Origin: Escherichia phage vB_EcoS-26175I
Sequence record: NC_133255.1
Strand: one strand, 5' to 3'
DNA length: 64,000 nt
Within the stretch, counting starts at the first letter, position 1, and every line of letters starts with the position of its first letter. Positions 1 to 64,000 of this stretch are shown here, in pieces. Position numbers and translations under genes: made by a program. The notes beneath the pieces are model-generated. The model saw only the letters and a list, made by a program, of their open reading frames with translations. It was not told the origin of the DNA and did not search any database.

Positions 1-1848
1 GTGCTGTCCGCTCGCATAGAATACCAGAGATTTATATTATCAGATCTTGTTAATTGCCATGTATATTGTGCAACTCCATCTACGGTATAAATGTAGTTGG
101 CTACCGTACAGTCAGAGTTTTCAAGATGGGATAACTTGTTGTGTCTAACACCGTCTAACGACTCTTGGCTTTTTAGCTTTACAATTGTAGCAGTGTATGC
201 GTCAGAATTCCCAAAAAGTGCTCGAGCTACAAGGTTTGATTGTGTTTCTAATCCATTCTGTGGTAGTAAAGTCCCTGGTATATAAAGGTGTCCATTAGAA
301 TTAAAACGCATTACTGCTGTATTTGTTCCATGTGCTTCAACCCTTGCTTCGGTAATTCCATTTCCAATTGCTGCTTGTGCGTAGAAATCTGCACTAAAGT
401 TATCGGTAACTCCTACTTTATACTTTGAACTAACTCTGCCGCCACTTACTACAGTATTCACTGGAGGTAATACTGCATCGGCATTGTTAACACTCCAAGA
501 AGTATTTGCCGCAACAAAACCACCAGATGCACGAATAACCCAAACACCAACAAAACTACGGGGCAATATGTTGTTTTTTATTGAATATTTTCCATAGACT
601 CCATCACTGGCCCCAGCGTTAATTGTTAATACTGCGTTGTTTCTTACTCTGCTAAAAGTACCATCATTAGGTAAAAATGTATCTTCAACTGCAGAATTAT
701 ATCCGAAAGCTCCGCTTACAGCTTTAGGTGCTGGTTGCCAAACTTTTCCGCTTGTATCGTTTGCTGCCGTACCATAAATATTAGGTGCTGCCGCTTCATA
801 GACACGCCCATCTTCGGAAGAATTACCACCATCACCACGCCCAAAAAGACTTAACGTAGAATTTGGTTGCGCACCGTTCCGGTCAGGCACACGGAAGGTA
901 GTAGATCCGTTACCCGTTGAATACCTACCTCGTTTTTCTGGGTCAGCAAGCCATTCAGCATCGGAAATAGGCGATAACATTTGAGCGTATGCCCACAATT
1001 CAGGCCAGTCTGCGCGATTTAGCAATTGACCATCTGATAAGACTTCATATGGTTGAATATACGCACGACTATCACGAAGATGGAAATCACCAACGCCATA
1101 GTTCATTACACCATTCATTGTCGGGCCGACAGTGCCTGTATTTACAAGGTTTTGCACCCAACGTTTCGTCGCTGCATCATAATCGTTAACCGGATCACCA
1201 GACAGTGGAGTAGGACCTTGTGGCCTAACAACAGACCATAAAGCTTCCCTATTGGTTACTCCTGTACCTCCCTGTTCAACAGATAATGATATCCACTTGT
1301 TTTCTACGTCACTATACGCACCCCAAGCACCTGAATTCTGAATAGTTAACCTTGAGCTTTTATCTCCACTATACACTCGAGTTTCTGTTCCAAATTCCTG
1401 GCTAAATCTATCAAGTTCTAGTGCAGTTTTAGCCCCATCTACAGTAGAAGAACCAGTACCACCCTGAGCAATAGTAATAGCTTTGGTAAGTGAATTTAGT
1501 TCTGTAATATCGTTATTAGCACCCTTACCTGCTTTAGTATCTAGGCCAGTATTAATACTCTCAATGGATGTGTTAATACCACCCAAAGCAGAATTAATAC
1601 CCCCAATAGACTCGTTAATGCTACTAACAGACTCATTAGTATTGTTAATAGAAGTATCAATTCCACTTAGACGAGTGTTTAATTCTTGCTGATCTATATT
1701 ATACTTAGAGATTTGTAAGTATTTAGAAGTTAATACAACAGCACCAGCCTCTCCATCAACAGAGAAAACACCAGCAACAGCAGCATCTCTGTTAACTACA
1801 ATATATGGCGCCATTGCGCCAGATTTAGGCATTAAATTACGTGACATA
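1..1848 (-). CDS. L-shaped tail fibre protein, paralogue B (N-terminal 616 codons in window; C-terminus lies beyond window start)
   Basis: Open minus-strand frame from ATG at 1846-1848 (AGGA RBS 7 nt upstream) to window edge; N-terminus MSRNLMPKSGAMAPYIV; shares GGTG motifs and a ...PLxxDPVxxxDAATxxWV... segment with the 697-aa fibre at 2800-4893. Confidence 0.6.
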
Positions 1849-2246
1849 AGATTTCCTAATAAGATTAGAATTACTCCCTAATCTCTTGTAAACTTTTAGA
1901 GTAAAGTGCGAGTCCCTTCGCACAATAGGTTATTATGGAGTATTTTTTATTTTACTCACTTCTGTTTCAAGTGTGGACACACAGTTAACTAAAGCTAGAG
2001 CTTGATTTACTTCCGTAAGAAGTTTCTTAAGAGTAGTAATCCCTCCCTTTAAGCTATCAATTTCTTTTGCTTACTGGTCATTTTCATCCCTTAGCTGAAG
2101 AAGAGCTTCATGGTGTAGTACTCTGTCTTTTCATCGAACATGATGTTGTCCGCATATTGCCGAGTTTGATCGGACTGTATACTCACAACATCCGCGCGGA
2201 TGTAAAAACCCTGCAACAGCATGGTTTAGGAGGAATCCAAATGGTG

Positions 2247-2684
2247 TTACTTTTGTAACATCAGATTAACTAGTTCTTTAAGCTCTGCGACTTCTGACTT
2301 CAGCGTTTCGATTTCCGTATTCTTTCTCTGTAACTCCTGAACGACGGTTACTACATCCGCCATGACCGCGCGGTCATTTACGTTCATTATCTCAAATTCA
2401 TTACCGTCATCACCAAGAGCGGTCCCACCAAAGTAAGTATAGGTATCGTCGATATCAGCCATTTGCTGTGCAAGAAAACCGCGCTGACGGATTTTACTTC
2501 CGTTATAGTAAAATTCCATGACACCTATTTTAGCAATCCTTTCCGCTGCGCCATCCCTTGCAGGAGCAAAGCTATTCTTAATGCGGATATCAGATCCTTG
2601 GATGGCGACGCGCCCTTCAGGGGTGTACATCCCGTTATCTGCTCGGATCGAAAAATATTTAATATCAAGACCTGTTACGTCCAT
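2247..2684 (-). CDS. hypothetical protein with C-terminal coiled coil, between the two fibre genes (possible fibre assembly/attachment protein)
   Basis: 145-aa ORF; position between fibre paralogues; heptad-like C-terminus ...ELQRKNTEIETLKSEVAELKELVNLM. Confidence 0.4.
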   Translation of the reverse strand: MDVTGLDIKYFSIRADNGMYTPEGRVAIQGSDIRIKNSFAPARDGAAERIAKIGVMEFYYNGSKIRQRGFLAQQMADIDDTYTYFGGTALGDDGNEFEIMNVNDRAVMADVVTVVQELQRKNTEIETLKSEVAELKELVNLMLQK

Positions 2685-2799
2685 CCTTGTTACAAACTGT
2701 TGTTGTGAACCTCCTGGAGATACAAGATAGTGATATATTTTTGTTGTGTTATTTTCGACTTGGCTCAGATAGTTGACGTTATCCGCGTCCGACGACGAT

Positions 2800-4893
2800 C
2801 TATCCGCTTTTTTTTATTATGACCGCCGGGCCGAAAGCGCCATCACGGCCCGAAAATACGCGCCCCCGGGCTTCACTCTCACATGACATATTGCCATCAG
2901 AGTCTATCGCCAAAATAGCCTGTTTAAGTACGCCACCGATTCTGGATACTGCTGATATGCGAGTCACCACCACTGACGACCCTTTCGTCGCAGCCACGGA
3001 CATCGACGCATCGGCGATATTAACGCCGTTTTCGGATAGTCGGCTAGTCAGCCACCCGCCCGCCGTAGCCCCCGCAGGTAGAACAGTCTCCTTATGTACG
3101 ACCTGCAACGTGTCCTGGATATTAGGGTTAGTCACCTTTTCCAGAACCCAGCCACGCGTCGCGGCATCCATCTCGCTAACTGGATCTGCTGCTAACGGCG
3201 TGGCACCTATTGGGCGGACGTTAAGCCAAGCAGCGGCGCGGTCTGCGAGATCGCTCAAGTTATTTGCTTTCTTGAGTACATCTGAAGAAGCTGGAACTTC
3301 TAGGGCAGTTCTAGCCTCTTCTACTGTAGAAGCTCCGGTACCACCTTTATTTATCGGGATAATATCTTCGGTAGAAGCTTCTCCAAGTCCTAAAACTGAT
3401 CTTGCAGTTTCAATAGTAGAAGCTCCGGTACCACCTTTATTTATTGGGATAATATCTTCTACAGAGGCTTCTCCAAGTCCTAAAGCTGATCTTGCAGTCT
3501 CAATAGTAGAAGCACCAGTACCTCCTTTAGCTACAGGTAAAATTCCCTCAAAACTATCTGCAGAAATGGCAATATTAACAGAACCATCTGCAGAAGGTCC
3601 AATCCCATTAACCATAGTAATATACGGAATTTGTTCTTTAATAGCACCAGCGTTTTCCTCGCCTTTTGCAGCAGCACGGAATGCTTGACCCTGCATCATA
3701 TCAGGTAGACGGAAAGTAGTAGTACCATTACCAGTGGAGAAATAGAGAGTTGCACCAGCTTGCCATTGTTCCTCAGTAACCGAAGGGATTAAGCCAGCTT
3801 CAATAGCTTCCCAAGTATCTGGGTAGTCTACACGTAGAACCTCACGACCATCAGCAGGAAGAACACCAGGGTACCCAACGCCTGAATCCTTATCATAAGG
3901 GAACCAAGTAACTTCACCTAACCACAGAGAAGGATTACCACCAGGAAGAGTAATCTGTATGTTACCTACATCATCTGCACGAACGTTATTAATAGAAACT
4001 ATCTTTTGCTCTGCCTCTACTAACTCTAATTCTGGAGTCTCAGCAGTTCCAGCTACTTTGTACCACCCATATTTTGAGTCAGTTTGGTTCCATACTAGGA
4101 TCTTTTCACCTAGTGCGCGACTACTAACGTCAGTATCCGCTTCTTCTTTGGTCTTGTAGACTTTGATAAAGCCAGATATATCTTCTTTATCCAGTTTGCT
4201 ATCTACAATCTGAGATGCGCGATCGGCTTCAGCCTTAGCACGATTTGCCTCAGTAGTAGCAGTTTCAGCTTGGGTTTCCGCTTCCACTTCTGATGTTGCG
4301 GCATTGGTTTCAGAAGTTTTAGCATTTAATTCAGATTGTTTAGCGGCTGCAGCATGTTCCCCAGCAGTACTAGCTGATGCCTCAGCACTAGTTTCAGCTG
4401 TTTCAGCCCCAGTTCTTGCAGTCTCTGCCGCTATTTGAGCAGTTTGAGCAGCAGATTTAGCTTGTTCAGCAAGCCTACGACTAGTCTCAGCATTCTGAGC
4501 AGCTAGTTCAGCAGAATCTCTAAATCCTTTAGATTCTTCCGCAGATAGTGCGGATGCTTCTGCACTCTTCTGTGATAGTCCCGCTTGTCTCTCCGCTTCG
4601 GTAGCAGAAGCAGCAGACTGGGTTGCTGAGATTTCAGAAGCACCAGCATGAATACCAGCCTGAATTTCTGAATATTTAGCTTTATTCTCTGAGTCTTTAG
4701 CTGCTATTTCAGAATCTTCTGCTGCCGCAGCAGAAGCAGCAGAGGCTTCTACAGCAGCAGTTAATTCACCAGCAGTAATAGAACTAATAGAATTACCTAA
4801 AACTACTGTATATTTAGGATACTTACTAGCAGTAGTTGTAGTGTCATCTATGTTCAGAATCTGCTGTACAATAATTTTAGTTTTAAGTGCCAT
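2800..4893 (-). CDS. L-shaped tail fibre protein, paralogue A (Ala/Glu-rich coiled N-terminal region, tandem 34-aa repeats)
   Basis: 697-aa ORF; repeated IPINKGGTGASTIETARSxLGLGEAS units; start overlaps stop of upstream collar gene at 4893. Confidence 0.65.
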   Translation of the reverse strand: MALKTKIIVQQILNIDDTTTTASKYPKYTVVLGNSISSITAGELTAAVEASAASAAAAEDSEIAAKDSENKAKYSEIQAGIHAGASEISATQSAASATEAERQAGLSQKSAEASALSAEESKGFRDSAELAAQNAETSRRLAEQAKSAAQTAQIAAETARTGAETAETSAEASASTAGEHAAAAKQSELNAKTSETNAATSEVEAETQAETATTEANRAKAEADRASQIVDSKLDKEDISGFIKVYKTKEEADTDVSSRALGEKILVWNQTDSKYGWYKVAGTAETPELELVEAEQKIVSINNVRADDVGNIQITLPGGNPSLWLGEVTWFPYDKDSGVGYPGVLPADGREVLRVDYPDTWEAIEAGLIPSVTEEQWQAGATLYFSTGNGTTTFRLPDMMQGQAFRAAAKGEENAGAIKEQIPYITMVNGIGPSADGSVNIAISADSFEGILPVAKGGTGASTIETARSALGLGEASVEDIIPINKGGTGASTIETARSVLGLGEASTEDIIPINKGGTGASTVEEARTALEVPASSDVLKKANNLSDLADRAAAWLNVRPIGATPLAADPVSEMDAATRGWVLEKVTNPNIQDTLQVVHKETVLPAGATAGGWLTSRLSENGVNIADASMSVAATKGSSVVVTRISAVSRIGGVLKQAILAIDSDGNMSCESEARGRVFSGRDGAFGPAVIIKKSG

Positions 4894-5315
4894 TATTGAG
4901 TTACTCCATCGCTGATGTATACTTTACCTTCCATAATACGGAAAGAACTGACTTCAGAGCCAATTACATCACGAGTCATTAGGATATCATAATAACCAGC
5001 AAAACGTTGTCTTGGGTTATACTTATCACGTTCTTTAGATGCTTTTTCACCAATATTAGTAACGTCTGCAACGGAAAGACTAATTGCAGCAGCACCTTGA
5101 GCAGCATCAATAACACGAGTTTTAAAGTTAGCTAGAACCTCGGCGTTCTCATCTAAACTAGATTTAATAGTTCCTCGGAGTGAATACCCCGTCAAGTTAA
5201 CAGGAATTTCTGTTGGTGGATATACACTATCATTAACATCCATAAACTGCATGATAAGACCATAAGGTACTTTTTCATCAACAACAATATCAATAACTCG
5301 GTTTTCTGTACTCAT
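4893..5315 (-). CDS. tail collar protein (T5 p132-like)
   Basis: 140-aa ORF, same length and position as T5 p132 downstream of pb4. Confidence 0.55.
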
Positions 5316-5320
5316 TATAA

Positions 5321-7378
5321 TTACCTTATATGGATATACCCACTATTTAGGTCTATCTTCATCTTATAGTATGCTTCAGGGTTCCCTGATAACGCAGCAT
5401 TTCTATCATAGATTATATTAACACCGATTTGTGATAAGAAGGCATTTCCTGCCACAATCTTATCCGCAGTAACAGTTCCATTAACAATCATATTGCCATG
5501 AAGAACCATTGCAGGGTTAATCCATCCAACTCCGTTCCATTGACGGGTAAATGCTGTTTGCGGAGCATTACTGTTAAATTGTGTTAGAACATCATACTTA
5601 ACCGGAGGTTTTCCAAAGTTATTTTGGAAGAATGCATTAGCTTGTCCGTCATCCCAACCACCTAGTCCAGGAATACCCATGGAGTACATCCCAGGACCAC
5701 GCTGTCCATCGTGTCCTATAGTACCTTCAGTACCACTCCACTGAACTACATCAGACCAGCTAGTACCTTCAAGAAGTTTGTTAGTAACTGGATCAAGTGT
5801 ACCTGTAGTCGCATAGATATTTTGTGTCATATCTATACGATTAGGTGGAGTTTTAGACCAGCCTGGGGGTGGATAATCTTGTTCTAATGGTTTAGCTGGC
5901 AGAGATGTTGCTAACTTATAAACAAATACTGTTTGCTTACCTTGTAAACCAGTTCCAATATCTACGTCACCATTTGGTGTTCCAATTACTACACCACTAG
6001 AGATACGCAGAGTAGTACCGTCATAACGTATCCATTGTGTGGCGTTACCAATATCTAATTTAGCTTTGGCGGAGGTATTATCCATACCCATCCAAATACC
6101 AGAGTTATTATCTCCCCAAGATTTACCTTGAGTGTAAATTGCTGGATTATCTTTACCAGACAAGTTAGTCATAATAAAGTTCGCAGCATTAATATCTCTA
6201 GTAATTACTTTACCATCAACGTTAACAACACGATTTATAGGATCGAAAGAAATAGGTGCTTTTCCTTCTTCATCTAGCAGACCAATGTTAATAGCACCAG
6301 TAGCTGCATCAATTAGGAATGTCTGTCTCCAGATTTCCCCATCTTTCATACTACCCTTAATAAAGGCATAGTTAACATCAATACCCGTCTCATTGACAAA
6401 ACTGTTATCTAGAGGAGTATCCTCATTCAGAATAAATGTTACAGGAGCTGACTCTGTTATATCCTGTTTATTTGGCCCCCAGGCAATTGATGCTACCTTA
6501 AAAGTATGTTCAACTTTCCATGGGAATGATATAATCGTTGCAGCTCTAGCAGCCCCCACGTTTATCTTTTGAGCTTTAGCCCAGCCAGTCTTAGCGTATT
6601 CTTCGGAGTTTATATAAGTAACCAAGAACTCACGAACATTAGCACCAGCACCGCGTTCCCAATCCCACTCAATTCTAACATCATATCGTTCTTTACCATC
6701 AGCAATTCGTGCAGCTTTAAAAACAATATCGATAGGTGCAGTAGGAGGAACAAAATTATAAGCTACAGTTAGAATACTAGGGAACTCATAGTAACCAGAA
6801 GAATCAACTGTAACACCATCAGGCATAGTTACTTGACCAGATATTCTGATCTTATAATCTCCGATAGGAACTCCACCAAATTTAATAGTAGAACCTAAAG
6901 CCCCAATGTAATACTTAGTCCAAGGACTATCTTCCGTGGCTGTACTTTTTAACTCAATAGTACAGTAACTTGCTTCACCAGTAGTTTCCACAACAACTAT
7001 TGGAGCGCCCACCCCAACATCCACTGGTTCTGACTCAGATCTTGCTGCAACAATTATTGGCTTCTCTTTTGTTTTAAAGTTAGTTTCATTAGAGAGGTTA
7101 ATACCAATTTTTGCATTTAAAAGTTCTGAGTCAATAATTGAGTCATAAAAAGCTCCCTGAATCTGATAGGTTGTTGAGGGAGTTAAGTTATTGATCATAA
7201 CAAAGAAAGTGTCGATTCCAGTGAAATCTCTTCTATCCACTTCTTCGCCAAGTTTAAGCCAGAATGATCTACCGATAACATCGTAGTCGGTATAGATAGA
7301 ATGCTGGATATACGCCATAGTATACCCAGTCATAATACTATTTAAGACCATCTTGGCTGGTGCATTATTCGAAATCAT
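5321..7378 (-). CDS. baseplate/central tail-tip protein (T5 pb4-like)
   Basis: 685-aa ORF directly downstream of the pb3-like gene; size and synteny match T5 pb4 (688 aa). Confidence 0.65.
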
Positions 7379-10228
7379 TTAAATAGATGCCCAATCCACA
7401 GATTGCTCGCCATTATCACCTTCTGCTCGTATACGGAAGCGTAACTTCCTATTAATACCTAGAGCATCCTCGTTATGAAGAGCATAGTCTGCCTTATTGT
7501 ATATCAGTAGATAATCGTAGACATACTGATCTTCAATTCGTACACTTCTTAATAAACGATCTAGGTTATCGTAGATTTCGAGAGTGTAGAAGATTCCATC
7601 AATGATATCTTCTTCTGGAATTCTATCCCAGGCCAACTTAACGTCTGGTCCTACAAACTCCGATGCATCTCCTGAAGCTGTATTAGTAACTCTGAAGTTA
7701 CTAACGACGCTTAAGTTTTTAGCAGAGTTAAGTTCTACTGATAGTGTTACTGGAGAACTTCGTCTACCATTAATATCTACAGCTCTAATCTCAAATACTG
7801 CTAAACCAGCAGGTTCTCCAATAATTTCTTGGATCATTCGTAGATTTGGATTAGTTTCTAGTTGCTGTATGATATAAGGATTAGCATGTCCAGAGTGAAC
7901 GATGGAGTAATAAACAACGTTATTAGTTAAGCTAGGAAGCCAAGATAACTCACCATTCTTACCAATAGATCCTACTTGTCCACCCGGTGTTGGTGTATAC
8001 ATAAAGTCTCTAGGAGGCAGTACATTATTACTAACATCAGGGATATCGTTACCACTATTATCAACCTGCTCGGAGTTAATGAATACATCCTCACCATACT
8101 CTTGCAGTGTAATATTAATCTTACCTTCTCTAGAGTTTTCAACTTCATCAACTAGGAAGTATTTCTTATCCCAACCATAACGACCATAAGTAAAAGCAAT
8201 GGGGTCATTAGGCTCAATGCCTATGAAGTGATATGGTAATGAGAATGTGAGAGTTCGTGAGTAACGAGACTTTTTCAGTTCTCTATCTGCAAAACTACGG
8301 GCAGTATAGTAGTTAGTGATATTTGCAAAAGAAAGTTGAAGTTTTTTATCTAACCCTTTATCCTGTTCCTTAAATATAGAGTTAAAGAATGTAATGGAGT
8401 TAGTCTTCCAGCTTAATGCGGGATCTAATATAGAGGCTTGTACTGAGTTAAACTTATTTCTACCAGTAGTATCTGATAGCTCCAAATCACCATAAGTATC
8501 TAAGAAGTCAATCTCCAGTGGGGTGTTGGAGAACTTCTCAACAGTTATTCTATATTGCCCAGATAAGTTATTAATAGCACCACCATAAGACTCTATCAAT
8601 CCCTGCACATTTTTAAATACTGACTCAGAGGTATCAAGAATAGTGTTCATTTGAACTATTTGTCTATTCTCTCCTACAGCATCAGTCCACCCAACATATC
8701 TCCAATAGGGTTGCCAAGAAACCTGATAGGATTCATCAATTATATCCAGAATAGCTGCTTCTTGAATAAGTTGCTGGAGGGGGAACTGATCAATAGTGAT
8801 ATTAGCACCGTAGCGATCAGAGGTTAGGTAGTCCAGAGTTTGCCAGATACCGTTTAAGCTAGTCTTATCAGCAGTTACTCTACCATCTGAATGGTAGATT
8901 TTAGTCTTCTTACCTTGAACTTCAGCACTAACTTCTGGAATTTCTGTTCTGTTTTCGTTAATAGTAAAGCGAACAATAGCATAAGCAGTATCTAACAGTT
9001 TATAACGAGAGTCCCAGTATTCCGGTCCATTCTCATTCATGTTCTGTAGATAGAAACCTTTCTCTTTTGCAATGTTAACTAGAACATCCGCAGCAGATTG
9101 GTCTGCTCTACCATGGTAAGTCCAGATACGGATATCGCCATTACCATCATTATACCTATATTCCTGTCCATGAACAGAAGGTTCAGAGCTTGATTGACCA
9201 GAAGCAATACGTTGCATGGTATCTCCAGCTACTTTCTTAGTACCAAAGCAAGTACGAGACTTACTATCATTAGGATCAATACAGATCATTGGTACATCAC
9301 CAAAGTAGAAATCTAGAAATCCATCAATCTCACCCTCACAGAATGCATACACTATATATACAATATTAGGGTTATGCAGCTCAGTATCTGCGAATACGGG
9401 GATTCCAGGAATTTTCTGAGTTCCATACACTACCGGGAGGAACTTAGCTGCTAAGTTAAAATCGATATCAACTTCCTTAGTCACAGTCTCATAGTATTTC
9501 TTCATGCTATAGCTTCTAGAAAGACCAAATAACTTTTTCTTAGACTGTAACTTGTAGCGTTCTTCCTGAACCTGATACTTAGCAAGAATAGAGATACTCT
9601 TATTAGCGTGGAAGAATCCATAGTCCTCTTGATATTCAGGTCGCTTAGCACCGTTAGATGGAACTAATTGGCCAGCAACAATCTCAAGTCCCCTATGGGC
9701 AGCATCATCTGTGAAACGTCCGTTTACTCTATCAAAGTCATAGAATTGATTTGAACAGTTCCATGTGATAGTAGATGTGCTAATTCCAGAAGTACCAATG
9801 TTATCCTTAATACCTCCACCAGTAATTTTACCACGAAAGTAAAGTAAAGGACCATTAGTGTCTGAATCTACAGGAAGAATATTGCCTTCTTCATCAATAA
9901 CCGCTTGATGGATTGAGATAGACCTATCTAGGAAGGATACACCATTTTGGACTAGTTTTAATACTTCATCCTCCGCAGTACCTGTGATAGTAAAAGAAAG
10001 ACTACCAATGGAAAGATCTCTATTTTGTTTATGTGTTGTTATAGACTTAACCTTACCGGAGGTATAAAGAATACCATTATATCTTACATCTCTAAAATAA
10101 TCTGTAAGATATATGTATGCAGAACTTGATCCAGTAGAACCAGGCAATTCAAGAGTAATAAGACATGCAGTTTTTATTTTATTATGAGTTCTTAAATACT
10201 CTCTTGCACTGTCAAGAATTTTCTTCAT
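7379..10228 (-). CDS. baseplate hub protein (T5 pb3-like)
   Basis: 949-aa ORF, same length as T5 pb3; follows distal tail protein. Confidence 0.7.
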   Translation of the reverse strand: MKKILDSAREYLRTHNKIKTACLITLELPGSTGSSSAYIYLTDYFRDVRYNGILYTSGKVKSITTHKQNRDLSIGSLSFTITGTAEDEVLKLVQNGVSFLDRSISIHQAVIDEEGNILPVDSDTNGPLLYFRGKITGGGIKDNIGTSGISTSTITWNCSNQFYDFDRVNGRFTDDAAHRGLEIVAGQLVPSNGAKRPEYQEDYGFFHANKSISILAKYQVQEERYKLQSKKKLFGLSRSYSMKKYYETVTKEVDIDFNLAAKFLPVVYGTQKIPGIPVFADTELHNPNIVYIVYAFCEGEIDGFLDFYFGDVPMICIDPNDSKSRTCFGTKKVAGDTMQRIASGQSSSEPSVHGQEYRYNDGNGDIRIWTYHGRADQSAADVLVNIAKEKGFYLQNMNENGPEYWDSRYKLLDTAYAIVRFTINENRTEIPEVSAEVQGKKTKIYHSDGRVTADKTSLNGIWQTLDYLTSDRYGANITIDQFPLQQLIQEAAILDIIDESYQVSWQPYWRYVGWTDAVGENRQIVQMNTILDTSESVFKNVQGLIESYGGAINNLSGQYRITVEKFSNTPLEIDFLDTYGDLELSDTTGRNKFNSVQASILDPALSWKTNSITFFNSIFKEQDKGLDKKLQLSFANITNYYTARSFADRELKKSRYSRTLTFSLPYHFIGIEPNDPIAFTYGRYGWDKKYFLVDEVENSREGKINITLQEYGEDVFINSEQVDNSGNDIPDVSNNVLPPRDFMYTPTPGGQVGSIGKNGELSWLPSLTNNVVYYSIVHSGHANPYIIQQLETNPNLRMIQEIIGEPAGLAVFEIRAVDINGRRSSPVTLSVELNSAKNLSVVSNFRVTNTASGDASEFVGPDVKLAWDRIPEEDIIDGIFYTLEIYDNLDRLLRSVRIEDQYVYDYLLIYNKADYALHNEDALGINRKLRFRIRAEGDNGEQSVDWASI

Positions 10229-10839
10229 AGACTTTCCCTCAAGGAAAGTGAAATACCAGTATATGTACCATTGCTATTTAACGTAGAGCCGAAGCTATCT
10301 CCGTTCATTAACTTAGTTCTAAATAGAATACCATTAAATACTGGTTTCTCACTACCCGTAGTAGTAATGAATAGATCAGGGTAAACACTTATATTCCAAG
10401 TATTCCCTACTGTGTTGATGGAAGTGATTTTATACACTTTTGGGTGGCTAGACAATTTAAATAAATCACCTGGTTTAGGCAGTCCACGAAGTGTACCCTT
10501 AGTATCCATAATAACTATTGAACCTTTTTGTCCAGCAGGAATATTTACAGCACTAGTATCGCCATGAACTCGGAAGGCTTCATATTGTGGTAATAACACA
10601 TCAATATAGCCACCTGTTCTTTTATAATCTAGAATGAATGAGTCTAATTTAGCAAATTCATCTGGGAATAATTCTGGATAAGAGATATTAATACCCCAAT
10701 ATTGAGCAGACACCTTAACCTCCCTAACTTTACCATTAGGTAATTCATCACGAATCATAGGGTCATTGTCTACTAAGTTAACGCTTTCAAAACCTAACCC
10801 TGATAGCTCTGGGTTCGTGTATGGGTCTGGTAGTCTCAT
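10225..10839 (-). CDS. distal tail protein Dit (T5 pb9-like)
   Basis: 204-aa ORF immediately after tape measure gene; same length as T5 pb9. Confidence 0.65.
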   Translation of the reverse strand: MRLPDPYTNPELSGLGFESVNLVDNDPMIRDELPNGKVREVKVSAQYWGINISYPELFPDEFAKLDSFILDYKRTGGYIDVLLPQYEAFRVHGDTSAVNIPAGQKGSIVIMDTKGTLRGLPKPGDLFKLSSHPKVYKITSINTVGNTWNISVYPDLFITTTGSEKPVFNGILFRTKLMNGDSFGSTLNSNGTYTGISLSLRESL

Positions 10840-10904
10840 AGTTAATTTCTCCTCTTAATAACAATATTATAATAGGATTGGAAAATTTTATCAAGAAATT
10901 TTTA

Positions 10905-10941
10905 TTTTTCCATAAAGAAAAGGAGGACATAAAGTCCTCCT
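10905..10941 (-). terminator. rho-independent terminator after tape measure gene
   Basis: Hairpin AGGAGGAC-N5-GTCCTCCT with T-rich tail on minus strand. Confidence 0.55.
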
Positions 10942-10947
10942 CCAGTA

Positions 10948-13900
10948 TTAAGAATTACCAAGTGATTTCAGGGTGGTTCCATTCTCATTAAGAGCCTGTT
11001 CCACGGCATCCCTGAAAGCAGCACTGTTACTCGAAGCAAAGTCTCTGAAGCTAGCCGCATCCATCGTACTAATGTTCAGCACAATAGGTCTACCCGATGT
11101 ACCATTTGAAGATCCTTTTAGTTCATCAGTAGGAGTAGCCTTCATCGGAACCATAGGAGTGATTACTTCGGTACCATGCTCACCCATCTGGTAACTAACT
11201 CCAGGATACATATTACCACCTTCTGCACGAGGTACGAAAGAGTTCGCATTACCAATCCCTTGATCTCCTCGAATATAAGAAAGCTCACCTGCGTTAGCTG
11301 ACATAGAAACGTCTACGTTCTTCTGGCGTTCTCCAAGAGACAAGTATTGAGCTGTCTCAGTACCAGAGTCTCCAATAGAAGACATACCAGATGCAGAGGA
11401 TGCTTGTGCAAGAGACAACGCACCTGCAACACCTGCTGCAATCATAAGAGGGATAGACCACGGGTAAGGAACAGCTGTTGCTGCTTGCATCACCGCTACT
11501 GCCGTCTGAATTATGATCTGTTTCTTAGCTGCATCCTGCTGGATCTTAACCTTTTCCGCTTCCAGTTTCTTGAGCTTAGCTTTAGATGCTTCGGATTTAC
11601 CGTCACGTTTTTGCTCTGCTGCAATAGCTGCATCAATAGCACTTACCTGTTGACTAACACTATACTGAATCATTGAAGACACAGTTTGCATACCAGCCGC
11701 TACTAGAGAGGTAGTATCCAGAGATCCTTGAGAGAACTGGATCATAGCATTAGTTAGATTACCCATGCTTTGTGCTACAGCAGTTGCTTCGGAGTTCAAT
11801 TCAGACAGCTTAGAAATAGCCTGGTCATAGGATGCCATTCTATTCTGCATATCCGCGAAAGCTTTGTCATCTCCAGATAGTCCAGTTGTAGGTGTATATG
11901 TAGCTCCTACAGATGAACCTACTTGTTGTTGCATTTGAGCATTTCTTTGGGCTGCTAATGCGGACATTTGTGCTTGAGTTTTTGATATCTCAGAATTCCA
12001 TCGCATCTGTTCATCCGCATTACCTTTAGTAAACTCTTTCATTTGTTTATAGAATTCTAACTGCATTTCCATCTTTTGCATTTCCCCTGCTAGAGGGTAC
12101 ATGCCAGTTAATGTATTCTCAAATGCTTCCTGTCTTTTTGCTGCAACTCTGGATATATTATCTAACCTAGCTTTCCAGATTTCACGCTCAATCTGTGCCT
12201 GAGCACGTCTTGATTGTTCAGCATCCTTCTGTTTGTCGACCTGCTTAGAGTACCATGCATACTTCTCTTTCTCGATAGTCAGTTCAAGGTTCAACTGAGC
12301 TAACCTATACTGAGTATCTGTCATAGTACGGTTATTAAGCAGAGCAATCTCACGATCAACACCAAGGATTTTATCCGTGTAATCCTTAACCTTCTTCTGA
12401 GCTTCCATATCCTGATTGGCAATCTTGATCTTCTCTAACTGAATCTTAGCAATTTCATTTTCAATTGCTTTGTTGCCCTTGTTAGTTTCTAGTACACGCT
12501 TGAGAGCTGCTTCCTGTTCTTCTAACTGTTGAACTTCCAGATGTCTACCTGCTTCCTGTGCTTTTTCTTTATCCTTAGTCTGGTTGTATACTTCAGCAAT
12601 TTTCTGCTGAACCGCTAACTGATTCTTAGTTTCATCACCAGTCAGTTTCACATAACCAGCAAGTGCTTGAGAAGCAGTTTTCATTTCACTTAGAGTATTG
12701 TAACCTAAGTTTAGGCTCTTAACATACTCATCAGCACTTTTACCAGTACCGGCTGATAGTGATTCGATAGTCTTAATTGTATCTGATAAGGATGCGCTAG
12801 TTTTAGCCGCAGTATTAGTATTCTGAGCAATGTTCTGGATATCGTTAGCTAAATCACTAGCAGTTTTCTTAGCTTGATCATACGCTTTCTGCTGCTCCGT
12901 CAGTCCTTTCAGAGTTTCGGAGTTAAAGTCATAAACCGCATCAGGGTCATTCATATCCTTCTGCAGATTAATCTGCTTCTGAAATTCTGGATTAGCCTTA
13001 GCAGCCGCAGCACCAGCAGCTTGATACGCAGATTTCCAAGCATTAAGGTTTTCAGTAGAATCATCAACTTCTTTACCTAACCTTGCTACCTGTAGTCCCA
13101 TAGCTGCGGTTTCTTCCACAAACTTTTTATTAGCTTCGGAAGAACCTATGCGCACTCCCCCTACTTCAAATCCCCCAGCAGCTAATCCAACAGGCATTCC
13201 CTCACCTACTAATCTAATAGCGGAGGCAGTACTAGCATCTGCCTGGGACATACGTTTATCAAACTCAGTCTTTAGTTTATTACGCTTATCCAGAGACTCT
13301 TTATACATATCAAGAGCTTTATTATATCCTTCCTCGGAAGCGGAAAGACTTAAAGCTACAGCACCAACGTTAGTTGGGTCAATCTGACGGTTAGTTTCTT
13401 CCTGTGCTCTAGCAGCAGAAGCTGAGATAGATGCTTGAGAAGTATAGAATACTGCGTTGATAGAATCAATTACCGGCCCTAAATACTTAGCAGCAGCCTG
13501 TTGAATCTTTCTTAGTGCAGCATCAGCATTAGCAGCAAACTGCTCCCACGGAGTAGCACGTAAAACTTCATCTAAGTAACCAAAACGTTTAGTAGATTCT
13601 GCTATAACAGCATTAGCATACGCTTGCTGTTTCTGGAAAGTGGAAAGACTATTAATGTTATACGTAATACCTGTGTTAGCAGCATTTAACTGTTTAACGT
13701 AGTCAGCGTAAGCATCATTAAGACGAATAGTAACACCAAGTTCGTCCAGAAGTTCGATTTCTTGTTTAGATACACCCTTGATTACACGGTTAAGTGCATC
13801 AGTCATATCAACACCAAGAACAGCAGCAGCACGACGAGCTACTAGACCAAATTTATTAAGTTGTTCAGCATCAAATCCATATGCAGAGGCAGAGGATGCC

Positions 13901-14658
13901 TGTCTCATTGCTTCTTCAAACGAGATTGCATAACCAGCAGCCTCTTGTAGAGATCTAGCTAGAGTTTGTACAGGAGTACCTGTTTGAGTACCAACAATAG
14001 TACCAAACTTCTCAAGACGGTTTAACTGGTCGCCCATCTTAAGTTGTTCGAATGCAGATTGTAGAACGAACACGTTAGACGCAATAGCAGCATACATAAG
14101 AGGTAGAGAACCACCAACTTTAGCCATTGCTGCGAAGTCACGAGTAGCACCCCGTGCAGAACCAGAGGTATTACCTAGAGCACGACTAGCACGACCTGCG
14201 GATGTGGTAGTATCATTGAAGCCTCTAGTAGTACCTGACAAAGCACGGTTTGTATCGTATAATCTATCTTGAACTTTTTCAGTTGCAGCAGCTACATCGT
14301 TACCCATCGCCTTAACAGATTTACCAACATGTGTAAATCCAGACTCTAGCTTATCAGATACCTCAATCATAGCAATAGCAAGGTCATCTAACTTAGCACC
14401 AATACTATCCATAGATTTGGTGATGCCCATCATACCTCTGCTAGCCTGCATTTTTGTTAGACTTTTGGCTGCCCTATCTGCTGCCCTCTCAATGGAATAA
14501 AGAGTTTTGGGCATTTTTCCTAGCTGCTCATTAGTCAGTTCGGAAGCAGCAGCAGCGTTTTCTAACGCATCAGATACGTTTTCAATAGACTTTGCAGTAC
14601 GGGTTGCCCCTTTCTGCTTTACATCTATAAGTAGTTCTCGTATTAGCTTATCAGTCAT
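10948..14658 (-). CDS. tail tape measure protein (T5 pb2-like)
   Basis: 1236-aa ORF, long Ala/Gln-rich coiled-coil central region, position between chaperones and Dit. Confidence 0.85.
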   Translation of the reverse strand: MTDKLIRELLIDVKQKGATRTAKSIENVSDALENAAAASELTNEQLGKMPKTLYSIERAADRAAKSLTKMQASRGMMGITKSMDSIGAKLDDLAIAMIEVSDKLESGFTHVGKSVKAMGNDVAAATEKVQDRLYDTNRALSGTTRGFNDTTTSAGRASRALGNTSGSARGATRDFAAMAKVGGSLPLMYAAIASNVFVLQSAFEQLKMGDQLNRLEKFGTIVGTQTGTPVQTLARSLQEAAGYAISFEEAMRQASSASAYGFDAEQLNKFGLVARRAAAVLGVDMTDALNRVIKGVSKQEIELLDELGVTIRLNDAYADYVKQLNAANTGITYNINSLSTFQKQQAYANAVIAESTKRFGYLDEVLRATPWEQFAANADAALRKIQQAAAKYLGPVIDSINAVFYTSQASISASAARAQEETNRQIDPTNVGAVALSLSASEEGYNKALDMYKESLDKRNKLKTEFDKRMSQADASTASAIRLVGEGMPVGLAAGGFEVGGVRIGSSEANKKFVEETAAMGLQVARLGKEVDDSTENLNAWKSAYQAAGAAAAKANPEFQKQINLQKDMNDPDAVYDFNSETLKGLTEQQKAYDQAKKTASDLANDIQNIAQNTNTAAKTSASLSDTIKTIESLSAGTGKSADEYVKSLNLGYNTLSEMKTASQALAGYVKLTGDETKNQLAVQQKIAEVYNQTKDKEKAQEAGRHLEVQQLEEQEAALKRVLETNKGNKAIENEIAKIQLEKIKIANQDMEAQKKVKDYTDKILGVDREIALLNNRTMTDTQYRLAQLNLELTIEKEKYAWYSKQVDKQKDAEQSRRAQAQIEREIWKARLDNISRVAAKRQEAFENTLTGMYPLAGEMQKMEMQLEFYKQMKEFTKGNADEQMRWNSEISKTQAQMSALAAQRNAQMQQQVGSSVGATYTPTTGLSGDDKAFADMQNRMASYDQAISKLSELNSEATAVAQSMGNLTNAMIQFSQGSLDTTSLVAAGMQTVSSMIQYSVSQQVSAIDAAIAAEQKRDGKSEASKAKLKKLEAEKVKIQQDAAKKQIIIQTAVAVMQAATAVPYPWSIPLMIAAGVAGALSLAQASSASGMSSIGDSGTETAQYLSLGERQKNVDVSMSANAGELSYIRGDQGIGNANSFVPRAEGGNMYPGVSYQMGEHGTEVITPMVPMKATPTDELKGSSNGTSGRPIVLNISTMDAASFRDFASSNSAAFRDAVEQALNENGTTLKSLGNS

Positions 14659-14669
14659 TTATTTTTCCC

Positions 14670-14703
14670 AATAAAAAAGGCTCTGGGCAAATCACCCAGA
14701 GCC
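14670..14703 (-). terminator. rho-independent terminator immediately upstream of tape measure start
   Basis: Hairpin GGCTCTGGG-N6-CCCAGAGCC followed by T6 on minus strand. Confidence 0.7.
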
Positions 14704-14741
14704 AAGCCTCATCGTGGAACGCCCATTGGAGGAAACTTTTA

Positions 14742-15107
14742 CTAAGCTCGAGATCTAGCATGTGGTTTAATGTTCGGAGTACGACCATTAGGTTTACTAT
14801 GCTTCTCGGCTCTCTTACGAGCTGCATCTACAGCTTTCGAATCAAATATATTGATAATGTGTAGAACAAACTCTTTCTCTATAGGATCAGTAATCCCATA
14901 GATATCAAATAAAACACCTAGTGCACTTTTGTCTTTCCCTATAAATATAGGAAAGTCACCGGGTATGAAACAATCAATAAGACTATTATAAATATTCATA
15001 CTAGTAGATACAATAGGTGGAAAATCTTCGAGCTCAACAGGCATTGCCTTAGGATCAGGTTCAATACCTAGAGACTCACAAAGCATTAAATATTGTTGTT
15101 TTGTCAT
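14742..15107 (-). CDS. tail assembly chaperone (putative)
   Basis: 121-aa ORF immediately upstream of tape measure gene. Confidence 0.45.
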   Translation of the reverse strand: MTKQQYLMLCESLGIEPDPKAMPVELEDFPPIVSTSMNIYNSLIDCFIPGDFPIFIGKDKSALGVLFDIYGITDPIEKEFVLHIINIFDSKAVDAARKRAEKHSKPNGRTPNIKPHARSRA

Positions 15108-15168
15108 TTTAGATGCTGAGGATTTAATGCATTTATCTGCAAAATCGGCAACAGCATCTAGTAACTGC

Positions 15169-15573
15169 TTACGCTTTTGAGCTACGAAAAGTGTCTAAGT
15201 GGAACACTGTCTGGTTGATCCAAGAATCAAACGCAGCAGAGTTCTGCATAAGCATGATAGCATTATCGCGACTAAATGGAACTTCAGTAGTAGGATCAGC
15301 TTCAGTTTCGATAAGCATCAGCTTCTCAACATCTCCAATCGTCAAGCCAGTCCAGCCAGCAATTGCAGTATCAACGAAAGCTTCAATAAACTTATCATCG
15401 TCCTGAACCTGAATCATAGTACCATTAACCCACTCGTCACGCTTAGCAGAAGAGATAACACGCTTAGATGCAGCACGAGACATGTAGTTCAGTTGCAGCT
15501 TGAAGTTAGGCATACCTGGGTAAGCCAGCTCAATAGTACGAGTTTCAAGGGTAATATCTTTTAAATTGATCAT
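15169..15573 (-). CDS. tail assembly chaperone (putative)
   Basis: 134-aa ORF between p140-like and tape measure genes. Confidence 0.45.
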   Translation of the reverse strand: MINLKDITLETRTIELAYPGMPNFKLQLNYMSRAASKRVISSAKRDEWVNGTMIQVQDDDKFIEAFVDTAIAGWTGLTIGDVEKLMLIETEADPTTEVPFSRDNAIMLMQNSAAFDSWINQTVFHLDTFRSSKA

Positions 15574-16469
15574 TTCTTTATTTCTCCAAAGAAGTCGATT
15601 CTTACCGGATCAGAGTCTGCAGTAGGGATTACATCCCATTCAACTCTGTATATATCCGAGAATTGTAGGCGTTTTGTTATACGTGCTGAAGGAAAATCTA
15701 TCGAAATATGTTCATTTCGGATGGTTAATGGTATGTCAGTTTCGGGTTCAATATTATAAAACATATCACCAGCAAATCGCTTGGTGTAGTAAAATGCAAT
15801 TGTTGCCGAAGCATTCATCTCATTAACATAAGCTCTCTTATTATTATATATTTTGTTTATGTCAAATACGCTTTTATCTTCTCTCCAAGAACATTGTTGC
15901 TGGAATGACATAGAAGCAGATAAAAGAGCTGGTAAAACGTTACTATTGGTAGATACTCTAGGAGGACTATATGATATGACTTCACCCTGAATAATAGAAC
16001 CAGAGGGGGTAGAAGTAGATACCTCAGAGAACTTACCAGATTCAATTCCTACGTTTAAAATAGGAACACTTTTATCTAGAGAAAAGTCTATGGTAGATAC
16101 ATAGCAATTCTCAAAGTACACACAGTTATTATCTTTATTAACTATGTATATATTAAACATTGTTGGCTCAATATTTGTACTATAAAGTGGTAGTAAGAAT
16201 GTATGACCCTCTCGATCAAAGCCCATCCATTCAAAGAAGTTAGCTTCAGTAAGGGTATTACTAAAATTTATAGCCAGCGATATTGAAGATGGAGTTTGTG
16301 CGTTAATAATAGAGTCAGCATAATTGGTCCTACGATGGATAGTCCTACGAAGAGTTTTAAATTCCTCATAGGACGTATTGATATCGTAATTTGACAGAGC
16401 ATCAAAATGATAAGCCCTGCCATCATACTCAACTATAACTTTTGACTCCCTCATTAGAGAGTAGTACAT
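15570..16469 (-). CDS. minor tail protein (T5 p140-like)
   Basis: 299-aa ORF directly downstream of tail tube gene; size/synteny as T5 p140. Confidence 0.55.
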   Translation of the reverse strand: MYYSLMRESKVIVEYDGRAYHFDALSNYDINTSYEEFKTLRRTIHRRTNYADSIINAQTPSSISLAINFSNTLTEANFFEWMGFDREGHTFLLPLYSTNIEPTMFNIYIVNKDNNCVYFENCYVSTIDFSLDKSVPILNVGIESGKFSEVSTSTPSGSIIQGEVISYSPPRVSTNSNVLPALLSASMSFQQQCSWREDKSVFDINKIYNNKRAYVNEMNASATIAFYYTKRFAGDMFYNIEPETDIPLTIRNEHISIDFPSARITKRLQFSDIYRVEWDVIPTADSDPVRIDFFGEIKK

Positions 16470-16473
16470 TTAA

Positions 16474-17883
16474 TTAGCCACCAGAAGCAGTAACTGTAAT
16501 GCTCTTAGTACCTTCTACACCAGAACCATCTTTAGCTACGGCTTTCACAGTAACTGCACCAGTCTTAGAAGCATCAGCGGTCAGTAAACCAGAAGTTGCA
16601 TCAATAGTAGCAGCAGTACCGGAGGAAATAGACCAAGTTACTTCCTTATTAGTAGCTTCAGCAGGCAAAATATCTACAGTCATCTGAAGAGTTGCACTAT
16701 TATCAACGGAAGCTACATCACCCGCGGATTTAACAGTAATACCTGTTACTTTAACCGGAGCTGCTTTACCACCGTCACCAGTTGCAATCAGATTTGCAAT
16801 AGTAGTTTTAGTGTACTTATTAGAGAAACCAAGATAACCTTCATCACCAGTATCCAGATCAGTAGGAATTGCTTTGAACTCTACAGAAGTACCAAGTACA
16901 TCGTCAGTCTCAATAGTTGGGATGTTAACGTGAGCTTGCTTAGCAACTAGAACAGCGGCTGGGCGCTCATCATCATATTCACCACCAAGTACTAGAGCGA
17001 TTTCGAAACGGTTAACCACTTTAAGAGTCTTAATCAGATCTTTGTACAGATCCATAGAACCTAGAGCTTTATCGTTAAGATAAGCAGTCAGAGAACCAGT
17101 TAACTCGAATGCACCAGTAAATGAACCGATTGGGATGTTAACGCGGGACATGACGTTCGGAGTCAGATAGGTGATGTTGTTGTTGATTGTAAAGCTACCA
17201 CCAGTGATCGGAATGTCATATGCCTTACCAGTATCCATATCCTTAATTTTGAGGATAGTCAGTTTGTTCTTGATATAAGAACCCTGGATAGTCATGTAAG
17301 TTTCATCATCAATACCCACAGTATCAGGATCAAATGGAGCAGCGTCCAGAGGGATCAGCTGGTTACCATTACCTGACCAAGTTACACGACCGATATCTTC
17401 TATATCAACGTTTACTTCAGCCTGGTTGATCTGACAGGAATCAATGTAGCTCCATGCTTTATCAGTAAGGATGTAAATATGTAGCATTGCCAGCTGGTGG
17501 TATGCGTTATCCCTAAAGTTAACCATGAAGTTAGTTTCGTTAGTGTGAGCACCTGTATCACCATCTAGGTTGATAGGCTTACCACTAGAAAGAGCATGCC
17601 ACAGCATGTAGTCCGGAACGATCTGTTTACTAGTAGTCTTGTCTAAGTAAGGCAGGAGGTAAGTAGAGAAACTCCACTCAGCTGCGTTCAGGGAGTCGTT
17701 GAAACGTTTTGAACCACGAGTTGGACGCGGACCAGCTTCACTAACAGTAATATCGGTTGAGTTACTGTCCTGACCCCAAGAAATATCATCTTGAACTAGA
17801 ATCTCTTGCGTGTTGGTCTTATCGTGACCAGTCTTAACCGTAGACACGAAGATTCGAGTATTACGTAATAGTTGTAAAGACAT
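16474..17883 (-). CDS. major tail tube protein with C-terminal Ig-like domain (T5 pb6-like)
   Basis: 469-aa ORF; C-terminal ~90 aa has Big_2-like pattern (VTVKAVAKDGSGVEGTKSITV); synteny. Confidence 0.75.
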   Translation of the reverse strand: MSLQLLRNTRIFVSTVKTGHDKTNTQEILVQDDISWGQDSNSTDITVSEAGPRPTRGSKRFNDSLNAAEWSFSTYLLPYLDKTTSKQIVPDYMLWHALSSGKPINLDGDTGAHTNETNFMVNFRDNAYHQLAMLHIYILTDKAWSYIDSCQINQAEVNVDIEDIGRVTWSGNGNQLIPLDAAPFDPDTVGIDDETYMTIQGSYIKNKLTILKIKDMDTGKAYDIPITGGSFTINNNITYLTPNVMSRVNIPIGSFTGAFELTGSLTAYLNDKALGSMDLYKDLIKTLKVVNRFEIALVLGGEYDDERPAAVLVAKQAHVNIPTIETDDVLGTSVEFKAIPTDLDTGDEGYLGFSNKYTKTTIANLIATGDGGKAAPVKVTGITVKSAGDVASVDNSATLQMTVDILPAEATNKEVTWSISSGTAATIDATSGLLTADASKTGAVTVKAVAKDGSGVEGTKSITVTASGG

Positions 17884-17909
17884 TTATTTATATTCTCCTA
17901 ATCTGTAAC

Positions 17910-18395
17910 TTATCTGCGAAGTGCCCTACGAGGTGGCTGATACCTCACTGTTACATTTATTTCCGCTAAACCATATGGGGCCAGTAGACCCTCATCTGTA
18001 GCTACTGAAGTGATGCTCATATCAGTAGCCTCACATGGGAAGGTCGATCCATTAGGTTTACTAACAGTATATTCTAAATTTCCACCTGTGTCAATAACGG
18101 TTTTTATATCCGCTACGAGTTTTTCAAGTTGCTCTTGAATGTCTGTTTTCTCTTTATCATACACCAGGATCGGAAGTTCTAAAAACATCCACTGTTGGCC
18201 TGAGGGAAGATACTGCCCAGTTTCAGTTCCGATATGGACTGCCACATAAGGAAATTCTCGGATTTCCTCGAATTTATAAGTTTGACGAGAAACGTTTCCA
18301 TAAAGATTATTGAAATACTCGTCAGGTTGTGAACCATCCATTTGTGTGGCGATTCGGTCAACCACTGCTTGTGCAATACTTGTTCTGTGATCCAT
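17910..18395 (-). CDS. tail terminator protein (T5 p142-like)
   Basis: 161-aa ORF between tail completion and tail tube genes. Confidence 0.55.
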   Translation of the reverse strand: MDHRTSIAQAVVDRIATQMDGSQPDEYFNNLYGNVSRQTYKFEEIREFPYVAVHIGTETGQYLPSGQQWMFLELPILVYDKEKTDIQEQLEKLVADIKTVIDTGGNLEYTVSKPNGSTFPCEATDMSITSVATDEGLLAPYGLAEINVTVRYQPPRRALRR

Positions 18396-18398
18396 TTA

Positions 18399-19166
18399 TT
18401 AGGTTCCTTGATTAACCTTGATTTTATATCTAGAGTGAATCAGGTCTCTTGCAGCTTTTGCGATTGCTTCCCCAATAAGTTTTTGAGGGTTTCGAGCGCC
18501 AGGGTAAGGTCGTAGAGAAAGTCTTCGGTATGTAGAAACTGCGGGGTTGAACACAGAGTAAGGACGAACCATATAGTTATACGTCACATTCAGCTCTGGA
18601 GCACCTTTACTAGTTTCTGCATCACGTAGCATAACGTCTTTAATCTTTAAGGAGTTAGCGAAGCGACCAGTTCTGAACTTCAATGGTGCCCCTGCTTTTT
18701 TCATATCCTTAATTAAGTATTCCTTAGCAACTAATTCAAGAATAATACGCATGTTGCTATTTGATACAAAACGACCAGAAGCACCTGTTACTGCACCAGA
18801 ATAGCCATCTTCAGTATCTCTAGGATCTCCAAAGTTTACCTGAACCCTACCAGTAGAACGTTTTTTACCAACAGCAGAACGTTTGCCTGCGGTTGCTTGA
18901 ATCAGATTCTCTAGAGCGCCTAAATCACCAGAAAGATCTAAGTTAGAAGAGACAGCCTTCAGTATAGATGCTGTCCTAACATTTAATAAGTCTTGTGACA
19001 CTGGCTTTGAGAACTTGAAAGATACCTGTGCAACTGTACCGTCTCTTGTAGGATCTTTCAAACCAGTCTCAACTGTATATACAACAGTATTCCTATTATT
19101 CTCGGATCGTCCAGCAGTATCTAGCTGCTCTTTAATAATTTGTGTAGCTAGATCAGAAAGAGCCAT
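18399..19166 (-). CDS. tail completion / head-tail joining protein (T5 p143-like)
   Basis: 255-aa ORF, synteny. Confidence 0.5.
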   Translation of the reverse strand: MALSDLATQIIKEQLDTAGRSENNRNTVVYTVETGLKDPTRDGTVAQVSFKFSKPVSQDLLNVRTASILKAVSSNLDLSGDLGALENLIQATAGKRSAVGKKRSTGRVQVNFGDPRDTEDGYSGAVTGASGRFVSNSNMRIILELVAKEYLIKDMKKAGAPLKFRTGRFANSLKIKDVMLRDAETSKGAPELNVTYNYMVRPYSVFNPAVSTYRRLSLRPYPGARNPQKLIGEAIAKAARDLIHSRYKIKVNQGT

Positions 19167-19678
19167 TATACTCTCCTATATACTTCGACGATTGTACGAA
19201 TATGCTCTGGAATGCCAGACTTAGTACTATTAAACGTAATTGTCTCCCCGCCAATAGTCTTGGCTTGACGATAATCTTGTTTATGCCAATGGTCTACTAA
19301 CAGACATGCCGCTAGTTTAAGATCTTCAGGCATTGGATTGAAACCACCTTGAGTATATTCTACATCCATATATCCTTCTGGAGGATTGAACTTTAAGAGA
19401 ATAATACCATCAGGATACAGTTTAAACTGTTCTGGGTCTATTTCATTCTCGTTAATAGTCATCTTTGTAATAGATGTGGCTGAGGGGGAACTCAAAAAAT
19501 ATTTCCTACGGCTAGGTTTTGTGGTGATTAATTGATCTACCGCATCTGCATCATCCATACCTAGAAGGCTTGTAATCAGCGTATTGGCAGCTTTAATCAT
19601 CATCTCAACCTGAGTTTCCATATCAGGTCGCTTTGCGTTAGCATATAGTCTGTAGTCTTCAACAGTGATGATTTGCAT
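19166..19678 (-). CDS. head completion/adaptor protein (T5 p144-like)
   Basis: 170-aa ORF immediately downstream of major capsid gene. Confidence 0.5.
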   Translation of the reverse strand: MQIITVEDYRLYANAKRPDMETQVEMMIKAANTLITSLLGMDDADAVDQLITTKPSRRKYFLSSPSATSITKMTINENEIDPEQFKLYPDGIILLKFNPPEGYMDVEYTQGGFNPMPEDLKLAACLLVDHWHKQDYRQAKTIGGETITFNSTKSGIPEHIRTIVEVYRRV

Positions 19679-19689
19679 TTATTTTTCCC

Positions 19690-19718
19690 AATAAAAAAAG
19701 GAGAGCCGAAGCTCTCCT
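19690..19718 (-). terminator. rho-independent terminator after major capsid gene
   Basis: Hairpin GGAGAGC-CGAA-GCTCTCC followed by T7 on minus strand. Confidence 0.75.
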
Positions 19719-19738
19719 TATCGGCTGAAAAGCCTGTA

Positions 19739-21115
19739 TTAAGCGGCAGCGTAAGCACCAGATACAACGCCATTTTCGAAGTAACGTTGCAGGTTAACAC
19801 GCTGAGTAACGTAGTACGCGTCACGCTGTTTGCCAGCTTGGCGCTCACGTTCAACAGTAACAGCACGCTGACGCGGCATTACGAAGTTATCTTTGTAAAC
19901 GATAACTGCAAACTCTGCAGAAGCAGCTTTAGCTGGGAAGTACTCAGAAACTACAACCGGTAGACCGTAAATACGACCAACCTGACCCTGTAGTTTAACA
20001 GCATCGTTACCAACCTGGGCAACATCCTGCCATTCTTCATCTTCCAGCAGATCGTAGTAAGCATCCATAGATACGATCAGTACCAGTTTGCTCAGTTTCA
20101 GACCGTGACGGCCTAGTTTACGACGCAGCTTGGAGATAGTCTTAGCAGTTACCAGAACTGAACCGTCAGCTTTAGCTTCGGTAACAACCTTAGCACCATC
20201 ATCAGCAGCCAGTTTCAGCAGACCCTTAGGCTGACCAGTACCATTACCGGACATGAAAGCTTCTTCGATAGAAACAGCATGTGCTTCGATTAGACGCTTA
20301 CGCAGCAGAGGCAGCAGGGAGAAGATTGCATCTTCTTCAGTTTCATCAGTGATGAAGGACTTAGCAGCTAGCTTGTAAGTTTTGAAGCTGATTTCAGTCA
20401 GTTGACCTTTAACTTCGTCACCAACAGTTTCGTCAGTACCGAATTTGGAAGCATCTACCCAAGTAGCACGACCAGCTTCTGGTTCAACGAGCATAGTAAG
20501 GATTTTGCTGGACATTGGCAGTTCATCGAACAGTGCACCAACTACCAGTTCCTTCTGCAGGTCACGGATAATACGGGTAGAGAAGATAGTTTCATATGCT
20601 TCGCTAGACATGGAAACGGAAGAAGAACCGTTAACAGCTTTAACGTGAGCCTTACCATGCTCTGTTTCGAATACGTCCTTCTCCATCATATAAGACAGAA
20701 GAACCAGTTTCTCAACTTCATCTTCGAAAGCATCCTGAGTACCATAAAGAGCTTTAGCTACGCTATCACCAACGAAGGAACGACCTTCACGAGCTGCCAA
20801 CAGAGACTTGATTTCGTCCTGAAGACCAACGATGGTTTCCTGCTGCTTTTCTACAGTCTGTGCAAACAGTTCTGCGCTCTTCTTAGACTTCTCGTCCAGG
20901 TTCTTAACCAGATCCAGAGCTTCTTCCAGACGCTTACGGTCTTCACCAACAGCTTTAGATACTAGGTCATTCATACGAGACAGTTCTTTTTCTTCCTGCT
21001 CTTCACGCAGACGCTTAGCTTCCGCAGCTTTCTGAGCAGCAGTCAGACCTTCCAGAGATTTAGCCAGATCACCCAGACCAAGTTCTTCCTTCAGCTTATT
21101 AATATCAATAGTCAT
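19739..21115 (-). CDS. major capsid protein precursor (T5 pb8-like)
   Basis: 458-aa ORF (T5 pb8 is 458 aa); follows protease and decoration genes; strong terminator downstream. Confidence 0.75.
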   Translation of the reverse strand: MTIDINKLKEELGLGDLAKSLEGLTAAQKAAEAKRLREEQEEKELSRMNDLVSKAVGEDRKRLEEALDLVKNLDEKSKKSAELFAQTVEKQQETIVGLQDEIKSLLAAREGRSFVGDSVAKALYGTQDAFEDEVEKLVLLSYMMEKDVFETEHGKAHVKAVNGSSSVSMSSEAYETIFSTRIIRDLQKELVVGALFDELPMSSKILTMLVEPEAGRATWVDASKFGTDETVGDEVKGQLTEISFKTYKLAAKSFITDETEEDAIFSLLPLLRKRLIEAHAVSIEEAFMSGNGTGQPKGLLKLAADDGAKVVTEAKADGSVLVTAKTISKLRRKLGRHGLKLSKLVLIVSMDAYYDLLEDEEWQDVAQVGNDAVKLQGQVGRIYGLPVVVSEYFPAKAASAEFAVIVYKDNFVMPRQRAVTVERERQAGKQRDAYYVTQRVNLQRYFENGVVSGAYAAA

Positions 21116-21132
21116 TTTTAAATAATTCTCCG

Positions 21133-21765
21133 TTATTCTTTAACGTAGCCTAAAGCTATCGCAAGTTTTTCTAGTTCAGAAAGATTACGTTCTTGAGCTG
21201 GGACAGCCTTAGAACTTGTTGCAGTAAAAGATTTGCGCCATTCAGTGTAATCGTGACCATTCATACTCTTAGCGAGGTTGAACGTTGAGTCCTGATTACA
21301 AGGTACAGAGACTACCGAAACTTCGTATAGTTCTAAATCTTTAATAATAAATATGTCAGTAGCCTCATCCCATTCTGCATCTAGGCAGCGGAATCCGATA
21401 CTGAAGGTTTTCAGTACACCGTTTTTAATTAGTGAAAAGATAGCGGGATCAGAACTTTCATAAATCTCGCATTCAATTTCGAGACCCATTTCAGTAGGAT
21501 TAAGATCAATACACTTGCCGATTGGACGACGATGGTCGTGGCCGAAAAGAATAATCGGGTTTTTCATGTAGTTAGCAAGTGCATTAGACGTTTTCCATGC
21601 CGAAGCAGGAATTACGTCACCAGCGCGATCTTTACTAATTGTATTAGCGAATCCACGGATTTTTATAACACCCTCTTTGGATTCGCTATCAATAGACTTA
21701 ATGTAAGCGTCTAAATGAACCGGTGCTGATTTTAACTTGTTATAGTCAATAGCAGCATTTGTCAT
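21133..21765 (-). CDS. prohead protease (T5 pb11-like)
   Basis: 210-aa ORF between decoration and capsid genes. Confidence 0.6.
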   Translation of the reverse strand: MTNAAIDYNKLKSAPVHLDAYIKSIDSESKEGVIKIRGFANTISKDRAGDVIPASAWKTSNALANYMKNPIILFGHDHRRPIGKCIDLNPTEMGLEIECEIYESSDPAIFSLIKNGVLKTFSIGFRCLDAEWDEATDIFIIKDLELYEVSVVSVPCNQDSTFNLAKSMNGHDYTEWRKSFTATSSKAVPAQERNLSELEKLAIALGYVKE

Positions 21766-21768
21766 TTA

Positions 21769-22251
21769 TTAAGCCTCCGGCGCAGGGTTGATAGTTGTTA
21801 CACACTCATTAGAAGTAATGGAAGTAGATTTACTATCCGTTACAACAACTTTGTAAGTACCAGCATCTTCTGCAGCAGCTGTAGCTTTGTTGAAATTAGG
21901 GCCAGTAACACCACTTAGTGGAGAACCGTCTTTAGTCCAAGCATAGGTATATGGTGCAGTACCACCAGTAACTGTTACGCCCAGATTAATTGCTGCACCA
22001 GTATCAACAGCTAGAGTTTTAGCCAGATTCTTTGTGAAAGCTAGTGCCGGAACAACCGGAGCGGTAATTTCGTATGCTTCTTTGAACTTGTTCCAAACCT
22101 TGCGGTTGGTATGTGCAGTGGTCATTCCAAACTCTTTACGTAGAGTAGCGTAGTTTGGAACGAACTTGTGTGCTGCAACCGTAGCAAAGAAGATATGAGA
22201 TTCTGGCAGCTTTTCACCAAAAATGGCCTTTAGACCATCATAATCAATCAT
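21769..22251 (-). CDS. capsid decoration protein with Ig-like domain (T5 pb10-like)
   Basis: 160-aa ORF; C-terminal Ig-like pattern (GTYKVVVTDSKSTSITS). Confidence 0.6.
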   Translation of the reverse strand: MIDYDGLKAIFGEKLPESHIFFATVAAHKFVPNYATLRKEFGMTTAHTNRKVWNKFKEAYEITAPVVPALAFTKNLAKTLAVDTGAAINLGVTVTGGTAPYTYAWTKDGSPLSGVTGPNFNKATAAAEDAGTYKVVVTDSKSTSITSNECVTTINPAPEA

Positions 22252-23465
22252 TCTTTATCCCCATCGGCAGTGCCTTGCGGTCTACCACCTTCTTGACCAG
22301 ATACACCTGTTGCAGAACCAGCAACGTTAGCAGGAATACGAATCTTATTCATCTGCTCATCATCTAAAGGTTCAAGGTTAAGCTCTTCACGAGCTTCGTT
22401 ACCAGTCATGATACCGTTATTAACCAAAGAGGTTAAATGTTTAGCCTCAGCTTCTTTATCTGGCGTCAGTGCAGCTACTTCCTTAGTGTTAGGAGTAACC
22501 TTGTAGCCAAAGAAGAAAGTAAGAGAACTAGTCAGTTTGTTCAGCATAGGAATGATAGTCATGTAATAGAACAATTCGATGTTTGGTCGAATGTTAGCAT
22601 TATTACCACCATCAAGTAACACTTGCGGAACACCAAAGGCAAGACAGATGGATTTATTAAATCCTTCGATATCTTCCTTGAAGTCTAGATCTTTAAAAGA
22701 GGATATTTGGGAGTACGGTTTTGCTTTCATACCACCATCTAGAATCAGGACAGTAGACTGACCCGTACTAGGATTATAATCGAGTTGTAATTCTTCTTGT
22801 TTACGCTCACGCAATTTCTTGTTCAGGATTTCATCCGTCTCAAGAATAAGACCAATCACAGTGCCGTTATCGAGGAACTTCTCTTTAAAGTTAAGCATTT
22901 TAGAACGCTTCTCAAGAGAGTCAATAACTGTAGCAACACGAGATTGTCCAGAAATTTGGGAGTTTGTGCCACACACGTAACTGTTATCCTTTATAAAGAT
23001 AATCTCATCTACGCGATAGTCTATCTGGTTATTAAATATGAATTTTTTGATAAACTTATTGGCATCTGCCTCTACTTGCATTAGTGCAGCAGGGACATGG
23101 TAAAGTGCTGTGCCATCCCAATAGATGTATGCACAACCCTCAAAAAGTAGATCAGTGACTACAAGTCTACGGAATGTGCTTATATCCATGAATGGATTAG
23201 GTCGTACATTTAAGAGAGTGTCTAGAGTCTTTGCCTTGACGCCGTTAGCGTACGTGACAATATTATATTTATCTCCGACAGTATAAGAACACTCCGCCGC
23301 ACTATCGATAACCATGTTAGCAGTTCGGTTGAGAATCTCAATCTTACTGTAGGCTTGTCCAGTGGTAAATGGCTTACGGTTAGTGCGATGACTAACTGGT
23401 TCCATGTCTCTTATAATACGTTGACCCGGATTTAGCTTTTCAGTAATCCAGCTTTTTAAACCCAT
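22248..23465 (-). CDS. portal protein (T5 pb7-like)
   Basis: 405-aa ORF downstream of terminase/HNH; size and synteny. Confidence 0.7.
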   Translation of the reverse strand: MGLKSWITEKLNPGQRIIRDMEPVSHRTNRKPFTTGQAYSKIEILNRTANMVIDSAAECSYTVGDKYNIVTYANGVKAKTLDTLLNVRPNPFMDISTFRRLVVTDLLFEGCAYIYWDGTALYHVPAALMQVEADANKFIKKFIFNNQIDYRVDEIIFIKDNSYVCGTNSQISGQSRVATVIDSLEKRSKMLNFKEKFLDNGTVIGLILETDEILNKKLRERKQEELQLDYNPSTGQSTVLILDGGMKAKPYSQISSFKDLDFKEDIEGFNKSICLAFGVPQVLLDGGNNANIRPNIELFYYMTIIPMLNKLTSSLTFFFGYKVTPNTKEVAALTPDKEAEAKHLTSLVNNGIMTGNEAREELNLEPLDDEQMNKIRIPANVAGSATGVSGQEGGRPQGTADGDKE

Positions 23466-23989
23466 TATAAGAACCTTGCGAATCCTGATTTAGTTTCAGT
23501 CTTGACTTGTGTCTTTTCTTGAGGATTCTGTAGCTTTTCCTTTTGTTTAAGAACCCATACCTTCTGCTTATTAGCAGAGAAAAGGGGTGGTTCTTTAGTG
23601 TACACCTTATGTAATAGTTGGTGATGGTGGACACAAAGGGTAACAGTGTCATCTACTAGCTCATGCCTATATCTTTCATAGAATGCCGTCCTATTTGAGA
23701 GGACTGTTTCTTCGTCAGTGAAATCCAATTGGAGTTCTTTAGCAAATTTTTTAACTAGTAGAGACACTGTATGGTAATGATGAAGTTCTAATTCTTCACC
23801 ACAACCACAGATTTCGCAGCGATTGGCTTTTTTATATTGACTTTTTATACCGTCTCGCATGAGTGATATAGCATCACGTTTATATTTTACATTTCCTGCC
23901 ACAGTATTCTCCTCAACTGTATGAATATAGTATACATAATCATGTCGAATTTGTAAAGGGGATTTTAAAATGCAGGAATGGGATACCAA
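23465..23989 (-). CDS. HNH endonuclease (packaging-associated)
   Basis: 174-aa ORF; CEICGC...HHYH...CVHHHQLLH zinc/HNH motif; sits between terminase and portal. Confidence 0.7.
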   Translation of the reverse strand: MVSHSCILKSPLQIRHDYVYYIHTVEENTVAGNVKYKRDAISLMRDGIKSQYKKANRCEICGCGEELELHHYHTVSLLVKKFAKELQLDFTDEETVLSNRTAFYERYRHELVDDTVTLCVHHHQLLHKVYTKEPPLFSANKQKVWVLKQKEKLQNPQEKTQVKTETKSGFARFL

Positions 23990-24016
23990 CTGAGTAGTAT
24001 CCTATCCTATACTTAT

Positions 24017-25333
24017 TTATTTCCCACGGGAAATTGAGTAAATTCCATAACGCAGTGCATCACAAAGGTGAGAGTTCGCATCATGACGTGGTTTTTCACG
24101 TGATAATTTCTCTTCGCCTTCCTGGAAGTCCCACTTGTAGTTCGCTAGGGCGTGGATCAATGAGGTACATGAAGCATCTACGATGATCTTACCTTGCTGG
24201 AACAGTGCTTGCAGGCATGCCAGACCATCTAGGACAGATTTCTTAGCAGGAGCAGAAGCGATTTCATGTTCATATGCCAAGTCCTGACGGAACTGAGCAG
24301 CAGCGGAGTCTACAAATATACGATCAACATTATAACGATCTATGCAGTGCTGGATATAAGCAGCGTGTTGGGCTGTAGTCTTTTCAGCCTGCTGATACTC
24401 TTCTAGTATGTAATAAACATCAGTGTCATAGTGATACTTAATAGTAAGAACTGCCGTAGGATCACGATAACCAACGTCGATACCAAGTAATGTTTCGAAA
24501 GCCTCAGCATCTTTAAAGAAGTGACGCATACCTTTGAGATCTTTAACGTGCTCGATAGCATTGAAGGTATCAAAGATCTGACCTTCGAATACAGAGAAGT
24601 CAGCCTCATATTCTTGACGGAAATAGTTTTTACTAACAGTACGACGCGCTTCTTCGATATCGTTCAGGTCAGCACGTGGGTTATCACGATATGTACCATG
24701 AATAGATACCCAATTAGGTAGCGTTTCGTTAAATCCTTTCTCATAGAACTCTTTGAACCAATTACCCCCACGAGGAGTAGAGATAAATAGAGCTTTAGAG
24801 TTTGGCTTATCTAGGGTAGGACGTAACTGAATATCGAAAGCTGCACCACCAACGTCGGAAATCGCTGCTTCGTCAAAAATGATGAAGTCATATGAACGAC
24901 CAACCGCGGAGTCAGCCTGCGCCGCGGAAGCCAGTTTAAAGAGTGAACCATTCGCTAATTCAATCTCTTTATCTTTGGCGTTCTCACGTTCAGTCTGTAA
25001 TCCATACTTTTTAATAAGACCACGAATCTGTGACCAACCAATGTTAGCCAGTGAATAGTTAGGTGCTACTACTAGCACCTTTACATTAGGCTCCAGAAGC
25101 TTCAGAAACCCAAGAGTATATGCGATGAACGACTTACCTACACGACGTGATACACATGCAGTTACGAAACGGTGTCTTGGGTCTTCCAATGCATTAATAA
25201 TTGCAATCTGAGGGGCATTAGGTGTAATCCCCTCTTGAGCTAGAATGCTAGAGACTGGCAGACGGAAAAATCGTTTGTCAATACCAAAGTCAATAACATC
25301 TGTGGTGTTAATATAGTCTCTAGAGACTTTCAT
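24017..25333 (-). CDS. terminase large subunit
   Basis: 438-aa ORF; Walker A (VSRRVGKS) and Walker B (YDFIIFDEAA) motifs; C-terminal nuclease-like region. Confidence 0.9.
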   Translation of the reverse strand: MKVSRDYINTTDVIDFGIDKRFFRLPVSSILAQEGITPNAPQIAIINALEDPRHRFVTACVSRRVGKSFIAYTLGFLKLLEPNVKVLVVAPNYSLANIGWSQIRGLIKKYGLQTERENAKDKEIELANGSLFKLASAAQADSAVGRSYDFIIFDEAAISDVGGAAFDIQLRPTLDKPNSKALFISTPRGGNWFKEFYEKGFNETLPNWVSIHGTYRDNPRADLNDIEEARRTVSKNYFRQEYEADFSVFEGQIFDTFNAIEHVKDLKGMRHFFKDAEAFETLLGIDVGYRDPTAVLTIKYHYDTDVYYILEEYQQAEKTTAQHAAYIQHCIDRYNVDRIFVDSAAAQFRQDLAYEHEIASAPAKKSVLDGLACLQALFQQGKIIVDASCTSLIHALANYKWDFQEGEEKLSREKPRHDANSHLCDALRYGIYSISRGK

Positions 25334-25815
25334 TATCTCTTACCTCCTCCTGCTAGAGCGGTAATAAGATTCATATAGTTTTCGTCACCACTTCCAGCAA
25401 TAATATTATTCTGAATGTTAGTCTGGTTAGCTGGAGTACGGGCTGCTGCCTTCACTTTCTCCAGTTCTACCATCATTTTCATTTCTTCCATCTTCATCTT
25501 GTGCGCCTTCCAGAGAATATCCATGATATCCTGGTCAGAACCCATGCCAGTTTCTTCGAGTTCTTCCAACTTGCGCTTGATAACTTCATCAAGAACTCCG
25601 AATAAGCGGTCACGATTACGGAAGCCACTTTCCATAAAGATATCGTTGAGATAGTTTTTAACTTCCCCACGATTCATTATATCACGGAATGCAATCTCGG
25701 ACATTCCAAGACTACGAGCGGCGGCAGGAACATCACTACCGCACTGTAAATAGGCTTCAATAACATCCATGCCTTCGGGAGACATGAGATCGGGAACTAA
25801 TACATCATTTGCCAT
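25333..25815 (-). CDS. terminase small subunit (putative)
   Basis: 160-aa ORF overlapping start of large subunit; N-terminal HTH-like [15 protein letters not shown]. Confidence 0.55.
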
Positions 25816-25825
25816 ATATCCTCCT

Positions 25826-27598
25826 TTAGGTTAGGCGTTGAACTGTTACACGTAGTCTTGGTAAGAAAACAGCTGCCTGAGATCCAGCATGTATAATAAC
25901 ACCAAACTCAACGTTACCATTACCAAGGTTCTTTACTGTATAGATATATCCATTCCTACGAAATTCCATTTCTGGACTACTAGCCCATACTTGCCAATAG
26001 CTATAAGAAGAAGTCCCATGATAGGGTACTAGATGTCCGGGTGGTAAAGTCAATATTTGATGGAATACTCCGTCACCTGCAGTATAACTCTGCTGACGTC
26101 TACCCTGTACCTGCCACGCACTACCTGCATACGTACGAATTGGTTGTCCGGCAGTATTAATGTTACCCATGATAACTTCGCTAGTTAGGATGATAGTAGA
26201 ATGGGCATTAGGTAACCCTAACCAAACAGTTGATAGAGGAAGATAGTAATCTCCAGTACCGGGGTATGAAGGAGTAATATCATCTCCAACATACGTACTA
26301 GCCACGTTATTTGGAAATAATCGGAGAGGAACTGTACTTGGACTCCACACAGCCCCATGTTCATTACCAATAGAGTTAGTGTTAGTATCTACGTACCACT
26401 GCTTACCTGCGTTAAATTTGTAGATACTAATCTGGGAGGCAGCACCACCATAGTTTACAGGGGACCATAGACTACCATTATTAGACCCAATGAACTCACA
26501 TCTGGCGGTTGTATCGCCAAAAACTCCAGTATACGCGGCATTATTACCTACATACTCCATGTCGGGACGATAACCCAAGTTCCCAAAAGCATTCTGGTTA
26601 ATGAACTTATATCCAGTGTTAGGGAGACTAACTCCTTTAATAGTAAAGTTTGAAGGAGATATAAGAATATCAGAGCCAGTAAATGGGGTTCCAGAAACAC
26701 TTATATTACCATTTGAGTAACGTAGATTCAGTACATACCAAATAACTTTAGTCGGAGTGATATTATACCAATCCTGAACATAAACGGTGTTAACAGACTG
26801 ACTAGCCATGTTACTAGCGGACCCTCTACATGCATAAACTAGATTACTGGGATTGTAGAATACGTTGGTATTCGCAGGAACTTCTCTTTTCTTTCCGATG
26901 TAGCTACGAATGTTAGAGCTACATACATAAAAATGATTATGCCCCCTACCGGCAGACCCAATAGGGTTATACCAGTTAGGATCCCAGTATTTAGCATTTC
27001 CACCATCCAAAGGTACAGTACTAGACCCCTTAGGGAAGCCTAGTAAGTCATAAGCTCTCGCAATAGCTTCGCCTGCAGGTACAAAGCCACCTGGCCTTAC
27101 TATACCAAAATCAGAACCCTGAATTAGTGTACCCCCTGTACCTTGACGTGCTATAGATTCTTCATGACCTATTGAACTATTGTATATATAAGTACCACTA
27201 GCTAAACTATCCCCAATAGCAAAGGCGGAACTTAGTCCTACAGCAGCAAATGCTCGTGAGGGCTCTTCTGCAAAAGTAAGATACTGACCTACCTGCGATT
27301 GTGTACCATTGAGAAACCCCCTATGTGTACCATTAATCTCAATAGCAGTAAGGATTACTCTACCGGGATCATTAGACTTCATATTAATGATATCAGGAGG
27401 CATCGCACAAACAAAATACCCATTACCAGCGTTACCTAGAGCAGCCTCATATGTTCCATCTACTAGAACGAAGGGCATATCAGAGTGAAATATTGTGTTA
27501 CCCCCAGGACTGTAATGCTCATTGGTGTCTCCACCATTATTATTTGTTAGTGATAACACTGTTTTACCATCACTAAACTTTCCTGCGAAAAAACCCAT
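25826..27598 (-). CDS. receptor-binding tail protein (T5 pb5/Oad-like)
   Basis: 590-aa ORF at the position of T5 oad, divergent from an Llp-like lipoprotein gene. Confidence 0.6.
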
Positions 27599-27681
27599 AT
27601 AATCTCCTAAGTTAAAAATGTAGTTGCTCTGTTCCTATTATTTTGTTATAATATATTTATAAATTGAACTGGAGAACTAAA

Positions 27682-27948
27682 ATGAAAAAATTACTAATCG
27701 CTTTAGCTGCTGTAACGATGTTGTCTGGCTGTGCACCACAACCTAAACCATTTTGTGTAGCCTATGTAAAAACTTCATGGGCTACCGGAACACAGCACTA
27801 TAGCTTAACAATCCGAGATGTTCGTGAAGTAGGATATCGTTTCCCTAAAACTCAGTTACGCACTAAATTCGGTTGGTGGGACTTATCACAATTCGACTTA
27901 AAATACGGTGATTGTAAATTTAATCTCGAACAATCTGGATACTTGTAA
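27682..27948 (+). CDS. llp: Llp-like receptor-blocking lipoprotein (superinfection exclusion)
   Basis: 88-aa ORF from ATG 27682 (GGAG RBS); signal peptide MKKLLIALAAVTMLSGC with lipobox; divergent from RBP gene as in T5. Confidence 0.7.
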   Translation: MKKLLIALAAVTMLSGCAPQPKPFCVAYVKTSWATGTQHYSLTIRDVREVGYRFPKTQLRTKFGWWDLSQFDLKYGDCKFNLEQSGYL

Positions 27949-28275
27949 TTAGTATAAATTAAAAAGATCTCGAAGTAAACAAAAATTTTTATTTCTGGGA
28001 TGAGGTACAGGTAGCAAACACAAAGCAAGATGAAGAAAAGTCCTTTCAGGAACCTGTTAACTTTGAAATAGATCCCAGGACTAAAGCAATACATGATGCA
28101 GTTAACGAAATCATTCAAGACGTCATGGAAGATACAATAGAAGACGTGATGGGAACATCCTTCTTACTAGAAGAATCCGGCTTCGAGGAAGTAATGGATC
28201 TTATCGGGACAGTCATAATGGTTCGTGCAATTGCTAGGATATTCCAAATACCAGGACTACAGGAGAAGCAAAGAG

Positions 28276-28407
28276 ATGTCAGACGACAGAAGAAAGAACA
28301 GACGCGGGGAAGTGTACGAAAGTTGGATAAATAGTTTCGGATTCGGGACTGTGTTATTCTTTATCTTTGTACTCTTTTGGTTAGCGGCTATGGCGGGGTG
28401 GTTATAA
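28276..28407 (+). CDS. small membrane protein (43 aa)
   Basis: Internal ATG of ORF 28225..28407 with GGAGA upstream; hydrophobic C-terminus FGFGTVLFFIFVLFWLAAMAGWL. Confidence 0.35.
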   Translation: MSDDRRKNRRGEVYESWINSFGFGTVLFFIFVLFWLAAMAGWL

Positions 28408-28510
28408 TGGAAGTAGTGATTATTGCATTACTAGTTGTGGTAATTATCGGGCAGTGCATCTTAGATAACCATTTAGCTCGTATAGAACGTAAGCTGCGGG
28501 GGGATAAATA

Positions 28511-28705
28511 ATGGATTGGTTAGGACTTATTACACTTGTAGTATGGCTTGTCTGGATTGTTGGATATATGACGTCACACCGTAATCGCATACAGCGACTA
28601 GAGGATAAAGTCACCCAGCTGAATATTAATATGGATAAGTTACTGGACTCCCAACGTAATGATCGGGCACGTATTCACCAACTTGAGAGGGAATTAGATG
28701 TTTAG
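28511..28705 (+). CDS. small membrane protein
   Basis: 64-aa ORF, N-terminal TM helix WLGLITLVVWLVWIVGY. Confidence 0.45.
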   Translation: MDWLGLITLVVWLVWIVGYMTSHRNRIQRLEDKVTQLNINMDKLLDSQRNDRARIHQLERELDV

Positions 28706-28943
28706 CTTTGTAGCTATCTTCATTATCGGGGTGCTTGCTGGAATCTTCGGAACACTCGGGGCGATTAACAAACATCGTGAATATGTTGCGGGAGTATCGC
28801 GGGAGCTTTCGGAAAGAGAGCGGAGGTTTGCGGAGAAACGTGCGGAGTTTGAGCGAGAGTGGTCGGATGGATCTCGGGCGTCGCGGAGGAGATTTCGTAT
28901 GTCAGAATCAGGAGACAAGCCGGTAGACCGGTGTTCCTCCTAA
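28698..28943 (+). CDS. small membrane protein
   Basis: 81-aa ORF, N-terminal TM helix, Arg/Glu-rich tail; followed by terminator. Confidence 0.45.
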   Translation: MFSFVAIFIIGVLAGIFGTLGAINKHREYVAGVSRELSERERRFAEKRAEFEREWSDGSRASRRRFRMSESGDKPVDRCSS

Positions 28944-29057
28944 GTTAGCGCTAATTACCAATTCTCGAAATCTCATAAGATTACACATGCGGGTGGGCCC
29001 AGAGGTTCCCTAGATGAGAATGAGTCTCATTACCGCCCCGATACTTAGCAAGCTAAT

Positions 29058-29103
29058 AGTCACACCATGTTATCATTACACAGTGTGACTATTTTATTTT
29101 TAA
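29058..29103 (+). terminator. rho-independent terminator ending the llp-side plus-strand unit
   Basis: Inverted repeat agtcacac...gtgtgact followed by ATTTTATTTTTAAT. Confidence 0.5.
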
Positions 29104-29106
29104 TTG

Positions 29107-29841
29107 TTAGGCAACTTTTAATTTGTCGATGAATTGTTGCGGAGTGGTACTATATTCCGCGCGTTCTTCCTCGGTCATACCTTCCCAACACATTTTTAAA
29201 CGGTCGGCTAGGAATTGATAATCATTATCATCATCTAACGATTCATCAATAAAGGTTTCACCGATCAATGTTACGCCGATTGATAGGATATCATTAACGG
29301 CTTGAGCGTCCAGCGTTTTAAACCCAGCATTTGCTGCCGCTGATAATACACCTTTATGATCATCAATCATCGTAAAATCAGCATTAGGATATAGCTGCTT
29401 AAATAGTTCAAAGTAATAAGATTTATATACAGCATCTTTGCTGTGGTATATTTCGCTAACCTTATCCGCTTCAAAGTATTTATGTAATGTATCGCGGGAA
29501 AATACGCGGATATTACTATTTCCGCGCCCTCGCAAGCCTTGTTTGCGTAAATAAAAGTAATCACTTTTAGACATAAGGCGAGCGGTACAAATAATATTTA
29601 AAGTATTTGCATCATTCATACATTGGCGCATATATTCAACCAATGGCAATAAAGAATCCTGCATAATTAAATCATGCTTACAGGCTTCGCGGGAATATTT
29701 ATTTAAATCTAAATTCCCGTTATCATCAAAGCAAGGTGCTACACGATGGAAAGAATTTATAATCGTTCCATCTAAATCCCAAATCATAACGCGGGAAATA
29801 TGAGGGAAAGTGCGGGTAATATTCATGTTAACTTGATTCAT
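29107..29841 (-). CDS. dmp: 5'-deoxyribonucleotidase Dmp (HAD-family, pre-early)
   Basis: 244-aa ORF; HAD motif I WDLDGTII; size and first position in pre-early block as T5 dmp. Confidence 0.75.
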   Translation of the reverse strand: MNQVNMNITRTFPHISRVMIWDLDGTIINSFHRVAPCFDDNGNLDLNKYSREACKHDLIMQDSLLPLVEYMRQCMNDANTLNIICTARLMSKSDYFYLRKQGLRGRGNSNIRVFSRDTLHKYFEADKVSEIYHSKDAVYKSYYFELFKQLYPNADFTMIDDHKGVLSAAANAGFKTLDAQAVNDILSIGVTLIGETFIDESLDDDNDYQFLADRLKMCWEGMTEEERAEYSTTPQQFIDKLKVA

Positions 29842-29920
29842 TTGTTTCTCCTGTTAAGGGTAGTTAGTTCAATCTTGCCAGCTAATTATATTAGATTAGC
29901 TGGCAATGTTCAATTAACTA

Positions 29921-30313
29921 TTAGTTAGTGAGGCCATACGCTAGCGCGTCACCGATAAAGGAAAGGTCTTCACCATGTACACTAGAACGGATACCCGCGC
30001 AAGTATAAACCATTGCGCTAGCTTCGGGATTGCAGACCGGACACGGCTTAACAACCGCAAATGCTAGACCGGATTTAAGCGCATCAATAATGATTGTTTG
30101 CACTGTCAAAGTATCAGCGTAAACGCCTTTTGCTTTCGTATGGCTTGCCACTTTGCCGGTATCATAAGCAAAGGTAGTAACCTGCAAAGCATCGTTATAA
30201 TTCAGCAAATCGAAATTAACTTGCCCCGCTTCGACGTGATAACGCTCGCCGTTAGAATAAACTAGAACGATGGAAGAAGTAGCGCGGTCAAAAGGAATGT
30301 TTTGGTTTTTCAT
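29921..30313 (-). CDS. hypothetical pre-early protein
   Basis: 130-aa ORF in pre-early block. Confidence 0.45.
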   Translation of the reverse strand: MKNQNIPFDRATSSIVLVYSNGERYHVEAGQVNFDLLNYNDALQVTTFAYDTGKVASHTKAKGVYADTLTVQTIIIDALKSGLAFAVVKPCPVCNPEASAMVYTCAGIRSSVHGEDLSFIGDALAYGLTN

Positions 30314-30345
30314 GTTTATGACTCCAGATTATTTAATTACGGGAT

Positions 30346-30624
30346 TTATTGAAAAAATACATTTAAAGATAAATCAGTTTTACGAAAATATGTTTCGTCG
30401 CCGTCTTTCCTTTCTTGATTAAGGTAATCGCCTGTCATTACCTGAATAGAATCTTTTCCGAAAAAGATCATATTTTCGCCAATATTACTATCCCATACGG
30501 CGTACATTCCCGCGTACATTCCACGGGTAACTAAATAAACGCAACTATCAAAAGACATTTCCGACCATGCAATATCTTCTAAACAATTGCTATCAGGGAT
30601 AGATATATTAATTTTACTAGCCAT
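30346..30624 (-). CDS. hypothetical pre-early protein
   Basis: 92-aa ORF in pre-early block. Confidence 0.4.
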   Translation of the reverse strand: MASKINISIPDSNCLEDIAWSEMSFDSCVYLVTRGMYAGMYAVWDSNIGENMIFFGKDSIQVMTGDYLNQERKDGDETYFRKTDLSLNVFFQ

Positions 30625-30676
30625 TTAATAAACCTTTTATTAATGGCGGTATATTTCAACCGCCGATTAAATTTAA

Positions 30677-32479
30677 TTATGCAAAGAATTTACCGTTTTT
30701 GAAATCAATCAAAGTACGTTGCCCGTTTGCATAGGTAATTAAATGCGTTTGCGTCCAGCTACTAGCGCCAACGTTGTAGCCCATATCAAGGGAACCAGCA
30801 ACGCCAGCGGTATAAACGCCGCCGTAAATGCTAGCCGTGTGAGTGTGACCAGTGTTAAGGCGTCCCAACTTTTTAAACTGCTTAGGGTTGCCCCGACTGC
30901 CGTTAATGCCATTGTGACCATGTACGCCGCACTCAATGCCAGCGATTTTAAATGATTGGTCAGTAGTTAAGAAAATGGCGTTAAATACACATCCTGCAAC
31001 GTAGCGAAGGGCGTAATCCAATACGTTAAAGGTATCATTCTGTTTTGCAATTGCAGAGTAAATCGCAGCGTTTAAGCTGTGGTATAGTTCGGCGTTTGCG
31101 GGGTCGTCTTTAATGTTAGCGTTACGATCATCTAGCCAGCGTGAAAGAGCTAAATCATGGTTAGATTCAACAATGATTGTTTGAGAGAAATCACGCTCCA
31201 TTGATTCTAAAACGCGTCCAGTATCGATAAGATCATCTAAAACCTTGTCACGTCCTGCGGCGTACTGTTTAGCAAGGAATACACCACTTGCGCGGTTATG
31301 ATGATTGCGGGATGTAAAATCGTGTACGTCATGGATAAACTGATATTTCGGTTTAAGAATATCAAGCAAGCTGTTTTCACTAGCCCATGATGCAACGGCG
31401 CAATCATCATCTAATTTTTCGGCGTGAATATCGCCATATTGCAAGCCTAGAACATGATCGGACGTTTCAAAACATCCGGTAGGCATAGCGCAAACATTCA
31501 AATCATAGAACATTCCGCTTTCATCCATTGTTTCAAGCTGGCGCGCAAAAAATTCGCCGTCGTCGTCAAACTCCACCAGCAAAGCGCCGAAATTATGCAA
31601 CGCCTCAGCTTTTTGACCTGCTTTCTGCTGAATGTAGTTTTTAAGTGTAGCCGTTCCAGTTGAATACATACGGCGCACTACTTCACCTTTTAACGCTGGC
31701 ACACTTTCAGCGGTGATTTTAGCGTGACCAATTGCCAGACCTTCGATATTTAAAGCGGTGGCGGTTTCTGCGAATCCTGAAAGCGGATAATCAGCCGTGG
31801 GCAAAACGTTAATTTCAGCCATGAAAGCAAAGCGGCGGTTATTTAAAAATACGTTTTTATCACAAACATATTTATCAAATGCGGGATCGTATTTAATACC
31901 GTTTGCACCTTCCCCGTTCTGGAATCCATTTTTATTATAAATGAATTTACTGATTAGCAATTCAGCGCCGATATATTCAGCGAATTTTTCCAGACTTGCT
32001 AAAAAGTTTTTATGCGGGAAAGTATTATTTTGAACCGACGTTAGAATAAAACGGCGACCGGATTTAACTTCCCATTGTTCAACGGTACTAGAAACAATTC
32101 CCGCCGCTTCTGGACGATCATCATTTTTAATCGCCTTTTCAGCTTTTGCCGCTTTCGGTTTCGCTGGCTTATTTGCTTCCAGCCAGTCACAAATTGCGGT
32201 CGAATGTTTCGGCGTATCATAAACAGCTTTTGAAATATCGTCGCAAACTTCCAATTTAGTAGCGCGTAAACGCTTACCATAGAAATTAAAATCAGCGGCC
32301 ATTTTCAAAATTTGAGCTTGTTTTTCTGCGGAAATATTCATAACTAAATCAACTCCTATAAAGGGATAAATATTAATACTGGCAATATTGCCAAATATAA
32401 TGCCTTGCCCGAAGTGGGGACTTTTAAAGGCATTATAATTTGCAACATTATTCCGATAAAATAAATTGCACTTGTTCAA
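30677..32479 (-). CDS. A1: A1-like pre-early protein, calcineurin-like metallophosphoesterase
   Basis: 600-aa ORF; phosphoesterase motifs GDIHAEKLDDD and GHTHTASIYGG; position next to dmp and A2-like gene. Confidence 0.7.
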   Translation of the reverse strand: MNKCNLFYRNNVANYNAFKSPHFGQGIIFGNIASINIYPFIGVDLVMNISAEKQAQILKMAADFNFYGKRLRATKLEVCDDISKAVYDTPKHSTAICDWLEANKPAKPKAAKAEKAIKNDDRPEAAGIVSSTVEQWEVKSGRRFILTSVQNNTFPHKNFLASLEKFAEYIGAELLISKFIYNKNGFQNGEGANGIKYDPAFDKYVCDKNVFLNNRRFAFMAEINVLPTADYPLSGFAETATALNIEGLAIGHAKITAESVPALKGEVVRRMYSTGTATLKNYIQQKAGQKAEALHNFGALLVEFDDDGEFFARQLETMDESGMFYDLNVCAMPTGCFETSDHVLGLQYGDIHAEKLDDDCAVASWASENSLLDILKPKYQFIHDVHDFTSRNHHNRASGVFLAKQYAAGRDKVLDDLIDTGRVLESMERDFSQTIIVESNHDLALSRWLDDRNANIKDDPANAELYHSLNAAIYSAIAKQNDTFNVLDYALRYVAGCVFNAIFLTTDQSFKIAGIECGVHGHNGINGSRGNPKQFKKLGRLNTGHTHTASIYGGVYTAGVAGSLDMGYNVGASSWTQTHLITYANGQRTLIDFKNGKFFA

Positions 32480-32681
32480 TTACCGAAAGAATAAGCGCGG
32501 TAATAATAAAGAATCTAGCCAGCCATAAGGCGCTATTTTGAGACTGTAAAAGCCATTTAGTATTTGTAACACTAATTGCTTTATTAGCGTATTCAAGGCA
32601 AAGTGAACCGAATTTATATTCTAGAGTATAGAATAATGCCGCCATGAAATAACAAGCTAGAACTATATAAATGTTAATCAC
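32448..32681 (-). CDS. small membrane protein
   Basis: 77-aa ORF with two hydrophobic segments; 3' end overlaps A1 start. Confidence 0.4.
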   Translation of the reverse strand: MINIYIVLACYFMAALFYTLEYKFGSLCLEYANKAISVTNTKWLLQSQNSALWLARFFIITALILSVIEQVQFILSE

Positions 32682-32730
32682 TAAATTCTCCTTTAAGGGA
32701 TAGCGGGGAATAATCCCCGCTAATTAAAAT

Positions 32731-33147
32731 TTATTCACCTGCGGCCTGTTTTACTTCCTCCGCTACGCCTAACAATTGCGCTACGGCTTCCAGCGTTTCA
32801 AGTTTTGCACTTTCCAAACTTGCCAGATCATCGGCATCTTTAATAACGCCAGCATCAATGGCATGTTTAGCCATAACGCGCACATAGTGAGCTTTACGGA
32901 TTGAGCTACCGCCGCCAACTTTGCGAGGCTTGTCGCTTTTCTGATACGCTTTCGCGCTGGTCAGTTTAGAACGTACAGACACTGGACTAGCAGCGCCAAC
33001 GGCGGCGGCAATTTCTTTCAGGCCGTCACTGTTAGCAAATTCAATTCCGCTTTTAGCGACCATTTCAGAATACATAGAAACAGCTTTTTCGGTGTTTTCT
33101 TCGTTCCAAGAGAATTTTGCGGTTTTTTCGGTTTTAACGTTAGACAT
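32731..33147 (-). CDS. A2-like pre-early protein (putative)
   Basis: 138-aa ORF (GGAG RBS) immediately upstream of A1; assignment by size/synteny only. Confidence 0.45.
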   Translation of the reverse strand: MSNVKTEKTAKFSWNEENTEKAVSMYSEMVAKSGIEFANSDGLKEIAAAVGAASPVSVRSKLTSAKAYQKSDKPRKVGGGSSIRKAHYVRVMAKHAIDAGVIKDADDLASLESAKLETLEAVAQLLGVAEEVKQAAGE

Positions 33148-33454
33148 AGTTTAATACTCCATTCAATTATTAATTAAGGGATTATGATTAACTAAATGTT
33201 AATCGCTATATATTCTAATTAGATAATTAATATTACCGCTTTCGCTTAGACAATTAATTATTTAATACAGCTAGAATATATAACGGAAACATTTTATTTT
33301 TATTTCCTATTTAATGCCTTTTAGCGGCGACATTGTATATATACGCTGTCGATCTGATCACTATTACCCCATTCGACGGGAATCGTTAACGCTAGATTAT
33401 TCGAATCATCGTTATAGCCTGATTAAGCGTGATATGTTTAGTTACTACCGCTTA

Positions 33455-33706
33455 TTATGCGATAGCTTGCCATTTATCTTCCTTTTGAATGACCTTTACA
33501 ACGTCGCCAGATTTAACGCGAACGTTATAAATTGGCTTGCCGTTGTTACTGCGTTCCGTTTCAGCGTATACCGCTTCGATTTTATCGAAAGGAACAAGCG
33601 CCGCACCTTTAATACGTTCGGCTTTTCCGGTTAATTCATCCGTTTTAGTAACAAAAGGAATGAATACAGATTGACCTACTTTCGGCGCGGTAATAACGTT
33701 TTGCAT
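33455..33706 (-). CDS. hypothetical pre-early protein
   Basis: 83-aa ORF. Confidence 0.4.
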   Translation of the reverse strand: MQNVITAPKVGQSVFIPFVTKTDELTGKAERIKGAALVPFDKIEAVYAETERSNNGKPIYNVRVKSGDVVKVIQKEDKWQAIA

Positions 33707-33870
33707 TTTTAATACTCCGGTTTATTGGGGATTATTCCACAATAGCGCCTCGATACTTTGAAACGCTATTAGATTATAATCCGCTAGGAGTTAGCCTAAA
33801 CATTACCGTTATCCAAATTGTTAAAGAGCAGTTACTACGGGGAACATCTTAAAACCTATCGGCTAGCGTG

Positions 33871-34089
33871 TCAAGCGTTTTTTAAACTTTTTTCGATTTG
33901 ATGGGAGTTATATAAATCAATCATTATATTACGCCACACCATTTCCAGACCTTGCTGCTTGCCTTTCTTGTATTGCTTGAATCGGTATTTTACCGATCGT
34001 TGCGCTACTGTCAACAAATTTTTTGTTCTGCTATCTAATGCACTAGCAGGTTTCGCACTAATCACTAAAGCGTTTTTTGATTTGATCAT
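33871..34089 (-). CDS. hypothetical basic protein
   Basis: 72-aa ORF, Lys/Arg-rich; first minus-strand gene next to the divergent control region. Confidence 0.4.
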   Translation of the reverse strand: MIKSKNALVISAKPASALDSRTKNLLTVAQRSVKYRFKQYKKGKQQGLEMVWRNIMIDLYNSHQIEKSLKNA

Positions 34090-34465
34090 TATCGTCGATT
34101 CCTTATATTATATAAGTTTACCGCCGATAGGCTTTAAGATGTTCCCTAGTTTTTAAAGAGCGCGGCGGTAAACTTTCCCGCCGTGTAGTTCGTCATTGCC
34201 GCCCTACGTGATAAATAATAGGAGAATACCGAGAAGGGCGCAACCTTATTTTTGTAAAGAAACGTAAAGACAAACGCCACTGCACCACGTCCAGCGGCGC
34301 ACTAAATTTAATGAAACGGGCGCGCGAATAACACCAAAACAACCATTTTAGCAAGTAATTTTCTCATTTATATTTGCTTTGCCCTACTTGACAAAATCTA
34401 AAATCCTCGTGGTGAGGTTTTCTCGGTGTACCCCTTATGATTGCCTATCTTTTCCTTTGAGGCGC

Positions 34466-34492
34466 TTAGAATGCGTTACAGAGCGTTTTAGA
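34466..34492 (+). repeat. 27-bp direct repeat TTAGAATGCGTTACAGAGCGTTTTAGA (left copy)
   Basis: Identical 27-mer at 37806-37832; partial inverted copy near 34962 and partial direct copy near 38912. Confidence 0.9.
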
Positions 34493-34537
34493 CCCTGTTA
34501 ATAACTTATACAAAAAGCAAAAATGAAATTTAATGAG

Positions 34538-34546
34538 TTATCCACT
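34538..34546 (+). promoter_or_regulatory. DnaA-box-like 9-mer TTATCCACT (8/9)
   Basis: One mismatch to TTATCCACA. Confidence 0.4.
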
Positions 34547-34821
34547 TGATTTTTCAAAAAAGTATTTTCTGCTATTATTTTTCATTGACAAATAAGTTTA
34601 GACGTGCATTGATTGGTTAGCAGACTAACAATCGCTAGGATGATAATCACGCTGGTGGATTGTAACAGCTGAAACAGTTAGCAGACTATTAATACTCTAG
34701 AAACCTGTTAGCCAACTAACTATTTCATATTATATAATATACATATAAATTAATAAGAAATAATAACTATAAGAAACTATCAGCTAAGTGAGAACCACTA
34801 TCATTTAGGTTATTCACAAAG

Positions 34822-34830
34822 TTATCCACA
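34822..34830 (+). promoter_or_regulatory. DnaA box TTATCCACA
   Basis: Perfect match to the E. coli DnaA box consensus. Confidence 0.6.
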
Positions 34831-34870
34831 GCACAAAATAACTTGACGCAATAGGCGACGTTTTGGCGAC

Positions 34871-34879
34871 TTATCCACA
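34871..34879 (+). promoter_or_regulatory. DnaA box TTATCCACA
   Basis: Perfect consensus match, 40 bp from the previous box. Confidence 0.6.
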
Positions 34880-34899
34880 GACTTATATACAGGTTATCC

Positions 34900-34919
34900 T
34901 ACTGTATAAATATACAGGG
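34900..34919. promoter_or_regulatory. LexA (SOS) box-like palindrome TACTGTATAAATATACAGGG
   Basis: CTGT-N8-ACAG palindrome, core CTGTATAAATATACAG identical to right-hand copy at 37865-37880. Confidence 0.5.
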
Positions 34920-35166
34920 TAAATAGGTAGCAGTAACAACCGCAATCAAATTTAAGCGGCCTAGAACGCATTCTAAGCGATTTTCTCACTGCTACCCTTA
35001 TTATAATAAAGCCTTGTGTACGCTTACAGAGAGCTAGAAATAGAAAACGCGCGGTTATCATAAAAACAGGCAGTAGGCAAGGAATAAAAAACCTTTTCTT
35101 TTTTCTTGCCCCTAGCGAACAATTATCTATATCATTCACTCACCGATTAACGAGGGAGACAAAGAA

Positions 35167-36168
35167 ATGTCTACTGTAAGAATTGCAGTACCAGCAAACG
35201 CCACTATTATTAAGGGTAGTTTGCGCAACCTGCTAGACGGATCAAGTCCAGCAAGCCTACAACATACGGCGGCAATGGTTGAAAAGATTCACGATGATAT
35301 TTTAGATAATAATGATACTCATTATTGTTTAAGTGATTTCACACAACTACTAGACCCTACCCGCGTTCTAGTGCTTTACAACCGTGACTATCACATCATG
35401 CGAAATCAGCGGGGAAGCGATATTGATTTTATCATTGTAGGTCACGACGAAAAAAGCTATATTGCCCGTGGTTACAATGTACAAGAAAAGGAAATGGTTT
35501 TCGCTACTCGCGTAAATGGTATTAATTCCAGCGATGTAGAAGATTTACTATCTAGTATTTGGGGCGAATTGACAAGCGCCATTAAACGTGCTGATAGTGA
35601 CGCAATCGAAACAACTGGCGTATTGTGTTTTGAACGCGCTAGCGGTAACATGTTGATCCCTAACGATTATTTAGAGTATGGGAATGAATCAAACGTTGCA
35701 AACGCTGGATTTACACTTTTACCGCTTGACAATGTAACAAAACAGGCTGTAAGATCTAACACTCAAACTTCAAGCGCAAATGCGCAAACTACTGAAAATA
35801 AAGGAAATATTATGTCTAAAGTATCTTCTATCGTTGCTGCTAACAAATCTGCTGTTGTAAACGCTGCTAAACTGGAAGCGGGTAAAATTGCACTGACTCA
35901 AATCACAAAAGTAGCGGCGAAAAAAGCACCGTTTATGATTAAAGGGTATATTGATACGCCGATTGGTCGTGTAGTGATCGCTAACCTGCTGAGTGTAGCG
36001 GTTGACCAGTACGCCCCGACTAATGCGAAAGCGAAAGCGGTAGCAGGCGCGGCAATGGAAGCAGCAATGCTGGAAATGGTGCAGAGTTTCAATATTGCTG
36101 AAATGATCGATGAAATGGTAAAAGGCATTGACATTTCTACTTTTACCACTAACACCGAAAGCGAGTAA
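35167..36168 (+). CDS. hypothetical two-domain protein (first gene of plus-strand operon)
   Basis: 333-aa ORF, GGGAG RBS; N-terminal ~200 aa domain, Thr/Ser/Gln linker, Ala/Lys-rich C-terminal domain; no motif I recognise. Confidence 0.6.
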   Translation: MSTVRIAVPANATIIKGSLRNLLDGSSPASLQHTAAMVEKIHDDILDNNDTHYCLSDFTQLLDPTRVLVLYNRDYHIMRNQRGSDIDFIIVGHDEKSYIARGYNVQEKEMVFATRVNGINSSDVEDLLSSIWGELTSAIKRADSDAIETTGVLCFERASGNMLIPNDYLEYGNESNVANAGFTLLPLDNVTKQAVRSNTQTSSANAQTTENKGNIMSKVSSIVAANKSAVVNAAKLEAGKIALTQITKVAAKKAPFMIKGYIDTPIGRVVIANLLSVAVDQYAPTNAKAKAVAGAAMEAAMLEMVQSFNIAEMIDEMVKGIDISTFTTNTESE

Positions 36169-36194
36169 TAAATAGTCTAATGTAAAGTTTTGTA

Positions 36195-36223
36195 AAGGTC
36201 GCCCTAATCGGCGGCCTTTTTTG
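36195..36223 (+). terminator. putative rho-independent terminator/attenuator after first operon gene
   Basis: GC-rich hairpin followed by TTTTTT, then a TATAAT hexamer. Confidence 0.4.
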
Positions 36224-36287
36224 TTATAATGCCTTTACACCGAAACGGTGGACTGAAAATTTTCCCTAATTTCTAGGAGGCGTTAAA

Positions 36288-36437
36288 ATGGTTATTTTTC
36301 GATCTATTCTGGCTAGTATCTTGGGCGCTATTTTATCCTTGTTTGTAATAGCTTTCGGCGTTCACGTGGTTATTATTGGAGCAGGTATCGCGGGGTTTTC
36401 TTACTTGTTAGGCTGTATGACTGGTAAAGGGGAATAA
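36288..36437 (+). CDS. small membrane protein (49 aa)
   Basis: ATG with AGGAGG RBS; hydrophobic throughout (ILASILGAILSLFVIAFGVHVVIIGAGIAGF); below ORF-track size cutoff. Confidence 0.5.
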   Translation: MVIFRSILASILGAILSLFVIAFGVHVVIIGAGIAGFSYLLGCMTGKGE

Positions 36438-36439
36438 AA

Positions 36440-36652
36440 ATGTTAAAGAATGTTTCCCTTGCCCGTTCCAAAGGTTTTAAGCTGGTGGATGTTAACACGT
36501 TCGAGCGTCCAGATTGTAAAATCGAATATGTAGCACGCAACAAAAACGCTTTCCGTGTTACAGAAAAGAAATTTGACAAGCGCGGCAATTTGGTAGCCGA
36601 AACGGTCAAACACTTTGCCACCTTTTACGCTGCATTTCGTGGGGTATTATAA
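36440..36652 (+). CDS. hypothetical protein
   Basis: 70-aa ORF, basic. Confidence 0.45.
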   Translation: MLKNVSLARSKGFKLVDVNTFERPDCKIEYVARNKNAFRVTEKKFDKRGNLVAETVKHFATFYAAFRGVL

Positions 36653-36759
36653 TGGAAAGGGCAATTGTTAAAATGTTAACTTTTGTTTGTGGCGTGTCTA
36701 GTGCTACTCTGTTGATCACGCTAGTGATTATGATTATCCGTGACGCGAGGATCTTTTAA
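36652..36759 (+). CDS. small membrane protein (35 aa)
   Basis: Start overlaps upstream stop; single TM segment. Confidence 0.35.
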   Translation: MERAIVKMLTFVCGVSSATLLITLVIMIIRDARIF

Positions 36760-37103
36760 TGGTAATTTATGAGGGCAATCGTTTTGTTACTAATTGCCGT
36801 CCGGCATTATTAGCAAACTATTTAAATCAGCTTTCACCAGTTTATAAAGGCGTAGTTAATATCTATGAGGGCAAAGCACATTATAAGATTAATGCCATTG
36901 TTGCCCGTGAACTAGCGTTTCAATTTTTAACTTTCGGGTCTTGTGACGTTCAGGTTATGGGGGAAGCGTTAATAGCAGAAAATGAAAATGAATTTATCGA
37001 CATTTTCCGCAAAGTATATACAGAGCGCCTGATTATGAAAGGCGCGTATATTCAATCAACCGCTGAAAGTATCGAAACAGCGTTTCGAAAGGTGGCGCAA
37101 TGA
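36759..37103 (+). CDS. hypothetical protein
   Basis: 114-aa ORF; ATG overlaps previous stop. Confidence 0.5.
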   Translation: MVIYEGNRFVTNCRPALLANYLNQLSPVYKGVVNIYEGKAHYKINAIVARELAFQFLTFGSCDVQVMGEALIAENENEFIDIFRKVYTERLIMKGAYIQSTAESIETAFRKVAQ

Positions 37104-37285
37104 CTAGAAATGAAGCTGTTAAAGCTATGTTAGAAGGTAAAAAAGTAACTCATCGTTATTTTTCCATGCATGAATATTTATTCATGAAATATGAAGTGAT
37201 CACCACGGAGGATGGTTATAAATTTAATCATGAATTTTATAGCCGTGAAATGTTTAATGATGGCTGGCAGCTTTATTATGAATAG
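37100..37285 (+). CDS. hypothetical protein
   Basis: 61-aa ORF; ATGA overlap with upstream gene. Confidence 0.45.
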   Translation: MTRNEAVKAMLEGKKVTHRYFSMHEYLFMKYEVITTEDGYKFNHEFYSREMFNDGWQLYYE

Positions 37286-37415
37286 CTGGTGGCGTAAAAC
37301 GCAAAGTCACAAATCTAATAATACCGCTGGGAATGTTTCCCAGCGTTTACGATTTGGTAATGGCTTTACAATGATATTGATAATCATTCTCATTCTAGGA
37401 GCGATGGCGTTATGA
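37277..37415 (+). CDS. small membrane protein (46 aa)
   Basis: Internal start of ORF 37212..37415 overlapping upstream stop; C-terminal TM segment FTMILIIILILGAMAL. Confidence 0.35.
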
Positions 37416-37507
37416 GACTATATATTTTCGTGGGTAATATTAAGCCTGCTAATGATCCCAACGGTGGCGACAATATCCGCCGCTATTTTCAACAATACAT
37501 CTATTAA
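37412..37507 (+). CDS. small hypothetical protein (31 aa)
   Basis: ATGA start/stop overlap with upstream ORF; AGGAG 10 nt upstream. Confidence 0.3.
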   Translation: MRLYIFVGNIKPANDPNGGDNIRRYFQQYIY

Positions 37508-37522
37508 TAACGGGGCGTTACT

Positions 37523-37717
37523 ATGAGTGATAAAATTGTTATTCGTAAAACTAGTGTTACCGTGGATACATTCTATGTAGAAGATACAAAAGAAAACCGC
37601 GCAATTTGTGAGAATCAAGAGTATGACAAACTTATATATGATGAGTATGGTTACTACACTAATCTAGTAGATTCCTACGGTGAAAGCGTAGAGTTCTCCC
37701 ATCAAATACCGGACTAA
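37523..37717 (+). CDS. hypothetical acidic protein (last gene of plus-strand operon)
   Basis: 64-aa ORF followed by hairpin terminator. Confidence 0.45.
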   Translation: MSDKIVIRKTSVTVDTFYVEDTKENRAICENQEYDKLIYDEYGYYTNLVDSYGESVEFSHQIPD

Positions 37718-37723
37718 TAATAA

Positions 37724-37752
37724 CGGGGCGCAACTATCGGCCCCGCCTTTTC
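37724..37752 (+). terminator. rho-independent terminator ending plus-strand operon
   Basis: Hairpin CGGGGC-N10-GCCCCG followed by CCTTTTCT. Confidence 0.5.
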
Positions 37753-37805
37753 TGGCCTTCCTCAAATTTTCCCTTATTAAAATACCCCCTCCAAAAATAA
37801 ACGCG

Positions 37806-37832
37806 TTAGAATGCGTTACAGAGCGTTTTAGA
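37806..37832 (+). repeat. 27-bp direct repeat TTAGAATGCGTTACAGAGCGTTTTAGA (right copy)
   Basis: Identical to 34466-34492. Confidence 0.9.
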
Positions 37833-37862
37833 GCTATATTAGAGTTATTCACCACGCAGGAA

Positions 37863-37882
37863 TACTGTATAAATATACAGTA
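37863..37882. promoter_or_regulatory. LexA (SOS) box-like palindrome TACTGTATAAATATACAGTA
   Basis: 19/20 match to TACTGTATATATATACAGTA. Confidence 0.5.
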
Positions 37883-37890
37883 GAATAACC

Positions 37891-37911
37891 TGTTGATAAG
37901 TCTGTTGATAA
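37891..37911 (-). promoter_or_regulatory. two tandem DnaA-box-like 9-mers TGTTGATAA
   Basis: Each is one mismatch from TGTGGATAA (reverse complement of TTATCCACA); copies at 37891-37899 and 37903-37911. Confidence 0.4.
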
Positions 37912-37963
37912 CGCCTCAAAATCGCTAGGATTTTGTCAAGTCAAATCGTGCTGTTAATAAACC

Positions 37964-37972
37964 TGTGGATAA
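37964..37972 (-). promoter_or_regulatory. DnaA box (TGTGGATAA, reverse orientation)
   Basis: Perfect reverse-complement match to TTATCCACA. Confidence 0.6.
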
Positions 37973-38015
37973 CTTAAATAACAGTGTTTCTCACTTCCCT
38001 TTCTAAATGCAAATC

Positions 38016-38150
38016 ATTCTCATTATGCGACTCATTCGCATTCAACTCTGTAAATGATAACCATTCTCATTCCGCTTTCTAAACGCGAATCATTCTCATT
38101 CGCATTCAACTTCTCAAATGCGAATCAATCTCATTATCATTCGCATTTCG
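38016..38150. repeat. degenerate tandem repeats built from CATTCTCATT and CGCATTCAAC units
   Basis: At least five copies of (A)ATCATTCTCATT.CGC and three of TCGCATTCAAC(T)TCT within 135 bp. Confidence 0.7.
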
Positions 38151-38179
38151 GCAGGCAGGGCATTTTCATTTTTGCCCTG

Positions 38180-38790
38180 CGCTTTTGTGCAAATCCGACA
38201 TTTGCCCCCACGGATTACGTGCCAGCGTGCATGTGCGAATCCGACAATTTTTGGTAGTGTGCAAATCCGATGGGAAATATTTTTTATATGTGCGAATCCG
38301 ACAATGAATTTTCCTAAAAACTCCAGCAATCAACAACTGCGATGCAATCCAGCTGGATTTACTAGAATATGTGCAGATCCGACAAGTGTTAAGGTGTGCG
38401 AATCCGACAAGATTTTTGTGACTTCGATGAGAGGGTGTGTGATTGTGTGAGTTTGGGGAGAAGTGCGAATCCGATGAGATTTTGGGAGGAACTACGGAAG
38501 GAGCAGCGGTGTTGGTGCTTCAGCACCGGTTTGCTGCGTTTTTGGGGATAATGTGGGATGTTTTGGCTAGAATTGAGATTAGGGGAGATAAAGCGAAATT
38601 TTATTAGCAAAATGGGGCAGAATAGCTTGACAAGTGAAAATTCCTGTGGCTCTAAAAACTCAGGCAAATATGGGCCTTCGGCCCGAAATAATGCTGCTAT
38701 TTTCAGTGTTCCTAAAAACTTTGGAGACTCCTATCAATGTGCAAATCCGACCATAAATTTCTAGAAACATAATGTGCAAATCCGATAGCA
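38180..38790. repeat. iteron-like array: at least 9 copies of GTGCRAATCCGAYR with irregular spacing
   Basis: Copies near 38190, 38233, 38270, 38291, 38372, 38397, 38463, 38740, 38773, each followed by AT-rich tails. Confidence 0.8.
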
Positions 38791-38819
38791 ATTTCCAGAA
38801 ATGTGTTTTGGAAAAATGT

Positions 38820-38900
38820 CTTCTAGAAATAACCGCCCTCCCTATAACCGCCCTCTATAGGAAACCGCCCTAGGATATGTAACGTTGGAGAGAAACTGCC
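38820..38900. repeat. short direct repeats AACCGCCCT x3 plus AACTGCCCT
   Basis: aaccgccctccctataaccgccctctataggaaaccgccct...aactgccct. Confidence 0.7.
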
Positions 38901-39323
38901 CTAGAATGCGTGAGTTTTCCTAGAAACTTAGGAGTCTACTAGAAAGTGTTGTGCCATCCTAGCAGATGAGCGGCAACCGGTGTATCATCTTGAACGTTAA
39001 TTTATCTATTCAACAGTATTAGTTTTTATATAAGTATAAGATCCCCCAGGGTTCTCATATAGAGCTTTGCCCCCCGTCAGAAGGTCTCGTGATGTTTCTA
39101 GTAATCTTTACTAAATTACCTGTTGACTTGTCCTGTCGCTCCGTAACCTACGCTACAAGTCAGTAATTTAAGATTCCTGAACCACCACACCTTCTGTGTG
39201 GCAACTCTAAATGGTTAATTTTATTAACTCATAGAGTTATGATAACATACATTTAGTTATCTGTCAACGAGAGTTTGTATTTGAGTCTCGGTACAGGTAT
39301 TGTGCACCGAGACATGCAGGATC

Positions 39324-40211
39324 TTACAGTAACTCTTGGTATGCTTTTTGATACGCCTCAGTGTTAGTAGGTGTATCTTTTGCAATAGCTATTAATTCAT
39401 CTGTGATCTGAATATTTGTATTATAACGTGTGTGGAACTCGTCAGGAATTTCTAAATATCTATTGATGAATGCTGCAGCAAGCGGTGAAGCTATACCCAT
39501 TTCTAGAACCCATCCAACTTGTTTCTCAAACTTCAGATAAGGAGATTCTGTTTGAGTAGTAGAAGTTTTGGTTTCCTTGACTTCTTTAGTTGGTAGAATT
39601 GGATTTTCATAACGTGCTTCTTCTGGAATAGCAGATCTACGTTCTTTATAAATATAAGTTTCTAGATCCGATGCTTTAGACCCTGAGTACACTGCAAAGA
39701 CACTTGCTTTACCTTGTGATGCTCTAATTGGAAGATAACAATTTGGATAGCTTCTTAAGGCATCATGGAACGGGCTTCCAGAATATTGATAACGATCTCC
39801 ATATAAATCATCAATATTCATTCGTTCATCTTCAAAGATGTGGAATGCACTAAATGAAGGTAGCGTAAAATATTCTGTCTCTAGCGCACGAATTAAGAAA
39901 CGATGTGCATATGCACTAATCTTAATAACTGTGTAAGGTTTTTCTCCTTCTTTAAGAGCGTTACCCTTAGATGTAACTTGATAACGTTTCCCAAAGAACT
40001 CTACTAAACGTTTCTCATTTAACGAGAGCGTAGAGTATAAACGTCCATTCAGTCCTAGCAAAGTATCAAACATAAATGCTAGCTTATCTTTTTCTTCTTG
40101 GGTTAGTTCAGGGAACGGTAGGATCTTAGCATTTGGAATATTATTTGTTTCCTTAGCTTTTCCTTTGCCAGCATTTTGTCTCAGTTTGTCTTTAAAATTA
40201 TATGTACTCAT
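39324..40211 (-). CDS. hypothetical early protein (last gene of early transcription block)
   Basis: 295-aa ORF. Confidence 0.55.
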   Translation of the reverse strand: MSTYNFKDKLRQNAGKGKAKETNNIPNAKILPFPELTQEEKDKLAFMFDTLLGLNGRLYSTLSLNEKRLVEFFGKRYQVTSKGNALKEGEKPYTVIKISAYAHRFLIRALETEYFTLPSFSAFHIFEDERMNIDDLYGDRYQYSGSPFHDALRSYPNCYLPIRASQGKASVFAVYSGSKASDLETYIYKERRSAIPEEARYENPILPTKEVKETKTSTTQTESPYLKFEKQVGWVLEMGIASPLAAAFINRYLEIPDEFHTRYNTNIQITDELIAIAKDTPTNTEAYQKAYQELL

Positions 40212-40280
40212 TGTGTTTCCTTTTTAAGGTCAGATGACCTGCTTTTTATTTTAAAGCCTCCGTAGAGGCTTGTGTATTAG

Positions 40281-40529
40281 TTACTTTTTATTACGTGGTA
40301 TTACATCTACGCATACTAAACCTAACTGTTTGATAAGACCTGCTAGATAACAGTGATGCAAGATCGCTTCTTTTGGTATTTTACTTATTAACTCAATAAT
40401 AGTACGTAGATCTTGTTGATTAGCAAAGAAAACATGCCTGATTTCTTCTTTTAAGTAAATACCGAACGTATCAGTATTAACAAGTTTTATACTAAAATCT
40501 TCATGTTCATAGGAGAGTAGTATATCCAT
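40281..40529 (-). CDS. hypothetical protein
   Basis: 82-aa ORF. Confidence 0.45.
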   Translation of the reverse strand: MDILLSYEHEDFSIKLVNTDTFGIYLKEEIRHVFFANQQDLRTIIELISKIPKEAILHHCYLAGLIKQLGLVCVDVIPRNKK

Positions 40530-41140
40530 TAACGACCTCTAGCCTTATCTGCATCAATAGCTTCGAATACTTTCGTTAACATTTCTTCAAGCTCACCTTC
40601 TTTGCTAGGATTGCTCAAACGAATAGTATATGAGTTCCTAGAAACTCCGGAGTCTTCCTGTGCTCCGCGATCTTTAGCAAAGCTCATCATTGTAACGCCA
40701 GCTTTATTCCACTCGTCTACGCTAGACGCTTCCCCAAACTTATATGATTGCGTATTACTCACCACGCCACCACAAGGAATATTGTGCATATCCGACATTA
40801 ATCTTTTATCGGAGTTATTCAGCATTGCGATTGGTCCCGACTGCCACGGATCTCTAATAGTCACTGGAGTACTAGGGCGATTCACCTCAGTCTTCACGAG
40901 TTTGTACCCCGCATCGATCAGTGCATTAATCAGATTATCAGCCGGGATGCGAGCTGTGCCAAAGATAGCACGAGCATTCATGAGTTTAGCCTGAAATTCC
41001 TTGCAACCTTGAAGATCAGTGTGCAAAAACGACAGTTGCATAGATTTAAACTGTACTGTAGCAGTCAGATCTTTAAAGCTGTAATCCCATGTGTCGAGTT
41101 CATGATCTGCTACTACTTTAATGGTTTGTTGTGTAAACAT
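40529..41140 (-). CDS. hypothetical protein
   Basis: 203-aa ORF. Confidence 0.55.
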   Translation of the reverse strand: MFTQQTIKVVADHELDTWDYSFKDLTATVQFKSMQLSFLHTDLQGCKEFQAKLMNARAIFGTARIPADNLINALIDAGYKLVKTEVNRPSTPVTIRDPWQSGPIAMLNNSDKRLMSDMHNIPCGGVVSNTQSYKFGEASSVDEWNKAGVTMMSFAKDRGAQEDSGVSRNSYTIRLSNPSKEGELEEMLTKVFEAIDADKARGR

Positions 41141-41325
41141 TATTTATTCTCCAGTTTATCTAACAGCTTACGAGCTGCGATATTATGTTGTTTAAGTTCA
41201 CGATTGAGAATCTGGTTCTCACTAATTAATTCTAGATTCTTGGTATTAAGACTACTACAGCAAACCACTAATCCTAGAACTGCCACTAGAGACGCTACTA
41301 ATATAACGAGAAATAATATTTCCAT
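41140..41325 (-). CDS. small membrane protein
   Basis: 61-aa ORF, N-terminal TM helix, coiled C-terminus. Confidence 0.45.
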   Translation of the reverse strand: MEILFLVILVASLVAVLGLVVCCSSLNTKNLELISENQILNRELKQHNIAARKLLDKLENK

Positions 41326-41558
41326 TATTTAATTCCCATGTATCTTTTTAGGTATTCGATGAAGTCTTCAGCTTTATGCTCTTGACTGCCCTGAGCCACG
41401 AATAACTTTAGAACCTCACGCTGTTGTTTAAGAACAGAGACTTCTCTCCGCAATTTCACAGTATCGTCAATGATCTGGTTAGCATAACGAGTCTTGCGCA
41501 CAGCGGTATTGATAGCGAAGACTAGTGCGATTAGTAAAATAATTAATACATATTCCAT
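41325..41558 (-). CDS. small membrane protein
   Basis: 77-aa ORF, N-terminal TM helix. Confidence 0.45.
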   Translation of the reverse strand: MEYVLIILLIALVFAINTAVRKTRYANQIIDDTVKLRREVSVLKQQREVLKLFVAQGSQEHKAEDFIEYLKRYMGIK

Positions 41559-41845
41559 CAGTTACTCCAGATTAGCATCCAGCTCTTGTCGAACGTGGCT
41601 GCTCTGTTAATTAATTCGCCCATAGAAACGTTATTGTTGTCTATGGCTTCTTGTACAAACTCTTTACCGAAATCATCTACTAGGTATTCTGTACCATTTA
41701 TAATAATCTTGTAGAGAGTTGGGACTAAAGGATGTTGATGATTAAGAGGACTCTCGTTAACAATTATCTCATTCCTTCCCCACGTCGTCTTGAACAGTTT
41801 GTGGGAGAGTAGAGCTAATGGGTTTGACCAGACTACGTACTCCAT
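41558..41845 (-). CDS. hypothetical protein
   Basis: 95-aa ORF; 5' end overlaps upstream gene, so the true start is uncertain. Confidence 0.4.
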   Translation of the reverse strand: MEYVVWSNPLALLSHKLFKTTWGRNEIIVNESPLNHQHPLVPTLYKIIINGTEYLVDDFGKEFVQEAIDNNNVSMGELINRAATFDKSWMLIWSN

Positions 41846-42311
41846 CTTTCTTTAACTCCTGCTTTAACTTTTGATCTTTATTATACCAAATTATATGCTC
41901 ACCGTCAACTACAAATTTGTGGAAAGGTGCTGGTACGGTGTACACTCCATATTCTGTTAAGCGTGTCACAACTTTATGAGCGCATAATCGGCAACCATGT
42001 CCTTCTAAGTGAGACCGTGCAGTTTGCAAGAAGTAACCATCGTGATCTGGGCAATAGATCTCAACCTGCTGCTGCATAGTTCTATACTTAACTCTCTCAT
42101 ACCCAAAGAACTTACCATGTGCTTCTACAGCTCTCCTAATAAAAATAAGATTAAGTGCGTCTTGCTGGAAGTCTGGATGAAGTTGTTTAAGTTTAGTTCT
42201 ATTAATAGATCCATCTGATTTAGTGAATCTATTTATGGGGAATTGTAATGATTCCTCATAAAGTAATTCGTTTATTTTATCTCTCATAGTATACACGAAA
42301 GGCCAGAACAA
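41769..42311 (-). CDS. hypothetical protein with Cys/His cluster
   Basis: 180-aa ORF; CPDHDGYF...HLEGHGCRLCAH suggests metal binding. Confidence 0.5.
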   Translation of the reverse strand: MFWPFVYTMRDKINELLYEESLQFPINRFTKSDGSINRTKLKQLHPDFQQDALNLIFIRRAVEAHGKFFGYERVKYRTMQQQVEIYCPDHDGYFLQTARSHLEGHGCRLCAHKVVTRLTEYGVYTVPAPFHKFVVDGEHIIWYNKDQKLKQELKKDGVRSLVKPISSTLPQTVQDDVGKE

Positions 42312-42331
42312 TTAAGTCCTGGCCTCTAGGA

Positions 42332-42715
42332 TTAGTGAAGTTGCTTGCCGTTTAAGGCCATATCAGCAGTTTCCAGAAGAGATTCAGTAATCTCACGAGA
42401 AACTAGATATTCATCAATTGAGTGGCGGCGTTTATAGGCATAAGCATTAACAATCAGATCTAGAGCACCGAGAACATCATGAACAGTTACTTCTTCATCA
42501 TTATCTAGCTCTTCTTGGGTAATCTCGATTAACTGGCCAACTGCCATTAAAAGCCCAAGAATATCTGCTGTTTCACCTGCCACCAGCGGATTAGCACATC
42601 CTACTGTAAGATCGAAAGCATGATTGACAATTGACTGCCCATCAACGCTTCCTTCTTCAATCTGCTTCTCCAACTGCTTCATCTGCTCTAGCACTGGATT
42701 TTTCTTTTGTGTCAT
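42332..42715 (-). CDS. hypothetical acidic protein
   Basis: 127-aa ORF. Confidence 0.5.
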   Translation of the reverse strand: MTQKKNPVLEQMKQLEKQIEEGSVDGQSIVNHAFDLTVGCANPLVAGETADILGLLMAVGQLIEITQEELDNDEEVTVHDVLGALDLIVNAYAYKRRHSIDEYLVSREITESLLETADMALNGKQLH

Positions 42716-43124
42716 GGTAAAGATTTCCTGTATCAGTTGGAAGGAATGCCGACTGTGCCTTCGGCGGATGTTGTTTAGCGATCCAGTTGAAGATCAGTAC
42801 ACGGCTAGGAACGATATCAGTGTTATACCAGAAGTCATGAACCCAATGTCGTGCATCTTCGAACTTACCGAACTTATACGCTTTCTTAAACAGTTCAAAA
42901 CCAAAACAATCAGGTGCAAAATCTACATCACGATAAGGAATTACCTTAGAACCGGTGAGATCTTGAATCGCTGCATTAATCTCTGTATGCGAGAACTTCG
43001 TCTCATGGAAAGTATTAAAGAAGCGGTAATTAAAACGTCCGTTCGTTTCGACAAACAACTGGATGAATAAATCATTAAATTGGTCATCAAACCAGTAATT
43101 CTGTAATCTTTGCAGTGCTGTCAT
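42657..43124 (-). CDS. hypothetical protein
   Basis: 155-aa ORF, Phe/Trp-rich; 3' end overlaps downstream gene. Confidence 0.5.
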   Translation of the reverse strand: MTALQRLQNYWFDDQFNDLFIQLFVETNGRFNYRFFNTFHETKFSHTEINAAIQDLTGSKVIPYRDVDFAPDCFGFELFKKAYKFGKFEDARHWVHDFWYNTDIVPSRVLIFNWIAKQHPPKAQSAFLPTDTGNLYHDTKEKSSARADEAVGEAD

Positions 43125-43321
43125 TTACGAACTCCATTAATTGCTGCGATAACGCCTTCATACATGAAAGGAAGAGTTTGTGAAATGTGGAAATCTTGAA
43201 CTGTCCAACCAGCTTCTTGATACATAATGTTAATGATTGCATAACTTAACGTAAAAGCTGGTAGAATTATAAAGTAATCCCACGTTGCTTTTTGCAAGTT
43301 AGGGTTATAAAAATTAATCAT
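43121..43321 (-). CDS. small membrane protein
   Basis: 66-aa ORF. Confidence 0.4.
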   Translation of the reverse strand: MINFYNPNLQKATWDYFIILPAFTLSYAIINIMYQEAGWTVQDFHISQTLPFMYEGVIAAINGVRK

Positions 43322-43422
43322 CTATTTTTTAAGTCTCCGTATTACTTTGGCCTGCTCAACGATTATGAAAACGGCAACCACTAAACCGAAGATTAGGATT
43401 GCCGTAACAGTTGTTAAATCAA

Positions 43423-43755
43423 TCAAGGTAGACGCCAGACGTAATCTTTAGTCCACAATGGTTCAGGTTCATCATCATGTTCTAACAGTACAAACTCTGG
43501 AGAGTAGCTAGAGGCCAGTTCACGACGAACCATCTCACGTTCTTCACCAGATTGAATATTTTTAACAATCACTTTCATATTAAGAGGAGTTAACTCAGAA
43601 AGCGGTCGCCATAAGTCTTCCAGATCTATTTTAGTTTTATTCTGGATAGATTGAAGGACTTCTAGTGTCTGGTGGTCTACGTTAATAAATCCACGTTCAG
43701 TAACAAAACCTAGAAACTCGTCCAGCAGGGTTAATTCACTAAAATTAAGCTTCAT
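43423..43755 (-). CDS. hypothetical protein
   Basis: 110-aa ORF. Confidence 0.5.
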   Translation of the reverse strand: MKLNFSELTLLDEFLGFVTERGFINVDHQTLEVLQSIQNKTKIDLEDLWRPLSELTPLNMKVIVKNIQSGEEREMVRRELASSYSPEFVLLEHDDEPEPLWTKDYVWRLP

Positions 43756-43990
43756 CTTTCAGAATATCCTCGATCAGGTCAGAAGATTGCTGTAGTTCGT
43801 CTACAATGCGTTTAACGTCGGTTTTTGTTACTTTACCTGCCAACATCGTGAACAGCATAGCAACGATGATGATAGGAACTGGCAGAACAAACAGTGCTAC
43901 TTTACCAATGTTCTTCGGAGTCCATGTATGATACTTAGTAACCAGAATACCAACAATAACCAGATAAAAAGCTAAGATAATTAACATCAT
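43745..43990 (-). CDS. membrane protein
   Basis: 81-aa ORF, two TM helices. Confidence 0.45.
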   Translation of the reverse strand: MMLIILAFYLVIVGILVTKYHTWTPKNIGKVALFVLPVPIIIVAMLFTMLAGKVTKTDVKRIVDELQQSSDLIEDILKDEA

Positions 43991-44283
43991 TTCTTAATCT
44001 CCGTGATTACCTGAGCGCGCAGGACTTTAATAGGAAGTTTAGTATTACCAACAAGAGCTTCAACATTCTTTAGCTTTTCTTTAAGAAGATCTGAACGTCT
44101 TTGTGTATCCTCGATATCTTTTTCAGCAGCTATATATTTTTCCCAAAGCGCATTGTTGGTAGCCTTCATTGCTTCCATATTTTTACTAGCATTAAGAATG
44201 CCAATGATTCCTCCAATTGCTGCTAAAGTAGTAAGAACCAGCAATCCAATTAAAATTTCTGTAATCATTAAGTGCTCCTGCAT
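43987..44283 (-). CDS. membrane-anchored coiled-coil protein
   Basis: 98-aa ORF, N-terminal TM helix. Confidence 0.45.
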   Translation of the reverse strand: MQEHLMITEILIGLLVLTTLAAIGGIIGILNASKNMEAMKATNNALWEKYIAAEKDIEDTQRRSDLLKEKLKNVEALVGNTKLPIKVLRAQVITEIKK

Positions 44284-44428
44284 TTTTCATTATCTGGGAT
44301 ATTTTTGCACATTTCTACTTTTAATTCCTTCACTGAATCCTCTAAATGGGACACTTTACCATGAATAAATCCTAATACCATTGCTTGGAAAGCTAGTACT
44401 ACTACTAATATAGCTAGTTTAGCTTCCA

Positions 44429-44698
44429 TTATTTCTTACCTTTCAGTTGCTTAACTTCACGCTCAAAAGATGCTGCACGACGTTCGGCAGTTGCCTGATG
44501 CTCTTTCGCAAAACGTGCTTCCTGTTTTGCTAGGTTGAATGCCATAGCATTCTTGTTCAGAGAATCATACATCTTTTTCATTGCCGGAATAGACATCTTC
44601 ATGAGCTGACCTTCAAACCCTTGCATGTCCAGCAGGATAGCCAATACGTTTGCCATTTCAGTTTTAGTCATGTTTTCCATTTGAACTTCCTCTCTCAT
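44429..44698 (-). CDS. hypothetical protein
   Basis: 89-aa ORF immediately downstream of an early promoter. Confidence 0.5.
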   Translation of the reverse strand: MREEVQMENMTKTEMANVLAILLDMQGFEGQLMKMSIPAMKKMYDSLNKNAMAFNLAKQEARFAKEHQATAERRAASFEREVKQLKGKK

Positions 44699-44712
44699 TA
44701 ATTTATAATTAT

Positions 44713-44741
44713 ATTATATAAGATTTCTGGACATTTAGCAA
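44713..44741 (-). promoter_or_regulatory. sigma70-type early promoter (TTGCTA-17-TATAAT)
   Basis: Minus strand: TTGCTA at 44741-44736, 17-bp spacer, TATAAT at 44718-44713; conserved downstream ATAATTATAAATTAATG. Confidence 0.75.
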
Positions 44742-44754
44742 GTAAATTATTTAT

Positions 44755-45186
44755 TTACCAATCGTTAACGAAACCTGAGAACTCCGAAGCAAATACTAAC
44801 TCAAATTTCTCAGCAATTTCAGGATAATCCTTACAGATCAGTTCGATGCACTTCTCAGGTTCCATACCGTCTTCTTCAGGATCACCGTAATACTTGTCCC
44901 AAAGATCATCTGGAATAACTTGCTCGGCTATATCTTGGAAGTTCACTAACTGATAGCGTGGAGTATCTTCATTAATAAAGATCTCCTGCAATTCCTCAGA
45001 TACTTCTCCCCTATAATCGGAAATTAGCAGAGCATTGCAAGTAAAACATTCCCACATCATCAAACGCTCAGAAATCGGGTTCGATCTGTCTTGAACATAG
45101 GACTGAAAGACTGCCTTAAAAGTAGCTTTAACTTGCTCAAACTTATCTGCTGTTGCGATTAAAAGTGCTTTATCAATCTTTTGCAT
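44755..45186 (-). CDS. hypothetical acidic protein
   Basis: 143-aa ORF. Confidence 0.5.
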   Translation of the reverse strand: MQKIDKALLIATADKFEQVKATFKAVFQSYVQDRSNPISERLMMWECFTCNALLISDYRGEVSEELQEIFINEDTPRYQLVNFQDIAEQVIPDDLWDKYYGDPEEDGMEPEKCIELICKDYPEIAEKFELVFASEFSGFVNDW

Positions 45187-45216
45187 TTTGATTCCTTCTC
45201 ATCAATTTATAAAGTA

Positions 45217-45245
45217 ATTATACAGAAAACTAAGCATTTTAGCAA
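45217..45245 (-). promoter_or_regulatory. sigma70-type early promoter (TTGCTA-17-TATAAT)
   Basis: Minus strand -35 TTGCTA, 17-bp spacer, -10 TATAAT, conserved TTTATAAATTGATGAG downstream. Confidence 0.75.
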
Positions 45246-45347
45246 ATGAAGTTTTAAAATAAAAGGCCTAAGCCTAGGCCCGTAAAGAAAGAGATAAGAA
45301 CTACTATCCCTATTGCTATAAATATCTCACGAGCCATGCCATCAAAA

Positions 45348-45938
45348 TCAAACATTAATATCTCCCCTTAATACTGCTGCCACATCTTCACCGATTTGGA
45401 GTACTTCACCAGTAGTGCAGTTAACCACTTTATCATAGCTTGTGAACTTGCCAGACACAATATCTTCTAGAGGAATAGGAGTCTTACTCATCTCAAAAGA
45501 GACGTTGATATAATGTGGGTCACGCACAGAATTGGTGTGCACATGTCCGTGAATATTTAGCTTACCACGAAGTTCTGCTTCGTGCAATGGACAGTGTGAC
45601 AGCCAAAACTTCTTGCCACCACCTGTTTGCTTACCTAGAGCCTGAATATCATCATAAACGTCTACAAGATCTTTAATACGCAGACCCTGACGTTCAGCAT
45701 CGTGGTTGCCCATGATTAACTGGTTAGGCACATTGTGGATAACCGACTTTAATTTAGCCAACCCTTCACGCCCCACGGCAATATCCCCTAGCAAGACGAG
45801 CTTAGTACGCTTGCCAATGTGCTTGGACAAAGTATCTAGGATATATTCATCATGTTCTTTCATGTTCTTAAACCACGGACGGAAGCGAAGAGTTCCAGGG
45901 TGGTCTAAGTGCAAATCCGACCAGAATTTAACTTTCAT
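45348..45938 (-). CDS. calcineurin-like metallophosphoesterase
   Basis: 196-aa ORF; motifs DLHLDH, GDIAVG, GNHD, GHVH. Confidence 0.8.
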   Translation of the reverse strand: MKVKFWSDLHLDHPGTLRFRPWFKNMKEHDEYILDTLSKHIGKRTKLVLLGDIAVGREGLAKLKSVIHNVPNQLIMGNHDAERQGLRIKDLVDVYDDIQALGKQTGGGKKFWLSHCPLHEAELRGKLNIHGHVHTNSVRDPHYINVSFEMSKTPIPLEDIVSGKFTSYDKVVNCTTGEVLQIGEDVAAVLRGDINV

Positions 45939-46144
45939 TATTTATTCCTTACACATGTGGATGTAATAGTATAACTATCGTAGAATATACCTTTTGTGAG
46001 TCCAATTTGAATACTGGAATAATCTAGCTCACCTCCAGCTACATCACATAAGTGTTTTGTATCTTCTGCAGTAAATCTCATATTATCATCGTAGGAATCA
46101 CATCCAGCTAGTATTAGTACTGATAATAGTAGTAATCTCTTCAT
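45938..46144 (-). CDS. small lipoprotein
   Basis: 68-aa ORF; signal peptide MKRLLLLSVLILAGC with lipobox. Confidence 0.6.
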   Translation of the reverse strand: MKRLLLLSVLILAGCDSYDDNMRFTAEDTKHLCDVAGGELDYSSIQIGLTKGIFYDSYTITSTCVRNK

Positions 46145-46511
46145 TACAGAACTTCCTCCGCATATTTATTCCAACCCTGACAATAACTACTAATACCACG
46201 AAGTTTGAATATTTCATCATGAATCTCATGATGTTCTTTTTGCTTCTTGATATCCTTTGTCAAGTTCTTCTTGTCGTGCTTGCTCAAAATCAACACGATT
46301 CTCTAGCATTTTCCAGACTTCTTCATACTCTGGCCAGTCATGCTCTACCACAACGGTTTTGAGATCCTTTTTCCACGTTGTGCTCGACTATACCAGAGCT
46401 TAGTTAGTATATGTTCCAAACTAACTATAGTACTATCACTGATATGCCCTAATTCTAGGGCTTTCTCAATATCAGACAACTTTATTACTACATAACGTTC
46501 TTCACGTTCCA

Positions 46512-47390
46512 TTATAGAATCCTCTGTACACCACAGCTATCATTTTTATCTGTGGTAAATGTCAAGATCTTACCAGCTTCATCATTAACTTGCGCAACCG
46601 TCAACTGCCCATTGAAAACACCGCCAGTATCGAGATAAACACGGTTCTTGTACAGAATTGGGTAAGGAACACCAGTGTGACCATGGAATACGAAATCTAC
46701 ACTTTCAACTTCTGGCACTTCCACAGTCAGTTCATCTTTAAATCCTGCATAACGCTGGAAATAGGGGTGCTCTGCACCTTGCTTAGACAGATGAAAACCA
46801 ATTTCCTGAATTACATCACGATCCCATAGATATGGCTCAATGTAATAACTAGGATGATCATTAGGATCATTTTCACTTGCAGCGATATGATCAATAATAT
46901 CATCCCAATTAGGTGTATGTACATCGAATCCCGCATCTTTATATTGGAATGGTATTCCACCATGAACAACACCATATTTCTTGCCACGATGGAGTACAGT
47001 CATGAATACTGGCATTTTAACTGCCATATCTTCTGCGATACCTTTAATTGTATCGGTATCTAGATCATTCATTGCCCACATTCCACCATTATACATCCAG
47101 TTGGCGTAGTCACCAGCAATCATAAACTGATCATGGTTGCCACGAACGCTGCGGAAGCGTGGGTTATATAAGAATTTGGCTAGAACCTGTAAGTTCTGCG
47201 GGCCACGGTCGATCAGGTCTCCAACACAGACAACATAGTCACGCTTTTCTTTATACCCTGCTAGTTTAAGAGCATCTTCCAACATATCATTACAGCCGTG
47301 AATATCTCCTACGAAGAACAGGTTAACATCATCTGGTACTACTAACATTTCATGCAGGTTAACTTCTTTTTTCATTATCGAGTCATCCAA
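46512..47390 (-). CDS. Ser/Thr protein phosphatase (PPP family)
   Basis: 292-aa ORF; motifs GDIHG, GDLIDRG, GNHD. Confidence 0.85.
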   Translation of the reverse strand: MDDSIMKKEVNLHEMLVVPDDVNLFFVGDIHGCNDMLEDALKLAGYKEKRDYVVCVGDLIDRGPQNLQVLAKFLYNPRFRSVRGNHDQFMIAGDYANWMYNGGMWAMNDLDTDTIKGIAEDMAVKMPVFMTVLHRGKKYGVVHGGIPFQYKDAGFDVHTPNWDDIIDHIAASENDPNDHPSYYIEPYLWDRDVIQEIGFHLSKQGAEHPYFQRYAGFKDELTVEVPEVESVDFVFHGHTGVPYPILYKNRVYLDTGGVFNGQLTVAQVNDEAGKILTFTTDKNDSCGVQRIL

Positions 47391-47755
47391 TTAGTGTGTT
47401 TTTCAGCTTCTGTATCATTTGGCTCAAAGACAACATGACAGTCTACTACTTCCCAGAAGCATTCACGGATAATAGCATTTTGCTCTGCAATATCCAGCTC
47501 TTCCCACTCTTCCATTGTTTCTAGGTCAGTATCAACTTCGGTATCAGCCCCAACCAAGCCCAAAGTAACAACAATAGTAACGCTACCTTCACGTTCTTCG
47601 GGATAAGCTTCAGCATATTCCCAAGCAGCTTGTTCAACATAATATTCTTGTTCCTTTTCAGTCAGTGACTTATACTTTTCTTCTGTGATCCCCATTTCTA
47701 CAGCACGAGTACCACAGACCACGTTGTTATGTATTATAAGATATGCGTAATTCAA
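47375..47755 (-). CDS. hypothetical acidic protein
   Basis: 126-aa ORF downstream of an early promoter. Confidence 0.5.
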   Translation of the reverse strand: MNYAYLIIHNNVVCGTRAVEMGITEEKYKSLTEKEQEYYVEQAAWEYAEAYPEEREGSVTIVVTLGLVGADTEVDTDLETMEEWEELDIAEQNAIIRECFWEVVDCHVVFEPNDTEAEKHTNWMTR

Positions 47756-47786
47756 TGTGATACTCCTCTCATCAATTTATACATAT

Positions 47787-47815
47787 ATTATATCAAAATT
47801 TTTAGCAGAAAGCAA
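47787..47815 (-). promoter_or_regulatory. sigma70-type early promoter (TTGCTT-17-TATAAT)
   Basis: Minus strand -35 TTGCTT, 17-bp spacer, -10 TATAAT. Confidence 0.75.
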
Positions 47816-47819
47816 GTAA

Positions 47820-47851
47820 TAAAAAAGCCTAGTCAGCTAAGACTAGGCTTT
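47820..47851 (-). terminator. rho-independent terminator
   Basis: Hairpin AGCCTAGTC-N6-GACTAGGCT followed by T6 on the minus strand. Confidence 0.7.
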
Positions 47852-47856
47852 GGGTG

Positions 47857-48147
47857 TTAATCCCTTGGATTATCTTCCAAGAAGTTTTTGATTGCATCGT
47901 GCATAGTTTCTTTACGAAGTTGACGACCAATCAGAATGTGGTTGGCTTCCACACGACCATTAGGGAGACGATCGGCTAAAACTACTACAGGTACTTGTCT
48001 AACACCGAACTTCTGCATAAGTTCTGTGTTATCAGTCTCTTTATGAACTTCTAGACTGTAGTCCTGTACTACTTTATCAAATACAGGCTCGAAAAGTTTA
48101 CAAGGATTGCAGGTAGATCCCTTCAGTAGATATACTAATTTACTCAT
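47857..48147 (-). CDS. thioredoxin/glutaredoxin-like protein
   Basis: 96-aa ORF; CxxC active-site-like motif CNPC near N-terminus. Confidence 0.55.
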   Translation of the reverse strand: MSKLVYLLKGSTCNPCKLFEPVFDKVVQDYSLEVHKETDNTELMQKFGVRQVPVVVLADRLPNGRVEANHILIGRQLRKETMHDAIKNFLEDNPRD

Positions 48148-48550
48148 GTTTATTAATGGCCTCCAAAAATGCCTTCATCACTTTAACAGTTGCAGTGCTA
48201 AGATCTAATGTAACACCTAAGCACTCGGATACAGCAGCTTGATAAGGGGCTTTTAGCCTGCCTTCCGGTACTTGTACTTTCTTATAGGTTTTCTTCTTGA
48301 CTTTATCCAGCATCGTTTCAAGAACATTGAGAGGCAACTTCTGACCTTCAATATTCACGCCAAGCTCTTCCATTAGCATGGTATTTAAGTCAATACGAGT
48401 AAGTTTCTTGCCCTTGCTAGACATACGAATTCCCGCCTTTTTCTCAAGTTTTGCACGCTCTGGTGAATCGAGGTCACGTAATGCGATGTTCAATTCATAC
48501 GGAGCCATATTGTAATGGTTAGCCATCTGAGTATAGTAACGATCTGACAT
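48140..48550 (-). CDS. hypothetical protein
   Basis: 136-aa ORF downstream of an early promoter. Confidence 0.5.
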   Translation of the reverse strand: MSDRYYTQMANHYNMAPYELNIALRDLDSPERAKLEKKAGIRMSSKGKKLTRIDLNTMLMEELGVNIEGQKLPLNVLETMLDKVKKKTYKKVQVPEGRLKAPYQAAVSECLGVTLDLSTATVKVMKAFLEAINKHE

Positions 48551-48583
48551 TTGTGAAACTCCTCTGATTCAATTTATACAAAT

Positions 48584-48612
48584 ATTATATAAAAATTTCA
48601 GCGGAAAGTCAA
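48584..48612 (-). promoter_or_regulatory. sigma70-type early promoter (TTGACT-17-TATAAT)
   Basis: Minus strand -35 TTGACT, 17-bp spacer, -10 TATAAT. Confidence 0.75.
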
Positions 48613-48625
48613 TTACTTTTTTATA

Positions 48626-49042
48626 TTAATGTGCTTGATGTGGGAATCTCTTCCTAACTAAGTACATAGTTATTGGATATACTGAATACATAAGTATAGG
48701 GGAGAAAAGGGTGAAATAAGCCGTGACTCCCCCAGCTAACATTAGTGGTATCAATGCTAGAGTAAGGGCCATAAGAATCATACCGAATGAGACAGCCAGG
48801 GCTACTGTGATGCAGTTTTCTAACTCCATCCAAAGCCAACAATATTTCGTATTTCTCTGGCAGTTGCATTTGCAAACGCCGAATGTGCCCATAATTATAT
48901 ACTCTAGCCCATGAATGACTTTCTTTAATGTATCATTTTGGGTAGCTAGTGCGACAACAGTGAGAATTATCATTAAGATGAAAACTACTAGGCTTATTTT
49001 CCATATTCCTAGTAATATCATGGTGAATAGTTCTGCAAACAT
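48626..49042 (-). CDS. integral membrane protein
   Basis: 138-aa ORF with at least three hydrophobic helices. Confidence 0.5.
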   Translation of the reverse strand: MFAELFTMILLGIWKISLVVFILMIILTVVALATQNDTLKKVIHGLEYIIMGTFGVCKCNCQRNTKYCWLWMELENCITVALAVSFGMILMALTLALIPLMLAGGVTAYFTLFSPILMYSVYPITMYLVRKRFPHQAH

Positions 49043-49082
49043 GGCTTTCTCCTATCATTAAGTTTTTAAAGCCCCCTTTTGC

Positions 49083-49108
49083 TTTAAAAGGCGGGGTAAC
49101 TCCCGCCT
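49083..49108 (-). terminator. putative terminator after endolysin gene
   Basis: Hairpin GGCGGG-N6-CCCGCC followed by CTTTTAAAG on minus strand. Confidence 0.45.
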
Positions 49109-49118
49109 TGATTTATTA

Positions 49119-49532
49119 TCAGGCTAATTCTACGTGACCACCGTCGTAAGTACCACGATCGATCTCATCATGATAATCACCAGAACTATTCCAGTCGGCA
49201 CCAAAACGAAGTTTGATACCAAGTTCCTTACCAGCTTGTTCAAAAGCCTTCTTAACAGCCCAAAATGCTTCCAGATCTTTCCAATCAATCTTACCATTAA
49301 TATATGGTGCAAAATCTATAGCATCTCCAGTTACATGCTTACTTTTGCTAGGGTCTTTCAAGAATGAAGTACCATTAGCAATATTTTGGGCACTTTGTGC
49401 TACTGTACGAATACCTTGTACGATTGTGAAATCGTATGGGGATAGTTCTAAAGCCCTACGAGCTACCTTTTGTAGCTCGGGCTTAACAGTTGCTAATTGT
49501 TTTTCACTATTTTTACCAAATTTAAAACTCAT
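49119..49532 (-). CDS. lys: endolysin, L-alanyl-D-glutamate peptidase
   Basis: 137-aa ORF; sequence MSFKFGKNSEKQLATVKPEL...GDAIDFAPY...DYHDEIDRGTYDGGHVE matches my recollection of T5 endolysin almost residue for residue. Confidence 0.85.
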   Translation of the reverse strand: MSFKFGKNSEKQLATVKPELQKVARRALELSPYDFTIVQGIRTVAQSAQNIANGTSFLKDPSKSKHVTGDAIDFAPYINGKIDWKDLEAFWAVKKAFEQAGKELGIKLRFGADWNSSGDYHDEIDRGTYDGGHVELA

Positions 49533-50185
49533 ATAGATCTACCTAATGATCTCCGTTGTGGGGAACAGAGCTTTGCTAAGTACTCATTAAATTGTTCCGA
49601 ATCAGCTGTATCTACGGGTTTATCCTTCCATGCAATACCTATGTATCCAGCATAGATATTATTTAGGTTGAAATATGGACAAGTGTAGACGTAATTAAAA
49701 GTAATGTTCTTAAATGCTGGTATATTTGACCCCGTATACTTATTTACTTTTACACTTAAATCCGCAGCGTAGTTAAAGCCTTCCAGGTGACGTCTATAAA
49801 GTTCAGACGTCTTATTTACTGCTTTATCGGCCAAGTCAGCCCTATCCAATTGCGCATTGCTTTCCCATGCAATAATGTTTGAATAATCATTTATAGCATC
49901 TGGTTTATACTTTACTACAAAAACGGCATCCGCACCAGTCTGGGAGAAAAGAACCATACTCTTTTCTCGTGCTACATTAGGAAAGTTATCTATCCTTTGG
50001 GTTTGAACATCCTGTAAAACCGAAGACGTGGAGAAAGTCTTTAAAAATGACATCACCTCGCTAGTGTTACTTACAAACAAGAAAATAATGACAGCAACTA
50101 AGATAGTTAGCAGACGTTTTAGTAGCGAAGCTGGATCTTTCGCTTCTTGTAGCAGTATCGTTAATAGTTGTATAAACTTTTCCAC
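49529..50185 (-). CDS. holin (putative)
   Basis: 218-aa ORF immediately upstream of and overlapping endolysin start; N-terminal TM helix. Confidence 0.6.
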   Translation of the reverse strand: MEKFIQLLTILLQEAKDPASLLKRLLTILVAVIIFLFVSNTSEVMSFLKTFSTSSVLQDVQTQRIDNFPNVAREKSMVLFSQTGADAVFVVKYKPDAINDYSNIIAWESNAQLDRADLADKAVNKTSELYRRHLEGFNYAADLSVKVNKYTGSNIPAFKNITFNYVYTCPYFNLNNIYAGYIGIAWKDKPVDTADSEQFNEYLAKLCSPQRRSLGRSI

Positions 50186-50209
50186 TTGTAACCTCCTCTA
50201 ACCACTACC

Positions 50210-50238
50210 ATTATACTAATTCTAGAGTAAAATTACAA
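50210..50238 (-). promoter_or_regulatory. putative promoter upstream of holin (TTGTAA-17-TATAAT)
   Basis: Minus strand -35 TTGTAA, 17-bp spacer, -10 TATAAT. Confidence 0.45.
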
Positions 50239-50299
50239 TGTGTTTTTTAAGATCACTTCTGGAGCACAATTTTTTGTCGTTGTCAAGAAGAATTTTAGG

Positions 50300-50332
50300 C
50301 AAAAGAAAAGCCAGAGTCGTTAAACTCTGGCT
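50300..50332 (-). terminator. rho-independent terminator
   Basis: Hairpin GCCAGAGT-N6-ACTCTGGC followed by TTTTCTTTT on minus strand. Confidence 0.65.
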
Positions 50333-50341
50333 TAAAACTAC

Positions 50342-50941
50342 TTACACTTCTCCATGTTCTTCTGGATGCGGGGCTTGAGCTTTACTACACTGCTCTTTAC
50401 GATAATTCGCCAAAATTTCAATACGCTTATTGATTTCTTTGCTGTTGAGATAGATATTCTTATTCTCTTTTACCATGTCCTCGATTTCGTCGACAGAGAA
50501 GAACGGAAAGTAAATATCTAGCATCATATCTTCTACAAACTGGTTGTAGGATTCATAGGCTTTCTTGATTTCTTGACCTTTCTCGCAGAATCCGCCAGAG
50601 AACGTATGTCCCATAAGCGTAGCATGTGGATGTACAACCCAACCGTGGCAAGATAGGAAGATTGTGCAGTAAGCAGAAGCACTAGGACCGAGCAGGTGCC
50701 CAATAACCGTTCCACGACAGTTAGCTATTAGGTTAGATAGCTGTGCAGCAGTATCAACGTAACCACCAGGCCCATTAATCATCAGATTAATTTCATCATC
50801 TTCACTAGCCTGCATCAGTATCATTGATAGATCACGATACTCATCCGGTGAGCCTAACTCTTCGTCAAAGAAAAAGGTATACTCATTAGATTGGCGAACA
50901 GTGTGAAACAGGTTAGTCTTTTCTTCTTTCTTATTAGTCAT
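50342..50941 (-). CDS. ClpP-like serine protease
   Basis: 199-aa ORF; LMINGPGGYV resembles the ClpP INSPGG motif. Confidence 0.65.
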   Translation of the reverse strand: MTNKKEEKTNLFHTVRQSNEYTFFFDEELGSPDEYRDLSMILMQASEDDEINLMINGPGGYVDTAAQLSNLIANCRGTVIGHLLGPSASAYCTIFLSCHGWVVHPHATLMGHTFSGGFCEKGQEIKKAYESYNQFVEDMMLDIYFPFFSVDEIEDMVKENKNIYLNSKEINKRIEILANYRKEQCSKAQAPHPEEHGEV

Positions 50942-50953
50942 AGTGATCCTTAA

Positions 50954-51706
50954 TTATCCAACTAGTGGTTCTAGCTCTAAGTCACAGAAGTGGTACACAT
51001 CGGTACGAAGTGCATCAAGTCCATTGAAGGTATTCTCAAATTTATGAGAAATGTATTTTTCAGGAATACCGCTTTCAGACGGATGATCTGTCTCGATGCG
51101 ATACTTATTAGTAATACCAGATTCAACCTTAATAAGTATGGAATCCATATCTAGAGTATTGGTTTCCATGATTAGCTCTCCCTCATTGGGAAAACGCACA
51201 TCGGTAACGATTGCGACGTCTGGGTCGTCTTTATCGATGGATTGCTCCAGAATTATGAGCCAAATGCGTTCATGCACCAGCTGCCTTCCTAACTCAGTAC
51301 CTACAAGCTGTAGCATTTTTCTTGGGGAGATAAATACGCTATACAGCGCATCATCAGCTTGCCCAATTAACTGCTGAGGATCAAGGTATTTTCCTTCAAA
51401 AATCGGCCAAACGTACGAGAAGTCCTCAAACTTATCGATACCATACTTAAACCATACGTCTCTAGCTCGCTCCAATTGAGATTGTGTGACCGTAAACCAT
51501 TGGTCAATCTCTTTTCCCCTGCGCTCTCCCAGAAACTCTGGAGTTACCCCGAGGATTACGGATGCAAGTTCGTAAACGGGTTTAGCAAAACTGTAACGAC
51601 GAGATAAACACGTTGGGAACGTGTCATTACACCAATCAATCATTAATTCTGCAACGGTATCTTTTCCCGCACCAGCCTCACCATGTAAACCGACTAATAC
51701 TGACAT
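50954..51706 (-). CDS. dnk: deoxynucleoside monophosphate kinase
   Basis: 250-aa ORF; P-loop GEAGAGKDT at N-terminus; size as T5 dNMP kinase. Confidence 0.75.
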   Translation of the reverse strand: MSVLVGLHGEAGAGKDTVAELMIDWCNDTFPTCLSRRYSFAKPVYELASVILGVTPEFLGERRGKEIDQWFTVTQSQLERARDVWFKYGIDKFEDFSYVWPIFEGKYLDPQQLIGQADDALYSVFISPRKMLQLVGTELGRQLVHERIWLIILEQSIDKDDPDVAIVTDVRFPNEGELIMETNTLDMDSILIKVESGITNKYRIETDHPSESGIPEKYISHKFENTFNGLDALRTDVYHFCDLELEPLVG

Positions 51707-52059
51707 TAATCTTTCCTATTTGTAATGGGTGGATAATAAACTAAGCAACGTTTTTCTTGTAAATCTTGACGATAGAAGCAAACCATACCGGTCAGTCGTG
51801 AAATGTAAGAGTAAACTGCTTCCTCGCATTTTGCTTTTGCATTCCAATCTTTGTAAGGTACAACAACTACTACGCCATCTTCACCATTTGTAGCTAATTT
51901 CTTTTCGAATTTGAAATCAAAGCTACACGGCTGAAGTCCTTTAGGCCAATCTATATGAGCTTGCTTTAACTCATGGGATGGCTCCGGTTTTATTTCTTCT
52001 GCACAGCCTGTGATTGTGATTGCGGCTGCGAGCAGTACTCCAAGTTTCCAGTTAAACAC
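51706..52059 (-). CDS. outer-membrane spanin lipoprotein (putative)
   Basis: 117-aa ORF; signal peptide with lipobox LAAAITITGC; overlaps 3' end of upstream TM/coiled-coil ORF. Confidence 0.45.
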   Translation of the reverse strand: MFNWKLGVLLAAAITITGCAEEIKPEPSHELKQAHIDWPKGLQPCSFDFKFEKKLATNGEDGVVVVVPYKDWNAKAKCEEAVYSYISRLTGMVCFYRQDLQEKRCLVYYPPITNRKD

Positions 52060-52439
52060 GCTAATCTTTCCTCGAACTCTTTATTCTGCTTTTTAGCAAT
52101 TAATGTTACCAATCCAGGCTTTGCAGCGATAACATCTTGACGACTAAGAGCTTTATCTAACTGCTTAATCTTTTTGTCTAGATCTGCTTGCGAAATATTA
52201 TTCATTGTGAAATACTGGTTCATTCGAGTCTCACGAAGTTCACTCTCAGTTTTCACTTTATTAAGAGAAGTCTCTAGAGTGGAGATCTTTTTAGTCGCAA
52301 CTGCAAGATCACCTGCTAGAGTCTCAACCTTATTAACTAAGTGATAAGCACCGAACCCGATGCCTATCGCTAGACCTGCTCCCAGGATATACCACTTACC
52401 TTGCCATATTCCTGAAAGAAGTTTTTGTATCAAATCCAT
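51990..52439 (-). CDS. inner-membrane spanin (putative)
   Basis: 149-aa ORF; N-terminal TM helix then coiled coil; overlaps lipoprotein gene. Confidence 0.45.
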   Translation of the reverse strand: MDLIQKLLSGIWQGKWYILGAGLAIGIGFGAYHLVNKVETLAGDLAVATKKISTLETSLNKVKTESELRETRMNQYFTMNNISQADLDKKIKQLDKALSRQDVIAAKPGLVTLIAKKQNKEFEERLACLTGNLEYCSQPQSQSQAVQKK

Positions 52440-53094
52440 GTGCTGCTAACCTGTCTTTATCTGATACGGTAATCATATCAGGCTCACCAGTTCCTAGTAC
52501 ACCGAAGATATACTGTTCGAGAACTTGGTGTAAACGGTATAAGTTACTTTCAATTTCCTGCCACGGAATACCTGACTGGTGGAAACGAATGTTTGTCTGA
52601 ATTACGAAGTTACGAACATCATCGTTATCGTTCTTCTTAATACCTTTCACATATGCAATTGGTACGCGCAGTTCAGATAAGATACGTTCTGCTTTAGGTT
52701 TTGCTTCAACCAACATATCTCGCATGGTTTCACGAACATCACCACGATTCTTGTCTAGTAAGTAAGAACGGGCATGTAATCCCATTTCTTCCATTTTATC
52801 AAATACAGCATCGATGTTGAACGTTTTGAAACTGAATGCCGGATGCCAGCAGGACAGCTCATGTAACCAGTAAACTTCACCTGCAATAAACAGCGGATTT
52901 ACTGAGTATTCGAAATCACCACGGAAGGATAAGGAACCTTCACGAAACACCTGACGATTATGAACAATATTCTTTTCTACATCGTCGGTTACTTTTACTA
53001 GCAGCTCTTCAGTTTTACGCTCCCAGACACGATCTGGATCAAATAAACTATTCTGCAAATCGTATACATCATTGAACTTTGAAATGATTCTCAT
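52396..53094 (-). CDS. hypothetical protein
   Basis: 232-aa ORF downstream of an early promoter. Confidence 0.55.
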   Translation of the reverse strand: MRIISKFNDVYDLQNSLFDPDRVWERKTEELLVKVTDDVEKNIVHNRQVFREGSLSFRGDFEYSVNPLFIAGEVYWLHELSCWHPAFSFKTFNIDAVFDKMEEMGLHARSYLLDKNRGDVRETMRDMLVEAKPKAERILSELRVPIAYVKGIKKNDNDDVRNFVIQTNIRFHQSGIPWQEIESNLYRLHQVLEQYIFGVLGTGEPDMITVSDKDRLAAHGFDTKTSFRNMAR

Positions 53095-53125
53095 AAATTA
53101 TCCTTTTGCCTCAATCTATAAACAT

Positions 53126-53154
53126 ATTATACAATACTTGTGGCATCTGAGCAA
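53126..53154 (-). promoter_or_regulatory. sigma70-type early promoter (TTGCTC-17-TATAAT)
   Basis: Minus strand -35 TTGCTC, 17-bp spacer, -10 TATAAT. Confidence 0.7.
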
Positions 53155-53169
53155 CTGAAATTTTATTAC

Positions 53170-53204
53170 AAAAATAGCCCAGTCGCAAAATTGCAGGCTG
53201 GGCT
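53170..53204 (-). terminator. rho-independent terminator
   Basis: Hairpin AGCCCAG..CTGGGCT followed by T-run on minus strand. Confidence 0.6.
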
Positions 53205-53239
53205 TTGTCATTATTATTCTTGCTAGGAGGTGATTATCA

Positions 53240-53629
53240 TCACTCTTGTTTACTTAATTCTCTAGCACGACGTAGCGATCCAGCGGTTCTCCATAGTTTA
53301 ATGTCGTCAACAACTTCTTTGTAGGGAGCAATAGTAAGACCTAGCGGCCCCGCTACCAACAGTCCAAAGAAACCAATTACACGCATGTAAAGCAAGCATT
53401 CTTTGGGAGTCATTGACTGGACAGCCTGTCTTTCCTCAGCACTGTCGAACTCGTGTTCTTGATCGTCTAAACGTAGGTACTTAATAAACCATTCAGCAGA
53501 ATATTCATCCAGATGACGAATAACTGCAATAGCATAGCCTAAACCAATAATAAACCATGCTGCTACAATGAATAAAATAAAGCTCATGATATCTCCAGTT
53601 AAAGTTGAGGTCAGCGACCAACTCACCAC
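53240..53629 (-). CDS. membrane protein
   Basis: 129-aa ORF, two TM helices. Confidence 0.5.
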   Translation of the reverse strand: MVSWSLTSTLTGDIMSFILFIVAAWFIIGLGYAIAVIRHLDEYSAEWFIKYLRLDDQEHEFDSAEERQAVQSMTPKECLLYMRVIGFFGLLVAGPLGLTIAPYKEVVDDIKLWRTAGSLRRARELSKQE

Positions 53630-53703
53630 TTACCGCACTAAGGGGCACGACTCCCTTATCCGTAACAGTTGCAGGTGACGCAACTCGGTCCTACGCGAGT
53701 TCT

Positions 53704-53988
53704 TTACTTGCTCTGCATTTCAGCACGGAACTTTTTCATCTTACGAGTTTTACGGAAGAAGAAATAAGTAGCTACTGGCCCGAACAAGGTGTCCATAATA
53801 AGCATACCTGACATAATGAATTTGAACATCTTTTCATCGTCAAATTCTGCTAATTCTGGCGGACGATATTTGTTTATAACATAAAGAATAACATCTTTAT
53901 TTTTAGAGATATACAGATCATCAATCAGACTGTAAATCGCGACAACTGCACCAATAACAAACCACAAAGCAAATGGAGAGATAATCAT
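53704..53988 (-). CDS. membrane protein
   Basis: 94-aa ORF, two TM helices. Confidence 0.45.
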   Translation of the reverse strand: MIISPFALWFVIGAVVAIYSLIDDLYISKNKDVILYVINKYRPPELAEFDDEKMFKFIMSGMLIMDTLFGPVATYFFFRKTRKMKKFRAEMQSK

Positions 53989-54278
53989 TTAAGATCCTTT
54001 TCGTCAATTAGAATAGTAACAAACAATGGTATACAACCTGGGCACAAATATTTACCAAACTTTTCCATCACATCCCAAAGTGGTAAAGTAATCAGACCAT
54101 TCTTAACTCTAGGATCTGTATACTCAGCTATTCGTTTATTTGCAAAATCAGTAGCTAAATCTGAGTTATGCTCGTAGCTATAATCAGTCCAGAATTTAAC
54201 ATGATCCTTTCTAAGATATTCTAGTACAGCATCAGTTGCTGGAATCTGTACTAGACTGTTGAGATTTAGCTCTTTCAC
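53985..54278 (-). CDS. hypothetical protein
   Basis: 97-aa ORF. Confidence 0.45.
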   Translation of the reverse strand: MKELNLNSLVQIPATDAVLEYLRKDHVKFWTDYSYEHNSDLATDFANKRIAEYTDPRVKNGLITLPLWDVMEKFGKYLCPGCIPLFVTILIDEKDLK

Positions 54279-54729
54279 GTTCTTCTCTCCGACGTTTGCG
54301 TTCTTTCATCATGTAAGCTGCTACAACTTCATGGTAGTAGTCGTTAATGTTACCTTCAGGTAAGAAATGCTTAATCGTTTCTAGCTGGCAGACAACACGG
54401 TAAAGATGTTTATTTGGTAAACATAATTTCATGCCCATAACAAATCCAGAGAAGCCTGGAACACTGAACATGGGTTGGGCTTCTACGTTGCCCTCTGGGT
54501 TGATACTAAGTTCAATCGAGATGCCCATTTTCATGCTATAAAGCTGACAGCCTTCACCATTGCCAAATCTTGACCAAACAGTGAAGTCCTCATCTATCTG
54601 ATCTTGGATTTCTTCGACTGCATGTTTAATTCTAGGGTCTAAATTACTCATCTTCACCTTCAAAGCCGCAGTCATAACGGCAAGTAAAAGAATCAGAACT
54701 ATTAGTACGTTGAGTAGTGATTTCACCAC
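54232..54729 (-). CDS. membrane-anchored protein with basic C-terminus
   Basis: 165-aa ORF, N-terminal TM helix, C-terminal KERKRRREERERAK. Confidence 0.5.
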   Translation of the reverse strand: MVKSLLNVLIVLILLLAVMTAALKVKMSNLDPRIKHAVEEIQDQIDEDFTVWSRFGNGEGCQLYSMKMGISIELSINPEGNVEAQPMFSVPGFSGFVMGMKLCLPNKHLYRVVCQLETIKHFLPEGNINDYYHEVVAAYMMKERKRRREERERAKSQQSSTDSSN

Positions 54730-54949
54730 GTTTACTAACAGTAATAGCCGGAGTAGAGAAGTTTTTATTAGTATAGATTTCTACTTTGCCATTACGTTCT
54801 TTAACATCACGTACTTTACCATATTCGGTGGTAATGCCGTTCTGCTGAACTTTAACATTACCATTTTTCATAGAAACTTTGGTAGATGCCAGAGAACCGA
54901 AACTAACTGCTGAGATTACTAGAGCAATAATAAACTTATTCATCTTCAT
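54644..54949 (-). CDS. secreted/periplasmic small protein
   Basis: ORF 54644..55009 trimmed to internal start MKMNKFIIALVISAVSFGSLAS (signal peptide). Confidence 0.45.
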   Translation of the reverse strand: MKMNKFIIALVISAVSFGSLASTKVSMKNGNVKVQQNGITTEYGKVRDVKERNGKVEIYTNKNFSTPAITVSKRGEITTQRTNSSDSFTCRYDCGFEGEDE

Positions 54950-55217
54950 CGTCCTCTTCACAGTCACGGCATACATCATAATCATTGAAAGAATGTTCGT
55001 GAGCTTCACACCACCAAGAACAAGAATCGCACAAGAAAATTTCTGTTTTCTCTATTGCCTGTCCAAGCAGTTCGTCTGCTTCATCTTCGGTGATTTTCAA
55101 ACTACAAACATCAGCAACACGTTTAACAATCATTTTACCTGCTTCATGATAAGACATACAAGTCCCAACAACATCATGCTCAAGTACGTGAACAGCACAG
55201 TCTAGGCGAGTTTTCAT
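54936..55217 (-). CDS. Cys-rich acidic protein
   Basis: 93-aa ORF; CDSCSWWC...CRDCEEDDEDE; downstream of early promoter. Confidence 0.45.
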   Translation of the reverse strand: MKTRLDCAVHVLEHDVVGTCMSYHEAGKMIVKRVADVCSLKITEDEADELLGQAIEKTEIFLCDSCSWWCEAHEHSFNDYDVCRDCEEDDEDE

Positions 55218-55247
55218 TTCAAAGCCCTCTCATCAATTTATATAAAT

Positions 55248-55276
55248 ATTATATCAAAAGGAGAGGGTTTTAGCAA
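55248..55276 (-). promoter_or_regulatory. sigma70-type early promoter (TTGCTA-17-TATAAT)
   Basis: Minus strand -35 TTGCTA, 17-bp spacer, -10 TATAAT, conserved ATTTATATAAATTGATGAGAGGG downstream. Confidence 0.8.
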
Positions 55277-55293
55277 ATGAATTATTTACGAAA

Positions 55294-55689
55294 TTAGTCG
55301 TAGCACCACCATAACCCACGCTTACGCAGATCATGATCGCGATTATAGTCGTAATTTTCTGGATCTTTCATCACACGATGAAGTTCGCGACGGTTTCCCT
55401 GACGAACCATTTTGTTAGAATGCCACTTAACATTCCTACTAACAGAATCCCACCAGTGCCCATCTTTCTTCTCGTTACGGATGATATTTTCCTGAATCTC
55501 CTTCTCAATTTCATCCCAAGTTTTAGCCCATGCTTCATTGGATCGAACTTGATAATACTTCCACTGCTTACCATCCCTATCCGTGTAGATATACGGAATA
55601 CGGATATTAGTGCTATGAAAATTATAAGTAGAACGATGTGCATCACGCCAGTGACGATCACCAGATTGTTTACGATATGTACGGCTCAT
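55294..55689 (-). CDS. hypothetical basic Trp-rich protein
   Basis: 131-aa ORF. Confidence 0.5.
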   Translation of the reverse strand: MSRTYRKQSGDRHWRDAHRSTYNFHSTNIRIPYIYTDRDGKQWKYYQVRSNEAWAKTWDEIEKEIQENIIRNEKKDGHWWDSVSRNVKWHSNKMVRQGNRRELHRVMKDPENYDYNRDHDLRKRGLWWCYD

Positions 55690-55747
55690 ATTACCTCCAT
55701 TAAGTCTTTTAAATTAACTTAATGTGGGCGAACTTCAAAATATAACA

Positions 55748-55933
55748 TCAGTAATCTCCGTTGTCGTTGTATACTACCCCACTGCTCGGGAGTTCTTCTA
55801 CTGTCACATCCTCGAATTCTATAGAACTTCTATGGTTTCTAGCCAGTTCGATTGCTTCTTCTGCAGTTTCTGCAACGACAATAGCTGTACCACCTAACCA
55901 CAGGCCGCTATAGTTCACTTTAAAAATTTTCAT
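55748..55933 (-). CDS. hypothetical protein
   Basis: 61-aa ORF. Confidence 0.4.
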   Translation of the reverse strand: MKIFKVNYSGLWLGGTAIVVAETAEEAIELARNHRSSIEFEDVTVEELPSSGVVYNDNGDY

Positions 55934-55997
55934 TTCGAAAATCCTACATACAAGAAAACCCCAGACTACCTATTCAATAGCTGGGGTTTATTATTAA

Positions 55998-56297
55998 TTA
56001 GATAATTTCGACAATATCCTGAGTTACAAAACCGTCGAATTCATCAGAGATACCACCTGTAAAGGTGATGCCCATAATCATTGCATCCATCTTTTTAATC
56101 TCCGAGATTTTCATACCTGCTTTACTATTCTTATAGTATTTGCGAGGATTCCCACACATCCAACAAGAACAGATGCAAGGAGTGGTAGTGATAATGCCTA
56201 ACCGCTTAGGACTTTCTTCATGTGGGAAGACTGTCCAATACTTTTTGCGATTGTTTTTCACACGTTGCCGGTGATGGCGTCTTAATGCTCGATCCAC
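55998..56297 (-). CDS. hypothetical protein with Cys cluster
   Basis: 99-aa ORF; CICSCWMCGNPRKYY. Confidence 0.45.
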   Translation of the reverse strand: MDRALRRHHRQRVKNNRKKYWTVFPHEESPKRLGIITTTPCICSCWMCGNPRKYYKNSKAGMKISEIKKMDAMIMGITFTGGISDEFDGFVTQDIVEII

Positions 56298-56378
56298 ACA
56301 TTTCTCCTAAAACTTGGGAGATAAATGGAGTTTGCTCGACTACCTTGCGTAGCTGGGAGAAATCGTATCCAAATCCCA

Positions 56379-56747
56379 TTATATCGCCTGAGTAAATGTA
56401 CGACTAATAACGTCGTTCTGTTGTTCACGCGTCAATGCGTTAAATCGAACAGCATAGCCAGAGACACGGATGGTCAACTGAGGATATTTTTCAGGATGTT
56501 TCTGTGCATCCAAAAGCTGATCACGGCTTAACACATTGACATTTAGGTGCTGACCACCCTCGACTTGAGGAACCACTTCCACATCTACAATGCGAAAGGC
56601 CTCAGGGTCAAAGTGAGGTGTGATACCTTCTAGATCTTCGACTAGAACTTTCTGTTTAAGTTCACCATCTTTAGAATATAGTTGAATGATCTGATTGTTA
56701 TGAACAATGTTAATTACGCCAGACTTAAGACTTTGATATGCTTTCAT
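56379..56747 (-). CDS. autonomous glycyl radical cofactor GrcA/YfiD-like protein
   Basis: 122-aa ORF; C-terminal [12 protein letters not shown]...[35 protein letters not shown] matches my recollection of E. coli GrcA including the RVSGY glycyl-radical motif. Confidence 0.8.
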
Positions 56748-57111
56748 TAGATCTCCCTGATGTTAGAATTTGGCTCAGCTTTTTGTTAACCCAGAAGCAA
56801 GATAAAAACTGGAAGGCAGGCTTGCTTATTAAGTGAATACCCGATAATCGCTCGTAGTCCGGCTTGTGGATTGATAGTCCCATTCAGTTTAATAAGCACA
56901 GGAGCTTTGATTTTAACGTTGCGATCTCCTGGTCTGTTGCAACTACGTGATTGCTCACGCTAAGACAATGGCTATCTAAAGTCCTAGCTTCTACATTTAT
57001 ACTCCTGGATAGCATGGAGTTGCAGTCTACTTCCTGCTGTCACGCCCGGCCATTTATAGAATGTGGACTCTCTTCTCAGCAGGATCTGGTACAAAGACCT
57101 GATCCTCTGTT

Positions 57112-57187
57112 TGGTAGTTAGTAGTGGATTTGAACCACTGTAGTCGCCCCGTATGAAGGAGGTGCATAACCACTCTGCCAACTAACT
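57112..57187 (-). tRNA. tRNA with anticodon CAT (Met or Ile2)
   Basis: Hand fold: acceptor AGTTAGT/ACTAACT, T-arm AGTGG-TTCAAAT-CCACT, anticodon loop TTCATAC, CCA encoded. Confidence 0.7.
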
Positions 57188-57193
57188 ATAATT

Positions 57194-57269
57194 TGGTACT
57201 CCGAGTTGGAATCGAACCAACGTTTGACGATTATCGGTCGCCCGTTCTAACCTATTGAACTATCAGAGC
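57194..57269 (-). tRNA. tRNA-Ile (anticodon GAT)
   Basis: Hand fold: acceptor GCTCTGA/TCGGAGT, T-arm GTTGG-TTCGATT-CCAAC, anticodon loop CCGATAA, CCA encoded. Confidence 0.7.
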
Positions 57270-57270
57270 A

Positions 57271-57537
57271 TTAATACGGGTACTTGGCTCTTTTCACTGC
57301 TCTTTCAAATTCTCTAATATGTTCTCTAGAGAGTGCAGATAAATCAAAGGCACAAGATACTAAACGTTCTTTCTTGAAGAATCCTAAATAAAAGGAGGCT
57401 GTTATACATTGCGTAGGTCTAGCAAAGATCTTGTAAACTCCGGATTTAGGGATTCCCATACCCTTTTGATAATTACTGCCATTTGTAGGCCCAGCCATTA
57501 AGTTTTTGGGTACTAAGTCAAAACGTATTTTAATCAT
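57271..57537 (-). CDS. hypothetical protein
   Basis: 88-aa ORF between tRNA genes. Confidence 0.45.
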   Translation of the reverse strand: MIKIRFDLVPKNLMAGPTNGSNYQKGMGIPKSGVYKIFARPTQCITASFYLGFFKKERLVSCAFDLSALSREHIREFERAVKRAKYPY

Positions 57538-57827
57538 CGCATAATATCCAAATAAGATTCATAACGATAGTCTGTTAGGCCTTCCTCCGTCACCGTAACC
57601 TTCACTGGAGGTACCCGACGAACTAAACCATGAATCATCTTGTACTGAATAGACTTAGATGGTTCGTGATCTTTTGGAAATACTTGTTTAACCGTTACTA
57701 CTTTGAAGCCTTCACGAGGTGTTAGCACAACAACTTGATCACCTTCTTTTATTTTCCAAGACTCAGGAAATTCGTAAGTATAGCGTTGACCACCAGTTTG
57801 GAACACGACAGAAAGATAACGTTTCAT
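57534..57827 (-). CDS. hypothetical protein
   Basis: 97-aa ORF downstream of early promoter. Confidence 0.5.
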   Translation of the reverse strand: MKRYLSVVFQTGGQRYTYEFPESWKIKEGDQVVVLTPREGFKVVTVKQVFPKDHEPSKSIQYKMIHGLVRRVPPVKVTVTEEGLTDYRYESYLDIMR

Positions 57828-57857
57828 TTGGTTTCCCTCTCATTAATTTATATAAAT

Positions 57858-57886
57858 ATTATAACAAGAAATAAGAGAGAAGGCAA
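57858..57886 (-). promoter_or_regulatory. sigma70-type early promoter (TTGCCT-17-TATAAT)
   Basis: Minus strand -35 TTGCCT, 17-bp spacer, -10 TATAAT. Confidence 0.7.
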
Positions 57887-57905
57887 ATGAATTTTTTAAA
57901 TTTGA

Positions 57906-57977
57906 TGCTCCCACCAGGAATCGAACCCAGTTCAGATGCTTACAAGGCAACTGCATCGCCAGCAATGCTTTAGGAGC
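57906..57977 (-). tRNA. tRNA-Thr (anticodon TGT)
   Basis: Hand fold: acceptor GCTCCTA/TGGGAGC, T-arm CTGGG-TTCGATT-CCTGG, anticodon loop CTTGTAA; CCA not encoded. Confidence 0.7.
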
Positions 57978-58143
57978 ATTAACCCGTTATTTCAACGGGA
58001 TTTCTTTTTCATATACAGGAGACTTATCAGACATTACTGTCCTAGCCAACTGCTGTAGAAATTCGAAGGAGAGTTTTAAACGTTCTTCACCCAACTCAAC
58101 CTCAACGCACTTCATTTGTTTATCAACCTTTAGCTTTAGATTA

Positions 58144-58365
58144 TCAGCCATCTTCGGATTCTCTTTGCTCAGCTATTGCTAGCCAGTTTGGTAAAAGAAA
58201 CTTCGTACGAAATTCTTCATATGTTTCTTCTGGATGAAAGCTATAACCTTGCTTTTCATCATTTAATAAAACCGAACCGTCTTCCTGTTCATAAGCTCGG
58301 TATGTTTCACCAATAATTAAAACTCGTCTATTAGGATTTTTATTACGAAACTCAAAAACGTGCAT
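58144..58365 (-). CDS. hypothetical protein
   Basis: 73-aa ORF. Confidence 0.45.
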   Translation of the reverse strand: MHVFEFRNKNPNRRVLIIGETYRAYEQEDGSVLLNDEKQGYSFHPEETYEEFRTKFLLPNWLAIAEQRESEDG

Positions 58366-58379
58366 AACGTTTCCTTAAA

Positions 58380-58455
58380 TTGGTGCGGGATACGAGAGTC
58401 GAACTCGTGTCTACTGGTTGGAAGCCAGTTATTCTAGCCACTGAACTAATCACGC
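58380..58455 (-). tRNA. tRNA-Gly (anticodon TCC)
   Basis: Hand fold: T-arm ACGAG-TTCGACT-CTCGT, anticodon stem ACTGG/CCAGT with loop CTTCCAA, CCA encoded; one acceptor mismatch. Confidence 0.7.
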
Positions 58456-58461
58456 ATGAAT

Positions 58462-58537
58462 TGGCTGGAGAAGGAGGAATCGAACCTACCATTAACGGAG
58501 TCAAAGGCCGTTGTGCTAACCGTTACACTACTCTCCA
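58462..58537 (-). tRNA. tRNA-Gln (anticodon TTG)
   Basis: Hand fold: starts with T1 and G73 discriminator as in E. coli tRNA-Gln; anticodon loop CTTTGAC; CCA encoded. Confidence 0.7.
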
Positions 58538-58543
58538 AGTATT

Positions 58544-58619
58544 TGGCTGGGATGCCACGGATCGAACGTGGAACCTTCGGAGTCAGAGGCCGACGATCTG
58601 CCAATTGATCTACATCCCA
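58544..58619 (-). tRNA. tRNA-Gln (anticodon CTG)
   Basis: Hand fold: acceptor TGGGATG/CATCCCA, T-arm CCACG-TTCGATC-CGTGG, anticodon loop CTCTGAC, CCA encoded. Confidence 0.75.
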
Positions 58620-58627
58620 ATAATTTT

Positions 58628-58828
58628 TTATTCTACAGGAACCGTGGCGATTGGATCAGGTTCTTCTAGACGTTTACCATTATGATCAACACGAATAATA
58701 CCACAACCCTCACAGATTACAACAGCACCATAGCCTTCTTTAACTTCGGCTTCTGTAATCAGCCCAGAAAGATCACCAGTATCTTTTCCCCACATATCAA
58801 TGGAACATTCTTTGCAGAAATCAGCCAT
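58628..58828 (-). CDS. small zinc-ribbon-like protein
   Basis: 66-aa ORF; CKEC...CEGC cysteine pairs. Confidence 0.45.
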   Translation of the reverse strand: MADFCKECSIDMWGKDTGDLSGLITEAEVKEGYGAVVICEGCGIIRVDHNGKRLEEPDPIATVPVE

Positions 58829-58852
58829 ATTTTATTTCCCGTTTAAGTTAGT

Positions 58853-58927
58853 TGGTGCATCCTCAGGGAATCGAACCCCGATCGTAAAGTTCGTAGCTTT
58901 ACATTCTTTCCATTGAAATAAGGACGC
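58853..58927 (-). tRNA. tRNA-Arg (anticodon ACG)
   Basis: Hand fold: acceptor GCGTCCT/AGGATGC, T-arm CGGGG-TTCGATT-CCCTG, anticodon stem TAAAG/CTTTA loop CTACGAA, CCA encoded. Confidence 0.7.
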
Positions 58928-58933
58928 AATATT

Positions 58934-59010
58934 TGGGGTGACTAGTGGAATTCGAATCCACATAGGCCTGATTCACAATCAGGATCATTAACCAATTATG
59001 ATATAGCCAC
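58934..59010 (-). tRNA. tRNA-His (anticodon GTG)
   Basis: Hand fold: acceptor GTGGCTA/TAGTCAC, discriminator C73, anticodon stem CCTGA/TCAGG loop TTGTGAA, T-arm GTGGA-TTCGAAT-TCCAC, CCA encoded. Confidence 0.8.
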
Positions 59011-59191
59011 AATTGAAATCTCTAGTTATCCCTTTCGTAGGGGCTAAAGGGCGATACCCATCCTAAAGACTTCAATTGTGGCGGCTCTCCGAAACTCATC
59101 ACACTAACAACTAGTTGATTACTTCTGGATTCTCGCCCAGAAAATTCTCTAGAAAGGTGCACCGTTACTCTTTGAGCCATTGAATATCAAG

Positions 59192-59300
59192 AAGTAGAAG
59201 GACTCGAACCTTCACGAGATAGACCATTTATCTCAGCCTCGTTTTCGGGTATCTTATGAGGAGTGGATGTTCCCCTTACGCCCTTTAGGAAGCCCCGTCT
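59192..59300 (-). ncRNA. tRNA-like element, unresolved (~107 nt)
   Basis: Contains a canonical T-arm (GAAGG-TTCGAGT-CCTTC) and a Leu/Tyr-type D-arm (GCCGGAATCGGTAGACGG) closed by a 6-bp terminal stem GAAGTA/TACTTC, but I could not place a canonical anticodon arm. Confidence 0.4.
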
Positions 59301-59305
59301 ACCGA

Positions 59306-59395
59306 TTCCGGCATACTTCAAGATTTGGCAGAAGATAATGGAGTCGAACCATCACCGTATCACTACAGCGGGCCGGTTTTCAAGACCGGTTACGT
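59306..59395 (-). tRNA. tRNA-Ser (anticodon TGA), long variable arm
   Basis: Hand fold: acceptor AGAAGAT/ATCTTCT, anticodon stem CCGGT/ACCGG loop CTTGAAA, 19-nt variable arm, T-arm GATGG-TTCGACT-CCATT, CCA encoded. Confidence 0.75.
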
Positions 59396-59413
59396 ACCAC
59401 TACGTCCTATCTT

Positions 59414-59770
59414 CTATTGTTCGTATATTACAAAGTTTACAGATTCAGAGTAATAACCATTACTAGAACCATGCCATTTAACGGTTACACAGCCTTTAGC
59501 TGTGGCAAACTTATACCATGTATGGGTTACTGAATCCCAATCTTCTGTAGCGTGTGTGATTACTTCCTCTGCTTCTATGATTGGATAACCTAAAAGGTCA
59601 TGTAAATCACCAATAATATCATCTATATGAACATCTTCACAGCAGTCCTGCTCATGATAAAACTTATAGTTCTTACCATCAGTACAAATGAAGATAAGAG
59701 TATCTTGGTCTTGGCATACATTAGTAAAAATTTTGCCAAGCATTTCATTATAGATTGTCACTTCTGACAT
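59414..59770 (-). CDS. hypothetical acidic protein
   Basis: 118-aa ORF. Confidence 0.5.
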   Translation of the reverse strand: MSEVTIYNEMLGKIFTNVCQDQDTLIFICTDGKNYKFYHEQDCCEDVHIDDIIGDLHDLLGYPIIEAEEVITHATEDWDSVTHTWYKFATAKGCVTVKWHGSSNGYYSESVNFVIYEQ

Positions 59771-59792
59771 ATTAGTTTCCTAGTAAGTTGTT

Positions 59793-59882
59793 TGGCGGAA
59801 GAAGAGAGATTCGAACTCTCAAGCCGTTTTACCAGTCAGCCACTTTCCAAGCGGTTTTCGTCACCTATCGATTTGCTCTTCC
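59793..59882 (-). tRNA. tRNA-Ser (anticodon GGA), long variable arm
   Basis: Hand fold: acceptor GGAAGAG/TTCTTCC and 3' end GAGAGTTCGAATCTCTCTTCTTCCGCCA closely resemble E. coli tRNA-Ser; anticodon loop TTGGAAA. Confidence 0.65.
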
Positions 59883-60056
59883 GTAGATCTCAGGATTAAA
59901 TCATAAACTTCATTAGCGGATACTGGAAGTATGAGATTATACATCTTTTGGTCATACCTCTGACCATACTCTATAAACACATACTCTTTAGTTAATGTAT
60001 TAACAGCTAACCAGATATCAGTTATAGGAGTTTTCATCATGAGTTAATCCAATGTT

Positions 60057-60137
60057 TGGTAGGGATGGAGGGACTCGAACCCACACCCGAAGACTAGAAC
60101 CTAAATCTAGCGCGTCTGCCAATTTCGCCACATCCCC
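60057..60137 (-). tRNA. tRNA-Leu (anticodon TAG), long variable arm
   Basis: Hand fold: Leu-type D-arm GCGAAATTGGCAGACGC, anticodon stem CTAGA/TCTAG loop TTTAGGT, T-arm TTCGAGT, CCA encoded. Confidence 0.75.
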
Positions 60138-60144
60138 ATTTTAT

Positions 60145-60363
60145 TTAGTTAGAAATAAATAATAATCCCGCAACAATAGAACCTACGCCACTGAATACCA
60201 TTATCAGCATAGCTTCTAAGCTGATAAAGCGGACAGTATATGGAGCGCCCCAAGAATAATCAGTAAAGAAAGTTTTCTTTTCTTTAGCTAAATCTTTAAT
60301 AGTTCTAAAATAGATAGCTAGTGCTAAAGCTGCAAGAACTACAGAGGCTGCTAAGAATACCAT
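60145..60363 (-). CDS. small membrane protein
   Basis: 72-aa ORF with two hydrophobic helices. Confidence 0.45.
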   Translation of the reverse strand: MVFLAASVVLAALALAIYFRTIKDLAKEKKTFFTDYSWGAPYTVRFISLEAMLIMVFSGVGSIVAGLLFISN

Positions 60364-60382
60364 ATTATTTCCTTAATTTGTT

Positions 60383-60458
60383 TGGTGGAGTCACTCAGAA
60401 TTGAACTGAGTTCCACTGCTTGCAAGGCAGTAAGTTTAACCAAATAACCTATGACCCC
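60383..60458 (-). tRNA. tRNA-Ala (anticodon TGC)
   Basis: Hand fold: acceptor GGGGTCA/TGACTCC with G3:U70, anticodon stem ACTGC/GCAGT loop CTTGCAA, T-arm CTCAG-TTCAATT-CTGAG, CCA encoded. Confidence 0.8.
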
Positions 60459-60463
60459 GAATT

Positions 60464-60542
60464 TGGTGGAGAATAAGAGATTCGAACTCTTCTGATATCC
60501 TCGGTGCAAGCGAGGTGTCCACTCCAAGCAGACCCATTCCCC
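60464..60542 (-). tRNA. tRNA with anticodon TGC (Ala-like, G3:U70) and atypical 7-nt variable region
   Basis: Hand fold: acceptor GGGGAAT/ATTCTCC, D-stem GTCT/GGAC, anticodon stem CCTCG/CGAGG loop CTTGCAC, T-arm AAGAG-TTCGAAT-CTCTT, CCA encoded. Confidence 0.6.
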
Positions 60543-60551
60543 AAAATTTAT

Positions 60552-60815
60552 TTATTCTCTATACATATCGAGAACAGTTGCTACAATCTGAGCTTCTAGC
60601 CTAGCAATATCTTTATTCACTATATCAGATTCTACTACTAAGTGATTATATATTGCTTCAGTTTTAGCAAGATCTATATCAGATAGTTTATTAAGACTAT
60701 TATAATACTTAGCATTATTGCAACGTTTCTTCATATCGGAAACTCGTTTATGGAGGGTTCTTTGTTGATAACGTTGCGACATTAGTTTCTTAGCCATATC
60801 TTTAAGATCAAACAT
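60552..60815 (-). CDS. hypothetical basic protein
   Basis: 87-aa ORF; 230-nt untranslated leader between its start and promoter at 61081-61109. Confidence 0.45.
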   Translation of the reverse strand: MFDLKDMAKKLMSQRYQQRTLHKRVSDMKKRCNNAKYYNSLNKLSDIDLAKTEAIYNHLVVESDIVNKDIARLEAQIVATVLDMYRE

Positions 60816-61080
60816 AGATATTCCTTCTAGTTTACTAAGGCTATTAGCTCGGTGTGCGTATTACCCTCAGACATTAGCCAGTAGAGGATAACCGCTCTTC
60901 ACAAACCCGATACACTATTCAGTTGCCGCTGAATCTAGTGGACTAATCTAGAACTTATTGCAAAGTATCCCCTGCCATTAGGGGTCTAATTGCAATTGTG
61001 CTTTTTGGCAGCCAGTCCTAGGTCGAGCTAATACCTTAGTGAACTTTGATGAGGATTTCTCCTCATCAATTTATATAAAT

Positions 61081-61109
61081 ATTATAACAAGAAATTAAGC
61101 ATCAAGCAA
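61081..61109 (-). promoter_or_regulatory. sigma70-type early promoter (TTGCTT-17-TATAAT)
   Basis: Minus strand -35 TTGCTT, 17-bp spacer, -10 TATAAT, conserved ATTTATATAAATTGATGAGGAG downstream. Confidence 0.75.
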
Positions 61110-61461
61110 GTACATTTTTAGCGATTTCTTGTAGTTCCTTAACGTCGCTAACGAAAAGGTAATCAGAGCTTCCAGAGTGCATACTCTGCATAACCACACC
61201 ATCCTCTGGTGCATCTTCCTTCAAAGTAAGTCCTAACCAGAACTTGGCAAAACCAGGTGTTACCTCACCTTGACTTGCCTTGAACACATCGCCTTCTGTG
61301 ATCTCTTGACCAGTAGAGAGTCCCATGTATGGTACGTTCAGATCAATATCTTTGTAGAACTCAGCTAGATCTTGCTCGAAATCCCAACCTTTAGAGATAG
61401 CGAACTCCATTGTTACATGACCGAAATAGCCTTGAACCTTGCTTGATAATTGCATTTGCAA
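61102..61461 (-). CDS. hypothetical protein
   Basis: 119-aa ORF. Confidence 0.5.
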   Translation of the reverse strand: MQMQLSSKVQGYFGHVTMEFAISKGWDFEQDLAEFYKDIDLNVPYMGLSTGQEITEGDVFKASQGEVTPGFAKFWLGLTLKEDAPEDGVVMQSMHSGSSDYLFVSDVKELQEIAKNVLA

Positions 61462-61480
61462 TTCCTTATTTTGAGTTAAT

Positions 61481-61554
61481 TGGTACTCGGTGATAGAATC
61501 GAACTATCGCAACCGCCGTGTAAAGACGGGGTTCTCCCATTAAACTAACCGAGT
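61481..61554 (-). tRNA. tRNA-Val (anticodon TAC)
   Basis: Hand fold: acceptor ACTCGGT/ACCGAGT, anticodon stem CCGTC/GGCGG loop TTTACAC, T-arm GATAG-TTCGATT-CTATC, CCA encoded. Confidence 0.75.
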
Positions 61555-61558
61555 AATT

Positions 61559-61636
61559 TGGTGGATTGCCTGGGATTCGAACCCAGAACTGACGGATTAA
61601 AGGTCCGCTACTCTTATCCAGTTGAGCTAGCAATCC
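61559..61636 (-). tRNA. tRNA-Lys (anticodon TTT)
   Basis: Hand fold: acceptor GGATTGC/GCAATCC, D-stem GCTC/GAGT, anticodon stem GCGGA/TCCGT loop CCTTTAA, T-arm CTGGG-TTCGAAT-CCCAG, CCA encoded. Confidence 0.7.
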
Positions 61637-62100
61637 AATTTTTCTACTAATAATTTAAAAGCATCTAGTACAGGTACTTCAAACCATTCTCCAGATACTC
61701 TATAATCTTTAAGAAGATTATGTAATTCTTTCTCTGTACGTCTTTTATCAGACGAAAATCTGAAATGGTATAGCTTGTAGTCTCTATTAGGTGAATAAGT
61801 TTGATAACTTGCTAACCTCTCATTCACATCTATAGTCATACCTATTTTATACATGCCTGGCCATGCTGGATTACCAATTACATATACAAAACCTTCCGTT
61901 ATAGGTATTTTATGCTCCCTTTTATACTTTAAGAGATTTAAGGCTGCCATTCGATAACAGAATCTAAACTCTGAAGTTTTTAACTTACCTTCTTTACCCG
62001 AAATTTCGTTATATTTGCTCATATAAGCTCTTATGAGCTTATCATCTATAATGAAGTTATCAGGAAGGTTTAAGGCAGCTAAAACTTTATTAATTAGCAT
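61627..62100 (-). CDS. GIY-YIG-type nuclease (T5orf172-like; putative homing endonuclease)
   Basis: 157-aa ORF; GFVYVIGNPAWPGMYKIGMT resembles the GIY..YIG motif; embedded in tRNA island. Confidence 0.6.
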   Translation of the reverse strand: MLINKVLAALNLPDNFIIDDKLIRAYMSKYNEISGKEGKLKTSEFRFCYRMAALNLLKYKREHKIPITEGFVYVIGNPAWPGMYKIGMTIDVNERLASYQTYSPNRDYKLYHFRFSSDKRRTEKELHNLLKDYRVSGEWFEVPVLDAFKLLVEKLDC

Positions 62101-62285
62101 AGACTTCCTTAATAGAATAAACTTTTAAGTAAGGGTGATTAATACCAAATTCCGCCATCACTTCGTTTTCATCTTTACCGTAATGGGCTAGTGGATACTT
62201 CTTACGATCTTTGCTAGAACGTAGATCACTTACTTTTAAACGAAATAATTTCATTTCGAAATCCTTCTATTAAATTGGAAGCGGG

Positions 62286-62363
62286 TGCAGGAATCGAACC
62301 TACCTCTTTCTAGCTTATGAGACTAGCGATCTCTACCAGAGATCTAACCCGCAATTGTTTGGT
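62286..62363 (-). tRNA. tRNA with anticodon CAT (Met/fMet or Ile2)
   Basis: Hand fold: D-stem GATC/GATC, anticodon stem CTAGT/GCTAG loop CTCATAA, T-arm GTAGG-TTCGATT-CCTGC, unpaired 1:72, CCA encoded. Confidence 0.7.
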
Positions 62364-62369
62364 CTCCGT

Positions 62370-62447
62370 GGGAGGATTTGAACCCCCGACCCTACCGCCC
62401 CAAACGGAACGCTCTGGCCAAACTGAGCTACACGGAGAATATTCTTT
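62370..62447 (-). tRNA. tRNA-Pro (anticodon TGG)
   Basis: Hand fold: C1-G72 start as in E. coli tRNA-Pro, D-stem GCTC/GAGC, anticodon loop TTTGGGG, T-arm GGGGG-TTCAAAT-CCTCC, CCA encoded. Confidence 0.75.
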
Positions 62448-62469
62448 GTTAACTCACTTTATAAAATAT

Positions 62470-62498
62470 ATTATACAGATATTTAAGCATAATAGCAA
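62470..62498 (-). promoter_or_regulatory. sigma70-type early promoter (TTGCTA-17-TATAAT) driving the tRNA-Pro/tRNA-Met unit
   Basis: Minus strand -35 TTGCTA, 17-bp spacer, -10 TATAAT. Confidence 0.75.
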
Positions 62499-62749
62499 AT
62501 GAGTTTTTAATAAATTTACTTATTGCGTAGGCCACCTCACGCTTCAAACGCTCTGCTGACAAAGAAGTTTGCGAGACTTCTCTTAAATGCCAGAATAGAC
62601 CCGCCGATCTATCGGAACCTACTCAATAAGTAAACTTTCGTTTACCTACACCTACCTGGTCGGGAGGATTTTCAGCGACTAGAACCGGCCGGAAACTCAT
62701 CGCCTTGTTTATCTAGGAGTCCGTTCTCTAGGAAGCAGAAACCTAAATT

Positions 62750-62823
62750 TGGTGCGGTCGGAGGGAATCGAACCCTCAACTTCTGGTTGGCAACCAAAAA
62801 TTATACCTTTTAACTACGAACGC
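62750..62823 (-). tRNA. tRNA-Gly (anticodon GCC)
   Basis: Hand fold: T-arm GAGGG-TTCGATT-CCCTC, anticodon stem TTTGG/CCAGA loop TTGCCAA, CCA encoded; one acceptor mismatch. Confidence 0.7.
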
Positions 62824-62961
62824 ATAATAAGTCAATCTAGGCAGGACTTGAACCTGCTATCACTTGTGCGGATTTACGAGAACCATTCTTTCACTCGAAT
62901 CGAACGAGCTTCTACCCTCGGCAAGCTGGTGTCCCCTCTCCACCACGCTAGAATGTTTAAT
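62824..62961 (-). ncRNA. two tRNA-like elements, unresolved (138 nt)
   Basis: Two T-arm signatures (GCAGG-TTCAAGT-CCTGC and GCTCG-TTCGATT-CGAGT) between tRNA-Gly and tRNA-Lys; no canonical 7-bp acceptor stem found for either; terminal complementarity CTAGATT/CTAGAAT spans the whole element. Confidence 0.35.
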
Positions 62962-63039
62962 TGGTACACCTGCTGAGATTCAAACTCAGGATCTTCCGAT
63001 TAAGAGTCGGTTGCTTTAAGTCAACTAAGCTACAGATGC
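62962..63039 (-). tRNA. tRNA-Lys (anticodon CTT)
   Basis: Hand fold: acceptor GCATCTG/CAGGTGT, D-stem GCTT/AAGC, anticodon loop CTCTTAA, T-arm CTGAG-TTTGAAT-CTCAG, CCA encoded. Confidence 0.65.
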
Positions 63040-63579
63040 ATTTATATCTTTATAGGACTTACCAGCCAGTCTTGTATAGCGTTTTCGCAAACCATTATCT
63101 GACATGCCCAATTCTCTAGAAGCTCTAGACCATGAGTAATTTTTAACCCAGTACTCTATTTGTTCTACAGTAATTTCTTGTGGATTTTGACAGTGCTGTT
63201 TGCAGTAACTAGCTCTTTTAGCTATTTCTTTGTTGCAAATAGGACAGAAATTTTTATCTGAACTTAATCCACGTTCTTCTATAGTTTTGAGAATATGATC
63301 AGCTTTACTTCGTACAATCAGATTTTCAAGAGAGAAATTTAGTTTATTTGTATCATCATGATCTACTTCTAAGTCAGAACTCAAAGATGGTAGATCTTTG
63401 TATACTCTCGCTAATACTCTGTGTAATAGAAGATGTTTTGATTTTCCATTATGTTGAACAGTAAAGAAAGGATACCCAGAAGTATTAATCTGTATTGAAA
63501 GTATACGATTAACTTTAGTACTAAATACTTCCCCAGTCTCACTTATTAAGTATTCTGGATATTCGGGTATTTCTTTCAT
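63025..63579 (-). CDS. HNH homing endonuclease
   Basis: 184-aa ORF; HRVLARVY...EVDHDDTNKLNFSLENL HNH motif, C-terminal CPICN..C..HC zinc motif and HTH-like tail; 3' end overlaps tRNA-Lys. Confidence 0.75.
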   Translation of the reverse strand: MKEIPEYPEYLISETGEVFSTKVNRILSIQINTSGYPFFTVQHNGKSKHLLLHRVLARVYKDLPSLSSDLEVDHDDTNKLNFSLENLIVRSKADHILKTIEERGLSSDKNFCPICNKEIAKRASYCKQHCQNPQEITVEQIEYWVKNYSWSRASRELGMSDNGLRKRYTRLAGKSYKDINASVA

Positions 63580-63596
63580 TACTGTTCCTTATAATT

Positions 63597-63673
63597 TGGC
63601 GCGACCGATGGGATTCGAACCCACATTCTCTCCCGTGACAGGGGAGTACCATTACCAAGCCAGCCCCGATCGC
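63597..63673 (-). tRNA. tRNA-Asp (anticodon GTC)
   Basis: Hand fold: acceptor GCGATCG/CGGTCGC, anticodon stem CTCCC/GGGAG loop CTGTCAC, T-arm GTGGG-TTCGAAT-CCCAT, CCA encoded. Confidence 0.7.
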
Positions 63674-63682
63674 ATAATTTGT

Positions 63683-63868
63683 TTACTCAGCTTTGAGTTT
63701 TTCGATAGCTTCCTCAACCTCTTTTAGAGCTTCACGACGCTCTACTTGACCTTGAAGTTCTTCAAGAAGTTCAGCTTTCAGAGCCTTAATAATATTACCA
63801 CGAACCTTAATATTATTAATCAGATTATCACGATCAGCTTCTAGTCGAGCAATTGCACGAGTTGTCAT
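63683..63868 (-). CDS. small coiled-coil protein
   Basis: 61-aa ORF. Confidence 0.4.
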   Translation of the reverse strand: MTTRAIARLEADRDNLINNIKVRGNIIKALKAELLEELQGQVERREALKEVEEAIEKLKAE

Positions 63869-63895
63869 ATCTATTTCCTCAGTTGTTAGTGAAAT

Positions 63896-63981
63896 TGGCG
63901 GGCCGTGTAGGAGTTGAACCTACTTTATCCTTGCGGATACGGATTAACAGTCCGGCGCTTAAACCGTTCAGCCAACGGCCC
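63896..63981 (-). tRNA. type-II tRNA (long variable arm) with anticodon GTT
   Basis: Hand fold: perfect acceptor GGGCCGT/ACGGCCC, 3-bp D-stem with 10-nt loop, anticodon stem CCGGA/TCCGT loop CTGTTAA, 15-nt variable hairpin ATCC-GCAA-GGAT, T-arm GTAGG-TTCAACT-CCTAC, CCA encoded. Confidence 0.6.
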
Positions 63982-63988
63982 TAAAATT

Positions 63989-64000
63989 TGGACGACCGCA
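63989..64000 (-). tRNA. tRNA 3' end, truncated by window edge
   Basis: TGG (CCA on minus strand) followed by acceptor-like sequence running off the window. Confidence 0.3.

What the first reader, a model, noticed from the sequence alone, without database searches (positions are those of the whole stretch)
34466..37972. Duplicated cis-element set (27-bp repeat, LexA-box-like palindrome, DnaA boxes) flanking the plus-strand operon
TTAGAATGCGTTACAGAGCGTTTTAGA occurs identically at 34466 and 37806. The palindrome CTGTATAAATATACAG (CTGT-N8-ACAG, near-consensus SOS box) occurs at 34902 and 37865. Perfect DnaA boxes sit at 34822, 34871 and (inverted) 37964, with near-boxes at 34538, 37891, 37903. 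The left set lies in the divergent promoter zone between the pre-early minus-strand genes and the plus operon; the right set lies in a convergent, promoter-free zone. Host LexA/DnaA binding at a phage first-step-transfer region would couple injection or pre-early expression to host physiology. T5 is reported to carry DnaA boxes and palindromes in its injection-stop region (from memory); the LexA-like palindromes and the bracketing arrangement are what stand out here.
Basis: seen in the sequence. Interest (0 to 1): 0.7.

Follow-up and report, generated by a model that had tools for sequence, protein, structure and literature searches.

The report
T5-type injection-stop inverted repeats, LexA box
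The two motif sets are the arms of an inverted repeat already described in T5-like phages at the point where DNA injection pauses; its DnaA boxes are known, but its palindrome also matches a host SOS (LexA) operator almost perfectly and is conserved across the phage family, which I found nowhere in the literature I could search.

Summary
All motifs sit at the stated coordinates and are far beyond chance. The window is Escherichia phage vB_EcoS-26175, an Epseptimavirus (T5-like).

The two sets are not a direct duplication. They are the arms of a ~200-bp inverted repeat (34786-34984 / 37794-37996) around the variable pre-early operon. This is the published T5 IRC-spacer-IRD / IRD'-spacer-IRC' pair, with eight DnaA boxes in four pairs. 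The DnaA boxes and the bracketing are therefore already known.

The LexA reading appears to be new.
- The right box, TACTGTATAAATATACAGTA, is one central base from the E. coli consensus and scores like umuDC.
- The same 20-mer sits 6-28 nt upstream of dinI, imuA-like and PA0069 genes in bacteria.
- A LexA-type box next to DnaA boxes persists in Demerecviridae down to 32% A1 identity (Proteus and Vibrio phages).
- No paper I could search links T5 FST/iss DNA to LexA.

The 27-mer is also deeply conserved.

Neither box overlaps a validated promoter, so a classical operator role is unlikely. The best reading is a landing pad for host DnaA and LexA at the first-step/second-step transfer boundary. 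Binding and function are untested.

The parts
34786..34984 (.). Left arm of the ~200-bp inverted repeat, equivalent to T5 Repeat Region 2 (IRC-spacer-IRD plus IRB')
   Evidence: the repeat finder I1 reports a 132-nt core at 75% complementarity. A gapped local alignment of the reverse-complemented left arm against the right arm extends it to 34786-34984 / 37794-37996. The T5 equivalent is described in Davison 2020.
37794..37996 (.). Right arm of the inverted repeat, equivalent to the start of T5 Repeat Region 3 (IRD'-spacer-IRC'), inside the annotated T5 iss
   Evidence: It aligns collinearly with T5 from 9336 onward, spanning the 27-mer-like element (9352) and the palindrome (9411), and with 11 other phages. 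T5 annotates iss at 9140-10149.
37863..37882 (.). Right LexA-operator-like box TACTGTATAAATATACAGTA (16-mer core 37865-37880)
   Evidence: It differs from TACTG(TA)5CAGTA at one central base. Approximate HI is 0.89, equal to the strongest E. coli operators; the next best site in 64 kb scores 10.6, and the best of 20 shuffles 7.2. It is identical or near-identical in T5, EPS7, chee24, phiR201, Sepoy and Sugarlandvirus. LexA-type boxes hold the same place in Proteus and Vibrio phages. The exact 20-mer lies upstream of dinI, imuA-like and PA0069 genes in bacteria.
34900..34919 (.). Left LexA-operator-like box TACTGTATAAATATACAGGG (16-mer core 34902-34917)
   Evidence: Approximate HI is 3.67, better than recA or lexA in the same matrix. 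It is conserved in close and mid-distance relatives, but weaker or lost in several Vibrio phages.
34810..34830 (+). DnaA box pair TTATTCACA / TTATCCACA with a 3-bp gap
   Evidence: The pairing rule matches Davison 2020 section 3.3.3.
34871..34891 (+). DnaA box pair TTATCCACA / TTATATACA (second is a variant box) with a 3-bp gap
37891..37911 (-). DnaA variant box pair TTATCAACA / TTATCAACA with a 3-bp gap. The first box starts 8 bp after the LexA-like 20-mer.
   Evidence: This is part of the most conserved block of the 13-phage alignment. In relatives one or both boxes of this pair are perfect TTATCCACA.
37952..37972 (-). DnaA box pair TTATTAACA (variant) / TTATCCACA with a 3-bp gap
37806..37832 (+). 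27-mer TTAGAATGCGTTACAGAGCGTTTTAGA, right copy; built from units phased at ~10 bp
   Evidence: The family consensus TTAGAATCGCTTACAGAGCGTTTTAGA recurs in EPS7, phiR201, Sepoy, Sugarlandvirus and even Vibrio phages whose A1 is 31-33% identical.
34466..34492 (+). 27-mer, direct full copy outside the left arm (T5 Repeat Region 1 zone)
   Evidence: In relatives this copy reads ...ATCGCTT... rather than ...ATGCGTT..., so the exact identity seen here looks like recent conversion.
34954..34976 (-). Inverted half-copy of the 27-mer inside the left arm
   Evidence: the repeat finder I5 and I8; alignment.
35167..37717 (+). Variable pre-early operon enclosed by the arms (DUF7566 gene, T5.014-like gene, small ORFs)
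   Evidence: ORFs and annotation; Pfam and PHROG hits. A promoter-like site at 35106-35135 corresponds to T5's validated P11.
37724..37752 (+). Terminator-like hairpin plus T-run after the last operon gene
   Evidence: RNA fold gives -15.2 kcal/mol, z = -2.15. T5 annotates a rho-independent terminator at the same relative place.
37975..38791 (.). Further iss-type repeat arrays (CATTCTCATT units; 7-10 copies of TGTGCGAATCCGACA), the DRE/DRD equivalents
   Evidence: the repeat finder D1-D4.

Best explanation
**Identity (shown)**
- These are the two arms of the IRC-spacer-IRD / IRD'-spacer-IRC' inverted repeat of the T5 family.
- The repeat lies in the terminal repeat and brackets the variable pre-early operon.
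- The right arm opens the non-coding injection-stop (iss) region.

**Composition (shown from sequence)**
- Each arm is a composite of three element types that persist across Demerecviridae even where their order is shuffled:
  1. four pairs of DnaA 9-mers, with starts 12 bp apart within a pair;
  2. near the inner end, a palindrome that is a high-affinity-type LexA operator;
  3. a 27-bp element built of units phased at ~10 bp.

**Mechanism (inferred)**
- The left end of the genome enters first. The right arm is therefore among the last DNA to reach the cytoplasm before transfer pauses.
- There a LexA dimer and an adjacent DnaA oligomer would load. Box spacing is 17 or 28-29 nt, about one helical turn apart.
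- Together with a still unknown binder of the 27-mer, they would build a nucleoprotein complex at the first-step/second-step boundary.
- The weaker left arm would provide a second, mirror-image site.
- This complex would take part in holding or marking the DNA during the pause, and would shield the boundary from RNA polymerase arriving from the operon.
- It would not act as a classical promoter operator.

**How sure**
- Identity: about 0.97.
- The right box binds LexA in vitro: about 0.85.
- LexA binding has been selected for: about 0.55.
- The role is in the injection pause or boundary: about 0.35-0.45.
For: **Identity**
- The region is 100% identical to MK907270 (Epseptimavirus), and dmp, A1 and A2 lie to the left.
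- Inverted repeat.
- Eight boxes in four pairs match Davison's description.
- The right arm aligns collinearly with T5.

**LexA-type box**
- Approximate HI is 0.89 and 3.67. The window's next best site scores 10.6 and the best shuffle 7.2.
- Seven of the E. coli operators used to build the matrix were verified in MG1655.
- The exact 20-mer occurs in at least 120 bacterial genomes, essentially all Gamma- or Betaproteobacteria.
- In 6 of 12 sampled genomes it sits 6-28 nt upstream of dinI-family, imuA-like or PA0069-family genes.

**Conservation**
- Exactly two boxes per repeat occur in T5, chee24, EPS7, Sepoy, KpGranit, Sugarland and Roth50; phiR201 has three because IRD' is duplicated.
- Boxes are also present in Proteus phage Stubb and in Vibrio phages with A1 at 32-44% identity, always beside TTATCCACA.
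- The box plus the adjacent DnaA pair is the most conserved block in a 13-phage alignment.
- The phage half-site consensus TACTGTATAT equals the E. coli LexA half-site.
- Single substitutions in one half-site are never compensated in the other. That fits protein half-site reading, not a hairpin.

**Boundary role**
- The iss-proximal copy is the stronger and more widely kept one.
- It follows the operon terminator and lies inside T5's annotated iss.
- Neither box overlaps the P11-type promoter.
- Recent papers state that iss function is experimentally unresolved.
Against: - No binding data exist for LexA or DnaA on this DNA.
- A cytoplasmic complex does not obviously stop DNA from continuing to enter. 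The physical logic of any 'anchor' model is weak.
- From my own knowledge, T5 plates on recA strains, so RecA-dependent LexA cleavage cannot be essential for infection.
- River4-type Vibrio phages keep the DnaA clusters but have only degenerate boxes, with HI 7.7 and 10.8. The LexA-type site is therefore dispensable in at least one lineage.
- All known hosts use the same CTGT-N8-ACAG LexA motif. Conservation therefore cannot separate a host LexA site from a site for a conserved phage protein.
- The HI matrix was built from operators I recalled, only seven of them verified. The uvrA/ssb site was entered twice, and the identical umuDC/sbmC 20-mer was entered twice.
- The half-site profile comparison is partly circular, because the sites were picked with that matrix.
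Confidence: 0.45

Rival explanations
1. Transcriptional control or insulation. The boxes would be operators of weak inward-facing promoters: a -10-like TATAAA/TATATT inside the palindrome and a -35-like TTATCA/TTATCC inside the neighbouring DnaA box. Alternatively, LexA and DnaA would act as roadblocks that stop RNA polymerase leaving or entering the pre-early operon. Pre-early expression would then depend on the host's SOS and DnaA state.
For: - A promoter-like match on the minus strand, TTATCA-16-TATATT at 37899-37872, overlaps the right box. The inverted symmetry puts a similar arrangement facing inward on the left.
- In Vibrio phages River4 and L065 a 27-mer plus LexA-type box lies upstream of, and in the same sense as, A2/A1.
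- The right box follows the operon terminator, as a backstop would.
- From my own knowledge, DnaA bound to a DnaA box can block transcribing RNA polymerase (Schaefer and Messer, asnC).
Against: - The promoter-like matches are weak (9 of 12), and such matches are common in this AT-rich region: 25 found against 15 expected.
- The validated T5 promoter P11 is about 190 bp downstream of the left box.
- The best-conserved, strongest box faces the 3' end of the operon, where an inward promoter would only make antisense RNA.
- Every LexA consensus contains a TATA-like string, so -10 resemblance is automatic.
Confidence: 0.2
2. The palindrome is a target of a phage protein: A2, the A1-A2 complex, or another pre-early protein. 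One example is the cleavage or release site in Davison's 'A1 restriction enzyme' model, which lists PalD among its candidates. The match to the LexA operator would then be incidental or a mimic.
For: - A1 and A2 are present in every phage that carries the box.
- Davison proposes palindromes of this region as cleavage sites.
- Host range gives no power to separate the two readings.
Against: - All ten half-site positions equal the LexA consensus, and the exact 20-mer is an SOS-gene operator in bacteria. That is an unlikely coincidence.
- The site stays constant while A1 drops to about 32% identity.
- No LexA-like winged-helix domain, or any other known DNA-binding domain, was detected in the pre-early ORFs.
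- The 27-mer is a better candidate for a phage-specific protein site.
Confidence: 0.2
3. The arms are mainly recombination anchors. Conserved inverted homology would let the variable operon be swapped between phages or inverted. The motifs inside would be inherited passengers with no host-protein function.
For: - The enclosed segment is inverted in Sugarlandvirus relative to T5 and EPS7.
- The asymmetric centre of the palindrome (AAA or TTT) is flipped independently at either copy among close relatives.
- The window's two 27-mers are identical while relatives' copies differ. All three points suggest exchange between the arms.
- Operon content varies greatly (Davison).
Against: - Passive homology would not keep consensus LexA and DnaA motifs while the surrounding bases diverge.
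- It would not keep the same three element types after rearrangement in Vibrio phages.
- It would not keep DnaA box pair spacing.
- No recombinase is encoded nearby.
Confidence: 0.1

Closest known systems
T5 Repeat Regions 2 and 3: IRC-spacer-IRD / IRD'-spacer-IRC' inverted repeats with eight DnaA boxes, part of the injection stop signal (Heusterspreute 1987; Wang 2005; Davison 2015; Davison 2020, bioRxiv 10.1101/866236)
   Same: - Position in the terminal repeat around the variable pre-early operon.
- Inverted orientation.
- Four DnaA or variant pairs with 3-bp gaps.
- Collinear sequence alignment with T5.
- A palindrome at the start of IRD' (probably T5 palD).
- Downstream DRE/DRD-type repeat arrays.
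   Different: - Nothing structural differs; this is another member.
- Two points are added here: the homology extends to about 200 bp and includes half of the 27-mer, and the palindrome is a near-consensus LexA operator.
- Davison 2020 contains no mention of LexA or SOS.
- I could not read the 1987, 2005 and 2015 papers.
Gammaproteobacterial SOS boxes (LexA operators of recA, umuDC, dinI, sulA and others)
   Same: - The 20-mer matches TACTG(TA)5CAGTA at 19 of 20 positions.
- Its score is in the range of the strongest E. coli operators.
- The identical 20-mer lies upstream of dinI, imuA-like and PA0069 genes in bacteria.
   Different: - It does not overlap a validated promoter.
- It sits in non-coding DNA of an obligately lytic phage.
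- It is always coupled to phased DnaA boxes.
- It is present as an inverted pair about 3 kb apart.
LexA-controlled switches of temperate phages and plasmids: CTXphi PrstA, coliphage 186 tum, N15 antC, Gifsy antirepressors, GIL01 gp7-LexA, colicin promoters (from my own knowledge)
   Same: A mobile element carries a host LexA operator and so reads the host SOS state.
   Different: - Those operators overlap promoters of lysis-lysogeny or toxin genes.
- Here there is no lysogeny and no obviously regulated gene.
- The strongest copy sits at a DNA-entry boundary.
Chromosomal DnaA box clusters (oriC, datA, DARS)
   Same: Clustered, phased, mixed-affinity DnaA 9-mers.
   Different: - No DNA unwinding element was identified.
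- T5 origins map mid-genome, and replication genes are not yet in the cell (Davison).
- The phasing is 12 bp within a pair.

Membership tests
T5-type IRC-spacer-IRD / IRD'-spacer-IRC' (iss-associated repeat regions) | Lies in the terminal-repeat / FST region downstream of dmp-A1-A2, bracketing the variable pre-early operon | tested here: met
   dmp, A1 and A2 are annotated just to the left; the operon 35167-37717 lies between the arms.
T5-type IRC-spacer-IRD / IRD'-spacer-IRC' (iss-associated repeat regions) | Two copies of ~131 bp in inverted orientation | tested here: met
   132-nt core at 75% complementarity, extended to about 200 bp with gaps.
T5-type IRC-spacer-IRD / IRD'-spacer-IRC' (iss-associated repeat regions) | Eight DnaA or variant boxes in pairs separated by 3 bp, two pairs per arm | tested here: met
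   Pairs at 34810/34822, 34871/34883, 37891/37903 and 37952/37964.
T5-type IRC-spacer-IRD / IRD'-spacer-IRC' (iss-associated repeat regions) | Sequence homology and constant internal spacing relative to T5 | tested here: met
   The 13-phage MAFFT alignment shows at most 1-2 nt of indels between the window and T5 across the arm. Of 533 phage records with a blastn hit, 458 cover at least 80% of the right set. I did not re-derive Davison's exact 52-bp spacer boundaries.
T5-type IRC-spacer-IRD / IRD'-spacer-IRC' (iss-associated repeat regions) | Functions as (part of) the injection stop signal | not testable with these tools
   This is a functional definition. The literature says it is experimentally unresolved even for T5.
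LexA operator (SOS box) of Gamma-/Betaproteobacteria | CTGT-N8-ACAG palindrome close to TACTG(TA)5CAGTA | tested here: met
   Approximate HI is 0.89 and 3.67; shuffles reach 7.2 at best. The matrix was built from recalled operators, seven of them verified in MG1655.
LexA operator (SOS box) of Gamma-/Betaproteobacteria | The sequence is actually used upstream of SOS-regulon genes | tested here: met
   The exact 20-mer lies 6-28 nt upstream of dinI-family (2), imuA-like (2) and PA0069-family (2) genes in a sample of 12 bacterial loci. The imuA-like hits are below the NCBIfam cut-off.
LexA operator (SOS box) of Gamma-/Betaproteobacteria | Overlaps or abuts a promoter so that LexA represses transcription | tested here: inconclusive
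   Only weak promoter-like hexamers overlap the boxes. The validated P11 equivalent is about 190 bp away from the left box. The right box is in a zone without annotated promoters.
LexA operator (SOS box) of Gamma-/Betaproteobacteria | Bound by LexA; the target is derepressed on DNA damage | not testable with these tools
   Needs EMSA or footprinting, ChIP, and lexA(Def) or lexA(Ind-) hosts.
DnaA box cluster | 9-mers matching TTWTNCACA, clustered beyond chance | tested here: met
   4 of 8 consensus boxes in the window lie in 402 bp (P about 1e-7). Distant relatives carry up to 14 perfect boxes in 3.3 kb (L059).
DnaA box cluster | Bound by DnaA | not testable with these tools
   No binding data. 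It is proposed only in Davison 2020.
Site-specific invertible segment (Hin/Gin-type) | Recombinase gene next to short inverted crossover sites | tested here: not met
   No recombinase domain was found in the flanking or enclosed ORFs. The inversion seen in Sugarlandvirus is an evolutionary difference between genera, not a demonstrated switch.

The most novel reading that the evidence does not exclude
Host LexA, together with DnaA, is a co-opted structural or regulatory factor of two-step DNA delivery in an obligately lytic phage family. LexA would occupy a near-perfect operator at the first-step/second-step boundary and at its mirror copy. LexA occupancy, or its loss in SOS-induced cells or after A1-triggered host DNA breakdown, would then modulate the injection pause, the hand-over to second-step transfer, or the pre-early programme.
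Probability: 0.3. Interest if true: 0.8.

Novelty: new member of a known kind. Interest (0 to 1): 0.55.

Why it matters
- How T5 stops injecting after about 8% of its genome, and restarts only once A1 and A2 are made, has been open for more than fifty years. Papers from 2023 and 2026 still call the iss mechanism unresolved.
- The only current molecular proposal involves DnaA boxes.
- The palindrome at the start of the iss repeat is a consensus-grade LexA operator, kept from E. coli phages to Vibrio phages. This adds a second, easily testable host factor.
- Purified LexA, lexA(Def) and lexA(Ind-) strains and simple box mutations are all standard tools.
- It would also be an unusual case of a strictly lytic phage carrying conserved SOS operators.
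- If LexA does not bind, or binding has no effect, the element remains what the literature already describes, and the finding is ordinary.

Tried and rejected
1. **JSS1_004 lead.** A paper reports that this phage protein binds the recA and lexA promoters. The protein carries an N-terminal kinase domain and a C-terminal shutoff domain, an architecture I recognise from T7 gp0.7 and that matches no pre-early ORF of this window. I dropped it without confirming which phage family JSS1 belongs to.
2. **Hairpin or cruciform role for the palindrome.** Rejected, because single half-site substitutions in relatives are never compensated. Examples are CTGG, CTGTAC and ACACAG.
3. **Known RNA family.** Only two sub-threshold Rfam hits were found, both at the internal operon terminator.
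4. **Site-specific invertase system.** No recombinase was found.
6. **Classical SOS control of the plus operon.** The box is about 190 bp upstream of the P11-type promoter.
7. **Published heterology-index matrix or operator table.** I could not retrieve one, so I built a matrix from recalled operators and verified seven in MG1655.
8. **Davison 2015.** I could not retrieve it by DOI or by a PMC id recalled from memory. I did not try to retrieve Heusterspreute 1987 or Wang 2005, subscription-journal papers that none of my searches returned. 'Unreported' therefore rests on Davison 2020 and full-text searches only.
9. **Host-tracking test.** I looked for a different LexA motif in phages of non-gamma hosts. 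It was not possible: A1 homologues outside Demerecviridae lack the whole module (L061, L074-L076).

Full report
**1. What the window is**

Region 34200-38300 is 100% identical to Escherichia phage vB_EcoS-26175 (MK907270, Demerecviridae, Epseptimavirus). It is 90-95% identical to many Salmonella and Escherichia T5-like phages. The record annotates dmp, A1 and A2 on the minus strand just to the left, then a plus-strand block of small hypothetical genes. This is the pre-early (first-step-transfer, FST) part of a T5-type terminal repeat. The deposited assembly is permuted and the repeat is collapsed, so a virion would carry the whole set twice.

**2. The observation**

- The 27-mer is exact at 34466 and 37806. 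No other match with up to 3 mismatches exists, and 0 were expected.
- CTGTATAAATATACAG is exact at 34902 and 37865.
- Perfect TTATCCACA boxes lie at 34822, 34871 and (minus strand) 37964. One-mismatch boxes lie at 34538, 34810, 37891 and 37903.

DnaA-type 9-mers are not enriched in the window as a whole (20 found, 19.9 expected). They are strongly clustered: four of the eight TTWTNCACA boxes in 64 kb lie in 402 bp (P about 1e-7).

**3. The geometry is an inverted repeat, not a duplication**

The repeat finder reports arms 34786-34917 and 37865-37996, 132 nt at 75% complementarity. A gapped alignment extends them to 34786-34984 and 37794-37996.

Reading the right arm from the operon outward, the order is:
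- the first half of the 27-mer;
- about 30 less conserved bases;
- the palindrome;
- a pair of DnaA-variant boxes;
- a spacer;
- a second pair;
- a conserved tail.

The left arm is the mirror image. Its 27-mer partner is the inverted half-copy at 34954-34976. The full direct copy at 34466 lies outside the arm. The eight boxes form four pairs whose starts are 12 bp apart, which is a 3-bp gap.

**4. This structure is published**

Davison's preprint 'Phage T5 two-step injection' (10.1101/866236) describes three untranslated repeat regions in the T5 terminal repeat.
- Repeat Region 2 holds IRC-spacer-IRD.
- Repeat Region 3, the probable injection stop signal, starts with palC, palD and IRD'-spacer-IRC'.
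- The two are 131-bp inverted copies of each other.
- The author proposes that membrane-bound DnaA holds the DNA.

T5's RefSeq record annotates iss at 9140-10149. The palindrome lies at 9411, preceded by a terminator at 9275-9296 and a 27-mer-like sequence at 9352. The DnaA boxes, the palindromes and the bracketing arrangement are therefore already known. This phage is another member.

**5. The palindrome as a LexA operator**

The right 20-mer, TACTGTATAAATATACAGTA, differs from the textbook consensus TACTG(TA)5CAGTA at one central base.

Scoring:
- I built a heterology-index matrix from about 25 E. coli operators recalled from the literature.
- The seven I checked (recA, lexA x2, uvrA/ssb, sulA, umuDC) are present upstream of those genes in MG1655.
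- The right box scores 0.89, level with the strongest operators. The left box scores 3.67, better than recA or lexA.
- The next best site in the 64-kb window scores 10.6.
- The best site in 20 shuffles scores 7.2.
- The absolute values are approximate, because the matrix is not the published one.

Independent check:
- Roughly one occurrence would be expected by chance at uniform base composition (my estimate).
- Essentially all are Gamma- or Betaproteobacteria, the groups that use this LexA motif.
- In a sample of twelve, it lies 6-28 nt upstream of two dinI-family genes, two imuA-like genes and two PA0069-family radical-SAM genes.
- These are classic SOS-regulon members (established knowledge).
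- The imuA-like hits are below the NCBIfam cut-off.

**6. Conservation of the box**

- T5, chee24, EPS7, Sepoy, KpGranit, Sugarland and Roth50 each have exactly two such boxes at the homologous places. phiR201, whose IRD' is duplicated, has three.
- Using an A1 alignment I fetched 64 loci from IMG/VR.
- In almost every Demerecviridae locus with enough upstream DNA, from 97% down to 32% A1 identity, a box with HI of 4.25 or less (3.5 or less in all but the Novosibvirus pair) lies at the iss-proximal set.
- It sits 17 or 28-29 nt, start to start, from a perfect TTATCCACA. The two spacings differ by about one helical turn.
- Proteus phage Stubb and Vibrio phage D239 show the same pattern with different central bases, for example CTGTATATCCATACAG.
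- In a 13-phage alignment the box plus the adjacent DnaA pair is the most conserved contiguous block.
- The phage half-site consensus is TACTGTATAT, identical to the E. coli LexA half-site. The per-position information profiles correlate (rho 0.84). This is partly circular, because the sites were picked with the matrix.
- Single substitutions in one half-site are never mirrored in the other. That argues for protein half-site reading rather than a hairpin.
- The asymmetric centre (AAA or TTT) flips freely between close relatives, as expected if the centre is not read.

Exceptions and limits:
- River4-type Vibrio phages keep the DnaA clusters but have only degenerate boxes.
- The A2-proximal box is weaker and often lost in Vibrio phages.

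**7. The 27-mer**

- Its family consensus, TTAGAATCGCTTACAGAGCGTTTTAGA, recurs in EPS7, phiR201, Sepoy and Sugarlandvirus.
- It recurs almost unchanged in Vibrio phages whose A1 is only 31-33% identical.
- It reads as units phased at about 10 bp: TTAGAAnCGC, TTACAGAGCG, TTTTAGA.
- In River4 and L065 it directly abuts a LexA-type box.
- In relatives the copy left of the arm reads ATCGCTT where the window has ATGCGTT.
- Its binder is unknown. A phage protein such as A2 is a reasonable guess.

**8. Is the LexA reading new?**

- Davison 2020 contains no occurrence of 'LexA' or 'SOS'.
- Full-text searches combining T5 terms with LexA returned nothing relevant.
- A 2023 BF23 paper and a 2026 PNAS paper describe iss as repeats, palindromes and DnaA boxes of untested function.
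- I could not read Heusterspreute 1987, Wang 2005 or Davison 2015. 'Unreported' is therefore provisional.

**9. How it might work**

Points against a classical operator:
- The promoter validated in T5 for the enclosed operon, P11, sits just upstream of T5.011.
- Its equivalent here is 35106-35135, about 190 bp downstream of the left box.
- The right box lies after the last gene and a terminator-like hairpin.
- Weak promoter-like hexamers do overlap the boxes. Any LexA consensus looks like a -10 element, however, and such matches are common in this AT-rich region.

Points for a boundary role:
- The stronger and more widely conserved copy is the one at the FST boundary.
- Because the left end enters first, this arm is among the last DNA to reach the cytoplasm before transfer pauses.

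My best reading is a host-factor landing pad. A LexA dimer and a phased DnaA oligomer, plus the binder of the 27-mer, would form a complex at the boundary, with a weaker mirror site at the other end of the operon. The complex would take part in the pause and/or shield the boundary from transcription. This extends Davison's DnaA model and inherits its weakness: a cytoplasmic complex does not obviously stop further entry. From my own knowledge, T5 plates on recA strains, so LexA cleavage cannot be essential.

**10. Rivals**

- *Transcriptional control or insulation* (0.2). Some support comes from Vibrio phages, where a 27-mer plus box lies upstream of A2/A1.
- *A phage protein binds the palindrome* (0.2).
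  - No known DNA-binding domain was found in the other pre-early ORFs.
  - All hosts share one LexA motif, so conservation cannot separate this rival from the main reading.
- *Recombination anchors only* (0.1).
  - The enclosed segment is inverted in Sugarlandvirus, and there are signs of conversion between the arms.
  - This does not explain why consensus motifs persist while flanking bases diverge, or why they survive rearrangement.

**11. Verdict**

- The element is the known T5 iss-associated inverted repeat.
- The DnaA boxes and the bracketing are not new.
- The LexA-operator identity of the palindrome is strongly supported by sequence and comparison and appears unreported. Binding and function are untested.
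- Interest is moderate. It rests on giving an old open question a cheap, concrete test.

Noticed in passing
L004 1909-5651, L006 1536-5556, L007 (Sugarlandvirus) compared with window 34786-37996: In Klebsiella phages KpGranit, Sugarland and Roth50 the operon between the two arms is on the opposite strand, while the A2 side and the early-gene side keep their orientation. The operon is the DUF7566 gene followed by its neighbours. The whole segment between the inverted repeats has therefore been inverted in that genus, presumably by recombination between the arms.
   Followed up: partly
L011 562, 3956, 4281; L012 5094, 5111, 8966; L065 5626, 5873, 8356; also L059, L062, L067-L069: Vibrio T5-like phages carry repeated sigma-54-type promoter consensus sequences (TGGCAYG-N4-TTGCW) in the non-coding FST zones, next to the DnaA and LexA-type boxes. 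None is present in the window, T5, KpGranit or Stubb.
   Followed up: no
window 37879-37911 and homologous columns of the alignment: A third DnaA-like unit (AGTAGAATAA / AGTAGGATAA) overlaps the outer flank of the LexA-type box. This gives three 'GATAA' units at 12-bp spacing, so LexA and DnaA binding could compete or cooperate.
   Followed up: no
window 34466-34492 vs 37806-37832; L003 1009 and 5527: The two 27-mers are identical in this phage. In EPS7, phiR201 and Sepoy the left copy reads ...AATCGCTT... and the right copy ...ATGCGTT.... The left copy here seems to have been converted recently to the right-copy sequence.
   Followed up: partly
window 37975-38135 and 38186-38791: Downstream of the right arm lie arrays of CATTCTCATT-containing units (four ~50-nt copies) and 7-10 copies of TGTGCGAATCCGACA. 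These are the equivalents of T5's DRE and DRD repeats in the iss region.
   Followed up: no
window 34616-34723: Three copies of GTTAGCAGACTAACAAT (each internally palindromic, GTTAG...CTAAC) lie 61 and 30 nt apart in the zone left of the left arm.
   Followed up: no
window 33840-33863 / 34123-34146: A 24-nt inverted repeat, 96% complementary, flanks the small minus-strand gene 33871-34089 (DUF7416). It may be the equivalent of T5's IRA/IRA'.
   Followed up: no
window 36440-36652 (+): The 70-aa ORF belongs to PHROG 4227, which is annotated as 'endonuclease nicking abasic sites generated by host uracil glycosylase Ung' (T5.014 family). It is a DNA-damaging host-takeover function inside the operon bracketed by LexA-type boxes.
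   Followed up: no
[not shown]
   Followed up: partly
L059/L060, about 3.3 kb upstream of A1: An uncultured relative (A1 34% identical) carries 14 perfect TTATCCACA boxes within about 3.3 kb of its FST region. This density is far higher than in the enterobacterial phages.
   Followed up: no

Follow-up and report, generated by a model that had tools for sequence, protein, structure and literature searches.

The plus-strand gene block of Escherichia phage vB_EcoS-26175I is very probably the rightward pre-early arm known from T5

The plus-strand gene block at positions 35167-37717 of the DNA of Escherichia phage vB_EcoS-26175I (sequence record NC_133255.1) very probably corresponds to the T5-type rightward arm in the pre-early DNA (first-step-transfer, terminal-repeat region) of Epseptimavirus vB_EcoS-26175. 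The whole stretch of 64,000 nucleotides analysed here, called the window, matches three deposited vB_EcoS-26175 genomes at 100% identity and has 524 related phage records; the phage belongs to the genus Epseptimavirus, relatives of T5. The arm has already been described as the second block of first-injected (pre-early) genes in T5-like phages and is a host-takeover module, not a new one. The identification draws on identity, synteny, orthology, translational coupling, regulatory motifs and purifying selection, all of which were observed in the present analysis. A sequence-only reading of the window had rightly recognised a T5-like phage and a real plus-strand block, and long ORFs outside the block are indeed overwhelmingly on the minus strand in the window. 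Its claim that the block matches no described system was staked on the absence of orthologues at this position in T5-like phages; comparison with T5 found conserved orthologues in the same place, one with a known biochemical function, and the flanking cis-elements have been published. The label of unknown genes likewise does not hold for at least three of the nine.

The order of elements is that of the T5 left terminal repeat: dmp-A1-A2-hdi, an inverted-repeat arm, genes 011-017, the opposite inverted-repeat arm, the iss repeats and a homologue of T5.018. As for T5.011-T5.017 (NC_005859, 6495-9157), the genes are enclosed by the IRC-spacer-IRD repeat on one side and the IRD'-spacer-IRC' repeat on the other, with the iss repeats to their right, a position given by synteny as the deposited assemblies are permuted; the strand relative to dmp/A1/A2, the promoter and the terminator after gene 011 also agree. 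Five of the nine genes are collinear, same-strand orthologues of T5.011,.013,.014,.015 and.017 (57, 62, 93, 89 and 55% identity by blastp), and a sixth, a 31-aa ORF, matches an unannotated T5 ORF. In contrast to the T5 arm, no homologue of T5.012 or T5.016 is present here, and genes for a 35-aa transmembrane peptide, a 61-aa protein with a Tad2 fold and a 45-aa tail-anchored peptide have been added. The 35-, 61-, 45- and 31-aa genes have no annotated T5 counterpart and therefore the T5 data are silent on these four. The proposed pre-early, first-injected placement is backed by the synteny with the T5 left terminal repeat. Transcription before second-step transfer is known for T5, BF23 and Bas33, the pre-early genes of BF23 have been described as two inversely oriented transcription units, and pre-early transcripts and proteins have been detected in the Tequintavirus Bas33; by analogy, pre-early timing would be expected in vB_EcoS-26175 as well.

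The leading gene (35167..36168, plus strand, as are all genes, promoter-like sites and terminators given below) encodes the 333-aa protein that had been regarded as two-domain and unassignable. The two domains stand, while Pfam, blastp, an AF2 model and alignment together assign the protein as the T5.011 orthologue (DUF7566). Its match to PF24450 (DUF7566) scores 446 bits against a cut-off of 27, with residues 1-333 covering profile positions 1-336. The layout comprises a variable alpha/beta N-domain (1-187), a disordered linker and a nearly invariant helical C-domain (about 215-331), the latter under purifying selection. T5.011 is toxic and disturbs the nucleoid according to T5 studies; the target of the 333-aa protein may differ from that of T5.011 because the N-domain alone is just 39% identical. 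No PDB match was found for the 333-aa protein by sequence (profile) or by fold. Relatives carry the UniRef name DNA N6-adenine methyltransferase, which was rejected: the sole Pfam match is DUF7566 and no methyltransferase domain is present. The name appears to have been propagated from one phage record.

Transcription of this gene would start from a sigma-70 promoter-like site, TTGCCC-18-TATCAT (35106..35135), which is followed by a conserved leader and a GAGGGAG Shine-Dalgarno sequence. In the alignment it coincides with the promoter annotated ahead of T5.011; four phages share the -10 element and the leader without change, and in the comparison with T5 the -10 element, the leader and the Shine-Dalgarno sequence are all invariant. 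The 119 nt downstream of the gene hold an intrinsic terminator (36194..36219) with a 10-bp stem and a U-tract (-16.2 kcal/mol, z -3.3); T5 has an almost identical element, annotated as a terminator, behind T5.011. A single nine-gene operon is ruled out because of this internal terminator. The translationally coupled chain of the earlier reading thus holds for seven genes, from the 49-aa gene to the 31-aa ORF, with the 333-aa gene set apart; the junctions are, in order, a 2-nt gap, TAATG, TAATG, ATGA, an 8-nt overlap and ATGA. An extended -10-like motif, TGTTATAAT (36221-36229), lies directly after the terminator. The block was also said to have its own terminator, and a GC-rich hairpin followed by CCUUUUCU (37725..37744) is present where T5 has an annotated putative terminator, but it is a weak, terminator-like end of the unit (z -1.9) compared with the terminator behind the 333-aa gene.

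The clearest functional counterpart is the 114-aa protein (36759..37103), which had also been left unassigned. It is the orthologue of T5.015 (YP_006843.1, 114 aa), with 89.5% identity over 114/114 residues and no gap, and all six T5.015 lysines are kept, including K85, K94 and K111. Ung-dependent nicking of abasic sites by T5.015 was reported by Mahata (2021, PNAS), together with the loss of toxicity on mutating K85/K94/K111. The conservation suggests that the 114-aa protein is a T5.015-type Ung-dependent AP-site nickase; no solved structure or PDB relative of it was found. Its basic 70-aa neighbour (36440..36652; PHROG 4227) is the T5.014 orthologue, again with no PDB relative. Strong purifying selection acts on both proteins. 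The name Ung nickase given to the 70-aa protein in RefSeq and PHROG is on the wrong gene, the T5.015 orthologue being the 114-aa protein.

Three membrane peptides (49, 35 and 45 aa) were confirmed, of which the first probably has two transmembrane segments rather than the single pass that had been ascribed to all of them. The 49-aa protein (36288..36437) is the T5.013 orthologue by blastp, with two hydrophobic segments by hydropathy; it differs from T5.013 in lacking 10 loop residues, is 100% identical to Eps7 AGC_0011, and its gene differs only synonymously among relatives. T5.013 is a membrane toxin that compromises membrane integrity when expressed alone. The 35-aa single-TM peptide (36652..36759), annotated in GenBank, is accessory: its gene is present in UTK0010 and TrudiRoth and absent from T5, Eps7 and Ace, and no family match was found for it. 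Of the nine genes first counted, eight are annotated in the identical GenBank record, and the ninth, a 67-aa ORF (37212-37415), is real only as a 45-aa gene. Conservation is limited to the last 45 codons, and the ORF as written was dropped in favour of the probable gene at 37278-37415 (37278..37415), which encodes a tail-anchored peptide with a C-terminal TM segment, is unannotated in this phage, occurs in 226 phage records with differences mainly at third codon positions, and is annotated in TrudiRoth as bas30_0181. The 31-aa protein (37412..37507; PHROG 22819) is 68% identical to the product of the unannotated T5 ORF at 8641-8733, which is ATGA-coupled to the stop of T5.015. The last gene (37523..37717; PHROG 6973) encodes an acidic 64-aa protein, the T5.017 orthologue, 98% identical to Eps7 AGC_0015 by blastp.

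The same set of cis-elements was reported to lie on both sides of the block, and this is correct for a 27-nt direct repeat, a palindrome and a DnaA-box-bearing inverted repeat. The direct repeat, TTAGAATGCGTTACAGAGCGTTTTAGA, has its left copy at 34466..34492 and a perfect second copy at 37806..37832, both on the plus strand. A 132-nt inverted repeat has its left arm (IRC-spacer-IRD) at 34786..34917, where DnaA boxes occur in pairs (34810, 34822 and 34871), and its right arm (IRD'-spacer-IRC') at 37865..37996, which carries one DnaA box (37964) as well as variant boxes. Beyond it lies an injection-stop-type repeat field (37975..38791; families D1-D4) with AATCATTCTCATT repeats and seven TGTGCGAATCCGACA repeats, corresponding to T5 Repeat Region 3 / iss. 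This arrangement is that of T5 repeat regions 2 and 3 (Heusterspreute 1987; Wang 2005; Davison 2015, 2020), which share the 131-132-nt inverted repeat and the DnaA boxes paired 3 bp apart, followed by a DRC/DRD-type repeat field; IRC/IRD inverted repeats have been described for 25 T5-like phages (Davison). Unlike these regions, vB_EcoS-26175 has the exact 27-nt repeat on both sides; among the loci checked, this exact pair is confined to this phage, and a search of T5 gave no copy within 3 mismatches. The inverted repeat holds four of the eight consensus DnaA boxes of the window. Over the window as a whole the boxes are not significantly enriched (8 found versus 7.4 expected), and it is only their clustering within the repeat arms that stands out.

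An 18-nt palindrome at 34900 and 37863, with one copy at the inner end of each inverted-repeat arm, resembles the LexA (SOS) box, whose consensus is TACTG(TA)5CAGTA. The left copy, TACTGTATAAATATACAG(GG) (34900..34919), matches at 18/20 positions and the right copy, TACTGTATAAATATACAGTA (37863..37882), at 19/20 positions of the E. coli consensus. Only three CTGT-N8-ACAG sites occur in the 64 kb, two of them being these palindromes. T5 and the four Epseptimavirus relatives checked all have the same 16-nt core, CTGTATAAATATACAG, at both sites, with the left T5 copy differing in the two flanking bases. From its sequence, the flanking palindrome is a near-perfect putative LexA box, which is a new point. 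The literature search found no link of LexA to the T5 FST repeats, and the resemblance is not discussed in the Davison 2020 preprint.

The host-takeover role proposed for the block is in keeping with its T5 counterparts, among which are an enzyme that nicks DNA and two proteins toxic to the host; T5 011, 013 and 015 are toxic. The toxicity, the nickase mechanism and the dispensability come from experiments on T5, and their carry-over to vB_EcoS-26175 is probable by orthology. A toxic effect seen on overexpression does not equal a function in the infected cell, and T5 can do without the arm: a T5 mutant lacking hegG-017, that is, the whole arm, is viable and forms smaller plaques. An alternative is that the block is an anti-defence island whose small variable genes, above all the 61-aa gene (37100..37285), neutralise bacterial immunity, for instance by binding away a signalling nucleotide, instead of acting on host housekeeping. 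The variation of gene content among close relatives, the dispensability in a laboratory strain and the scatter of the 61-aa family over unrelated phage groups, which is frequent for accessory counter-defence genes, would suit this reading. Its main support is the fold of the 61-aa protein, predicted by AF2 with very high confidence (pLDDT 97.8), for which the best six of 350,542 PDB chains in Foldseek are all SPO1 Tad2 (probability ≤0.95, TMq ≤0.72), yet with an E-value of 0.38. The hhalign probability against Tad2 fragments is 89.6%; the fragments were fetched with a hand-written probe sequence, and only the real PDB sequences so retrieved were used. Tad2-like is also the best Pfam match for two alleles that are 44% identical to each other, and 14 of 85 relatives match it at E<0.01 (best 3.8e-4), but the PF11195 scores of 14.4 bits for this protein and 17.8 for the Eps7 allele are below the gathering cut-off of 25, and a profile search found no Tad2 and nothing meaningful among PDB sequences. 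Tad2 proteins of the DUF2829 type are immune-signal sponges, homotetramers that bind away the signal and block Thoeris. Like SPO1 Tad2 (PDB 8SME, 8SMF), the 61-aa protein is a small phage protein, made early in infection if the timing follows T5, in which a helix at the N-terminus leads into a small antiparallel sheet, and the two can be aligned at the terminal W and at the T-x-D of strand beta4. In contrast, it has 61 residues instead of about 89, lacks both gcADPR-contacting elements, the GWNG loop and the W-x-x-SQTD motif, lacks helix alpha2 of the Tad2 dimer interface, and its family has conserved residues of its own (H18, F21, E25, E37, W56). The hhalign alignment has a gap in place of the W25/N26 loop and shows the remaining contacts replaced (H71 to F, W73 to H, S76 to Y, T78 to R, D79 to E), only T65 and D67 being kept. 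The other genes of the arm show no resemblance to any known anti-defence protein, and the sole hint of such a role is a predicted Tad2-like fold that lacks the ligand-binding signature. We consider an anti-defence island unlikely.

It was also considered that the 49-, 35- and 45-aa peptides act at the inner membrane in superinfection exclusion or membrane remodelling, blocking rival phage DNA or managing the paused injection. Three hydrophobic peptides within one coupled chain, the effect of T5.013 on membranes, and the membrane association of A1 and proposed membrane binding of FST DNA (Davison) would agree with this; nevertheless, none of the peptides has homology to known exclusion proteins, the 35-aa gene is missing from many relatives, and T5 without the whole arm still completes second-step transfer and makes plaques, which leaves such a function very improbable. 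In a further reading the genes are dispensable cargo, and what counts is the two arms of the inverted repeat, which, together with the DnaA boxes and LexA-like palindromes they carry, would form part of the signal that stops injection. Conservation is far higher in these arms and palindromes than in the gene content they enclose, the distance between the arms varies widely, the T5 mutant without the cargo is viable, and Davison argues along these lines. Against it, the strong purifying selection on the 70-aa and 114-aa proteins and the C-domain of the 333-aa protein shows that the proteins themselves are maintained, and the plaques of the T5 deletion mutant are smaller. As a replacement for the host-takeover arm this reading is improbable, and it can hold alongside the main explanation, with which it does not compete. 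That the block is a previously undescribed system, or a run of chance ORFs, is scarcely credible. Most products are annotated just as hypothetical protein; however, the synteny with T5 and the orthologues, which have been studied there, refute an undescribed system. NCBIfam gave zero matches for all nine proteins. PHROG families were matched by seven of the ORFs (E 1e-17 to 1e-155) and Pfam families exist, the codon-position bias in the block supports coding, and divergence is dominated by synonymous changes in the 333-aa C-domain and the 70-, 114-, 49- and 45-aa genes. By comparison, the minus-strand ORFs inside the segment are without family support, and an Rfam search of the segment gave no match.

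For the rightward pre-early arm, the following course may be proposed, largely by analogy with T5. On entry of roughly the first 8% of the genome, host sigma-70 RNA polymerase would transcribe the arm from the promoter homologous to that of T5 gene 011. The strong terminator behind the 333-aa gene would lower transcription into the coupled chain of small genes or separate the two parts, with a possible extended -10 promoter directly behind it. The products would be accessory host-takeover factors: a T5.011-type two-domain protein, toxic and disorganising the nucleoid; a T5.013-type two-TM membrane toxin; a T5.015-type nickase, which would bind host Ung and cut Ung-made abasic sites in uracil-containing host DNA, so that replication and division stop; and proteins of the T5.014 and T5.017 types. 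The lineage-variable small genes would add two membrane peptides, the 31-aa protein and the mini-protein with the Tad2 fold.

The question of an unassignable operon is thereby closed: it is the T5 011-017 arm, with published architecture, flanking repeats, toxicity profile and dispensability. The pre-early functions of T5-like phages include restriction insensitivity, methylation avoidance and protection from RecBCD. The nickase mislabel is widely propagated and reaches any annotation that reuses the PHROG name, and two conserved micro-genes have been missed by annotations, the 45-aa gene here and the 31-aa gene in T5. Two leads are given, the Tad2-like fold of the 61-aa protein in an accessory gene and the LexA-like boxes among the cis-elements. 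It is a long shot that the 61-aa protein founds a minimal, divergent Tad2/DUF2829 branch that sequesters an immune signal other than gcADPR; if it does, T5-like phages would send in a signal sponge on the leading stretch of their injected DNA. Separately, and as much of a long shot, the two invariant LexA-like boxes might recruit host LexA to the paused FST DNA.

The plus-strand segment 35167-37717 is real and correctly placed, with all nine ORFs of the sequence-only reading present, yet both this type of unit and the sequence itself are already known. Over positions 34800-38200 the window shows 100% identity to the deposited genomes of vB_EcoS-26175 II, IV and V (Demerecviridae, Markadamsvirinae, Epseptimavirus). 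In all, 524 records match, among them many T5-like phages of Salmonella and Escherichia at 89-95% identity. In the annotated record, minus-strand left-arm genes (dmp, two small genes, A1, A2, two small genes) are followed by eight plus-strand "hypothetical" genes, 1.6 kb of non-coding DNA and the minus-strand early genes. This layout is shared with the left terminal repeat of T5 (NC_005859), in which T5.011-T5.017 run rightward between two repeat regions, followed by an annotated injection stop signal. The surroundings had been described as entirely minus-strand, which holds for almost all, not strictly all, of the long ORFs outside the segment. A 72-aa minus-strand ORF at 33871-34089 is visibly similar to T5.008 (hdi, an FtsZ-targeting division inhibitor), and therefore the left arm too has a characterised host-takeover gene. 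The GC skew rises to +0.235 against a negative background in the 1-kb bin 28001-29000, just left of dmp, about where a T5-type physical left end (collapsed terminal-repeat junction) is expected.

Comparison by blastp paired the 333-aa protein with T5.011 (57% identity), the 49-aa protein with T5.013 (62%, lacking 10 loop residues), the 70-aa protein with T5.014 (93%), the 114-aa protein with T5.015 (89%) and the 64-aa protein with T5.017 (55%). The sequence-only reading could match the block to no described system, a view that it had itself made dependent on the absence of such orthologues; T5 has them at the same position, with known function in the case of the nickase T5.015, and the claim therefore falls. 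An unannotated 31-aa ORF of T5 (8641-8736) is 68% identical to the 31-aa gene of the window and coupled by ATGA to the T5.015 stop. It overlaps the annotated T5.016 start in another frame, so the real start of T5.016 may be its Met22 (8744). T5 itself carries nothing in its genome sequence that corresponds to the 35-, 61- or 45-aa gene, although the last two are found in certain other T5-like phages of the Tequintavirus type. Homologues of T5.012 and T5.016 are absent from the window. In region 36169-36287 the leader found ahead of T5.012 in T5 runs, with a precise junction, straight into the T5.013 homologue, and the 102/164-aa genes of Eps7 and other relatives are missing. Accessory genes between the 011 and 013 homologues vary among close relatives, and such variation in this arm was described by Davison.

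PHROG matches were obtained for seven of the nine ORFs (E 1e-17 to 1e-155). No family was found for the 35-aa ORF, which is annotated in GenBank and retained in two relatives. The 67-aa ORF was rejected as a full-length gene: it is unannotated in this phage, and conservation is confined to the last 45 codons, the first 22 showing none. Those 45 codons recur in 226 phage records with 80-100% conservation, and phage TrudiRoth has them annotated. Third codon positions account for most of the differences from relatives: 7/9 in two comparisons, 5/8 and 1/4 in the other two. The true gene is therefore most likely 37278-37415 on the plus strand, a putative tail-anchored membrane protein (MNSWWRK...ILGAMAL) that the GenBank record of this phage does not list. 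A hairpin with a 9-bp stem (37325-37345, z -3.9) lies inside it. Of the membrane peptides proposed earlier, hydropathy bears out three, the 49-aa one having two hydrophobic segments, like T5.013, and not a single pass.

Translational coupling had been proposed for the whole chain. It was found for the seven genes from the 49-aa to the 31-aa one, with junctions of a 2-nt gap, TAATG, TAATG, ATGA, an 8-nt overlap (61-aa stop with 45-aa start) and ATGA, and not for the 333-aa gene, which is set apart by 119 nt. These contain a hairpin with a 10-bp stem and a U-tract (-16.2 kcal/mol, z -3.3), and the stretch is almost base-for-base identical to the annotated terminator after T5.011. Immediately 3' of the hairpin stands a TGTTATAAT motif, a possible extended -10 promoter. 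The terminator ascribed to the end of the unit is present as a hairpin, but a weaker one (z -1.9). Its 5' half is the second copy of a 24-nt direct repeat (CTA(T/A)TAATAACGGGGCG..ACTAT; 37501-37524 and 37714-37737) on either side of the 64-aa gene, a repeat that may have been left behind when a cassette was inserted or duplicated.

The block is flanked by a 132-nt inverted repeat (34786-34917 and 37865-37996) that aligns with both arms in T5, Eps7, TrudiRoth and Ace and shows the published T5-like pattern of two pairs of DnaA/variant boxes around a spacer. The cis-elements reported earlier were all recovered: a 27-nt direct repeat stands on either side of the block, the exact pair occurring only in this phage among the loci checked, and four of the eight consensus DnaA boxes of the window lie in the inverted-repeat arms, the window total not being above chance. 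The LexA-box-like palindrome occupies the inner end of both arms (34900-34919 and 37863-37882). Its 16-nt core CTGTATAAATATACAG does not differ between the two sites or among the six loci compared (the window, T5 and four Epseptimavirus relatives), and the full 18-mer TACTGTATAAATATACAG is the same at both sites in the five Epseptimavirus loci and at the T5 right site; the T5 left copy begins CC rather than TA. The right copy in the window, TACTGTATAAATATACAGTA, has one mismatch to the E. coli LexA-box consensus. The palindrome is a candidate near-consensus LexA (SOS) box. LexA is not mentioned in the Davison 2020 preprint, and a full-text literature search returned no LexA link.

The 333-aa protein (35167-36168) matches DUF7566 over its full length (446 bits). 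AlphaFold2 with 29 homologues confidently predicted an N-domain of alpha/beta type (residues 60-170, pLDDT about 90) and, beyond a disordered linker (188-234), a helical C-domain whose confidence is modest. Identity between T5 and this phage is 39% in the N-domain and 92% in the C-terminal 128 residues, where synonymous changes are nevertheless present in 31% of the identical codons, a sign of strong purifying selection on the protein. The alignment of T5.011-type proteins (A1) gives the same contrast. The family is modular, with a fast-evolving N-domain and a nearly invariant C-domain; P0099-P0103 form a subgroup whose C-domain represents a second allele, marked by an insertion of 5 residues. 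PHROG 16673 has the C-domain alone in common with this family. No relative was found in the PDB by fold or sequence, and BFVD returned only uncharacterised proteins of other Demerecviridae and a few Vibrio and Acinetobacter phages. The UniRef name "DNA N-6-adenine methyltransferase" on many relatives (P0011, P0085 and others) was dismissed, no methyltransferase domain or fold being detectable; it was apparently copied from phage STG2.

A name also appears misplaced in the nickase family. Mahata et al. (PNAS 2021) reported that 015 binds Ung and nicks Ung-made abasic sites, leading to arrest of replication and division, and that 015 K85A/K94A/K111A is inactive. T5.015 has lysines at exactly 30, 39, 43, 85, 94 and 111, as does the 114-aa protein of the window (plus strand, 36759-37103; T5 8300-8644). 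T5.014 is only 70 residues long. In RefSeq NC_005859, NC_010583 and PHROG 4227, the name Ung-dependent abasic-site endonuclease sits on the 70-aa T5.014 family (plus strand, 36440-36652; T5 8086-8298), and the T5.015 family is PHROG 4379, "unknown". Since the mutant fits only the 114-aa family, the name stands on the wrong neighbour and looks like an off-by-one transfer, which reuse of PHROG names would spread.

For the 61-aa protein, exhaustive phmmer gave 262 relatives, mostly of 60-70 aa, and tblastn located members in 169 phage records, T4-like, rV5-like and Aeromonas phages among them. In Pfam, the Tad2-like domain ranked first but below threshold: this protein scored 14.4 bits and the Eps7 allele, 44% identical to it, 17.8 bits, and the same held for 14 of 85 relatives. 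The six best PDB matches of its AF2 model (pLDDT 97.8) are all chains of SPO1 Tad2, an immune-signal sponge (probability up to 0.95, TMq 0.72, but E = 0.38). When the family was compared by hhalign with real fragments of Tad2 sequence, the probability was 89.6% over the whole length. In that alignment, the gcADPR-holding residues are mostly not kept: nothing aligns with the GWNG loop that bears W25 and N26, and H, Y and R stand opposite W73, S76 and T78. The dimerisation helix of SPO1 Tad2 is also lacking. It is therefore best called a putative Tad2-fold mini-protein and not a Tad2.

Functional evidence for the orthologues stems from experiments on T5. Of 13 pre-early genes cloned by Mahata et al. 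(PNAS 2021), 008, 011 and 015 were toxic; Annor et al. (bioRxiv 2026) found toxicity for dmp, A1, hdi, hegG, 011, 013 and 015. In the latter study 011, which "resists functional predictions", disturbed nucleoid organisation, 013 caused lysis-like loss of integrity, and phage lacking hegG-017 together with left-arm accessory genes was viable with smaller plaques. In the Tequintavirus Bas33, infection halted after first-step transfer yielded pre-early transcripts along with ten pre-early proteins, and the BF23 pre-early genes are described as two transcription units of inverse orientation. The best-supported reading is an arm of accessory host-takeover factors, which host RNA polymerase would express from first-step-transfer DNA; the strong terminator after the first gene would either attenuate transcription of the coupled chain of seven small genes or set that chain apart as a second unit. 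We infer from 55-93% identity and conserved signals that the T5 functions and pre-early timing would carry over to this phage. Anti-defence, exclusion or a purely cis-acting role may apply to single parts but finds no support for the module as a whole. Beyond the host-takeover arm already known from T5, what the locus still offers is a set of annotation corrections, two overlooked micro-genes, and leads in the possible Tad2 fold and the LexA-like boxes.

What the first reader, a model, noticed from the sequence alone, without database searches (positions are those of the whole stretch)
38016..38900. Iteron-like repeat array in a 1.6-kb non-coding, convergent zone
At least nine copies of GTGCRAATCCGAYR with irregular 25-80-bp spacing, preceded by CATTCTCATT/CGCATTCAAC tandem units and followed by three AACCGCCCT repeats, in a region with no ORFs and no promoter motif, located where the plus-strand operon and the early minus-strand block converge. 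Irregular spacing and short unit length argue for a protein-binding array (injection-stop signal, partition or replication-origin-like site, or terminal-repeat boundary).
Basis: seen in the sequence. Interest (0 to 1): 0.65.

Follow-up and report, generated by a model that had tools for sequence, protein, structure and literature searches.

The report
Known T5 injection-stop repeat array
The repeats are real, but they are the already described "DRD" repeat array of the injection-stop region at the inner end of the long terminal repeat of T5-like phages; what protein binds them and what they do is still untested.

Summary
Nine same-strand copies of TGTGCRAATCCGAY lie at 38186-38787 (about 0.1 expected by chance). 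A CATTCTCATT/GCGAAT hexamer block precedes them and three TAACCGCCCT copies follow, in a zone with no coding or RNA signature.

The window is a T5-like phage, 100% identical to Escherichia phage vB_EcoS-26175III-V. The zone aligns at 79% with T5 9329-11895. That region is T5 "Repeat Region 3", annotated in RefSeq as the injection stop signal, where nine "DRD" repeats are already described. No function has been assigned to them.

- The right end of the terminal repeat maps by homology to 38652 (…CTGTGGCTC|TAAAAAC). It falls in the gap between DRD cluster A (7 copies, inside the repeat) and cluster B (2 copies, outside).
- The array starts 4 nt after the conserved nick motif CCCTGCGC| (38182|38183).
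- The 15-bp motif, its strand and the module order persist in Sugarlandvirus, Pectobacterium phages, a Vibrio phage and an uncultured relative (A1 31-34% identical).
- The essential pre-early protein A2 models as a GcrA/Myb-like helix-turn-helix protein.

Best reading: a protein-binding array at the first-step/second-step transfer boundary. A terminase recognition role at the genome end is a serious rival. Origin and partition roles are unsupported.

The parts
37865..37996 (.). Counterpart of T5 IRD'-spacer-IRC'. It is a 132-nt arm of a long inverted repeat whose partner lies at 34786-34917. It carries two pairs of DnaA or DnaA-like boxes on the - strand, each pair separated by 3 nt: 37891-37899, 37903-37911, 37952-37960 and 37964-37972.
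   Evidence: Inverted repeat I1, 75% complementary. TTATCCACA at 37964-37972(-) and at 34822 and 34871(+). Sequence read. Described for T5-like phages by Davison 2020. It is the most conserved block of the zone, at 0.91.
38003..38150 (+). Hexamer block: CATTCTCATT and CGCATTCAAC units built from GCGAAT/GAGAAT and ATTCTC/ATTCGC hexamers. It corresponds to the T5 DRE/DRC/palindrome region.
   Evidence: families D2, D5; 12 hexamers per 160 nt, the window maximum; mean 1.7, sd 1.4. GC skew -0.48.
38155..38182 (+). Hairpin GCAGGGCA-loop-TGCCCTGC overlapping the nick motif CCCTGCGC (38175-38182). The inferred nick lies on the - strand between 38182 and 38183.
   Evidence: The T5 major single-chain interruption at 9748/9749 reads CCCTGCGC|TTTTGTGC. 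The two other annotated T5 nicks also read CCCTGCGC|T. The window has the same sequence. The nick itself cannot be tested here.
38186..38476 (+). DRD cluster A, inside the terminal repeat: seven copies of TGTGCRAATCCGAY at 38186, 38232, 38258, 38289, 38370, 38395 and 38462.
   Evidence: Motif columns are 0.88 conserved against 0.76 for other columns.
38477..38652 (+). G-rich last part of the terminal repeat. It holds a terminator-like hairpin at 38521-38536 and a nearly invariant terminal block from 38595. The inferred right end of the terminal repeat is at 38652 (…TTGACAAGTGAAAATTCCTGTGGCTC|).
   Evidence: The same terminal sequence ends at least 7 full-length T5-like records. The annotated repeat ends of T5 and EscoHU1 fall at that junction, and those of vB_SenS-3 and Stitch 3-4 nt further right. 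GC skew +0.47 to +0.57. Hairpin. Conservation.
38653..38737 (+). Conserved block just outside the terminal repeat, with the hairpin GGGCCTTCGGCCC at 38673-38685.
38738..38787 (+). DRD cluster B, outside the terminal repeat: two copies at 38738 and 38773.
   Evidence: Conservation 0.87.
38830..38902 (+). Three copies of TAACCGCCCT (38830, 38845, 38862) plus one degenerate copy at 38894-38902. These probably correspond to T5 'DRA' copies 2 and 3. A related TAACCGCC lies 35 nt from the T5 left end.
   Evidence: Also present in My1, Sugarland, IME260 and Stubb.
40783..40796 (+). Solitary DRD copy (TGTGCATATCCGAC, 1 mismatch) inside the homolog of T5.019. T5 has a perfect copy at the same place (12153).
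   Evidence: Only 0.03 such sites are expected per window. A second solitary copy at 45908 lies in a phosphoesterase CDS, where it encodes SDLHL.
32731..33147 (-). Gene A2, the candidate binder. This link is inferred, not shown.
25348..25812 (-). Terminase small subunit gene, the rival candidate binder. This link is also inferred, not shown.
   Evidence: PHROG 3802 'terminase small subunit', E 1e-88. 41% identical to River4 gp18.

Best explanation
This is the counterpart, in an Epseptimavirus-like coliphage, of the 'DRD' direct-repeat array of T5 Repeat Region 3. That region is the non-coding module at the inner (right) end of the roughly 9.7-kb terminal repeat, and the T5 literature calls it the injection-stop-signal region.

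The array is a set of same-strand, non-palindromic 15-bp sites, T-GTGCRAATCCGA-Y-A, usually followed by a short T-tract. I read these as binding sites for one sequence-specific DNA-binding protein.

The array starts 4 nt beyond the conserved nick motif that marks the 8% point where first-step transfer pauses, and it continues across the end of the terminal repeat. My preferred mechanism is that the array is the part of the stop/restart module engaged once pre-early proteins have been made. The essential pre-early DNA-binding protein A2, together with A1, would bind the sites lying at and just beyond the arrest point. This would hold, release or ratchet in the second-step DNA.

Shown here: identity with the T5 array, anatomy, position and conservation. 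Inferred: that the sites are protein-bound, that they control transfer, and that A2 is the binder.

My separate confidences are: homolog of the T5 DRD array 0.97; protein-binding array 0.8; role in transfer control about 0.4; A2 as the binder about 0.25.
For: Identity:
- The zone is 100% identical to vB_EcoS-26175III-V, and 524 T5-like records match it.
- It aligns with T5 9329-11895 at 79%.
- T5 RefSeq annotates 9140-10149 as 'injection stop signal (iss)' and places a major nick at 9748/9749.
- T5 has nine copies of the motif at 9753-10491, matching the 'nine DRD repeats' of Davison 2020.

Site-like behaviour:
- The core is invariant while spacing and copy number change. Spacings are 46/26/31/81/25 in Markadamsvirinae, 53/44/21/81/27 in Sugarlandvirus, 17/27 in the Pectobacterium phages My1 and DU_PP_V, and a tight 15-bp tandem in uncultured relatives.
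- The Vibrio phage River4 (A1 31% identical) keeps about 10 copies after the same DnaA boxes and GCGC motif.
- All copies lie on one strand.
- Information content defines a 15-bp unit.
- Motif columns are more conserved than spacers, 0.88 against 0.76.

Position: the first copy lies 4 nt from CCCTGCGC|, which is 8.0% of the T5 genome.

Candidate binder:
- A2 models as an all-helical protein whose N-terminal domain best matches the GcrA DNA-binding domain and Myb-like domains. Such folds read asymmetric sites, often in arrays.
- Its third helix is the best-conserved segment across genera.

Non-coding and non-RNA.
Against: - No binding data exist, so the A2-DRD link rests on plausibility alone.
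- The terminase small subunit is as conserved as A2 between the window phage and River4, 41% against 42%. Conservation therefore does not discriminate between them.
- Proteus phage Stubb has A1 and A2 but only one degenerate copy next to the nick motif. A multi-copy array is therefore not required wherever A1 and A2 exist.
- Cluster A is duplicated in the right terminal repeat, where it cannot serve DNA entry, and the array brackets the genome end. Both points fit a packaging role equally well.
- The repeat end and the nick position in this window are inferred by homology, not measured.
Confidence: 0.4

Rival explanations
1. Packaging or terminus-formation signal. The DRD copies would be recognition sites for the terminase small subunit, or another end-defining factor. 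They bracket the cut that creates the right genome end, in the manner of lambda cosB or SPP1 pacL/pacR around the cleavage site. Alternatively they would slow the packaging motor before the terminal cut.
For: - The right end of the terminal repeat (…CTGTGGCTC|TAAAAAC, window 38652) lies in the gap between cluster A and cluster B. The same holds in T5, EscoHU1, Stitch, vB_SenS-3, IME260 and at least 6 further full-length records.
- About 110 bp around that end is nearly invariant.
- The Vibrio phage River4 shows the same bracketing within about 20 nt.
- Cluster A is present in both terminal repeats, as a packaging signal at a concatemer junction would be.
- A terminase small subunit gene is present.
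Against: - No DRD copy lies near the left end of the terminal repeat, which must also be cut.
- Stubb packages its DNA with only a single degenerate copy.
- A conserved solitary copy 2 kb further right, inside a CDS, is not expected of a packaging site.
- Two records from one study (pork27, chee130_1) place the repeat end about 210 bp further left, inside the array.
- The direction of T5 packaging is not known to me.
Confidence: 0.25
2. Host-factor array causing the arrest. A conserved gammaproteobacterial DNA-binding protein would bind the DRD sites on the entering DNA and physically stop transfer, as Davison proposed for DnaA at the neighbouring boxes. A1 and A2 would later remove the block.
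For: - The motif is kept almost unchanged in phages of Escherichia, Salmonella, Klebsiella, Pectobacterium and Vibrio. This is the pattern seen for the neighbouring DnaA boxes, whose binder is a host protein.
- The array lies at the arrest point.
- From memory, not checked here: T5 ejects its whole genome in vitro, which suggests that a cell component is needed for the stop.
Against: - I could not match the motif to any host factor site I know. This is recall only, with no database test.
- Copies beyond the arrest point (cluster B and the solitary copy) would not yet be inside the cell when transfer stops.
- The array is absent from Stubb.
Confidence: 0.15
3. Replication-origin-like site. DnaA boxes, an A+T-rich hexamer block and iteron-like direct repeats would form an origin, as in iteron plasmids.
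For: The architecture resembles iteron origins: four DnaA or DnaA-like boxes, a hexamer block and nine direct repeats in a non-coding zone. Davison notes the resemblance of the box arrangement to oriC.
Against: - The T5 origins are reported near the genome centre, and the replication genes are not expressed during first-step transfer.
- No initiator gene lies next to the array.
- There is no similarity to any plasmid.
Confidence: 0.07
4. The zone encodes a protein or a structured or sponge RNA, and the repeats act at that level.
For: - Mechanical ORFs of up to 110 aa exist, and several GenBank records annotate hypothetical proteins here.
- A strong promoter-like site at 39267..39239(-) points into the zone.
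Against: - ORFs differ between relatives.
- Indels are mostly not multiples of 3, and there is no third-position excess.
- There is no PHROG hit for these ORFs and no Rfam hit.
- Folding z-scores are +0.94 and -0.38.
- T5 RefSeq annotates no gene here.
Confidence: 0.03
5. Partition (centromere-like) site.
For: Only the general look of a direct-repeat array.
Against: This is a virulent phage. No ParA or ParB homolog lies among the flanking ORFs, and there is no plasmid similarity.
Confidence: 0.01

Closest known systems
T5 Repeat Region 3 / injection stop signal region, with its nine 'DRD' direct repeats (NC_005859 misc_feature 9140-10149; Davison 2020, bioRxiv 10.1101/866236, which attributes the earlier descriptions to its references 5 and 6)
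   Same: The sequences are homologous (79% over 2.5 kb). The order is the same: DnaA-box inverted repeat, hexamer/DRE block, hairpin with CCCTGCGC nick motif, DRD cluster, end of the terminal repeat, DRD cluster, TAACCGCCCT repeats. The motif and strand are the same, and the spacings 46/26/31/81/25 are nearly identical.
   Different: The window has 7+2 copies and T5 has 6+3. The extra copy at 38462 is absent from T5, and the T5 copy at 10478 is absent here. The left-end sequences of the two phages differ.
Terminase recognition arrays next to a cleavage site (lambda cosB R sites; SPP1 pacL/pacR) - comparison from general knowledge
   Same: Several short protein-binding repeats lie within a few hundred bp of, and here on both sides of, the sequence-specific cut that makes a genome end.
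   Different: No binding by the T5 terminase has been shown. The sites are all direct and on one strand. Nothing similar lies at the other cut, the left end of the terminal repeat. The array also coincides with the DNA-entry arrest point.
Iteron-type plasmid origins (DnaA boxes, A+T-rich region, iterons) - comparison from general knowledge
   Same: DnaA boxes lie next to an array of 15-bp direct repeats in non-coding DNA.
   Different: There is no adjacent initiator gene, no plasmid homology, and the T5 origins are reported elsewhere.
Short repeat arrays flanking the T7 terminal repeat - recalled from memory, not checked
   Same: Arrays of short repeats of unknown function lie next to a direct terminal repeat.
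   Different: The phage family and the sequences are unrelated, the T7 repeat is only 160 bp, and T7 has no two-step transfer.

Membership tests
T5-type injection-stop / Repeat Region 3 module (DRD array) | T5-like genome with dmp, A1 and A2 in the terminal repeat, upstream of the zone | tested here: met
   dmp, A1 and A2 ORFs lie at 29107-33147(-). They align with T5 and vB_SenS-3, and A2 matches PHROG 1725.
T5-type injection-stop / Repeat Region 3 module (DRD array) | Sequence homology with T5 Repeat Region 3 and the same order of elements | tested here: met
   One alignment covers T5 9329-11895 and window 37783-40280 at 79%. The DRD copies lie in register with the same spacings.
T5-type injection-stop / Repeat Region 3 module (DRD array) | Paired DnaA boxes in IRD'-spacer-IRC', with an inverted partner upstream | tested here: met
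   Arms at 37865-37996 and 34786-34917. Boxes confirmed.
T5-type injection-stop / Repeat Region 3 module (DRD array) | Location at the inner end of the long terminal repeat | tested here: met
   By homology the repeat spans about 28997-38652. It was not measured for this phage, because the window comes from a collapsed, permuted assembly.
T5-type injection-stop / Repeat Region 3 module (DRD array) | Strand-specific nick at the 8% position | not testable with these tools
   Only the motif CCCTGCGC| at 38175-38182 is seen.
T5-type injection-stop / Repeat Region 3 module (DRD array) | Cis-acting arrest of DNA transfer in vivo | not testable with these tools
   This needs infection experiments. 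Which sub-element causes the stop is unresolved even for T5.
Terminase recognition (pac/cos-type) site | Lies next to the sequence-specific cut that makes a genome end | tested here: met
   The conserved terminal sequence at 38652 lies between the two DRD clusters.
Terminase recognition (pac/cos-type) site | Bound by the terminase small subunit | not testable with these tools
   The gene is present at 25348-25812(-). No binding data exist.
Iteron replication origin | Initiator (Rep) gene next to the iterons | tested here: not met
   The flanking ORFs have no Rep family hit in Pfam or PHROGs.
Iteron replication origin | Replication starts at the site | not testable with these tools
   The literature places the T5 origins near the genome centre.
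Partition centromere | ParA/ParB-type genes next to the repeats | tested here: not met
   None among the 10 flanking ORFs.

The most novel reading that the evidence does not exclude
The DRD array is a family-wide 'translocation-control track' of the Demerecviridae. One conserved protein, A2 or a virion/terminase factor, would bind the same-strand 15-bp sites on both sides of the end of the terminal repeat. The same array would then serve two purposes: it would set where DNA movement pauses on entry (the first-step/second-step boundary), and it would set where the packaging machinery defines the right genome end. This would explain why the arrest point and the end of the terminal repeat lie within about 470 bp of each other in every genus examined.
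Probability: 0.15. Interest if true: 0.75.

Novelty: already known. Interest (0 to 1): 0.3.

Why it matters
How T5 stops DNA entry after 8% of the genome, and restarts it with A1 and A2, has been unexplained since 1968. The DRD array is a sharply defined 15-bp motif conserved across the family, and it lies exactly at that boundary and around the genome end. That makes it a concrete reagent for binding and deletion experiments. As a finding it is a re-discovery of a described feature. The useful additions are the placement of the repeat end between the two clusters, the conservation as far as Vibrio phages, and the GcrA/Myb-like fold of A2.

Tried and rejected
1. Recognition site of the T5 nicking enzyme. 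The two other annotated major nicks of T5 share CCCTGCGC|T but have no DRD copy nearby. Rejected.

2. A DNA-binding site widespread in bacteria. A two-copy pattern scan of 185,579 genomes gave 36 hits in very diverse phyla, against about 2 expected by my naive estimate. Inspection showed mostly tandem repeats in which the whole unit, spacer included, is repeated. No gene family recurs next to them, and one hit is a T5-like contaminant. Rejected as a by-product of tandem repeats.

3. Protein-coding ORFs in the zone. Rejected.

4. Known or structured RNA. No support.

5. Plasmid iteron homology. None.

6. Using divergence of A2 against the terminase small subunit to pick the binder. Both are about 41-44% identical between genera, so this was uninformative.

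7. Helical phasing of the copies. The spacings are not multiples of 10.5 bp. No support for binding on one face of the helix.

8. The 2015 review by Davison could not be retrieved.

Full report
**What is there**

- The pattern GTGCRAATCCGAYR, with at most one mismatch, occurs 11 times in the 64-kb window, always on the + strand, against 0.12 expected. Nine copies lie at 38187-38787.
- They form two clusters. Cluster A has seven copies at 38186-38476, with spacings 46, 26, 31, 81, 25 and 67. Cluster B has two copies at 38738 and 38773. A 276-bp gap separates the clusters.
- Upstream lies a block of CATTCTCATT and CGCATTCAAC units at 38003-38150. It is the densest GNNAAT/ATTNNC hexamer region of the whole window.
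- Downstream lie three exact AACCGCCCT copies and one degenerate copy.
- The zone sits between the last + strand ORF, which ends at 37717, and the first - strand ORF at 39324-40211.

**It is non-coding and shows no RNA signal**

- Mechanical ORFs of up to 110 aa exist, but their limits and frames differ among 24 related sequences.
- Indels are mostly 1, 2 or 8 nt, and substitutions show no third-position excess.
- The two longest ORFs hit no PHROG family.
- Rfam gives nothing.
- Both strands of cluster A fold no better than shuffled sequence, with z-scores of +0.94 and -0.38.

**Where the window comes from**

- The zone is 100% identical to Escherichia phage vB_EcoS-26175III, IV and V, and 524 T5-like phage records match it.
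- Alignment with T5 and with Salmonella phage vB_SenS-3 shows dmp, A1 and A2 at 29107-33147(-). The zone itself aligns with T5 9329-11895 at 79%.
- T5 RefSeq annotates a left terminal repeat at 1-10219, an 'injection stop signal (iss)' at 9140-10149, and a major single-chain interruption at 9748/9749.
- T5 carries the same motif nine times at 9753-10491.
- Davison's 2020 preprint describes this 'Repeat Region 3' in detail. It lists the IRD'-spacer-IRC' inverted repeat with paired DnaA boxes, two DRE repeats, 'nine DRD repeats' and DRA copies 2 and 3. It states that no role can be assigned to most of these elements.

1. *The end of the terminal repeat.*
   - The right end of the DNA in at least seven full-length T5-like records is …TTGACAAGTGAAAATTTCTGTGGCTC.
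   - The annotated repeat ends of T5 and EscoHU1 fall at that junction. Those of Stitch and vB_SenS-3 fall 3-4 nt further right.
   - In the window this maps to 38652 (…CTGTGGCTC|TAAAAAC), inside the gap between clusters A and B.
   - About 110 bp around it is almost invariant among 22 distinct Markadamsvirinae sequences.
   - Two records from one study place the end about 210 bp further left. That conflict is unresolved.
   - By homology with vB_SenS-3 alone, the left end of the repeat lies at about 28997.

2. *The nick.* T5's three annotated major nicks all read CCCTGCGC|T. The window has this motif at 38175-38182, overlapping a hairpin, 4 nt before the first DRD copy.

3. *The motif.* Over 240 distinct copies, the informative unit is T-GTGCRAATCCGA-Y-A with a weak T-tract at +18 to +20. 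It is 15 bp long and not palindromic.

4. *Extra copies.* A solitary copy at 40783, inside the T5.019 homolog, matches a perfect copy at T5 12153. Another lies at 45908 in a phosphoesterase gene. Only 0.03 such sites are expected. T5 1-62500 has no further copies.

**Conservation across the family**

- The same motif, on the same strand and after the same elements, is found in the following phages:
  - Sugarlandvirus;
  - the Pectobacterium phages My1 and DU_PP_V (17/27-bp spacing);
  - an uncultured relative, where it forms a tight 15-bp tandem; its A1 is 34% identical;
  - the Vibrio phage River4, whose A1 is 31% identical.
- In River4 the repeated part of the record ends within about 20 nt of the equivalent TTGAC… element, again between DRD copies.
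- Proteus phage Stubb keeps the DnaA boxes, the nick motif and TAACCGCCCT, but has only one degenerate DRD copy.
- Within Markadamsvirinae, motif columns are more conserved than the other columns, 0.88 against 0.76.
- An invariant core with free spacing and copy number is what binding sites for a single protein look like. That is an inference.

**Mechanism**

Two readings fit the anatomy about equally well.

*Entry control.*
- The array begins at the 8% point where first-step transfer pauses.
- A1 and A2 are the only essential pre-early genes, and both are required for second-step transfer. A T5 mutant lacking hegG to 017, which removes Repeat Region 2, is still viable.
- I therefore prefer A2, together with A1, binding the array to hold, release or ratchet in the rest of the DNA.

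*Packaging.*
- The array brackets the cut that makes the right genome end.
- Cluster A is present in both terminal repeats.
- A terminase small subunit gene is present at 25348-25812(-).

*Points that weigh against each reading.*
- Against packaging: the left end of the repeat has no DRD copy.
- Against entry control: the literature places the stop to the left of the array.
- Against both: Stubb shows that a multi-copy array is not indispensable.
- A2 and the terminase small subunit are equally diverged between genera, so sequence alone cannot decide.

*Other roles.*
- A host factor causing the arrest remains possible.
- Origin and partition roles lack any support.

**Verdict**

Noticed in passing
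L008 (Klebsiella phage Sugarland, record 10138) and L057 (Proteus phage Stubb, record 11415): The 'terminal repeat' ends predicted by PhageTerm in these two GenBank records fall exactly after CCTGCGC. That is the conserved T5 nick motif, not the conserved terminal sequence …CTGTGGCTC found in other records. The nick may have been mistaken for a genome end, so these repeats may be annotated too short.
   Followed up: partly
window 29216, 36725, 37372, 37378, 38055: Fur-box-like sites (TGATAATNATTATCA, at most 2 mismatches) occur five times in the window, and all five lie inside the terminal repeat. One is a perfect copy inside dmp (29216), and one has a single mismatch (37378). None lie in the other 54 kb. 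T5-like phages use iron-regulated outer-membrane receptors.
   Followed up: no
window 29014-29040, T5 35-43 (L002), River4 record end (L060/L058): The left end of the terminal repeat carries ATGAGAATGAGTCTCAT, an inverted match to the CATTCTCAT units at 38006-38099. It also carries a TTACCGCCCC/TAACCGCC element like the TAACCGCCCT repeats at 38830-38871. The Vibrio phage River4 has the same pair at the end of its repeated segment.
   Followed up: partly
window 39239-39267 (- strand): A strong sigma-70-like promoter match (TTGACA, 17 nt, TATCAT, with an upstream TG) lies downstream of the last early gene. It points toward the end of the terminal repeat. The hairpin GGGCCGAAGGCCC at 38685-38673 could end such a transcript. 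The stretch 38911-39336 is the least conserved part of the zone, at 0.56.
   Followed up: no
window 38350-38650: The last roughly 300 bp of the terminal repeat are strongly G-rich on the + strand (GC skew +0.47 to +0.57), with repeated TTTGGGG-like runs. The hexamer block at 37975-38124 is C-rich (-0.48). Similar T-run/G-run elements are seen in My1, River4 and the uncultured relative.
   Followed up: no
window 40783-40796 and 45908-45921: Two solitary DRD copies lie on the + strand inside - strand coding genes. The first is conserved as a perfect copy in T5 (12153). The second encodes the SDLHL motif of a phosphoesterase and may be a coincidence maintained by coding constraint.
   Followed up: partly
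L047 (Klebsiella phage IME260, right end of the record): The right end of the record continues for about 20 nt beyond …CTGTGGCTC. That sequence differs from what follows the same motif at the left repeat/unique junction, which suggests the deposited end is not the physical end.
   Followed up: no
L028 about 2110-2125 (Pectobacterium phage My1): A Chi sequence (GCTGGTGG) lies on the + strand in the gap between DRD cluster A and the end of the terminal repeat of My1. The window has no equivalent. This was seen by eye.
   Followed up: no
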